Below are positions 1 to 24,000 of a stretch of 24,000 nt of DNA, one piece after another. The stretch is taken from NCBI GenBank assembly GCA_048550155.1, contig JBLYYW010000018.1, forward strand, positions 1-24,000. The letters run 5' to 3'. The position numbers and the translations under genes are program-made. Under the pieces are notes generated by a model, which saw nothing but the letters and a program-made list of their open reading frames with translations, searched no databases and was not told where the DNA came from. The stretch comes from Acidimicrobiales bacterium (GTDB taxonomy: Bacteria > Actinomycetota > Acidimicrobiia > Acidimicrobiales > SZUA-35). How positions within the stretch are numbered: position 1 is the stretch's first letter; the number at the start of each line of letters is the position of its first letter.

Positions 1-938
1 ACGCTGACCAGCGAAACGTTGATTCCCCGTCGTCGGGCATCGAGTGACTCGACCCGAGCCCGAACCAGATCTCCCTTGGACAGAACGTCCCGGGCCTTGT
101 TCGGTGGTGGGTCACCCATTGCCTTGATTGGCAGATAACACTGTGCGGTCGCAGCCCGAAGGTAGCAACCGTGGCTTGAGTACCTCTCGACGTGACCCTG
201 AATGGTGTCGCCGATGGAGTACTTCGTTACAAACGCCATGAACTCGTTGACGTCGTTGAGATGATGAGGTTCGTTGGCCGGCTCTGTGTGAGTCGGCGCC
301 GGGGTCTTCGGGGCCGACTCGGCGCGCTTGCTCTCAGGCTCAGGACTTTTACGGCCAGTGTTCCCGCCCCTTCTGCCTCTCGACTTCTGTCGAGCAGACT
401 TGGGCTCCGATACCTGCTCATCGGGCGCTGCGGGTTTGGGCTTGGAACGCTTCGTCGCAGTCGTCGCAGCCTTGCTCTTCGCAGCCTTGATGGACTGTCG
501 GCTCTTGGCACCGCGAACCGGTCCTCGCCATGCGAAGACCCACCCCACATTCGGTACCGGCTTTCCTCCGAGCAGGCGCTGCTCCTCGGTGAGAAGCCAT
601 TCGTGTTCTCCGTGGAACTCTTGGAATGAGTCGTTCGACAGAACAACCGCATCTACCTGGGCGGCGACCTGGAGGATGAACGCATCACCTCGACCCACGA
701 CCCCTGCGGGAGGGGTGACGATCGTCCCATCGAGGGTGCGAGCTTCGAACTCTTCCAGCTCGTCAGCTTCGATACGACGAGGGAACGTCGCATCCACAAT
801 GACGGTGATCGGAGCGAACCCCTCTTTGCCAACCGCGCGAACGGCCTCGTCCAACTGGGCGAGGCTTGGTGTGGTTCGACCCTCCGTTGCAATGTTGGAG
901 CCGTCGACCACGAGGTGTTGTGTTCGCTTTGAGGTCAT
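1..938 (-). CDS. Partial CDS (C-terminus runs off the window): NYN/Zc3h12a (Regnase)-like RNase domain, basic linker, then a C-terminal S1-like RNA-binding domain
   Basis: Absent from the ORF track because it is open at the window edge. Manual reverse translation from the ATG at 936-938 gives MTSKRTQHLVVDGSNIATEGRTTPSLAQLDEAVRAVGKEGFAPITVIVDATFPRR...GRGDAFILQVAAQVDAVVLSNDSFQEFHGEHEWL. This shows the DGSN, D-x-F-I and SND motifs of PIN-like Zc3h12a NYN nucleases. A K/R/P/S-rich linker follows, then ...YSIGDTIQGHVERYSSHGCYLRA...LSKGDLVRARVESLDARRRGINVSL, an S1/OB pattern. The frame is open down to position 1. Confidence 0.75.
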   Translation of the reverse strand, partial: MTSKRTQHLVVDGSNIATEGRTTPSLAQLDEAVRAVGKEGFAPITVIVDATFPRRIEADELEEFEARTLDGTIVTPPAGVVGRGDAFILQVAAQVDAVVLSNDSFQEFHGEHEWLLTEEQRLLGGKPVPNVGWVFAWRGPVRGAKSRQSIKAAKSKAATTATKRSKPKPAAPDEQVSEPKSARQKSRGRRGGNTGRKSPEPESKRAESAPKTPAPTHTEPANEPHHLNDVNEFMAFVTKYSIGDTIQGHVERYSSHGCYLRAATAQCYLPIKAMGDPPPNKARDVLSKGDLVRARVESLDARRRGINVSLVS

Positions 939-997
939 GCGGGTTACTAGTGAATCACTGAAGTGTTCTAATTGCTTCGGCATCTTTGCACTAGTTC

Positions 998-1003
998 TAA
1001 CCT
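998..1003 (+). promoter_or_regulatory. Candidate -10 box (TAACCT, TANNNT type) 7 nt upstream of the HAD ATG, suggesting a leaderless transcript
   Basis: TAACCT at 998-1003, then 7 nt (ttcttgc), then the ATG at 1011. No Shine-Dalgarno sequence is present. The region is locally AT-richer and lies between divergent genes. Confidence 0.3.
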
Positions 1004-1010
1004 TTCTTGC

Positions 1011-1637
1011 ATGATCTCTTGTGTCTTATTTGACTTTGGCGGAGTAGTGATCGAGTCACCCTTCATCGCATTTGAGAAATTCGAGGTGGAACGAGGACTG
1101 CCTGCTGGGTTTCTGCGGACGGTAAACGCTATCAACCCCAACGACAATGCCTGGGCCAAGCTGGAAAGAAGTGACATCACAATCGAGGAGTTTGATGCGC
1201 TCTTTGCTTCAGAGTCGGAGCGGCTGGGCTACCTCGTTCGGGGAGGTGAGGTGTTGGGGCTCTTGTTTGGAGCGGTGCGTCCGAGAATGCGACATGTGCT
1301 CGATCTGCTGCCGAGGTTGGGATTTCGCATCGTGTGTCTCACCAACAACGTCGTGACGGATGACGACATGAGGGAAGATATCGCAGATGCGATGACATGC
1401 TTTGAAAGAGTCTACGAGTCCTCGGCGATGGGGTCACGAAAGCCCGAGCCTGAGTTCTACCGCGCGGTTCTCGATGACCTAGGGGTGGAGCCTGCCGAAG
1501 CCGTCTTTCTGGACGATCTTGGGATCAACCTCAAGCCTGCGAAGGCGATGGGCATCACAACGATCAAAGTGACCGATGAGATTCAAGCAATTCGAGAGCT
1601 TGGGGATGTGGTGGGCGTTGACCTGCTCGGCTATTGA
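1011..1637 (+). CDS. HAD-IA family phosphatase, similar to the N-terminal phosphatase domain of soluble epoxide hydrolase / ACAD10
   Basis: ORF 972..1637. The preferred start is M14 (MISCVLFDFGGVV), which places HAD motif I at the N-terminus. LTNN, KPEPEFY and FLDDLGINLKPAKAMGITTIKV match, from memory, the EPHX2 N-domain segment FLDDIGANLKPARDLGMVTILV. Confidence 0.85.
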   Translation: MISCVLFDFGGVVIESPFIAFEKFEVERGLPAGFLRTVNAINPNDNAWAKLERSDITIEEFDALFASESERLGYLVRGGEVLGLLFGAVRPRMRHVLDLLPRLGFRIVCLTNNVVTDDDMREDIADAMTCFERVYESSAMGSRKPEPEFYRAVLDDLGVEPAEAVFLDDLGINLKPAKAMGITTIKVTDEIQAIRELGDVVGVDLLGY

Positions 1638-4600
1638 AATGCCCGTCGCAGCAACGAAGCCTGCTCCTGCATGTGAATAGCACGGGAACCGGTTGCAGGA
1701 CTTCCCGATTCGGTTCGGCTGACCCGACGGATCTTGTGGGTGTCGCCGTGAGCCTCATACAAGCGACCCTTCACTGAGTTCCACGCACCCATGTTCTCGG
1801 GCTCTTCTTGGAGCCACACGATCTCGGTTGCGTTCGGATAACGGCTGAGCGCGGCAGCGATGTCGTCGAAGGGCCAGGGATACAACTGCTCAACACGAAC
1901 AACCGCTGCAGAGATGTCGTTGTCATCGCGATACTGCTCGGCTTCGGCCGCCACCTTGCCCGACGCGAACACCACTCGGCCGACTGCGGTGGCCCGCTCT
2001 ACCGGCGAAGGTTCGAGCACCTCTTCGAAGCTGCCGGAAGTGAACTGGTCGACGCTGTTTCTGGAGTACTTCGCCCGCAGTCCCGATTTGGGGGTGAACA
2101 CGACCAGTGGTTTGTTGATGTCACGAACGATCTGCCGCCGGAGCAAATGGAACAACTGAGCTGACGTGGTTGGGTTTGCAACCTGGATGTTGTCCTCGGC
2201 GCACAAGAGGAGGAACCGCTCGAGACGACCCGAGGAGTGTTCGGGCCCCTGGCCTTCATATCCGTGAGGGAGCAGCATCACCAATGGTGATGCCTCGTTC
2301 CACTTGTCCTCGGCCGCTACCAGGAACTGGTCGATGATGATCTGGGCGCCGTTCACGAAGTCTCCGAACTGTGCCTCCCACAGTGTGAGGCAATCGGGGT
2401 CCACCAACGAATACCCGTATTCGAAGCCGAGGCCGGCGTATTCGGACAACGTCGAGTCGTAGACCCAGAAATCGGTGTCGTCATCCCCAAGTTCAGCGAG
2501 CGGGGTGAACTCGCTGCCATCCTGATAGTGGCTCAACGTTGCGTGCCGATGAGCGAATGTTCCCCGGCGACTGTCCTGTCCAGCAAGGCGTACCGAGGTT
2601 CCTTCGACCAGCAGGGAGCCGTAGGCAAATGCTTCGCCCAGTGCCCAGTCGACCTCACCCGATGCCCACATCTTGTCGCGTGCCACGAACTGCCGCGCGA
2701 GTTTGGGGTGGACCTCGAACCCCTCGGGTACGAACGACAGTGCCTCGTACACCGTGTCCAAGGTTTCCCTGGGGACCGACGTGTCCACGTGGGGGAGCAC
2801 ACCCACTGGGGGCGGCGATGGCTTGGCCAGGATTCCCTCGGGCGGAGCTGACTCTCGAGTGTCGTCCAGTGCCAGCTGCAGCAGCTGTTGGAAATACTCG
2901 ATGGCCTTCTCGGCCTCTTCGATGGACAGCTCACCTCGGTCGATCAGAGCTTGAGTGAAGAGAGTACGAGCGCTGGGCCGTTCGCCGATCTTGCGGTACA
3001 TGACCGGCTGGGTGTAGCTGGGATCATCACCCTCGTTGTGACCGTGACGTCGATAACCGATCATGTCGATAACCACGTCTTTGTTGAAGCGTTGCCGGTA
3101 GGCGAATGCCAGCTGGGCGACGCGCACGCAGGCTTCAGGGTCATCGGCGTTTACGTGGATGATCGGTGCCTGCACCATCTTGGCAACGTCGGTGGAGTAT
3201 TCCGACGACCTGCTGTGGTGCGGGGCCGTGGTGTAGCCGAGTTGGTTGTTGATGATGAGGTGGATGGTTCCTCCGACCTTGTAGCCCTTCACCTGGCTCA
3301 GGTTCAGTGTCTCGGCGACGACTCCTTGGCCGGCGAACGCTGCGTCACCGTGGATGAGAATGGGCAGAATCGGATAGTTGCCCGCATCGCTCTGGTCCAT
3401 GTATGCCCGTGCCATGCCGATCACGACGGGATCGACCGCTTCGAGGTGTGAAGGATTTGCTGCGAGCTCAACTTCCACAGCGTTGCCGTTCCGGCTTGTG
3501 TGGCTACCGGTGAAGCCCAAGTGGTATTTCACGTCCCCCGACCCCTGGATCGCCTCCTGATCGACCGCACCTTCGAACTCTTTGAACAGATCGCGGTGGC
3601 CCTTCTTCATGATGTTGGTGAGCACGTTCAGTCGACCACGGTGAGCCATACCGATGATCCCGCGTTCGATACCCGCATCGGCCGCATCGCTCAAAATGGC
3701 ATCGAGGATCGGGACTGCACTTTCGGCACCTTCCAGGCCAAACCGTTTCTGACCGACGTAGCGGGCGGCCAAGAATTTCTCGAATGCTTCGGCGGTGCTG
3801 AGCCGTTCGAGGATGTGGTGGAGATCTTCGCGATCGAGCCGTGGCGCCGGCACCTCGACTTGTTCCTGAATCCATCGCTTCTCGGTGGGGTCTGCGATGT
3901 GCATGTATTCGACACCGACCGTGCGGCAATACGCGTCACGGAGCACTCCGAGGATGTCACCCAGCTTCATCTGCTTGGCGACGCCATCGATGGCTGCGTA
4001 GATGCCCTCGGTCGTTCCGGTCAGAAATCTTCGATCGAGGTCCCAGATCGTGAGGCCGAACGTGGCCGGGTCGAGTTCGGGGTGGGTTTCCTTGGGCCCA
4101 TCGGAAAGTGGGTTGGTGTTGGCGATGAGGTGGCCGCGGACCCGGTACTGGTTGATCAGAGTGTTCACGCCGTGCTGTTTGGCGATTGCCATGTCGACGT
4201 CGTTGTTGGATGACACCGCATCCTTGCGCCACTGCACAGCTTCGTAGGGAACTCGCATGTCGCCGAAGATCTCGGAGTAGAAGTTGTGCTCACCGAGCAG
4301 CAGCTCATGGACTCGCTTGAGGAACAGGCCAGACTCGGCACCTTGGATGATGCGATGGTCATAGGTGCTCGAGATGGTCATGATCTTGGAGATCCCGAGT
4401 TCGGCCAAGGTGACCGGATCCGCCGCTTGGTATTCGGTCGGGTAGCCGATGCCTCCGAGTCCCACGATGAGACCCTGTCCCGGCATGAGTCGAGGGACGC
4501 TCTGGATCGTGCCGATGGTCCCTGGATTCGTAATCGAGACGTTCGCCCCCATCAGATCATCGACCTTGAGGTTGTTGCTCCTGACCTTGGCGATCGCAGC

Positions 4601-5362
4601 CTCGTAGGTCTCGAGAAACTGTGAGAAGCTCATGTTCTGGGTGTCTTTGAGAACCGGAACGATCAGGCTCCGGGAGCCGTCCGACTTGGCTTGATCGACC
4701 GCGATGCCCACGTTGATCTGGCCGCTCTGGACAACTCTGGGTTTGCCGTCCGAACCGACCGCATAGCTGCTGGCCATCGCCGGGACTTCTTCTCGGATGG
4801 CCCTCACGATCGCGTACCCAATGATGTGGGTGAAGCTCACCTTGCCGCCGCGAACTCTTTTCAAGTGATTGTTGAGCACCTTGCGGTTGATCTCGAGGAG
4901 CTTGGCGGGAACCTCCCTGAAGCTGGTGGCTGTCGGGACCGAAAGGCTTGCCTCCATATTGGTGACGATCCGCGCTGCCGCACCACGTAGTGGGGTGCCC
5001 AGCTCAGGGGCGGCCTCCTTGACGCTGTCGAGCACCTTGGGTGCAGCTGGCGAGGATTCCGGTGCCTCGGCTGGGGGAGCCGCAGCCGGCGCCGCCGGGG
5101 CGGGCGGAACGGTGGCACTGCTACTCGCTCCGTTGGACTTGGACCCGTTCGGAAAATCTGTCGGCGGTGCCGGCGAGTCGGCGTTGAGAGCAGCCGCAGG
5201 CGAGTCCGGACTGGGCGTTGCAGCCGGTGACCCTTCAGCATCGGAGAAAAGGTGTCGCCAGTCCTCGGGAACCGACTTCGGGTTGTCTTTGTAGTTCTGC
5301 GCTAGCTCCTCGACCAGCCACGCATTCGGGCCAAGGGATCTCGGTTCTTCGTTGGAAGCCAC
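1631..5362 (-). CDS. kgd: Multifunctional 2-oxoglutarate decarboxylase/dehydrogenase E1 fused to an E2-like succinyltransferase domain (actinobacterial Kgd/OdhA type)
   Basis: 1243-aa ORF with a GTG start. It has an N-terminal Ala/Pro-rich linker, an E2 catalytic-domain motif (SSTYDHRIIQGAESGLFL) and the long TPP-dependent E1o core (GMAHRGRLNVL, IHGDAAFAGQGVV, LLPHGYEGQGPEHSS). The 3' end overlaps the convergent HAD gene by 7 nt. Confidence 0.95.
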   Translation of the reverse strand: MASNEEPRSLGPNAWLVEELAQNYKDNPKSVPEDWRHLFSDAEGSPAATPSPDSPAAALNADSPAPPTDFPNGSKSNGASSSATVPPAPAAPAAAPPAEAPESSPAAPKVLDSVKEAAPELGTPLRGAAARIVTNMEASLSVPTATSFREVPAKLLEINRKVLNNHLKRVRGGKVSFTHIIGYAIVRAIREEVPAMASSYAVGSDGKPRVVQSGQINVGIAVDQAKSDGSRSLIVPVLKDTQNMSFSQFLETYEAAIAKVRSNNLKVDDLMGANVSITNPGTIGTIQSVPRLMPGQGLIVGLGGIGYPTEYQAADPVTLAELGISKIMTISSTYDHRIIQGAESGLFLKRVHELLLGEHNFYSEIFGDMRVPYEAVQWRKDAVSSNNDVDMAIAKQHGVNTLINQYRVRGHLIANTNPLSDGPKETHPELDPATFGLTIWDLDRRFLTGTTEGIYAAIDGVAKQMKLGDILGVLRDAYCRTVGVEYMHIADPTEKRWIQEQVEVPAPRLDREDLHHILERLSTAEAFEKFLAARYVGQKRFGLEGAESAVPILDAILSDAADAGIERGIIGMAHRGRLNVLTNIMKKGHRDLFKEFEGAVDQEAIQGSGDVKYHLGFTGSHTSRNGNAVEVELAANPSHLEAVDPVVIGMARAYMDQSDAGNYPILPILIHGDAAFAGQGVVAETLNLSQVKGYKVGGTIHLIINNQLGYTTAPHHSRSSEYSTDVAKMVQAPIIHVNADDPEACVRVAQLAFAYRQRFNKDVVIDMIGYRRHGHNEGDDPSYTQPVMYRKIGERPSARTLFTQALIDRGELSIEEAEKAIEYFQQLLQLALDDTRESAPPEGILAKPSPPPVGVLPHVDTSVPRETLDTVYEALSFVPEGFEVHPKLARQFVARDKMWASGEVDWALGEAFAYGSLLVEGTSVRLAGQDSRRGTFAHRHATLSHYQDGSEFTPLAELGDDDTDFWVYDSTLSEYAGLGFEYGYSLVDPDCLTLWEAQFGDFVNGAQIIIDQFLVAAEDKWNEASPLVMLLPHGYEGQGPEHSSGRLERFLLLCAEDNIQVANPTTSAQLFHLLRRQIVRDINKPLVVFTPKSGLRAKYSRNSVDQFTSGSFEEVLEPSPVERATAVGRVVFASGKVAAEAEQYRDDNDISAAVVRVEQLYPWPFDDIAAALSRYPNATEIVWLQEEPENMGAWNSVKGRLYEAHGDTHKIRRVSRTESGSPATGSRAIHMQEQASLLRRAFQ

Positions 5363-5403
5363 GCCCTCAGGCTACTCCTGTGGGTACTAGTGTTTGGAGT
5401 CCT

Positions 5404-6186
5404 GTGATCATTGCGACCTGGAACGTGAATTCGCTCAAGGCGAGGATGCCGCGTGTGGAAGAGTGGCTCGCCGACGTGCAACCCGACGTGCTGTGTCTCC
5501 AAGAGACCAAGATGAAGGACACCGCGTTTCCGGCTCTCACCTTCCAAGGGCTGGGATACAACTCGGTCCATCATGGATTCAATCAGTGGAACGGCGTTGC
5601 CATTCTGTCTCGACTTGACATCGAAGACCCGATCAACGGATTTGCGCCCGGCATCGAACCCGACCCCGATGCCCGGTTGATTTCCGCCACCTGTGGTGGT
5701 GTCCGGGTCCACAGTGTCTATGTGCCAAACGGCAGAGAAATTGGACACGACCACTTCCACTACAAACTCTCCTGGCTCGATCGGCTCGTCGAGCATCTGA
5801 ACGCCACGGTGTCACAGGATGACGATGTGGTCGTTGCCGGTGACTGGAATATCGCTCCATCCGATGACGATGTATGGGCTCCGCGACTGTTCGCGAACTC
5901 CACCCACGTGACACCCGAGGAACGGTCGGCGCTCGGGAGAGTGAAGGCTTGGGGTTTGGTCGACACGTTCAGGAATCGACACCCGGAGGCACAACTCTTC
6001 AGCTACTTCGACTATCAGGCCGGCCGCTTTCACAAGCGGGAGGGCATGCGGATCGACTTCTTGCTTGCGTCTAACTCGCTCGCAGAAACAGGATTTCTCG
6101 ACATCATCGATCGGAATGCCCGAAAGGGAACCAAGCCAAGCGATCATGCGCCCGTGCTCGCTGGATACCGGGTGAGGGCTGCGTGA
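5404..6186 (+). CDS. xthA: Exodeoxyribonuclease III (AP endonuclease, Xth family)
   Basis: ORF 5218..6186. The conserved core starts at the GTG at 5404 (V-IIATWNVNSLKARMP), with GGAG 4 nt upstream. Motifs seen are LCLQETK, GDWNIAP and KPSDHAPV. The start lies only 41 nt from the divergent kgd start. Confidence 0.9.
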   Translation: MIIATWNVNSLKARMPRVEEWLADVQPDVLCLQETKMKDTAFPALTFQGLGYNSVHHGFNQWNGVAILSRLDIEDPINGFAPGIEPDPDARLISATCGGVRVHSVYVPNGREIGHDHFHYKLSWLDRLVEHLNATVSQDDDVVVAGDWNIAPSDDDVWAPRLFANSTHVTPEERSALGRVKAWGLVDTFRNRHPEAQLFSYFDYQAGRFHKREGMRIDFLLASNSLAETGFLDIIDRNARKGTKPSDHAPVLAGYRVRAA

Positions 6187-8402
6187 CCGCCTTTCTCCAA
6201 TCGGGTGCCATATTTGCGGCCGCCGCATCAGAAGTTGAGGCGGGCCAGAGGCTCGTCAACATCCCTCACCACGAGCTACTTGTTTTCTGGGTAGAAATCC
6301 TGTCCCTCTGGGCGGTAGCCAGAATTCTGGGGTCCCTTTCCCGCCGTGTCGGCCTGCCTTCGGTGGTGGGGGAGTTGTCCGCAGGTCTGCTCCTGGGTCC
6401 ATCGATTCTCGGAGTGGTCTGGCCCGCAGGTTTCGATTGGGTCTTGCCTGCCTACGAGCCCGGCGGAGTGCAGGGCAGTCTCCTCCTGCTCGGGGTCAGT
6501 TGGTTCAGCGCAGCCTTCTTGCTCGTCGTTGCCGGGTTCGAAACCGACCTCAACCTCATCACTCGCCTCGGGCGACCCGCACTCCTCGTCACGGTGGGGT
6601 CGATTGTGGTGCCGTTTGCAGGTGGTCTGGTGGTCGGCTCACAGGTCCCTGAGGAGTTCTGGGGTTCGAATACCGATCGCCTGACCGTGACTCTGTTCAT
6701 CGCGGTCAGTGTGGCGGTGTCAGCCCTCGCGGTTGTTGCGAAAGTGCTCAGCGATCTCAATCTCATGCGACGCGACGTGGGTCAGATCACCGTTGCAGCA
6801 GGCATGGCGAACGACCTGGTCGGGTGGATCATCCTCGGCGTGATTTCCGGCCTGGCGGTGTCGGGTGGATTCAACATCGTTGGTAGTGGTCTCACCGTCC
6901 TGGGGCTCGTCGCGTTTCTGGCGGGTGCGCTCACTATCGGTCAGCGCGTGATCGACGCGTCATTGCGAGCGGTCCGACGCGATGGGCCCAACCTGAAGGG
7001 AGCGCTCACGGTTACCTTGGCGGCGATGTTCGTCTTCGGCGTCATCACCCAACTGCTGGGGGTCGAAGCCGTCCTGGGAACCTTCGTGGCAGGCGTCGTG
7101 CTTGCCCGCAGTCGCTACCAACAGGCCGAGGCCGCCCATGTGGTCGAAGACCTCACGTCGGTGGTCTTTGCGCCTCTGTTCTTCGCCACTGCCGGTCTTC
7201 GGGTCGACCTCGGGTTGCTCCGGGGAAATGCGTTGCTGTGGACCGGGATCCTCTTGGGCGTGGCGCTGGGGCTGAAGTTTGCAGGTGCTTTCGGCGGAGC
7301 CAAGCTGGGCGGTCTTTCGACCCGGGAAGGTCTCATCCTGGGCGCCGGATTGAATGCAAGGGGAGCCCTGGAAATCATCATCGCCACGGTTGCCTTGAGC
7401 CTCGGAGTGTTCAACGAGACCGCCTTCACGATGATCGTGATTATCCCTCTCATCACGTCGTTCCTTGCGTCGGTCGGCGTGCGGATGCTGGCCCAGAACT
7501 TGGAGGGGTCAGTCGCCGAACGCGAGCGGCTGGCGCGAGAAGCGGCTCTGGCGAAGAACCTCGTTGTTCGCGGTGGACGAATACTCATTCCATCCGAGGG
7601 GTCAAAGAGCTCCATCGTTGCCTCCCAGGTTGTCCACTTCGCATGGCCCTCTGATCAGGGAGCCACCGTGGTCGCCATCAGCGACGCAAGCGGGAAGGCG
7701 CCAGATCTCGAGCCGATCACCAACACGCTGTTTGGTCGTGAGTGCGAGTTCGTCACCGCCGCCGATTCCGACGCTGCTGAAGCCCTCGTCGCCCAGTCCA
7801 AGCTCGGCTATTCGGTTGCGGCAGTGGGAATCGCCGACCGAGGTGGGGCGATGCTCTCCCAACTGGCCGATGATCTGCTCAGCGAACTCAACATACCTAT
7901 CGTCTTGGTACGCCGAGCTCGGAACACCGGCAACCGTCTGCCCGGCATCTTCGCTCGAGCTCTGGTGCCGGTAACCGGGTCCCAGTCCAGCCGTGCTGCA
8001 CTCGAATTGGCGGGCAATCTCTCGGCCAACCTGGGCACCCAGCTCATGCTCAGCCACGTCATCTACCAGGACGCCCCGACCGGGGTTGGCGGCGTCGGCC
8101 TGGTCGACCGAATCCGAGACGCAGCGGTCGCCAACAGCAAAGACGCTGCGGCCAGTGTCTTGGCCAATGCGTCGGCGCAGGCTCAAGAACTACGAGCCAA
8201 CTTCGAAACCGAAACCCGTTTCGCACCCAGCGTGAGTAGTGAGATCATGCGGCACGCCAACCAGATCGACGCCGACCTGATCATCGTGGGTGCCGAGCCA
8301 CGACGGCTGGAGGGACGGGCCTATCTCGGCCAGAACGTCCAGTCCGTTCTGGACACAGCGCCTCAGACCGTCGTCGTAGTGGTCCTGCCCAGCAGCGAGT
8401 AA
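6183..8402 (+). CDS. Cation:proton antiporter (CPA2/Kef-like) fused to C-terminal tandem universal-stress-protein (USP)-like domains
   Basis: 739 aa. The N-terminal ~430 aa are polytopic, with LPSVVGELSAGLLLGPSILG and GLNARGALEIIIA typical of the Na+/H+ exchanger family. The C-terminal ~290 aa are soluble, with USP-like ends (ILIPSEGSK..., ALVPVTGSQSS..., ADLIIVGAE). The GTG start overlaps the xth stop (GTGA). Confidence 0.85.
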   Translation: MTAFLQSGAIFAAAASEVEAGQRLVNIPHHELLVFWVEILSLWAVARILGSLSRRVGLPSVVGELSAGLLLGPSILGVVWPAGFDWVLPAYEPGGVQGSLLLLGVSWFSAAFLLVVAGFETDLNLITRLGRPALLVTVGSIVVPFAGGLVVGSQVPEEFWGSNTDRLTVTLFIAVSVAVSALAVVAKVLSDLNLMRRDVGQITVAAGMANDLVGWIILGVISGLAVSGGFNIVGSGLTVLGLVAFLAGALTIGQRVIDASLRAVRRDGPNLKGALTVTLAAMFVFGVITQLLGVEAVLGTFVAGVVLARSRYQQAEAAHVVEDLTSVVFAPLFFATAGLRVDLGLLRGNALLWTGILLGVALGLKFAGAFGGAKLGGLSTREGLILGAGLNARGALEIIIATVALSLGVFNETAFTMIVIIPLITSFLASVGVRMLAQNLEGSVAERERLAREAALAKNLVVRGGRILIPSEGSKSSIVASQVVHFAWPSDQGATVVAISDASGKAPDLEPITNTLFGRECEFVTAADSDAAEALVAQSKLGYSVAAVGIADRGGAMLSQLADDLLSELNIPIVLVRRARNTGNRLPGIFARALVPVTGSQSSRAALELAGNLSANLGTQLMLSHVIYQDAPTGVGGVGLVDRIRDAAVANSKDAAASVLANASAQAQELRANFETETRFAPSVSSEIMRHANQIDADLIIVGAEPRRLEGRAYLGQNVQSVLDTAPQTVVVVVLPSSE

Positions 8403-8429
8403 CCCGGTTTGGGCTGCGATGACGAGACC

Positions 8430-9299
8430 CTAGCGCGACGGAACCCGGCCACGCAGCAGCTCGGCAGCGACGCGGTGTCCGGTGTGACACGCCGCCACCG
8501 GATCGCGTTGCCAACCACCGAGTGCGCCCTCGCTGAAGTCATGGGTGAGGAACCCTGCCGCGAACGCATCGCCGGCGCCAGTGGTGTCGACCACCGAGTC
8601 GAGAGCGATCGCGGGTACCTCCTCGACACGGGCTCCCGGCCGATACACCACTGCTGACCGAGGGCCACGCTTCACGATGGTCAGCGCATTCGCGACGGCG
8701 GAGGAAATGCCAAGCGAATTGGCCTCGTCTTCGTTTGCCAAGACAGCGGTCGGGGCGAGCTGGCTGAGGAGCTGTCGGACCCTCGATGAACCCATCTTCT
8801 CGATCAACGCTGCCGAGGAGACATCGATCGACACGGCGATGTTGCGTGTGTGGGACCAGTCGATCAGTTGCAGCGCTGTGTCGCGTAGAGGCCCCGTGAC
8901 CAGTGAGTAGAACGGAACGTGAAGGACAGTAACGGTGTCGAGCCACCAGGGAGCGGGATCCGCGAGTTCGAGGCACGCCCTACGGTCGGTCAGCATCGAT
9001 CGTTCGCCGGACTCATCGACAATCACCAGAACCGTCCCGGTCGAACCGCCCCGCCGAACCGCCGTCATGTCCACGTTGAGGGAGATCAGCTGCCCGAGCA
9101 GAGCGTCACCGGTAGCATCCGCACCCACCTGGCCCAGGAAGCGCGCTGGTGCGCCTCGTTCTGCCGCCGCGACCGCTACGTTCGCGGCGCTTCCACCTGG
9201 CCGCCGATGAATTCTCGCTTCGGTATCAGATGCCCATTGAAGTGGGCCGTCGAGTCGTGCCACGATGTCGTCGACGAGGTCACCGAGAGTTGCCAGCAT
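8430..9299 (-). CDS. PfkB-family carbohydrate/ribokinase-like kinase
   Basis: 289 aa with GGSAANVAVAAA near the N-terminus and the PfkB signature VVDTTGAGDAFAAGFL near the C-terminus. Confidence 0.85.
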   Translation of the reverse strand: MLATLGDLVDDIVARLDGPLQWASDTEARIHRRPGGSAANVAVAAAERGAPARFLGQVGADATGDALLGQLISLNVDMTAVRRGGSTGTVLVIVDESGERSMLTDRRACLELADPAPWWLDTVTVLHVPFYSLVTGPLRDTALQLIDWSHTRNIAVSIDVSSAALIEKMGSSRVRQLLSQLAPTAVLANEDEANSLGISSAVANALTIVKRGPRSAVVYRPGARVEEVPAIALDSVVDTTGAGDAFAAGFLTHDFSEGALGGWQRDPVAACHTGHRVAAELLRGRVPSR

Positions 9300-9370
9300 C
9301 TCCTCGACCCTAGACCTGGCCGGACAGGGACAGTTCCCCGAATGGAGTTGATGCAGCTCTGGACAGGGAA

Positions 9371-9405
9371 AACAGCTCTCGTTCAGCTGTTCAGATTATG
9401 TTCAG
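9371..9405. promoter_or_regulatory. Candidate operator in the divergent pfkB / repeat-protein intergenic region: a perfect 7-bp inverted repeat plus three GTTCAG direct repeats
   Basis: AACAGCT(9371-9377)-N7-AGCTGTT(9385-9391). GTTCAG occurs at 9381, 9389 and 9400. GGACAGGGA occurs at both 9322 and 9361. Confidence 0.3.
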
Positions 9406-9428
9406 GGGACTGATCCAAACTGCGGAGC

Positions 9429-10271
9429 ATGAACACAGACACCAACACCCCCAGGCGCTCTACGGTCCGCACCGGATTGGCCGGGGTTGCCGTAACCACC
9501 GCCGCCCTTGTGGGTGGCCTGACGGTGCTGCCTGCCCTGGCCGGAGCGCAGGACGTCGAGCCCGAGGCGCCTGAGACGCCGGCGCCCGATTCTGCCGAAG
9601 CTGAACTGGGTCGGCATCGCCACGCTCGCGGGTTCCTCAAGCACAACTCCGAGGTCGTTTCCGAGCTTCTGGGACTGACTCCGGAGGAGATTCGTGCCGC
9701 GTTCGTCGAGGGCACAACCTTGGCCGAGCTCTCAGAGGCCCAGGGTGTTCCGGTCGCAGATCTGATCGATGCGCTTGTCACCGAAGCCGAGACCCACGTG
9801 GCTGAACGCCTCGAAGCCGGCGACATCACCCAGGACCAAGCCGATCGATTTCTCGCCGATCTCGAAGAGCGGGTCACAGCGCGGGTCAACGCCGAACGCC
9901 CGATCCGGGAGCGGAGAGGGCCACGCGGTCACCGCGGCGAGGGCTCAGAGATCGTGTCGGAGCTTCTCGGTTTGACCCGAGAGGAGATCCGGGCAGAGTT
10001 CCAGGCCGGTACCACCCTGGCCGAACTCGCCGAGGCCCAAGGAGTGGCAAGCGAGGATCTCGTCGACGCGCTCGTCACCGAGGCGCAGGCCAGGGTGGCT
10101 GAAAAGCTGGAGGCCGGCGACATTTCCCAGGAGCGGGCCGACTTGATCCTGGACAACATCGAAGAACGAGTCGAAGACCGAGTGAATGCAGATCGGCCCC
10201 TGGAGCGCTCCGGTCGCCGCGGTCGCTTCGGGCAGAGAGGTGGCGCTCCCGCGGACGCCCCTGACGCGTAA
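9429..10271 (+). CDS. Secreted protein of unknown function built from two 99-aa tandem repeats
   Basis: The N-terminus looks like a signal peptide: a basic PRRSTVR segment, the hydrophobic stretch GLAGVAVTTAALVGGLTVLPALAGA, then QD. Two helical acidic repeats follow, each ending in an Arg/Gly-rich segment. Confidence 0.7.
   Translation: MNTDTNTPRRSTVRTGLAGVAVTTAALVGGLTVLPALAGAQDVEPEAPETPAPDSAEAELGRHRHARGFLKHNSEVVSELLGLTPEEIRAAFVEGTTLAELSEAQGVPVADLIDALVTEAETHVAERLEAGDITQDQADRFLADLEERVTARVNAERPIRERRGPRGHRGEGSEIVSELLGLTREEIRAEFQAGTTLAELAEAQGVASEDLVDALVTEAQARVAEKLEAGDISQERADLILDNIEERVEDRVNADRPLERSGRRGRFGQRGGAPADAPDA
9648..10241 (+). repeat. Intragenic tandem duplication, 2 x 297 nt (2 x 99 aa)
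   Basis: Repeat 1 is aa 74-172: SEVVSELLGLTPEEIRAAFVEGTTLAELSEAQGVPVADLIDALVTEAETHVAERLEAGDITQDQADRFLADLEERVTARVNAERP.... Repeat 2 is aa 173-271: SEIVSELLGLTREEIRAEFQAGTTLAELAEAQGVASEDLVDALVTEAQARVAEKLEAGDISQERADLILDNIEERVEDRVNADRP.... Confidence 0.9.
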
Positions 10272-10278
10272 CGACTTC

Positions 10279-10307
10279 ATCACCCCTTCCCCATCACCCC
10301 TTCCCCC
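10279..10307. repeat. 14-nt tandem repeat (ATCACCCCTTCCCC x2), C-rich on + and G-rich on -, with a G-quadruplex-type motif on the minus strand
   Basis: The units lie at 10279-10292 and 10293-10306. There are four C runs of 4-5 nt (10283-86, 10289-92, 10297-300, 10303-07) separated by 2, 4 and 2 nt. Confidence 0.8.
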
Positions 10308-10315
10308 AACCACCG

Positions 10316-10352
10316 CTACCGGACGCCTCGGCGTTCGGTAGCACAGGTTTTG
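10316..10352 (+). terminator. Probable intrinsic terminator in the convergent gap between the repeat-protein gene and the helicase gene
   Basis: CTACCGGACGCC-TC-GGCGTTCGGTAG forms a stem of about 11 bp (one G-U pair) at 10316-10341. On the + strand it is followed by CACAGGTTTTGG. Confidence 0.5.
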
Positions 10353-10353
10353 G

Positions 10354-12315
10354 CTAGGCATCCTGCACGATCTTGAGGATTGCCTCGCCGTATTTCTCCA
10401 GTTTTGTCGGTCCGATCCCGCTGATCCCGGCCAGCTGGCCTCTGGATCGGGGTCGTTGCGCGGCGATTGCCTTGAGGGTCGCGTCGTTCAATACCACGTA
10501 GGCAGGAACGTCGTGTGCCTTGCTTTGGGCATGGCGCCATGATCGAAGCTCAAGGAACAGAGGGTCGTCGTTGGCTGAGCTCTTTGTCTTGCCCAGCGCG
10601 TGGCGGGCTTGCTTGGCCATCACCTTGTACTTGGTGGGATCGAGGCCCTTCCGTAGATGCTCGATTGCGCGTTCGATCTCACCCAAATACGGCGACGGAC
10701 GGCGCGAAGCCGGTTTGGTGCGGAAGGTTCGTTCCTCGGCGAAGCTCAGGTGAAGTTCTCTTCGGGCTCGTGTGACCGCCACATACAGCAGCCGTCGTTC
10801 CTCGGCCAACTGAGCGCCTGTTTCGGCGTAGCTGATCGGAACAAACCCTTGCTCCAAACCGGCGATGTGTACAACCGGCCACTCGAGTCCCTTGGCTCCG
10901 TGAAATGTGGACAGGTCGACCGCATCGGAATCACGGTGGACTTCGTTGGCTTGCACGGTTGCGAGCCAGGCGAGGAAGTCGGGGCCGCTGGGCTGAGTAT
11001 CGATCACCAGGTAGTCGTTCACCAAGCGCAACAGGGCCTCGCGGTTGGCGTGCCGCTCGGCTTCGTTGGGTGTCTGATCCTCGGGTGGGTCCTTGAGTTC
11101 GTCGGAGAACTCCTCGACCGCCTGCACGAAATCGATTCCGGGGCGGCCGAGGCGACGGATGACCTCTTTGACTTCTGGGGTTGCCAGGGGCCCTTTTCCG
11201 CCACGCATCCTGACCGGGATCCCCGCCGCCGCGAGCGCCTGTTCGATCACGACCAGCTGAGCGTTGGTTCTCACCAAGATCGCCTGGCCGTTCCATCCGT
11301 CAGCGGGGTCCTGACAGCGGCGTACCGACGCAGCCACCCCTCGTGCCTCCTCGGCTTCATTTTCATAGGCAGTGACCGTCGGAAGCGGACCGTCGCTCTG
11401 ATGGGGGATGAGGTCTCCACCCTTGCCGGCCAAGGCAGCCTTGGCGAGGGTAAGGATTTGTGCACTGGAGCGATAATTGTCGTTGAGCCGAATCACCGTG
11501 GTCTTGGGTTCGCGCTGGGGGAAATCGGTGATGAGAAAGGGGTTGGCCCCGTTCCAGCCGTAGATGGCCTGGTTGGGATCACCGACGATGAAGAGATCGT
11601 CGTTCTTGCCCCGCCACTCATTCAGGAGAGCATTCTGGAGCGGGTTGACATCTTGAAACTCGTCGACATAGAGGTGGCGGTGCCGCCAACGGACCGCGTC
11701 GGCATATCCGGGGTCAGCCCGGAGGTCGCGCACGGCCAGGGAAAGCAGATCATCGAAGTCGACCAAACGGCGACGCTTTTTCAGTTGGCTGTAGCGTTCC
11801 ACCAGATCGACGAACTCGTCGGCACCAATTGGAGGTGTCCGACCGGCTTTCTCAGCCTCTGAGTGGTAGTAGTCAGGTTCGATCATTCGGGCCCGGGCCC
11901 ACTCCATTTCGCCGATGACGTCGGCGATCTCGACGTCTTTACGCCGGCCGACGAGCTGAGCGACCATTGAGTACTTGCGATCGAGCATGACAGGCGGTTC
12001 GATACCCCGTTCCTCCCAACGTCGCCGCAGCTGTGTGAGGGCGACGCTGTGGAAGGTTCCGGCGACGACGTGGTCTCTCAGACCGAGCTGACGAAGCCGA
12101 CTTTGTAACTCATTGGCGGCCTTGCGGGTGAACGTGAGCGCGAGGACGTAGCGGGGGTCGGTTTCTCCGACGTGGATGCGATAGGCGATCCGACGAGTGA
12201 GGACACGGGTCTTACCTGAGCCTGCTCCTGCGTGGACCACCAACGGTCCGCCCGGCGATGTGACGGCTGAGATCTGCGCCTCGTTCAGGCCATCCAAAAG
12301 CCGTTCCGGATCCAT
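10354..12315 (-). CDS. UvrD/Rep/PcrA superfamily-1 DNA helicase with a C-terminal HRDC domain (UvrD2-like architecture)
   Basis: ORF 10354..12609. The preferred start is the ATG at 12315 (MDPERLLDGLNEAQISAVTS), because the upstream 98 codons run through a repeat/hairpin region. Motifs seen are Walker A GAGSGKT, DEFQDVNP, TFHGAKGLEW and VAVTRAR. The C-terminus looks like HRDC (LFLELRSWRHAQSKAHDVPAYVVLNDATLKAIAAQRP...ISGIGPTKLEKYGEAIL). Confidence 0.9.
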   Translation of the reverse strand: MDPERLLDGLNEAQISAVTSPGGPLVVHAGAGSGKTRVLTRRIAYRIHVGETDPRYVLALTFTRKAANELQSRLRQLGLRDHVVAGTFHSVALTQLRRRWEERGIEPPVMLDRKYSMVAQLVGRRKDVEIADVIGEMEWARARMIEPDYYHSEAEKAGRTPPIGADEFVDLVERYSQLKKRRRLVDFDDLLSLAVRDLRADPGYADAVRWRHRHLYVDEFQDVNPLQNALLNEWRGKNDDLFIVGDPNQAIYGWNGANPFLITDFPQREPKTTVIRLNDNYRSSAQILTLAKAALAGKGGDLIPHQSDGPLPTVTAYENEAEEARGVAASVRRCQDPADGWNGQAILVRTNAQLVVIEQALAAAGIPVRMRGGKGPLATPEVKEVIRRLGRPGIDFVQAVEEFSDELKDPPEDQTPNEAERHANREALLRLVNDYLVIDTQPSGPDFLAWLATVQANEVHRDSDAVDLSTFHGAKGLEWPVVHIAGLEQGFVPISYAETGAQLAEERRLLYVAVTRARRELHLSFAEERTFRTKPASRRPSPYLGEIERAIEHLRKGLDPTKYKVMAKQARHALGKTKSSANDDPLFLELRSWRHAQSKAHDVPAYVVLNDATLKAIAAQRPRSRGQLAGISGIGPTKLEKYGEAILKIVQDA

Positions 12316-12353
12316 CCCCCTGACCTTACCCACCACCTCTGACACTATGACCT

Positions 12354-12599
12354 CGAGCGGAAGGTGAGAAGGCGCTTTGCGCCGCCGAACGGCAGGGATT
12401 GCGGGTTGAGGGTTGTGTTGGGAGCGTTTCGGCGCCCTGCGCCGAAAGGCGGTTAGTGAGAAGGCGCTTTGCGCCGCCGAACGGCAGGGACGGAGCAACA
12501 CCTGCAATCTGGGGGCTTGTTCGAGCGAAGCGAGCGGGAACCCTCCGGGTTCCTTGAAGCGACCTGAGGAGGCGCCCTGCGCCGACGATGCGAGCGGAA
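12354..12599. repeat. Intergenic array of direct repeats and short GC hairpins (REP/MITE-like or structured RNA)
   Basis: A perfect 35-nt direct repeat, GTGAGAAGGCGCTTTGCGCCGCCGAACGGCAGGGA, lies at 12364-12398 and 12456-12490. A perfect 15-nt repeat, GGCGCCCTGCGCCGA, lies at 12431-12445 and 12571-12585. Four GGCGC-N3-GCGCC hairpins lie at 12371, 12431, 12463 and 12571. (G)CGAGCGG(G)AA occurs at 12354, 12530 and 12590. A GGAACCC-TCC-GGGTTCC hairpin lies at 12537-12553. Confidence 0.8.
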
Positions 12600-12605
12600 T
12601 CAGAA

Positions 12606-13235
12606 TCACAGCCGGCGCAGCAGTTCGGCTTTCTTGGACTCGAATTCGGCATCGGTGAGAATGCCGCGGTTGCGGAGCTGGTCGAGCTGCGCGATCTGGT
12701 CGGGGATGGAGTCGCTGCCGCCGCCGCTGCCGCCCAGCTGGTCCTTGATCGACTGGCCGACGCGGTCGAACTTTCGATTCTCGTTGTACTCGATCTGGCG
12801 ATAGATCTCGTTTTGTACGTTCAGCGGACGACGGATGTCGGTGAAGTTCGATGTTCCTTCTTCGGAGGCTGATTCGATCTCGAGGTCACCGGACTTGATC
12901 ATACGTTCGAAGATGCTCTGCCGGAAGAAGACGGTGTTGATCTTCTCGAGCGGTATTTCCACACCGCTGCGGCTGAGGACACCGGACCGGGAGATCAATC
13001 GATCGGTGGTGATCACGAAGCTCGTGGTCGCCCACCGCAGATAGCTGACTCCGAACCACAGAAGCGCAACGACGACGCCAATACCGGCGACAAGGTTGAG
13101 GAGGCTCGGTGCACCATCCCAGGCAAGTATCAGCACCCCCAACGCCATTGTTGCGACCAGCAGAGCGATCGGTTTGGCGAAATACCACCAGTGGGGACGC
13201 AGATCGAGCACGACCTGCTCGTTGTGATTGAGCAT
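12606..13235 (-). CDS. Membrane protein with a bacterial PH (bPH_2 / YdbS-YdbT-like) domain and a C-terminal SHOCT domain
   Basis: ORF 12606..13388. The preferred start is the ATG at 13235 (MLNHNEQVVLDLRPHWWYFAKP), which is the typical bPH_2 N-terminus. Two TM helices follow, then TTSFVITTDRLISRSGVLSRSGVEIPLEKINTVFFRQSIFERMIKSGDLEIES. The C-terminus LDQLRNRGILTDAEFESKKAELLRRL has the SHOCT pattern. Confidence 0.75.
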   Translation of the reverse strand: MLNHNEQVVLDLRPHWWYFAKPIALLVATMALGVLILAWDGAPSLLNLVAGIGVVVALLWFGVSYLRWATTSFVITTDRLISRSGVLSRSGVEIPLEKINTVFFRQSIFERMIKSGDLEIESASEEGTSNFTDIRRPLNVQNEIYRQIEYNENRKFDRVGQSIKDQLGGSGGGSDSIPDQIAQLDQLRNRGILTDAEFESKKAELLRRL

Positions 13236-13353
13236 CTCCGGTGGGAACGACACAATGGTGAGGGTAATCGCTTTCGGCCCCAAGCTGCGTGCCGCTGACA
13301 GCGCTGCACCTGAACCGAAATGCGAGACCATCGGTGCGGTCCCGTCGTCCGCA

Positions 13354-13359
13354 TACGAT
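13354..13359 (+). promoter_or_regulatory. Candidate -10 box (TACGAT) 7 nt upstream of the malic-enzyme ATG, suggesting a leaderless transcript
   Basis: TACGAT at 13354-13359, then 7 nt, then the ATG at 13367. The geometry matches that at the HAD gene (998-1011). Confidence 0.3.
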
Positions 13360-13366
13360 CGAGGCC

Positions 13367-14773
13367 ATGACCAGCACGCCCCCGGCAACCCAATACTCCA
13401 TCTCTGTTCGAGTCACCCTGGAGAACAAGCCGGGGGTGCTCGGCGAGCTCGCAACTGCGATCGGTTCGGCCGGGGGCAGTATTTACGCCATCGATGGATT
13501 CGTGGCCAAGGGGCCTGAGCTGGAACGAGAGATCGTGGTCAACTGCTCCAGCGTTGAGCATCAGTCGGAGATCATCGCAGCGATCGATGCTGTGGAGCGG
13601 GTGGCATTGCACAGCTGGCACGATCGCACCTTCCGCATGCATGAAGGTGGCAAGATCGAGGTTCTTCCTCTCTGTCCGGTCGGTGATCGTGACGATCTGT
13701 CGATGGCCTACACGCCCGGTGTCGCCCGGGTCTGCAATGCCATCGCTGAGGATCAGTCCCGGGCCGACGAACTGACGATAAGGAAGAACACCGTCGCCAT
13801 CGTGAGCGACGGAACTGCAGTGCTCGGGCTCGGGAACATCGGCCCGAAGGCAGCCTTGCCCGTTATGGAGGGCAAGGCGCTGCTGTTCAAGGAGTTCGCC
13901 AACGTCGACGGTTTCCCGATCGTGCTCGACGTTGACTCACCGGAGGATCTCATCGAGACTGTCGTTCGCATCGCCCCAACATTTGGCGGCATCAACCTCG
14001 AAGATATTGCGGCACCGGCTGCGTTCTTGGTCGAGTCCGAACTGAAACGCCGGCTCGACATACCGGTGTTCCACGATGATCAGCACGGTACAGCGGTGGT
14101 CGCTCTCGCCGCGTTGGAGAACGCTGTGAAGGTGGTGGGCAAGACACTCCAGGATCTCACGGTCGTGATCAACGGCATCGGTGCTGCCGGCCTGGCGATC
14201 GGCAAAATCCTGTTGAATGCGGGTGTTGCCCACGTGGTTGGGACCGATCGCAGCGGTGCGATCTATGACGGCCGTGATGGGCTGAACGAGGCCAAGCAGT
14301 GGTTTGCGGAGAACACCAACCCGGAGAAGCGAGCCGGTTCGTTGGCCGAAATCATCTCGGGTGCTGATGTCTTCATCGGTGTGAGCGCCCCCGGTGTCCT
14401 GGCAGTCGAGGATGTGAAGTCCATGGCCGCCGACCCGATCATCTTTGCCATGGCGAATCCGGATCCTGAAATCCTCCCCGAGCAGGTTGAGGGACTCGTG
14501 GCGGTCATGGCTACGGGCAGGTCGGATTACCCCAATCAGATCAACAACGTGCTGGCGTTCCCCGGCATCTTTCGAGGAGCCTTCGACGCTCGAGCCAGCG
14601 ACATCACCGAAGGGATGAAGTTGGCGGCGGCTCAGGCGATCGCTGCCAGTGTGGATCCGACCGAATTGTCGGCGACCTGCGTGGTCCCGTCGGTATTCGA
14701 CAAGTCGGTGCCGTTGAGGGTGGCTGAAGCTGTCGCACAGGCAGCGCGCGACGAAGGGGTCGCCCGAGCGTGA
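13367..14773 (+). CDS. NAD(P)-dependent malic enzyme (oxaloacetate-decarboxylating malate dehydrogenase) with an N-terminal ACT domain
   Basis: ORF 13289..14773. The preferred start is the ATG at 13367. The N-terminus looks like an ACT domain (ISVRVTLENKPGVLGELATAIGSAGGSIYAIDGF). The malic-enzyme core shows LSMAYTPGVA, VSDGTAVLGLGNIGP, NLEDIAAP, FHDDQHGTAVV, INGIGAAGLAIGKIL and FAMANPDPEI. Confidence 0.9.
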   Translation: MTSTPPATQYSISVRVTLENKPGVLGELATAIGSAGGSIYAIDGFVAKGPELEREIVVNCSSVEHQSEIIAAIDAVERVALHSWHDRTFRMHEGGKIEVLPLCPVGDRDDLSMAYTPGVARVCNAIAEDQSRADELTIRKNTVAIVSDGTAVLGLGNIGPKAALPVMEGKALLFKEFANVDGFPIVLDVDSPEDLIETVVRIAPTFGGINLEDIAAPAAFLVESELKRRLDIPVFHDDQHGTAVVALAALENAVKVVGKTLQDLTVVINGIGAAGLAIGKILLNAGVAHVVGTDRSGAIYDGRDGLNEAKQWFAENTNPEKRAGSLAEIISGADVFIGVSAPGVLAVEDVKSMAADPIIFAMANPDPEILPEQVEGLVAVMATGRSDYPNQINNVLAFPGIFRGAFDARASDITEGMKLAAAQAIAASVDPTELSATCVVPSVFDKSVPLRVAEAVAQAARDEGVARA

Positions 14774-15498
14774 CGGCACGTGAGCTCATCGACGACCTAC
14801 TCCCGGTGCTGGGGGGCGAACGTGTGCTGTTCATCGGTGAGATCCCCGGCACGTGTGAGTTTCCTCAGCTCGTCGCCGACCTGGCCTTGAACGCTGCGGT
14901 GGAGGGTCAACCCCTCGTCGTGGGTTTGGAGGTGCCGTTCAATGAACCGCTGGACGGTGAGCGGTGGGGGCCGTTCTGGACCCGGGCAGCTCACTTCGCC
15001 GATGGGCGCAGCAGCAAGGCGATGGCTGAGCTGGTTACGCTTCTCGCCGACCTTGCACATGTCGGTCATCCGGTGACAACTGTCGGGCTCGATGGAGCCT
15101 GGCTCGCCCCGGGGTCCGAGGTGGATCTCGGAGTGCTCGGGGATATCGAAGGCCCGAGGGACGAGGCGATGGCCGGTCATCTGCTCGCTGCGCTGGACAG
15201 CGTGGCCGGTGCAGCCGGACTGGTGCTGGCCGGGCCTGAACACACCGGTGTAACCCGGGGAAGTGGCACGATGGGGTCCCTCGTGGCGCCATGGTTTCCG
15301 GGGTCGATCGCCTTGGTCGGTCTCGCTACGGGTGGACAAGCGCTGACGTTGGAAGAGGCCGGTCCGGTCGTCCGGCCCGCTCCAGCCGATCCGGGAATCG
15401 GCGAAGGGGCGGTGTGGTCAGATGAGCCGGGCAGCGATGGGCATCACGGCGTTGTGAACGTCGGGATCGTCACCCCAGCTGACCCGTTTCCCGACTGA
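14770..15498 (+). CDS. Hypothetical protein, possibly a ChaN/Tiki/erythromycin-esterase-superfamily member with a degenerate first motif
   Basis: 242 aa. The GTG start overlaps the malic-enzyme stop (GTGA). Motif order GEIPGTCEF ... RDEAMAGHLL ... GPEHTG resembles GE-x2-HGT-x-EF / RD-x2-MA / H-x-H of the erythromycin esterase and ChaN families. This is recalled from memory and has not been aligned. Confidence 0.55.
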   Translation: MTARELIDDLLPVLGGERVLFIGEIPGTCEFPQLVADLALNAAVEGQPLVVGLEVPFNEPLDGERWGPFWTRAAHFADGRSSKAMAELVTLLADLAHVGHPVTTVGLDGAWLAPGSEVDLGVLGDIEGPRDEAMAGHLLAALDSVAGAAGLVLAGPEHTGVTRGSGTMGSLVAPWFPGSIALVGLATGGQALTLEEAGPVVRPAPADPGIGEGAVWSDEPGSDGHHGVVNVGIVTPADPFPD

Positions 15499-15500
15499 GG

Positions 15501-16766
15501 TCATCCATCGGATTGGTTGTCGTCGGCATCTTCGGTCGTTTCGGTGTCTGCGCCGTCGGAGGACTCCTCGGGTTCGTCATCCACTGCGATATCAGCTTCT
15601 CCGTCTTTGGACTCTTCAACCGTTGCGGACTGTGAGTCGGCCTCCAACGTGGTTACTTCGAGCTCGAATCCTACGTCGAGTTCCTCGGAGAGGTCCTCGG
15701 CCAGGTGGGTGACATCGATCGGCTCGTCAGTGGTCGAGGCGGTGATGTCGATCGTCCGCTCCCCGTCTTCGGTGTCGACCTCGATCGCGATGACGGCTGC
15801 ATCGGGGTTGGTTTGCTCCATGACGTCCTTGACGGCGTCTCTGGTTTCATCGTCGTTGATCGGGCGACGTTCTCGCCACTGATCGGTCAACTCGAGAGGG
15901 GCAACGATGAGGAGGACTGCGGCCACCGCCAATCGCAGGCCGCGAGCGACGTGGAAGCGCCCGCTTATCAGCTGCTTCCTCGGTGCGAGGCCGCAGAGCA
16001 TGAACGTTCCTGCTGCGGAGAGCACGATGCCGGCGACGTTCGCCAGGTAGAGCAGAAACGCTCCAGCTGCCAACGTCCATTCTCCCATCTGCAGAGTGAT
16101 CCCGACCACAGCGAGCGGTGGCACAAGTGCCACGGCCACCGCAACTCCGGTGAGCGCCTCGCCGGCGGCTCTTCGAACCTGGGCGTAGGCTCCAGCGGCA
16201 CCGGCCGCTACCGCAACTCCCAGATCGAGAAGGTTTGGGGCCGTTCGGGCAAGCACTTCGCCGGGAATCTCCTCCGGAGTCGGCAAGACCAGTGAGGCCG
16301 CTACAGCGAGGGCGATGGCCATCAGGCTTCCCAGGCCAGCTGTGAGGGCCGACTCGGCCGCCCTACGGGGCCAATCCATCACAATCGCAGCAGCGACTCC
16401 AAGAACTGGTGCCATCAATGGGGCGACGATCATCGCCCCGATCACCACGGCGGTGGAATCGGCCAAAAGGCCGAGAACGGCGATGAGCGAGGACAGGATC
16501 ATCAATGCGCCGAATCTGTGCACGAACGGGGTTCGCCGACCACCCTCGTGGAACAGGTTGGCGACAACCCGGGCGCGCTCTTCCCGGGCCATCCGGTTGT
16601 TGTGAAGGTACCGGCGGGCAAGGCGCCCTATGGCCCGCTCGGTGAGTGAGGGTCCCAGCCGTCGTCGGGAGGGGTTGGACGGGGGAGGTGTTACGTGACT
16701 GGTGGTTGGGCGTGTTGTCGGGGAGTGGTGGTGGGTGGTGGGCCGGTCAGCCTTGGGGGTTGACAT
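15501..16766 (-). CDS. DUF389-family integral membrane protein with a Pro/Thr/His-rich N-terminus and a highly acidic C-terminal tail
   Basis: ORF 15501..16916. The preferred start is the ATG at 16766, with GGAG 8 nt upstream (16775-16778). The hydrophobic core ADSTAVVIGAMIVAPLMAPVLGVAAAIV is typical of DUF389. The C-terminus is EESKDGEADIAVDDEPEESSDGADTETTEDADDNQSDG. The stop lies 2 nt from the convergent upstream gene stop. Confidence 0.8.
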   Translation of the reverse strand: MSTPKADRPTTHHHSPTTRPTTSHVTPPPSNPSRRRLGPSLTERAIGRLARRYLHNNRMAREERARVVANLFHEGGRRTPFVHRFGALMILSSLIAVLGLLADSTAVVIGAMIVAPLMAPVLGVAAAIVMDWPRRAAESALTAGLGSLMAIALAVAASLVLPTPEEIPGEVLARTAPNLLDLGVAVAAGAAGAYAQVRRAAGEALTGVAVAVALVPPLAVVGITLQMGEWTLAAGAFLLYLANVAGIVLSAAGTFMLCGLAPRKQLISGRFHVARGLRLAVAAVLLIVAPLELTDQWRERRPINDDETRDAVKDVMEQTNPDAAVIAIEVDTEDGERTIDITASTTDEPIDVTHLAEDLSEELDVGFELEVTTLEADSQSATVEESKDGEADIAVDDEPEESSDGADTETTEDADDNQSDG

Positions 16767-17015
16767 TCGGATTTCTCCATTTGTGTTGTGGACCGGGGCG
16801 GCGAGCGTCCCGAATCCGTCACTTGGGTGATGGGCCGTAACGTGTTCGCAACATAGCTGGTGATCGGCGGACCCGTACAGTGGTCGACCCCAGACCGGCG
16901 CTGGGGAACCGATCATCCCCCGGACGTGGTTGACAGATGGCTAACTTCGCGCGATAGAACCCAAGCGCAAGTAGTGTCCAAACGGCAAAGTGCGTTTGCG
17001 ACTATGAGAAAACCC

Positions 17016-17897
17016 TTATAAACGCTGGAGAATCGCGTTGTGGGTCGCAAGAACTCGTCGTGCGTTGTCCACGTGGAGGTTCTCGATCATCCGCCCGTCA
17101 ACCGTCGCAACGCCGCTTCCAGCCGCTTCTGCGGCCGAAAACGCAGAAATCACTTTTTTCGCGTTTTCGACCTCTTTTTGGCTAGGAGACCATGTGTCAT
17201 TGCATGTTTCGATCTGGTTTGGGTGAATCAGCGTCTTGCCGTCGAAGCCGAGTTCGAAACCCTGAGCACACTCTGCAGCGAAGCCCTGCGGGTCTTTGAT
17301 GTTGTTGTACACGCCGTCCAGAACAGCGATCTGAGCCGCTCGCGCCGCCAGGATTGTGGCGGCCAAATGAGGAACCAGGTTGGCTCGACCCGCAGTGAGC
17401 GGCGCCCGCAATTCCTTGGCGAGGTCATTGGTTCCCATCACGAATGCGGAGCATCGCGGATGCCGTGCGATGTCCAATGCGTTGAGCACTCCGAGAGGAG
17501 ATTCGATCATGGCCCAGACGCTGACGCTGTCAGAAGCTCCTGCGGCTGACAGCGCCTCGGCCACGGCATCGAGTTCGTCGGCGGTGTCGACCTTGGGAAT
17601 CACGACAGCTGCTGGGGTCGCCTGTGCCGCCGCCGCGATGTCCTCAGCGCCCCACGGAGTGGTGAGGCCGTTGCAGCGGATTGTGAGCAATCGATTCCCG
17701 TACTCACCGCTCGCCACGGCCGCGGCCGCTTTGGCTCGAGCATCAACTTTGGCGTCGGGAGCGACGGCGTCCTCGAGGTCGAAGATGATGGCGTCCGCCG
17801 GCAGTGTCTTCGCCTTTTCGAGTGCTCGATCATTCGCTGATGGCATATAGAGGACACTGCGGAGGACCTCGATATCGGAGGTGTCGTCAGAAGCCAT
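17016..17897 (-). CDS. HpcH/HpaI aldolase / citrate lyase beta-subunit (CitE)-like protein; candidate malyl-CoA thioesterase or acyl-CoA lyase
   Basis: 293 aa. [61 protein letters not shown] and [11 protein letters not shown] are typical CitE-like motifs. The start overlaps the mcl stop by 11 nt. Confidence 0.85.
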
Positions 17898-18951
17898 AGC
17901 TTGCTGCCAGTTCTGGGTCTCGGGCTGCGAGGCTCTTGGCGAGTTCGACCACGACGTGGCACTGCTTCACGCTGGCGTCATCCTCCATCTTGCCGTCCAA
18001 CATGATGGCCCCGGTCCCGTCTCCCATGGCGTCGATCACCCGTTGCGCCTGGGCGACGTCCTCGGGTCGGGGACTGAAGACTTTCTTGGCAACGGCGATC
18101 TGTTTGGGGTGCAGACTCCACGCTCCGACACAACCGAGAAGGTAGGCGTTTCGGAACTGGGCCTCGCAGGCGACGGTGTCGGCGATGTCTCCGAAGGGCC
18201 CATAGAACGGGAGAATCCCGTGGGTCACGCAGGCATCGACCATGCGGGCGATCGTGTAGTGCCAGAGGTCTTGCTGATAGCGATCTCGTGGGGCGTTGAT
18301 ATCGGGCGCACCGTCCTCGCCGGGCGGTGGGTCACCCTGCACCACGTAGTCGGGGTGGCCGCCCCCGACCCGGGTGGTTTTCATTCGACGGTTGGCAGCC
18401 AGATCGGCTGGCCCGAGCGAGATCCCTTGCATCCTGGGTGACGCACCACAGATCGCTTCCACGTTGGAAACCCCGCGGGCTGTTTCGAGGATTGCGTGGA
18501 ACAGTATCGGGTGGGACAGGTTCGCCCTGGCCTCCAGCTGGGCTACCAGCCGATCGGCGTAGTGGATGTCCTCGGGGCCTTCCACCTTCGGGATCATGAT
18601 CACGTCGAGGGAGTCGCCGATCTCGGTCACCAGTGTGGTGAGATCGTCGAGGGCCCACGGTGAGTCAAGACTGTTGATTCTCGTCCACAGTTGTGTGTCA
18701 CCCATGTCGACCGAGCGGCCGACGGCCACCATTCCGGCTCGGGCCGCGTCCTTTTCGGCCATCGGTACGCCGTCTTCCAAGTTACCCAAGAGAATGTCCA
18801 CTGTTGGCGCCATATCAGGCACCTTGGCGACCATCTTGGCGTTGGATGGCGGGAAGAAGTGGATCATGCGGCTGGGTTTGACCGGGATCTCACGCAGCGG
18901 ATCCGGTGCACCAACCGCAAGCGGGCGGAAGAAGTCTTTTGGAGGTCGCAC
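17887..18951 (-). CDS. mcl: L-malyl-CoA/beta-methylmalyl-CoA lyase (Chloroflexus Mcl-type, ~350 aa, HpcH/HpaI family)
   Basis: 354 aa with a GTG start. It appears near-colinear with my recollection of Chloroflexus aurantiacus Mcl: [122 protein letters not shown] and [13 protein letters not shown]. Confidence 0.85.
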
Positions 18952-19093
18952 GCTGCCGAGCGTACGCCTCCAATCATGGTCGAATGAAAACGGCGACCGG
19001 GGCCTTGGTCAGATCCGCCGTGATGGCTACGAGGCGTGCTTTCAGAGCCGGGACGCTGCGTTCGCAGCCGTGCCGATTGGGCCTCGCAGGGCC

Positions 19094-19372
19094 CTATCTC
19101 GGGTCCGTTTCGTCGACGTGGTCGACAATGCCGACGATGACAGACCGGATCGGACCCGTGTCGATCCCGAAGATCTGGCGAGCGGACGTTCCTTCATCAC
19201 AAATCAGCACGTTGTCGCCGACCCCTGCGTCCACCACATTCACCGCAATCAAGTAGCGTCCTGTCGGCTCGCCGACCGGGTTGACCTCGTCGCACAACAG
19301 GAGGCGTTGCCCGTCGAAGAAGGGGTGGCTGATTGGCGAGACCACCGTTCCTGCGACCCGTCCGAGCTTCAT
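19094..19372 (-). CDS. BMC-P vertex (pentamer) shell protein, EutN/CcmL/PduN family (paralog 3)
   Basis: 92 aa: MKLGRVAGTVVSPISHPFFDGQRLLLCDEV...IAVNVVDAGVGDNVLICDEGTSARQ...VIVGIVDHVD. This is the canonical EutN/CcmL pattern. It has an ATGA overlap with the upstream BMC-P gene. Confidence 0.9.
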   Translation of the reverse strand: MKLGRVAGTVVSPISHPFFDGQRLLLCDEVNPVGEPTGRYLIAVNVVDAGVGDNVLICDEGTSARQIFGIDTGPIRSVIVGIVDHVDETDPR

Positions 19373-19650
19373 TGTGGACCCCCGGCCAAGGTCACCTCAT
19401 CGACCAGACCCACGATGGCGTGGTCGACGGGCACGAACCTCTCCTCCAGCGCCTCGGCGGCCTCTCGCGAAGCGACGAAGTAGACGAGTTCGCCCGGCCC
19501 GGCCATGGCTACCGCATCGGCGGCGACAATGGGCGAACCGTGGTCCTGTTGATGTTTGTCCAGCGGCTGGACGATCAGAAACCTCACGCCGTCCAGACCC
19601 TCGGACTTGATCGTGGCCACCACCGTGCCCGTTACCCGACCCAGTTGCAT
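19369..19650 (-). CDS. BMC-P vertex shell protein, EutN/CcmL/PduN family (paralog 2)
   Basis: 93 aa: [31 protein letters not shown]...VAADAVAMAGPGELVYFVASREAA...AIVGLVDEV. GGGAG lies 5 nt upstream of the ATG. It has an ATGA overlap with the upstream BMC-T gene. Confidence 0.9.
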   Translation of the reverse strand: MQLGRVTGTVVATIKSEGLDGVRFLIVQPLDKHQQDHGSPIVAADAVAMAGPGELVYFVASREAAEALEERFVPVDHAIVGLVDEVTLAGGPQ

Positions 19651-20282
19651 CAGGTCTCCCGGAGGTCGTGGAGTTGGTGGTTGAATCGCAACCCCAGATC
19701 CATCGTTTTCACCATGTCCTGATGAAGTTGGGGGATCACGGCCGTCGCCACCAACTTGCCGCCTCGCTCGATTTCTTGGGCGGCTCGATCGACCGAGGCC
19801 TCGGTATCGGCCACCGTGCCGGCGAACAAGCAGTATGCCTTGCCTCCCAGGTCGTCGCCGAGTCGAAGGGCCGCCAGGGACACTTCGGCCGCCTTGACGC
19901 CGGCGTCGGCAGCCACGATGGCCGAGGCAACCGAGGCTGTTTCCACAATGCCAACCGCGTCGGGAGTGATCGGCTTGTCCGGTTCGGTTCCGGTGATTGC
20001 AGCTACGACCGCAGGATGGACGTTGGCCAATAGCAAGCTGTCCACCACGGTGTTGGTTCCTCCGGCCTCGAGCGCGATCTCTACTGCAGCGGTGTCGCCA
20101 CCGACCAGAACCACATACCGGCCGGGGTGTACCGTGCCCGCATACAGCGCGGCCACCGGCGACGCCTTGGCCATGGCGTCGGCTCCGACGATGCCTGCCA
20201 CGATCGAGTCGAACTCGAGTAGGCCGATTGCGGGGTCGAATTGGGCGAAACCGGTTTCAGACAAGGCGTAGCGCTCCAACAA
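19650..20282 (-). CDS. BMC-T shell protein with tandem BMC domains, PduT-like
   Basis: 210 aa with a TTG start (no ATG or GTG alternative before the first BMC domain). Two BMC domains are present: AIGLLEFDSIVAGIVGADAMAKAS... and AVGIVETASVASAIVAADAGVKAAEV.... By recollection it is colinear with Salmonella PduT (LVLANIHPSVLPAISG versus LLLANVHPAVVAAITG). It overlaps the AldDH 3' end by 26 nt. Confidence 0.88.
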   Translation of the reverse strand: MLERYALSETGFAQFDPAIGLLEFDSIVAGIVGADAMAKASPVAALYAGTVHPGRYVVLVGGDTAAVEIALEAGGTNTVVDSLLLANVHPAVVAAITGTEPDKPITPDAVGIVETASVASAIVAADAGVKAAEVSLAALRLGDDLGGKAYCLFAGTVADTEASVDRAAQEIERGGKLVATAVIPQLHQDMVKTMDLGLRFNHQLHDLRET

Positions 20283-21714
20283 CAGTCACCCTGCGAATTC
20301 GGGAAAACGTACGAGGCCGGGTGAGGCCTTCGCCGGTTGGACTGGCTATCGAGAACGACGAGTACCCCTCGCCGGCCTGACCGAGACCTGCGAAGTTGGG
20401 CCCGTTCGCCACCAAGATCGAACAGTTCATGGCACGAGCCATCGTGGTGATCGTGTCGACGTTGGTCGAGTGGATCGAGGCGGTATGGCGGAACCCGTGT
20501 TCGGACCGGACTGCCAGGTCGATGGCCTGGTCGACGTTCTTGACCCGTACGACCGGCATCACCGGCATCATCTGTTCGGTCCACACCAGCGAGTGATCGG
20601 ACCGGACCTCGGCCAGGAGTAGCCGCACATCGCCTTCGACGCTCACGCCGATCTCCCCGAGGAGTTCACCGGCGTTCTTGCCAATCCACACAGGATTGAT
20701 GGCCCCCGGCTTGTTGGCCGCTCCCATCTTGTTGAAGATTACCCGCTCCAAACGCCGCAGCTCGTGTTCCTTGAGCCGGTAGGCGCCGGCCTTCACCATG
20801 GCCCGCACCAGCGCGTCAGCCACGGTGTCGACGACGATCGTGGTCTTCTCGTCCGCGCACACGATGTTGTTGTCGAACGATGCGCCTCGCACGATGTCGG
20901 TGGCCGCCTTGGCGATGTCGGCGGTTTGGTCGACCACCGCCGGCGGGTTGCCGGGCCCGGCCGTGATCGCCTTCTTCGGGCTGCGCAACGCCTCGCCGAC
21001 GACGGCCGGGCCACCGGTGACCAGCAGAACCCGCACGTCGGGGTGGGCCATCAATGCCTGAGCCGATTCCAGAGTTGGATGGGCCACCGCGGTGATGAGG
21101 TTGGGTGGTCCGCCGGCTCCGACGATGGCCCGGTTCAGGAGCTTGATGTTCTCCATCGACACCTGGCGGGCGCCAGGATGCACGTTGAACGCAACCGCAT
21201 TGCCGGCAGAGATGATCGCGATGCTGTTGTTGATGATGGTCGATGTGGGGTTTGTGGTCGGGGTTATCGAGCCGATGACGCCGTAGGGGGCGTACTCGCT
21301 CAGCATCATGCCCTCGTCACCGGTGACGACATGGGGCTCCAAGTCTTCGGGACCCGGGGTTTTGGTGGTGACCAAGTGGTTCTTCACCACCTTGTCCTCC
21401 GGGCGGCCCAACCCGGTTTCGGCATGAGCCATGTAGGCCAGCCGTTCACCTTCGCGGAGCATGGAGGCTCGCATCGCCTCAACGATGACCCGACGAACGT
21501 CCAGTCCCATCTTGCCGTAGGTTGCGGACGCCTGGAAAGCGGCTCTGACGGCGGCATCGACCGTTTCGAAGATGCCGTCACCGAGGAGTTCGTCCGGTGT
21601 GCCCAGCGCATCGGCGGCTCGAAGGGCGGATCCTTCGCTGAGGCCACCCTGGGCCCCGGCTACCCGGCCCCGGACGCGTTCGATGATCGACTGGACCTCG
21701 TGGTCGCTCAGCAC
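20257..21714 (-). CDS. CoA-acylating aldehyde dehydrogenase (PduP/EutE-like) with an N-terminal encapsulation-peptide-like helix
   Basis: 485 aa with a GTG start 7 nt after the BMC-P stop. The catalytic-Cys context SFDNNIVCADEKT matches the PduP/EutE F-D-N-N-x-x-C-x-A-E-K pattern. The N-terminal SDHEVQSIIERVRGRV is an amphipathic helix, followed by a Gly/Ala-rich linker before the core (GIFETVDAAVRAA). Confidence 0.9.
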   Translation of the reverse strand: MLSDHEVQSIIERVRGRVAGAQGGLSEGSALRAADALGTPDELLGDGIFETVDAAVRAAFQASATYGKMGLDVRRVIVEAMRASMLREGERLAYMAHAETGLGRPEDKVVKNHLVTTKTPGPEDLEPHVVTGDEGMMLSEYAPYGVIGSITPTTNPTSTIINNSIAIISAGNAVAFNVHPGARQVSMENIKLLNRAIVGAGGPPNLITAVAHPTLESAQALMAHPDVRVLLVTGGPAVVGEALRSPKKAITAGPGNPPAVVDQTADIAKAATDIVRGASFDNNIVCADEKTTIVVDTVADALVRAMVKAGAYRLKEHELRRLERVIFNKMGAANKPGAINPVWIGKNAGELLGEIGVSVEGDVRLLLAEVRSDHSLVWTEQMMPVMPVVRVKNVDQAIDLAVRSEHGFRHTASIHSTNVDTITTMARAMNCSILVANGPNFAGLGQAGEGYSSFSIASPTGEGLTRPRTFSRIRRVTVVGALRLV

Positions 21715-21721
21715 CGCGTAC

Positions 21722-22009
21722 TCACTTCCGGTACACCGTTTCGCCGTCGACCTCCCAGGTGTCGACGATGGCCATGACCACCGCGTCGCAAGGCTTGTTC
21801 TGCGTGACGCCGGTCTGGCGAGCCGAACTGCCCGAGGCGTACATCACCACTTCGCCGACGCCGGCGCCCACTGCGTCGACGGCCACGACATAACCACCGC
21901 TGTCGCTGTTGTCGACTCCGATCTGACGCACCAGCAGGAAGGTCAAACCCTCGATGAGCGGCTCCTTTTGACTGGCCACAACGGTGCCGGTCACACGTCC
22001 GAGGAGCAC
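21722..22009 (-). CDS. BMC-P vertex shell protein, EutN/CcmL/PduN family (paralog 1)
   Basis: The ORF track gives 21722..22147. The family-typical N-terminus V(M)[15 protein letters not shown] begins at the GTG at 22009, 4 nt after the BMC-H stop. The rest reads ...FLLVRQIG...[25 protein letters not shown]...[13 protein letters not shown]. Confidence 0.85.
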
Positions 22010-22013
22010 TGGC

Positions 22014-22316
22014 TCAGCCCGACTCTGCAGCGGCCTCGTCGGCTCGACCGAGGGGAAGAACCGTGTCGATGTTGACATGGGGGCGGGCGATGACGTGGGT
22101 TGCGATAACTTCACCGACCTTTTCCGCGCCGCGAACGCCTGAATCAACCGCAGCCTTCACTGCGGCCACGTCGCCACGAACAACGGCAGTGACGTAGCCG
22201 CCACCGGTCGATTCGTAGGACACCAAGTCGACCTTGGCTGCCTTGACCATCGCATCGGCGGCTTCCACCATCGCTGCGAAACTCCTGCACTCAATCATGC
22301 CTAGCGCTTCAGCCAT
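22014..22316 (-). CDS. BMC-H hexameric shell protein (PduA/EutM/CcmK-like single BMC domain)
   Basis: The ORF track gives 22014..22571. The real start is the ATG at 22316, with GGGAG 6 nt upstream. The sequence [80 protein letters not shown] is a textbook Pfam BMC domain. The start overlaps the upstream BMC-T stop (ATGGCTGA). Confidence 0.92.
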
Positions 22317-23010
22317 TACTGGCTCCCTTCTTGTTTCGGGTTGTTGTTGTCTTCTGTGCTGTTGGCTTCGGGGCTGGCGCCTTGTGAGGCTCGCGGCCAT
22401 CCATGCCCTCGAGCGCCGCGACCGCGGCCCGCCAGCCAGCATCGATATCCCGCTCCTCGCCACCGAGGTACACCCGTCCCATGGCCCCAGCCGCCCGGAC
22501 CTCCAGCACATTGATGTCGGCCGCCTTCTCGGCCTCGTTGGCGGCGAGCGCGGCATACGCTGCTGGCTCACATTCCAACACGTACAACGTCTGGCCGGGC
22601 ACGATCATCTGGCCGTGGCGCATGCGATTGATGAGCTGTGCGTGATGGTCGTCGATGCGTCGGATGATCTGGCTGGACATGATCCTGGGCTTGAGCCGGT
22701 CTGACTCTGCCATCCCCAACGAATCCAGAATTGCCGCTCCCGCCGCCCGGGTCTCGGCTTGGTCGGGGGAGTGCACCTCCAACAAGCCGTAGTAGCGCTC
22801 GATGATCTGCATCCCCGGTTTCACACGGGTCGCTTTCAGGGCAACGTCGGTGAGCCGATTGATCTCGATTCCGGGCGCCACCTCGACGTACAGAGAGGCA
22901 TCACCCGCCAGGGGGAGGAACCCTTGAGCGACGGTTCCCAAGAATGCGGCGTATTGCGGTTGGAGGCTGTCCAAAAAGGCGAAGGACCGGATCTCAATAG
23001 CTGTTTCCAC
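22309..23010 (-). CDS. BMC-T shell protein with tandem permuted BMC domains, CcmP/CsoS1D-like (BMC-T double-stacking type), with a Lys/Thr/Pro-rich C-terminal tail
   Basis: The ORF track starts at the TTG at 23034. The preferred start is the GTG at 23010, preceded by AAGGAG-N6. [57 protein letters not shown]...[29 protein letters not shown]...[24 protein letters not shown]...[18 protein letters not shown] closely follows my recollection of cyanobacterial CcmP. The tail is [24 protein letters not shown]. Confidence 0.85.
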
Positions 23011-23842
23011 TGCTGTCTCCTTCGTTTGGGCCAACGATTTGTACTCCGGCCGAAGCTCCGATTCTGGTCGCCCCAGCCGCGATCATGTCCTCGACATCCG
23101 ATTTGGTCCGCACTCCGCCTGACGCCTTGACACCCATGTCGGGCCCAACGGTTTCGCGCATGAGGGCCACGTCGTACACGGTGGCGCCACCGCCACTGAA
23201 TCCGGTTGACGTTTTCACGAAGTCGGCCTTCGCCTTCTTTGCCAGAGACGAGGCAACCACCTTCTCTTCGTCTGTCAACAACGAGGTTTCGAGGATGACT
23301 TTGACGATCGCCCCCGCTTCGTGCGCAGAATCGACCACCTTTGCGATATCGACCAGCACGGTCTGGTGATCTCCCGATTTGAGCGCTCCGACGTTGATGA
23401 CCATGTCGACCTCTCTGGCGCCGTCACGAATGGCTCGCCGAGCCTCCATGGCCTTTATCTCCGCTGTCGCTGCGCCCAGAGGGAAGCCGATGACCGAACA
23501 CACCTTCACTTCGCTGCCCCGCAGGTGTGTCGCTGCCCGTTTGACCCATGTCGGATTCACACACACCGAGGCGAACTGGAACTTCTCGGCTTCTTGGCAG
23601 AGCCGGTCGATGTCGTCAGCGGTTGTCTCGGGCTTCAAGGCGGTGTGGTCTATGTACTTGGCCAGGTCGAGTGGGACCTCCGACGCGTCACCGTGGAACG
23701 CCACCCGGTCTGCCCCGTTCACGATCACCTGGCGGACGCCTTCGGGCGTCTCGCAGCGATCTGCCTGACTGGCCAGCGTGCTCATGACCTCTTTGGTAAT
23801 GAGTTCGATGAGTAGCTCCCGGTCCAAGGGTTGATCGGTCAC
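22994..23842 (-). CDS. deoC: Deoxyribose-phosphate aldolase (DERA, DeoC/LacD class I aldolase family) with an N-terminal extension of about 58 aa carrying an encapsulation-peptide-like helix
   Basis: The ORF maximum is 22994..23863 (GTG). The preferred start is the GTG at 23842, preceded by GAGGAG-N6. The DeoC core shows [25 protein letters not shown] and [13 protein letters not shown]. The Schiff-base Lys context is DFVKTSTGF, followed by [10 protein letters not shown]. The N-terminal [21 protein letters not shown] is an amphipathic helix. Confidence 0.9.
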
Positions 23843-23852
23843 GCTTGACTCC

Positions 23853-24000
23853 TCACGCTTCACTCCTGATGTAGGTCGATTCGATCTCGTTGATGAGCGT
23901 CACCCGCTTGTGATGACGTCCTCGGCCCCACGGAGTGGCAAGCCACTCTTGCACGATCTGCCATGCCAACCCGGCACCGGTGAGACCGGCACCTAGCGTC
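23853..24000 (-). CDS. rpiB: Partial CDS (C-terminal 48 codons only): RpiB/LacAB-family sugar-phosphate isomerase
   Basis: Absent from the ORF track because it is open at the window edge. Manual translation gives ...[48 protein letters not shown]. From memory this parallels the E. coli RpiB C-terminus GLELAKMIVDAWLGAQYEGGRHQQRVEAITAIE. The stop overlaps the deoC 5' region. Confidence 0.7.

Follow-up and report, generated by a model that had tools for sequence, protein, structure and literature searches.

Introduction

Metabolosomes that lack a phosphotransacylase (PTAC) recycle CoA "in as yet unknown ways" (Axen 2014). Microcompartment (BMC) loci of type SPU3, which have Actinobacteria among their hosts, contain no PTAC (Sutter et al. 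2021, Suppl. Data 2). A pair of CitE-superfamily proteins that frees CoA is described for Rhodobacter sphaeroides, i.e., Mcl1 and Mcl2 act together as an apparent malate synthase in the ethylmalonyl-CoA pathway (Erb et al. 2010, as summarized in PMC3832036). Within the superfamily, a replacement of the catalytic lid Asp (D318 in MCLC, D299 in MCLR) by Glu is reported only for the cluster of the R. sphaeroides malyl-CoA thioesterase (PMC3832036). The Chloroflexus-type lyases form the MCLC cluster, which is defined by at least 57% pairwise identity inside the cluster together with a conserved N-terminal sequence (Zarzycki & Kerfeld 2013). Among marine Acidimicrobiales, the ethylmalonyl-CoA pathway was predicted in one out of four genomes (MedAcidi-G3; PMC4337565).

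Here, we study a malyl-CoA lyase gene (mcl) and a CitE-like paralog that directly follow an SPU3-type operon in an Acidimicrobiales bacterium. The window, i.e., the whole stretch of DNA that was analysed, comprises 24,000 nt. Its initial annotation had proposed that the pair replaces a PTAC by drawing off the acetyl-CoA of the microcompartment and recycling its CoA.

Results

Organization of the locus

Both open reading frames named in the initial annotation exist at the coordinates given there. Together with their surroundings they read as follows.

17016-17897, minus strand: mcl2-like gene, 293 aa, ATG start; Glu-type CitE-like protein, by sequence a probable (3S)-malyl-CoA thioesterase
17887-18951, minus strand: mcl, 354 aa, GTG start; Chloroflexus-type (MCLC-type) L-malyl-CoA/beta-methylmalyl-CoA lyase
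18959-18964, minus strand: -10 box TACGCT, 7 nt upstream of the GTG at 18951
18985-18993, minus strand: -35-like TTTTC(A/G)T element and upstream limit of homology to BMC-free relatives (alignment, blastn)
18994-19093, minus strand: genome-specific sequence of ~100 nt from the BMC-P stop codon to the mcl promoter, with a branched hairpin and a weak terminator-like site
19094-24000, minus strand: SPU3-type BMC operon (Pfam/NCBIfam domains, gene order), probably a functionally separate neighbour
19094-19372, minus strand: BMC-P, last gene of the operon (domain match)
19369-19650, minus strand: BMC-P (domain match)
19650-20282, minus strand: BMC-Ts, PduT-like (domain match)
20257-21714, minus strand: AldDH with N-terminal encapsulation peptide (domain match)
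21722-22009, minus strand: BMC-P (domain match)
22014-22316, minus strand: BMC-H (domain match)
22309-23034, minus strand: BMC-Tdp, CcmP-like (domain match)
22994-23863, minus strand: DERA with N-terminal encapsulation peptide (domain match)
23853-24000, minus strand: C-terminus of RpiB, clipped by the window end

Both proteins of the pair match the Pfam family HpcH_HpaI (E 6e-27 and 3e-47), and their genes share the minus strand. The CitE-like gene had been described as overlapping and following mcl by 11 nt; the overlap of 11 nt is correct, the wording "follows by" is not. A same-strand gap of 142 nt separates mcl from the last BMC-P gene, exactly as had been claimed, and the domain scan also places an ACT-malic enzyme downstream on the opposite strand (13289/13367-14773, plus strand). 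Greedy longest-ORF calling in GC-rich loci gave many antisense artefacts; for the comparison of neighbourhoods, we kept only gene clusters with support from domain or PDB matches.

Regarding the BMC operon, whose upstream border is drawn from relatives only, its DERA is ~58 residues longer than stand-alone DeoC at the N-terminus, where an EP-like helix is located, and ~10 residues longer at the C-terminus. A PduL/Pta domain was found in none of the 20 window proteins scanned, in line with the initial annotation, and a PTAC is absent from the window locus as well as from its 80 BMC relatives. Since SPU3 loci lack a PTAC as a rule, its absence is not specially compensated in this genome.

The 354-aa protein is a malyl-CoA lyase of the Chloroflexus type

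The 354-aa protein matches the structures of the Roseiflexus and Chloroflexus malyl-CoA lyases from end to end (6kin, E 3e-146; 4l7z, E 8e-144), which bears out its earlier designation as a Chloroflexus-type Mcl. The alignment with 6kin pairs residues 1-354 with 1-347 at 490 bits and includes the conserved N-terminus. With an identity of ~65%, estimated by eye, it lies within the range of the MCLC cluster. The motifs LED, WTRIN, LETA, GPADL and GKMEDD align with the reference residues of MCLC (E60/D61, R92, E157, D184 and the lid residue D318), such that all catalytic and Mg-binding positions are kept. The MCL-specific insertion (182-220 in the reference) is present and 7 residues longer. Its lid Asp (in GKMEDD) is found in 120/120 homologs. 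Mcl proteins with 75-92% identity occur in hundreds of Acidimicrobiia genomes, where JGI names the homologs malyl-CoA/(S)-citramalyl-CoA lyase. That is, the protein is, as far as its sequence tells, an MCLC-type malyl-CoA/beta-methylmalyl-CoA lyase.

The 293-aa protein carries the lid signature of malyl-CoA thioesterases

In the lid motif of the 293-aa protein, Glu replaces the catalytic Asp, which is the substitution known from the cluster of (3S)-malyl-CoA thioesterases (Mcl2). The same holds for 118/120 homologs. Glu is found in all relatives with at least 42% identity, while those with at most 39% carry Asp. The MCL-specific insertion is missing. Among the PDB matches, the CitE-like lyases Ccl/RipC, Rv2498c and CLYBL score more weakly than the MCLs (3qll, E 2e-27; 5vxc, E 1e-26; 1u5h, E 7e-12).

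The protein shares 51% identity (E 3e-97) with WP_011537135 of Ruegeria TM1040, whose gene sits three genes from that of an Mch-type MaoC dehydratase and whose orthologs are named (3S)-malyl-CoA thioesterase by JGI, NCBI and UniRef. In both the comparison and the tree, this roseobacter ortholog group, annotated by name, stands as a proxy for the characterised R. sphaeroides Mcl2. The Glu-type group that comprises the window protein and the Ruegeria ortholog group is monophyletic in 199/200 neighbour-joining bootstraps. The Acidimicrobiia homologs of the 293-aa protein bear a different orthology-based JGI name, namely citrate lyase subunit beta/citryl-CoA lyase. Given the Glu signature, the annotation names and the clade membership, the 293-aa protein is most likely a (3S)-malyl-CoA thioesterase.

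We also considered whether the pair represents a true citrate lyase subunit (CitE) and rejected this assignment: the TIGR01588 scores are 199 and 130 bits compared to a cut-off of 443. Domain scans of the window proteins revealed neither citD nor citF, and Klebsiella CitE, a true citrate lyase subunit, has the lid Asp and shares 34% identity with the 293-aa protein.

The gap contains a conserved mcl promoter

The initial annotation reported no convincing TANNNT -10 box in the gap. We observe TACGCT at 18964-18959, 7 nt before the GTG, at a position that is conserved: a TANNNT box ending 5-9 nt (6-9 observed) before the Mcl start is present in 67/79 orthologous loci (69/81 in an earlier count). 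This corresponds to 85% of the loci, compared to 15/9006 (0.2%) of the control positions. In the close-relative loci L169, L170 and L171, the box is identical to that of the window (GGCGTACGCTC). A -35-like TTTTC(A/G)T element is likewise conserved in the alignment with BMC-free relatives, and the blastn homology with L169-L171 ends ~42 nt upstream of the mcl GTG. Because the box is kept at the same position in 85% of the orthologous loci, we infer from the alignments that mcl has a native leaderless promoter, which appears intact in the gap.

For the remaining gap sequence, folding of the 171-nt stretch 18940-19110 (gap plus flanks) yields -73 kcal/mol with z = -1.9. A search for intrinsic terminators in the 142-nt gap returned one weak site (19011-18994), no more than shuffled sequences give. 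The genome-specific ~100 nt do not resemble the 3' ends of other BMC loci, and a conserved 3' end or terminator common to the BMC operons at these other loci was not found. Since the gap holds no convincing terminator, read-through from the BMC operon into mcl may occur, while the conserved -10 box argues for a separate start.

A GGAGG at -17 to -13 was also considered as the mcl Shine-Dalgarno sequence. It is the less likely interpretation, with 12 nt between its end and the GTG and with the -10 box at that place in the relatives.

The pair and the microcompartment genes do not co-occur

The initial annotation suggested checking whether such pairs accompany DERA-type BMC loci in related genomes. 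We compared Mcl loci from 80 species-level Acidimicrobiia genomes (in 65 of which the sequence upstream of Mcl reaches at least 3 kb) with 80 metagenome loci of the same BMC type, which share the identical core order RpiB-DERA-T-H-P-AldDH-T-P-P. The sequence beyond the last BMC-P spans at least 1.2 kb in 36 of the BMC loci and at least 3 kb in 27.

The CitE-like gene comes after Mcl in 71/72 Acidimicrobiia loci with enough sequence. No BMC shell, AldDH or DERA gene was detected within 10 kb of Mcl in any of the 80 Mcl loci, even at E 1e-2. Vice versa, neither Mcl nor the CitE-like gene was found in the BMC loci (0/80 overall; 0/36 among those with at least 1.2 kb downstream). Co-occurrence is thus zero in both directions and, among the loci sampled, the pair stands beside a BMC operon only in this genome.

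With regard to encapsulation peptides, both proteins are colinear with orthologs from BMC-free genomes and extended at neither the N- nor the C-terminus, which agrees with the initial annotation having seen no obvious peptide. That is, the pair shows neither the conserved co-location nor the encapsulation peptide expected of cargo or accessory genes of the SPU3 locus. By the measures that the initial annotation had itself named, i.e., co-occurrence among relatives and the promoter and terminator content of the gap, its central claim of an acetyl-CoA sink and CoA recycler replacing PTAC is largely refuted: co-occurrence is zero and an own promoter is inferred, while no convincing terminator was found in the gap.

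A search for flanking genes common to BMC and Mcl loci, which could mark an insertion site, gave scattered matches only. Among these, a thiolase-like gene lies upstream of Mcl in one locus (L001) and 4 kb upstream of the BMC operon in another (L081), which is suggestive, not conclusive.

A stand-alone deoC occupies the slot of the BMC operon in close relatives

Four close relatives (L169, L170, L171 and L176) are syntenic with the window downstream and have a stand-alone DeoC where the window has the BMC operon. There, DeoC is directly upstream of Mcl with gaps of 49-50 nt (L169-L171) and ~117 nt (L176). In L169-L171, FHA and PIG-L genes flank deoC. The sample comprises these four loci, three of them from metagenome 3300045962, which possibly represent closely related populations. 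The resident DeoC is 47-55% identical to the BMC DERA; since the identity is just that high, displacement is indicated and not a recent derivation of one DERA from the other. These observations suggest that the BMC operon replaced a stand-alone deoC in situ, where the direction of replacement is our reading of the synteny.

In L177, which holds the closest Mcl homolog (92% identity), an SDR gene lies upstream, and other upstream neighbours of mcl encode a redoxin, a thiolase, Mcd or an alpha/beta-hydrolase-like C-terminus (read by eye). Because the upstream neighbour varies among relatives, the slot is a general synteny break point.

Counting the window, a DERA gene, solitary or BMC-borne, is located upstream of mcl in five loci of the sub-lineage, which could hint at a local functional link.

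Pathway context in Acidimicrobiia

Mcd is among the commonest conserved neighbours of the pair in other Acidimicrobiia (38 loci); its best PDB match is 8ciw (E 5e-138), a (2S)-methylsuccinyl-CoA dehydrogenase. A MaoC protein is encoded next to the pair in 29 Acidimicrobiia loci. Its best PDB matches are beta-methylmalyl-CoA dehydratases (8hgn, 4e3e), and it also scores best against RipB/Ich. Neither Mcd nor the Mch-like gene is present in this window, and none of the window proteins scanned is a glyoxylate-producing enzyme.

Discussion

The pair is a widespread, self-contained unit of Acidimicrobiia that most likely belongs to ordinary central metabolism and does not represent a new microcompartment outlet. 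Its adjacency to the SPU3 operon is in all probability a lineage-specific accident of genome architecture, with the pair forming an autonomous central-metabolism unit. The opposite interpretation holds the pair to be the dedicated outlet of the DERA-type BMC, which is co-transcribed with the shell genes, condenses the acetyl-CoA made by the encapsulated AldDH with glyoxylate, hydrolyses the product to malate and thereby frees CoA in place of the PTAC. For this speak the position on the same strand 142 nt past the last shell gene with no convincing terminator in between, the plausible enzymology and the PTAC missing from the locus and its 80 relatives. Nevertheless, we consider it very improbable, given that the two sets of genes co-occur in neither direction, that nearly all sampled Acidimicrobiia carry the pair, with or without a BMC in its vicinity, that the native leaderless promoter is kept immediately upstream of mcl, that the window has no glyoxylate-producing enzyme and that both proteins lack an encapsulation peptide and equal in length their orthologs from BMC-free genomes. 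Since they lack this peptide, the pair could not regenerate CoA in the lumen. A related proposal, which we regard as quite unlikely, reserves the upstream slot for DERA, such that deoC was displaced in situ and the pair would act as a cytosolic C2 sink (acetyl-CoA and glyoxylate to malate) of a PTAC-less metabolosome.

A link that is local to the sub-lineage deserves separate weighing, i.e., that DERA is kept beside mcl-mcl2, as deoC at first and within SPU3 later, and that the C2 unit of deoxyribose-5-phosphate is passed to malate in the cytosol. DeoC adjoins Mcl in four close relatives, the DERA-containing operon of the window occupies exactly the deoC slot, and the 47-55% identity between the two enzymes speaks for displacement. 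Even so, we think this link improbable and, taken jointly with it, hold the idea that the BMC replaced deoC in situ since position or co-regulation matters to be similarly improbable: L177 and others have non-DERA genes upstream, relatives with deoC likewise retain the promoter of mcl, the solitary deoC is not accompanied by an AldDH, and the sample of four loci, three from one metagenome, is small. Independent of the neighbouring operon, the 293-aa protein could be a second C-C lyase (for citramalyl-, HMG- or citryl-CoA) and the pair serve itaconate, mesaconate or leucine catabolism. This would fit its best NCBIfam models (citE and RipC_Ccl), its JGI name citryl-CoA lyase, the RipB/Ich-like MaoC neighbour in relatives and the fact that MCLC itself cleaves citramalyl-CoA (PMC3832036). 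However, both family scores are sub-threshold and remain far under the curated cut-offs (199 vs. 443 and 160 vs. 375), and the lid Glu differs from the Asp of the compared lyases and, according to PMC3832036, of the whole superfamily outside the thioesterase cluster. The protein also groups with the thioesterase-annotated clade, apart from true CitE and a CoA-transferase-linked Ralstonia lyase, and no CoA transferase gene lies beside the pair in the window or in L169-L171 (L173 has two CoA_transf_3 genes ~3 kb upstream). We thus take a second lyase to be unlikely.

For the autonomous unit, the following mechanism is the most likely. The mcl product would cleave beta-methylmalyl-CoA into glyoxylate and propionyl-CoA and condense glyoxylate with acetyl-CoA to malyl-CoA, which the CitE-like protein is predicted to hydrolyse to malate and CoA. 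The combination of an MCL with a member of the Glu-type clade supports, at the level of sequence, the apparent malate synthase that the initial annotation had drawn from Mcl1/Mcl2. Such steps would conclude the ethylmalonyl-CoA pathway or, more broadly, serve glyoxylate assimilation. The pair would be transcribed leaderless from its own promoter (TTTTCAT, TACGCT, 7 nt, GTG), and the 11-nt overlap may couple the translation of mcl and the CitE-like gene.

A microcompartment outlet, if true, would have answered the recognised CoA-recycling gap; the comparative data say no here. SPU3 loci as a class have neither a PTAC nor a conserved substitute in the flanks, which makes the question of CoA recycling more pointed. 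With respect to the pair, sequence-level evidence indicates that Acidimicrobiia combine a Chloroflexus-type lyase and an Mcl2-type protein in one leaderless unit with coupled translation, which is useful for the metabolic reconstruction of this abundant aquatic group. The leaderless-promoter signature is a clear example that can be used for start-codon annotation. Finally, the locus may exemplify how a microcompartment operon that includes DERA took over, in situ, the place of a stand-alone deoC.

Comparison with known systems

The window operon corresponds to SPU3 (Sutter et al. 2021) in its AldDH and pfam01791 protein (both with N-terminal encapsulation peptides), its pfam02502 protein, the single BMC-H, the BMC-P triplet, the CcmP-like BMC-Tdp, a BMC-Ts without PduS and the lack of a PTAC. 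The SPU3 description contains no CitE-family enzyme; in the window, the Mcl pair merely abuts the operon.

With Ccl/RipC, Rv2498c of M. tuberculosis and human CLYBL, the 293-aa protein shares the TIM-barrel HpcH/HpaI fold, the Mg-binding residues and the trimer-swapped lid. It differs in the lid residue, which is Glu here and, according to PMC3832036, a conserved Asp in the superfamily outside the thioesterase cluster.

The window Mcl aligns over its full length and with few gaps to the lyases of Chloroflexus aurantiacus and Roseiflexus castenholzii (4l7z, 4l80, 6kin; E 1e-144 to 1e-146) and retains their N-terminus and lid domain, the MCL insertion and every catalytic residue, while its loop 208-222 is longer by 7 residues. 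Its context is unlike that of the 3-hydroxypropionate bi-cycle, i.e., no mct/meh is seen in the flanks.

In comparison to Mcl1/Mcl2 of R. sphaeroides, the lyase type differs (MCLC in the window vs. the Rhodobacter type, ~37% identical according to PMC3832036), and so does the gene arrangement: the window genes are adjacent with the 11-nt overlap, while the roseobacter mcl2 ortholog is beside mch, not mcl. The host differs too, the window pair being actinobacterial with a function predicted from sequence. Common to both systems are the combination of a CitE-superfamily lyase with a paralogous Glu-type protein and the same predicted chemistry, and the likeness extends to the Mcd and Mch-like genes near the pair in many Acidimicrobiia relatives.

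Gene Layout of the Locus

The pair under study, i.e., mcl and the CitE-like gene, is encoded on the minus strand of the window (GC content ~62%) with ORFs that overlap by 11 nt (ATGGCTTCTGA). A gap of 142 nt separates mcl from the last BMC-P shell protein gene on the same strand. Upstream, the microcompartment (BMC) operon continues with, in this order, a PduT-like BMC-T, an acylating AldDH (NF011927, 614 bits), a third BMC-P and a BMC-H, followed farther upstream by a CcmP-like BMC-T (NF053796, 339 bits) and a deoC-type DERA (TIGR00126, 287 bits). RpiB, which together with DERA forms the SPU signature enzyme pair at the BMC operon, is only partly contained in the window; in related BMC loci, the full protein has ~230 aa and an N-terminal extension resembling an encapsulation peptide. 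For two mechanically called shell protein ORFs, domain positions and related loci suggest later starts. The layout of the initial annotation (ORFs, strand, 142-nt gap) is correct.

Features of the locus (window coordinates)
10354-12609, minus strand: UvrD-HRDC
12606-13388, minus strand: bPH-SHOCT membrane protein
13289-14773, plus strand: ACT-malic enzyme
17016-17897, minus strand: CitE-like gene, 293 aa, ATG start
17887-18951, minus strand: mcl, 354 aa, GTG start
18964-18959, minus strand: -10 box TACGCT, 7 nt between box and GTG
19094-19372, minus strand: BMC-P, upstream of mcl across the gap
19369-19650, minus strand: second BMC-P upstream of mcl
21722-22147, minus strand: first BMC-P, mechanical ORF of 141 aa, over-extended; start 22009 (GTG, 95 aa) indicated
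22014-22571, minus strand: BMC-H, mechanical ORF of 185 aa, over-extended; start 22316 (ATG, 100 aa) indicated
23853-24000, minus strand: RpiB-like (pfam02502) C-terminus, last 148 nt; gene runs past the window end

At 1631-5362 (minus strand), the window also encodes a 1243-aa fusion of a 2-oxoacid acyltransferase domain and a 2-oxoglutarate dehydrogenase E1 (actinobacterial Kgd/OdhA type), which is kept near the locus in one related genome (L054) as well.

Co-occurrence of the Pair and the Microcompartment

The initial annotation considered the pair a possible new acetyl-CoA outlet of the neighboring BMC. We surveyed relatives in both directions. Using the Mcl protein as query with one genome per species, we obtained 80 loci, nearly all from Acidimicrobiia (73-84% identity), with at least 3 kb of upstream sequence in 65 and at least 9 kb in 54 of them. 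The CitE-like gene follows mcl in 71/72 loci with room for it, while no match to DERA, AldDH or shell proteins was found within 10 kb at any of the 80 loci, even at E 1e-2. The sole locus with room but no following CitE-like gene is L027 (10001-11047 and downstream; Ilumatobacteraceae, 4.9 Mb contig). Four public MAG records labeled 'Bifidobacterium sp.' or 'Bifidobacterium breve' (L037, L038, L042, L049) carry an Acidimicrobiia-type pair (77-79% identity); these labels are probably wrong taxonomy.

With AldDH as query against metagenomes, we collected 80 BMC loci (70-87% identity), all of which share the core order RpiB, DERA, BMC-T, BMC-H, BMC-P, AldDH, BMC-T, BMC-P, BMC-P. Sequence beyond the terminal BMC-P spans at least 1.2 kb in 36 and at least 3 kb in 27 of them. 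None of the 80 shows Mcl, the CitE-like gene, DUF389 or malic enzyme, nor do their flanks hold any further conserved enzyme family. The sole recurrent neighbor is a divergent HTH gene (~200 aa; MerR/excisionase-like by eye) upstream of RpiB in 24/80 loci (e.g., L094 1482-2102, L101 6350-7198, and 22 others), a candidate regulator of the operon. Both reciprocal surveys thus speak against the pair being part of the microcompartment system, and the proposed outlet is not supported.

The termini of both pair proteins are the same as in orthologs from BMC-free genomes, in line with the earlier remark that neither shows an obvious encapsulation peptide. DERA, compared to stand-alone DeoC, is ~58 residues longer at the N-terminus, where an amphipathic helix is located, and ~10 at the C-terminus, and AldDH carries EVQSIIERVRGRV. 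Lacking such extensions, the pair would be cytosolic and thus unable to recycle CoA within the shell.

Start Signals of mcl and the Upstream Slot

With regard to the gap, the initial annotation reported no convincing -10 box, which is at odds with the TACGCT hexamer next to the GTG. A TANNNT hexamer ends 6-9 nt ahead of the Mcl start codon in 69/81 orthologous loci; a recount gave 67/79 loci compared to 15/9006 control positions of the same sequences. Most loci without TANNNT show a GGAG-type ribosome-binding site instead. In Actinobacteria, such a spacing between -10 box and start is that of leaderless mRNAs, which begin right at the start codon, and we infer the same for the mcl transcript. 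The window and its close relatives have GGCGTACGCTC in common, as well as a TTTTC(A/G)T element upstream of it (alignment A1), with homology ending ~42 nt upstream of the GTG. The rest of the gap (~100 nt) is found in this genome only, does not resemble regions downstream of other BMC operons, and folds as a branched hairpin. The terminator-like site therein is weak, such that mcl might also be transcribed by read-through from the BMC operon; on the other hand, its upstream sequence indicates that mcl clearly keeps its own start signals.

Downstream of the pair, four close relatives (L169, L170, L171, L176) show synteny with the window, sharing varying subsets of DUF389, a 242-aa protein, ACT-malic enzyme, bPH-SHOCT, UvrD and NhaP-Usp. 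The L170 Mcl is 90% identical to that of the window, and the CitE-like proteins of L169 and L171 are 82% and 80% identical. ACT-malic enzyme, bPH-SHOCT and UvrD-HRDC are syntenic with the pair in eight BMC-free loci (L004, L013, L017, L022, L059, L062, L169, L170), i.e., the proximity of malic enzyme and pair is older than the BMC operon. In the place of this operon, directly upstream of Mcl, the four close relatives have a stand-alone 222-aa DeoC without encapsulation peptide.

Stand-alone deoC upstream of mcl (coordinates of each locus)
L169: 8229-8897
L170: 1499-2167
L171: 7620-8288
L176: about 2-205

Other upstream genes are an SDR (L177, nearest Mcl homolog, 92% identity), a redoxin (L173), a thiolase-like gene (L001), an alpha/beta-hydrolase-like C-terminus (L004, L013; upstream end, judged by eye) and, in many loci, Mcd, a probable methylsuccinyl-CoA dehydrogenase. 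Most simply, synteny tends to break at the 5' boundary of the mcl promoter in general. A DERA-bearing operon may have taken over the deoC slot in situ, as a like-for-like displacement; the adjacency of mcl and BMC would then be inherited from the chance position of deoC. The stand-alone DeoC shares only 47-55% identity with the catalytic region of the DERA in the window, so neither is recently derived from the other. That a DERA function is kept beside mcl for a reason appears quite unlikely to us.

Enzyme Assignment

The 354-aa protein aligns over its full length with two solved malyl-CoA lyases, 6kin from Roseiflexus (E 3e-146) and 4l7z from Chloroflexus (E 8e-144), while the Rhodobacter and Methylobacterium enzymes match far more weakly (E 7e-61, 1e-51). 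It keeps the metal-binding and catalytic residues as well as the MCL-specific insertion, and its lid Asp is kept in 120/120 Mcl homologs. By sequence, it is thus a further member of the Chloroflexus-type (MCLC) cluster, as the initial annotation had it.

The 293-aa protein is a shorter member of the CitE superfamily (HpcH_HpaI, E 3e-47) that reaches no cut-off of the curated NCBIfam models. Its closest solved relatives are MCLs, with the alignment interrupted at the site of the MCL insertion. The lid Asp (D318 in MCLC, D299 in the Rhodobacter-type MCLR) is conserved superfamily-wide, the one exception being the cluster that includes the R. sphaeroides malyl-CoA thioesterase, where Glu takes its place (Zarzycki & Kerfeld 2013, PMC3832036). 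Glu is found in the 293-aa protein and in 118/120 homologs. Among annotated replicons, the 293-aa protein is matched best by a protein of Ruegeria sp. TM1040 (51% identity, E 3e-97; lid VDGKIV-E-NLHV) encoded three genes away from a 346-aa MaoC dehydratase; JGI, NCBI and UniRef name its close orthologs (3S)-malyl-CoA thioesterase. Within a small panel of relatives, Glu is present in all those with at least 42% identity, and Asp in true CitE, a CoA-transferase-linked Ralstonia lyase and a Rhodococcus lyase (at most 39% identity). The Glu-type group is monophyletic in 199/200 NJ bootstraps. As a caveat, the JGI name for the proteins from Acidimicrobiia is citryl-CoA lyase. P0337, a protein labeled Nocardioides marinus, shares 86% identity with the roseobacter group annotated as malyl-CoA thioesterase; either the assembly is contaminated or the gene was recently transferred, probably.

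Given the lid Glu, the Ruegeria match with its ortholog names, the panel and the NJ group, the Mcl1/Mcl2-like reading of the initial annotation is plausible and accepted as the best sequence-based assignment, anchored in annotated roseobacter orthologs rather than a characterised Mcl2. That is, the 293-aa protein is probably a further member of the Glu-type (Mcl2) cluster, with putative thioesterase activity.

Comparison with Known Systems

Two of the most often conserved neighbors of the pair in other Acidimicrobiia are a ~540-aa acyl-CoA dehydrogenase with N-terminal extension (38 loci), best matching (2S)-methylsuccinyl-CoA dehydrogenase (8ciw, E 5e-138; 6es9, E 3e-86), and a 170-aa MaoC protein (29 loci), best matching beta-methylmalyl-CoA dehydratases alias mesaconyl-CoA hydratases (8hgn, 4e3e). 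With Mcl and the thioesterase-type protein, both point to one pathway, the predicted lower branch of the ethylmalonyl-CoA pathway, which is predicted in 1/4 marine Acidimicrobiales genomes (PMC4337565). Neither neighbor is found within the window, so we infer the pathway role of the pair in this genome from family membership. That an MCLC-type lyase is so tightly paired with an Mcl2-type protein, through translational coupling and near-universally in Acidimicrobiia, is an incremental annotation point and may lack an explicit earlier description.

The operon beside the pair is a BMC of sugar-phosphate type SPU3, for which AldDH, pfam01791 and pfam02502 are the only enzymes and Actinobacteria are among the host phyla (Sutter et al. 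2021). Its enzyme and shell complement is identical to that type. The missing phosphotransacylase, for which the pair had been proposed to substitute, is therefore a property of SPU3 itself and not compensated for in this genome.

Follow-up and report, generated by a model that had tools for sequence, protein, structure and literature searches.

What kind of compartment is encoded by a densely packed set of shell-protein and enzyme genes in an actinobacterial-type genome, and has its like been described before? The genes in question, nine in number and all on the minus strand, occupy positions 19094-24000 of the window (the whole stretch of 24,000 nt analysed here), in the series rpiB-like (3' end), DERA, CcmP-like BMC-T(dp), BMC-H, BMC-P, acylating AldDH, PduT-like BMC-T(s), BMC-P, BMC-P. 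With a probability of roughly 0.8, judging from gene content and conserved residues, we read the region as an SPU3-type sugar phosphate utilisation (SPU) metabolosome of an Acidimicrobiia (Ilumatobacteraceae-like) actinobacterium that would break down deoxyribose 5-phosphate. Such an organelle is predicted to degrade a product of DNA breakdown while trapping toxic acetaldehyde.

The identities assigned to the nine genes in the original prediction agree with their Pfam, NCBIfam and PDB matches (Table 1), as does its inventory of one BMC-H, two BMC-T and three BMC-P proteins. The one exception among the expected Pfam families is the CcmP-like protein, whose 241-aa ORF reaches only 23 bits on Pfam BMC, under the cut-off. 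None of the genes is disrupted, and every one that lies wholly within the window is intact. As predicted, the 5' end of the operon lies beyond position 24000: about 450 nt of the rpiB-like gene fall outside the window, and in a syntenic relative, L081, rpiB is the first operon gene. Starts were refined from the gene calls of this 98%-identical relative together with ribosome-binding sites, which puts DERA at 23842 (preceded by GAGGAG; a GTG at 23863 is another possible start), T(dp) at 23010, BMC-H at 22316 and BMC-P1 at 22009, the last giving a protein as long as the L081 gene call (95 aa). With these starts, neighbouring genes overlap by as much as 17 nt or stand up to 10 nt apart, BMC-P2 and BMC-P3 overlapping by 4 nt. 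The tight packing noted earlier therefore holds, although the limit of 7 nt placed on it does not, the rpiB stop being separated from the DERA start by 10 nt.

Table 1. Features of the operon and its downstream border, with refined starts; ORFs searched are given where longer than the refined gene.
Feature	Position	Strand	Main match or remark
rpiB-like gene, 3' end (48 codons + stop)	23853..24000	-	Pfam LacAB_rpiB 4e-5 (profile positions 103-138)
DERA, 282 aa	22994..23842	-	Pfam DeoC 2e-19 (ORF 22994-23863); NCBIfam deoC equivalog; PDB 8qps
BMC-T(dp), CcmP-like double-stacking tandem-BMC, 233 aa	22309..23010	-	PDB 4ht5; NCBIfam CcmP
BMC-H hexamer protein, 100 aa	22014..22316	-	Pfam BMC x1, 2e-28 (ORF 22014-22571)
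BMC-P pentamer protein 1, 95 aa, separate triplet member	21722..22009	-	Pfam EutN_CcmL 1e-24 (ORF 21722-22147; domain aa 49-129)
CoA-acylating aldehyde dehydrogenase (AldDH), 485 aa	20257..21714	-	Pfam Aldedh 6e-34; NCBIfam PRK15398; PDB 5jfl
BMC-T(s), PduT-fold tandem-BMC, 204-210 aa	19650..20282	-	Pfam BMC x2, 3e-31
BMC-P pentamer protein 2, 93 aa, first of adjacent pair	19369..19650	-	Pfam EutN_CcmL 6e-25
BMC-P pentamer protein 3, 92 aa, second of adjacent pair, last operon gene	19094..19372	-	Pfam EutN_CcmL 1e-20
Intergenic region, 226 nt	18868..19093	-	after last shell gene; probable operon end

The shell proteins might, at first sight, suggest a compartment outside the SPU class, such as a relative of the carboxysome. 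T(dp) and BMC-P find their best NCBIfam matches in the CcmP and CcmL models of beta-carboxysomes, and CcmP is also the top PDB match of T(dp) (4ht5, E = 4e-86). However, these NCBIfam scores all stay under their cut-offs (T(dp) 338.8 bits against 340; BMC-P1 7e-26 on the CcmL-like model), a CcmP-like T(dp) is to be expected in SPU2 and SPU3, and the combination of DERA with an AldDH carrying an encapsulation peptide (EP) defines a metabolosome. RuBisCO, carbonic anhydrase and CcmM/N/CsoS2 are absent from the window and from the 20-kb relatives. We consequently regard a carboxysome as next to impossible and reject it on gene content.

T(dp) carries the conserved Glu-Arg pore-gate motif (IIERYYG), and the precomputed Pfam family of its L081 orthologue is CsoS1D_N. 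It is also homologous to BMC-T2/T3 of the Haliangium ochraceum shell (5v76, E = 4e-74; 5v74, E = 7e-71), which shares the BMC-P triplet but whose main locus has neither DERA nor RPI. BMC-H shows the standard edge motifs KAAK and ARPH and is 98-100% identical to its counterparts in L081 and a further related locus, L001. The description of T(s) as PduT-like is right as far as the fold is concerned (PDB PduT 3n79, E = 9e-36; homology to 5dih, another 'Microcompartments protein' entry, is more distant at E = 3e-16). It fails for the Fe-S ligand: where PduT has Cys38, T(s) has His ('gtvhpgry' aligned with 'ktispgkf'), a position occupied by His in Acidimicrobiia loci and by Gln in the other phyla examined.

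How does this content compare with catalogued types? SPU3 was described by Sutter et al. 2021 (Nat Commun 12:3809, Supplementary Data 2) and recurated in Dwyer et al. 2024, and the SPU assignment made originally is borne out feature by feature: AldDH, pfam01791 DERA and pfam02502 RPI as the only enzymes, with rpiB followed by DERA; EPs at the N-termini of AldDH and DERA; a single BMC-H whose edge motifs are standard; three BMC-P, two of them neighbours and the third set apart; a T(dp) resembling CcmP; a T(s) that lacks a pore Cys and a PduS partner; and no PTAC. We found no structural differences, and while some SPU3 loci fuse RPI and DERA, the two are separate genes here. The locus is thus an intact SPU3-type operon, a further example of a catalogued type and not a new discovery, where the assignment follows gene content and the published description rather than shell-clade ('colour') membership. 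Actinobacteria are among the SPU3 host phyla (Sutter 2021), and the closest relatives of the locus, which lie in Acidimicrobiia/Ilumatobacteraceae, agree with the actinobacterial host proposed earlier. Since 'Ilumatobacter' and 'Acidimicrob' are both absent from the portion of the supplementary data available to us, this lineage may lie outside the 2021 set.

Two other SPU types come close. SPU2, hosted by Bacteroidetes, Spirochaetes and candidate phyla, shares the minimal set of enzymes, the CcmP-like T(dp) and the placement of the AldDH EP at the N-terminus. It differs in possessing a fourth BMC-P (an extra green-clade copy) where we find three; moreover, the pore Cys and PduS, neither of which is seen here, occur in about 80% of its T(s) proteins and in about a quarter of its loci, respectively. 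SPU6 of Chloroflexi, the one bacterial SPU type whose enzymes have been purified, likewise has a DERA with an N-terminal extension and conserved Asp/Lys/Lys, an RPI with an N-terminal EP and no catalytic Cys, a BMC-P triplet, a single BMC-H and a BMC-T(dp), and lacks PduS. In contrast to our locus, its AldDH bears the EP at the C-terminus and belongs to another major branch (EUT3-like), its T(dp) is of the 'blue' clade rather than CcmP-like, and a EutQ-like small protein is present. Work on this and one other system overturns part of the claim that SPU loci are known from genome mining alone, with no established substrate or structure: purified SPU6 DERA is active on deoxyribose 5-phosphate (Dwyer, Sutter & Kerfeld 2024, PMC11585597; Commun Biol 7:1562), and an archaeal SPU-type shell is reported to self-assemble and to recruit enzymes in dependence on their encapsulation peptides (2025 preprint, PMC12747264). 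What survives of the claim is that SPU3 loci have had no experimental study and that an in-vivo substrate is established for none of the SPU types.

The two enzymes at the centre of the proposed chemistry are well conserved. DERA scores 287 bits on the NCBIfam deoC equivalog (cut-off 117), and its alignment with a deoxyribose-phosphate aldolase of solved structure (PDB 8qps, E = 1e-79) is close and free of large gaps. Its D146, K210 and K239, corresponding to E. coli D102, K167 and K201, are invariant in 27 homologues, and the L081 protein is 98% identical. AldDH reaches 613.6 bits on PRK15398 (cut-off 403) and matches aldehyde dehydrogenase 5jfl at E = 5e-128, with catalytic Cys286 conserved (FDNNIVCADEK aligned with FDNNLPCVAEK). 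The N-terminal extensions foreseen for both are present: the 8qps alignment begins only at residue 65 of the 289-aa DERA ORF, leaving about 57 aa with a putative encapsulation helix, and AldDH carries about 36-46 aa (SDHEVQSIIERVRGRV), the helix of which is kept across loci. These extensions, and that of the RpiB-like protein, are missing in solved non-BMC homologues; their helix-like motifs are kept across Acidimicrobiia, most of them also in other phyla. In an AlphaFold model the DERA helix (residues 8-26) attains a pLDDT of only about 58, and a simple hydrophobic-moment test did not place the three segments above shuffles. Housekeeping E. coli DeoC and RpiB share the DERA catalytic core, the RpiB fold and the phosphate-binding residues but have no such extensions and no linkage to shell genes.

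Less straightforward is the part played by the RpiB-like protein. Its 3' part carries the phosphate-binding motif GRGRHHKRV and shares 96% identity with the corresponding stretch in L001. The full gene in L081 encodes 199 aa, of which 49 form an N-terminal extension, and has an Asp at the catalytic position, which in housekeeping RpiB is taken by Cys or, in the M. tuberculosis type, by Glu. All 14 related loci have Asp for Cys66 and Ala for Thr68. Because Asp likewise replaces the conserved active-site Cys in SPU6 RPI, a protein with little or no R5P isomerase activity (Dwyer 2024, PMC11585597), the sugar-phosphate isomerisation proposed as a first step is doubtful. From its sequence we infer that the protein is more likely a DERA-binding packaging partner, or an enzyme acting on a sugar phosphate other than ribose 5-phosphate, than an R5P isomerase.

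This leads to an alternative in which the shell is of SPU type but the true substrate is another sugar phosphate, the Asp serving as an alternative base, as in LacA, and the RpiB-like protein isomerising a (deoxy)sugar phosphate on its way to or from the DERA reaction, so that the pathway is not simply deoxyribose-5-phosphate catabolism. The DGAGIGS motif is invariant in the 14 loci from four phyla and the binding residues (DH, REHN, GRxxHxxR) are kept, which looks like stronger constraint than a protein serving purely as a scaffold requires; the rpiB-DERA pair or fusion is a hallmark of the SPU class (Sutter 2021); and rare sugar phosphates were left as possible substrates by Dwyer 2024. If that were the whole story, however, one would have to account for a DERA that is well above its equivalog cut-off and has all catalytic residues, for the SPU6 complex of DERA and RPI, whose formation left DERA kinetics unchanged (Dwyer 2024) and whose RPI is barely active on R5P, and for SPU5, which functions without any RPI (Sutter 2021). 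We therefore consider another substrate unlikely. Even so, the role of this strictly conserved protein does not fit a linear pathway.

Under the preferred reading, deoxyribose 5-phosphate would arise in the cytosol from deoxynucleosides or deoxyribose; no genes for their uptake or phosphorylation are linked to the operon, either in the window or in relatives' flanks. It would then enter a shell made of one BMC-H, a structural T(s), the gated CcmP-like T(dp) and three BMC-P vertex proteins, to be broken down by DERA into acetaldehyde and glyceraldehyde 3-phosphate, an activity known only from the SPU6 orthologue in vitro. The acetaldehyde would be trapped as acetyl-CoA by AldDH, with reduction of NAD+, and the N-terminal helices may target DERA, AldDH and the RpiB-like protein to the lumen, the last as packaging partner of DERA or acting on another sugar phosphate. 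PTAC, ADH and PduS were not found in the window, nor a regulator near the operon, matching the expectation for all but PduS, and the 10 kb upstream of the L081 operon contain none of these, no BMC-linked enzyme and no recognisable DNA-binding regulator. Given an operon lacking all three, CoA/acetyl-CoA and NAD+/NADH presumably exchange with the cytosol, most plausibly via the large gated T(dp) pore; PTAC absence correlates with T(dp) presence in published loci. For cofactor recycling, gene content offers no explanation.

Might the operon instead be an island that moves horizontally and has no present role in its host, a cassette that was gained recently, is silent or can be dispensed with? Relatives' flanks differ, no linked regulator or transporter is conserved among the relatives' loci compared, and four-fold-site identity to L081 is 0.67-0.91 in the operon against 0.36 (near chance) in the flanks, a far lower synonymous divergence that suggests recent exchange. 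Yet in each of the operon genes identity is higher at the amino-acid level (90-100%) than at synonymous sites, a sign of purifying selection. Moreover, ORF lengths and catalytic residues are conserved, at least 120 environmental homologue clusters exist at 82% identity or more, GC content resembles the surroundings, no tRNA lies nearby and no integrase was found among ORFs scanned against Pfam or NCBIfam. A cassette of this kind is accordingly very improbable. The identical nine-gene order recurs in at least 16 other loci, from Acidimicrobiia, Eisenbacteria, Planctomycetota and Gemmatimonadota (four phyla), and the operon is therefore real and conserved rather than a chance arrangement.

At its downstream side the operon probably ends in the intergenic region listed in Table 1. 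A consensus terminator scan of this region was not above chance; its minimum free energy is -101.8 kcal/mol (z = -2.87 against shuffles), and GC-rich hairpins lie at about 18939-18973. Elsewhere in the window, a pfkB kinase gene is found at 8430-9299, about 10 kb from the operon, and a malyl-CoA-lyase-like gene pair lies downstream of the operon.

Between positions 19094 and 24000 the minus strand of the window carries nine tightly packed genes, and these make up a real, intact and well-conserved metabolosome operon of the sugar phosphate utilisation (SPU) class, of the SPU3 type. Three of the genes match PF00936 and three others PF03319; all lie inside 5 kb, interleaved with the genes for DERA (the aldolase for deoxyribose 5-phosphate) and an acylating aldehyde dehydrogenase (AldDH). 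The original prediction had listed one BMC-H, two BMC-T and three BMC-P shell proteins along with DERA, AldDH and a partial RpiB; matches in Pfam, the PDB and NCBIfam bear this inventory out, and the HMM searches it had proposed returned the Pfam families BMC, EutN_CcmL, DeoC, LacAB_rpiB and Aldedh. With gene starts refined by ribosome-binding sites and by a near-identical relative, neighbouring genes of the operon overlap by up to 17 nt or are separated by at most 10 nt. BMC-P2 and BMC-P3 adjoin and overlap while BMC-P1 stands apart, which amounts to a triplet arrangement.

Coordinates of the operon genes and of other features discussed in the text. Positions refer to the window unless another locus is named; T(dp), CcmP-like BMC-T; T(s), PduT-fold BMC-T.
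Feature	Position	Strand	Remarks
BMC-P3	19094-19372	-	Pfam EutN_CcmL
BMC-P2	19369-19650	-	Pfam EutN_CcmL
BMC-T(s)	19650-20282	-	Pfam BMC, two domains; ORF 210 aa
AldDH	20257-21714	-	Pfam Aldedh
BMC-P1	21722-22009	-	Pfam EutN_CcmL; refined start
BMC-H	22014-22316	-	Pfam BMC, one domain; refined start
T(dp)	22309-23010	-	CcmP-type tandem-BMC; refined start (ORF 22309-23034, 241 aa)
DERA	22994-23842	-	Pfam DeoC; refined start (ORF to 23863, 289 aa)
rpiB-like gene (partial)	runs off window at 24000	-	last 48 codons; LacAB_rpiB PF02502, 4e-5
Intergenic region	18860-19100	-	stretch spanning the 226-nt gap after last shell gene
GC-rich hairpin	~18939-18973		3' of last shell gene
HpcH/HpaI-family lyase pair	17016-18867	-	326 aa and 293 aa
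Malic enzyme gene	13289-14773		
Exonuclease-family gene	5218-6186		
Fused 2-oxoglutarate dehydrogenase gene	1631-5362	-	1243 aa
rpiB-like gene, relative L081	9405-10004		motif DGAGIGS; also in the rpiB genes of related loci L001-L012, L016, L043, L064 and L071
AldDH region, Eisenbacteria MAG (L013)	12291-13609		three separate tblastn pieces

A close relative reveals how far the operon extends beyond position 24000. A protein search returned a 98%-identical DERA (P0001), which leads to contig JAHEJK010000003.1 of GCA_024638925.1 (hereafter L081). Downstream of the operon this locus and the window show synteny, sharing the two HpcH-family genes together with those for DUF389, malic enzyme and bPH. 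Its first operon gene is the rpiB-like one (199 aa; PF02502, 4e-50), upstream of which lie genes for an FHA-domain protein, a PIG-L deacetylase, a nitroreductase, a methyltransferase and an MFS transporter, and no PTAC (phosphotransacylase), ADH (alcohol dehydrogenase), PduS or recognisable DNA-binding regulator. Since rpiB comes first in L081 and no linked BMC enzymes precede it, the operon reaches only ~450 nt past the window, and its gene count is exactly nine. A larger system can be rejected: across 14 related loci, compared by ORF clustering and Pfam, the neighbours are only lineage-specific (a MurJ/ABC-2 transporter block, a glyoxalase, a hydrolase, a LacI regulator in one locus, the FHA-domain protein in L081), and no transporter, kinase, PTAC, ADH or PduS gene is conserved near the operon. 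PTAC and PduS are likewise absent from the 24-kb window and, in L081, from the 10 kb flanking DERA in each direction. At the other end, the sequence that follows the last shell gene has a more stable predicted fold than its shuffles (z = -2.87) and contains a GC-rich hairpin without a U tract, which may be a factor-independent terminator of the U-tract-less kind. A scan for promoter and terminator consensus sequences gave nothing above chance, Rfam gave no matches at gathering thresholds, and no tRNAs were found.

The SPU class was named in 2014; the 2021 catalogue (Sutter et al., Nat Commun 12:3809) counts over 280 loci from 26 phyla and divides them into seven subtypes. DERA (pfam01791) in a shell locus is the enzyme proposed to mark every SPU type and no other class, its N-terminal extension being a helix of some 25-30 residues with strands after it that DERAs outside BMCs lack; an RpiB-type pfam02502 gene beside it is missing only in SPU5 and less common in SPU4. 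Of the marks of the class, we see here DERA with an N-terminal extension, an acylating AldDH, and a pfam02502 gene adjoining DERA. Subtype SPU3, which counts Actinobacteria among its hosts, has been described as having AldDH, pfam01791 and pfam02502 as its only enzymes, with rpiB ahead of DERA. AldDH and DERA each bear an N-terminal encapsulation peptide (EP), and the shell is made of a single BMC-H of standard type, three BMC-P proteins forming a triplet, a T(dp) of the CcmP-like clade, and a T(s) without pore cysteine or PduS partner. The locus agrees with this description on every testable point, and it is by content and description that we assign it. In the published phylogeny, the AldDH branch of SPU3 lies close to those of HO (Haliangium ochraceum), SPU5 and MIC7. 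The remaining subtypes fit less well. SPU2 has a fourth BMC-P and mostly keeps the pore Cys, whereas we find three BMC-P genes and no pore Cys; SPU6 combines a C-terminal EP on AldDH with another T(dp) clade, in contrast to the N-terminal EP and CcmP-like T(dp) seen here; SPU1, SPU4 and SPU7 possess PTAC and lack T(dp), the reverse of what we observe; and SPU5 lacks the RpiB-type protein (RPI), whose gene is present in our operon. Type, predicted chemistry and encapsulation signals are already published, and the locus adds no new category.

Both predicted cargo enzymes keep their catalytic residues. DERA scores 287 bits against a cut-off of 117 for the deoC equivalog, in addition to its Pfam DeoC match, and its residues D146, K210 and K239 align with D102, K167 and K201 of the E. 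coli enzyme and are invariant in 27 homologues. AldDH (PF00171) reaches 613.6 bits with PRK15398 (cut-off 403) and keeps the catalytic Cys286; its closest solved relative is the aldehyde dehydrogenase in PDB 5jfl (E = 5e-128). Alignments to solved DERAs begin only at residue 65 of the 289-aa ORF, leaving an N-terminal extension that 27 close homologues share and that can still be made out in other phyla; in AldDH some 36-46 residues, including the conserved SDHEVQSIIERVRGRV, precede the part aligned to solved AldDHs. The 5jfl alignment ends no more than 2 residues from the C-terminus, so that AldDH has no C-terminal extension. The RpiB-like protein of L081 has a 49-aa N-terminal extension of its own, with FENEVRSLVARVLAGVI, and extra conserved N-terminal segments are present on all three enzymes. 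An AlphaFold2 model of DERA, built from a shallow alignment (mean pLDDT 69.6), places a helix at residues 8-26 with low confidence (pLDDT of only ~58). The original prediction had called the extensions of DERA and AldDH amphipathic; numerically this finds no support, as the hydrophobic moments of the putative EPs show no excess over shuffles. We read the segments as EPs on other grounds: homologues from outside BMCs do not have them, related loci conserve them, and the same extensions have been published for SPU loci.

Among the shell proteins, T(dp) falls just below the Pfam BMC cut-off (241-aa ORF) and narrowly below that of the NCBIfam CcmP model (338.8 bits against 340). Its identity is clear from its best PDB matches, CcmP 4ht5 (E = 4e-86) and 5lsr (about 1e-86), with CsoS1D 3f56 far behind (3e-55), and it carries the Glu-Arg gate motif. 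A carboxysome is rejected on gene content. The single BMC-H has KAAK and ARPH motifs, "standard" being KAAK/PRPH by the published description. T(s) has the PduT fold (PDB 3n79, E = 9e-36) but is not a PduT equivalent: there is no pore Cys and no PduS, the usual partner of PduT, and TIGR02526 scores 104.7 bits against a cut-off of 250.3. Where PduT has Cys38, which binds a 4Fe-4S cluster at the trimer pore, the 210-aa ORF has His52 (TVHPG); across 14 related loci this residue is His in all Acidimicrobiia and Gln in Eisenbacteria, Planctomycetota and Gemmatimonadota. Three His at the trimer pore could bind metal.

The nine family memberships, the catalytic residues of DERA and AldDH, and the lack of linked PTAC, ADH or PduS genes can all be read directly from the loci, and we put the probability that the operon encodes an SPU3 metabolosome for deoxyribose 5-phosphate at roughly 0.8. 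In such a compartment, deoxyribose 5-phosphate would enter the shell and be cleaved by DERA into glyceraldehyde 3-phosphate and acetaldehyde, the latter being converted by AldDH to acetyl-CoA. CoA and acetyl-CoA, as well as NAD+ and NADH, would be exchanged through the gated T(dp) pore. PTAC-less SPU types typically have T(dp), and acetyl-CoA could exit there (Dwyer, Sutter & Kerfeld 2024; PMC11585597). T(s) would serve as a structural tile, the three BMC-P proteins would cap the vertices, and the RpiB-like protein would mainly be a DERA-bound packaging partner or act on some sugar phosphate other than ribose 5-phosphate.

That last component deserves closer scrutiny. L081 and 13 related loci, together covering four phyla, have Asp in place of the catalytic Cys66 and Ala in place of Thr68 (motif DGAGIGS rather than CGTGxG), and Ser or Cys stands at the position of Glu75, the M. 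tuberculosis type of catalytic base. These positions are set against E. coli and M. tuberculosis RpiB sequences and were read in relatives, beyond the window; the change from Cys to Asp is independently visible in an alignment with PDB 3he8. Neither catalytic base expected of a functional RpiB, Cys66 or Glu75, is thus found in any of these loci. The SPU6 RPI, also without an active-site Cys, has little or no R5P isomerase activity, and it forms a complex with DERA at roughly 1:1 (Dwyer et al. 2024; PMC11585597). The main alternative, which we consider unlikely, gives the conserved Asp-type protein a catalytic role and the system a true substrate other than deoxyribose 5-phosphate. Phosphate-binding residues are retained in these loci.

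The same study reports that purified SPU6 DERA is catalytically active (PMC11585597), and a 2025 preprint reports that an archaeal SPU-type shell self-assembles and recruits cargo in an EP-dependent manner (PMC12747264). The original prediction described the class as known from genome mining alone. These results have overtaken that view, although it still holds for SPU3 itself and for the substrate in vivo.

Downstream of the operon, on the same strand and after the 226-nt structured gap, lie two HpcH/HpaI-family lyase genes. The first product (326 aa) matches the HpcH/HpaI-aldolase entries 6kin (E = 1.6e-133) and 4l7z (E = 1e-130), which we take to be malyl-CoA/beta-methylmalyl-CoA/citramalyl-CoA lyases of Roseiflexus and Chloroflexus, as well as the named malyl-CoA lyases 4l9y and 5ugr; the second (293 aa) is CitE/malyl-CoA-lyase-like. 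Together, the two could condense acetyl-CoA with glyoxylate to malate, freeing CoA. A malic enzyme gene lies further along. Is the lyase pair a general part of the operon? We reject this: it adjoins the operon only in the window and in L081, not in L001-L012, the gap separates it from the last shell gene, and there is no N-terminal extension. Nor does the exonuclease-family gene in the window provide a link to DNA scavenging; it belongs to the exodeoxyribonuclease III (xth) equivalog, a family whose established role is in DNA repair.

One could also tie several of these features together. Imagine that the strictly conserved Asp-for-Cys RpiB-like protein were an active isomerase of new specificity (interconverting, for example, a deoxy-pentulose or other rare sugar phosphate and the DERA substrate), that the lineage-specific His triad at the T(s) pore were a functional metal- or ligand-binding gate instead of a passive tile, and that acetyl-CoA were passed to the adjoining lyase pair. 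If so, these Acidimicrobiia, which are abundant in aquatic settings, would use their SPU3 compartment to handle a substrate other than, or upstream of, deoxyribose 5-phosphate. This combination strikes us as a long shot.

In a scan of species-representative genomes, the closest relatives of DERA come from Acidimicrobiales and Ilumatobacteraceae MAGs (91-72% identity). The order rpiB-DERA-T(dp)-H-P-AldDH-T(s)-P-P recurs in twelve Acidimicrobiia loci and in Eisenbacteria, Planctomycetota and Gemmatimonadota, whereas the flanks, L081 excepted, are not conserved, which argues that the nine genes form a functional unit. Sequence comparison indicates purifying selection on the operon genes. Identity to L081 at four-fold degenerate sites is 0.67-0.91 in eight operon genes, against 0.58 in the first downstream gene and 0.36 in the next two (chance ~0.30); over the stretch compared (window 15501-23842 versus L081 10001-18378), nucleotide identity is 91.6% in the operon and 79.3% in the flank. 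Synonymous divergence is thus much lower in the operon than around it, and this is most simply explained if related lineages have recently recombined or transferred the cassette as a whole. These data suggest that the operon was recently exchanged as a cassette, and the nine genes appear to move or recombine as a unit.

The significance of the locus is modest, SPU being among the most widespread metabolosome types and SPU3 its minimal version, without cofactor-recycling enzymes. The compact, self-contained nine-gene operon is common in Ilumatobacteraceae/Acidimicrobiia, whose close DERA homologues abound in environmental sequence data. Being compact, self-contained and unit-like, it makes a convenient minimal cassette for heterologous reconstitution of shell plus cargo, for studying CoA and NAD+ recycling in a PTAC-less metabolosome, and for addressing the role of the Cys-less RpiB-like protein.

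Some further observations concern individual loci. A MAG labelled Kiloniellales (Alphaproteobacteria; L008, CAXMOP010000075.1) has an operon most of whose genes are 73-86% identical to their Acidimicrobiia counterparts, with flanking genes common to Acidimicrobiia loci; the likely reason is mis-binning of the contig or recent transfer. The fragmented AldDH of the Eisenbacteria MAG suggests frameshifts, that is, a pseudogene or an assembly error. In L015, L017-L033 and many other loci (Pyrinomonadaceae, Blastocatellia and other Acidobacteriota), DERA homologues align from query residue 14 and hence include the extension; no shell, AldDH or T(dp) genes are found within 10 kb of them, and these extended DERAs may encode cargo for a BMC whose locus is split or has a satellite. 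Finally, the window encodes a protein that fuses 2-oxoglutarate dehydrogenase E1 with an E2-acyltransferase domain. This OdhA/Kgd architecture is typical of Actinobacteria and so agrees with the taxonomic assignment.
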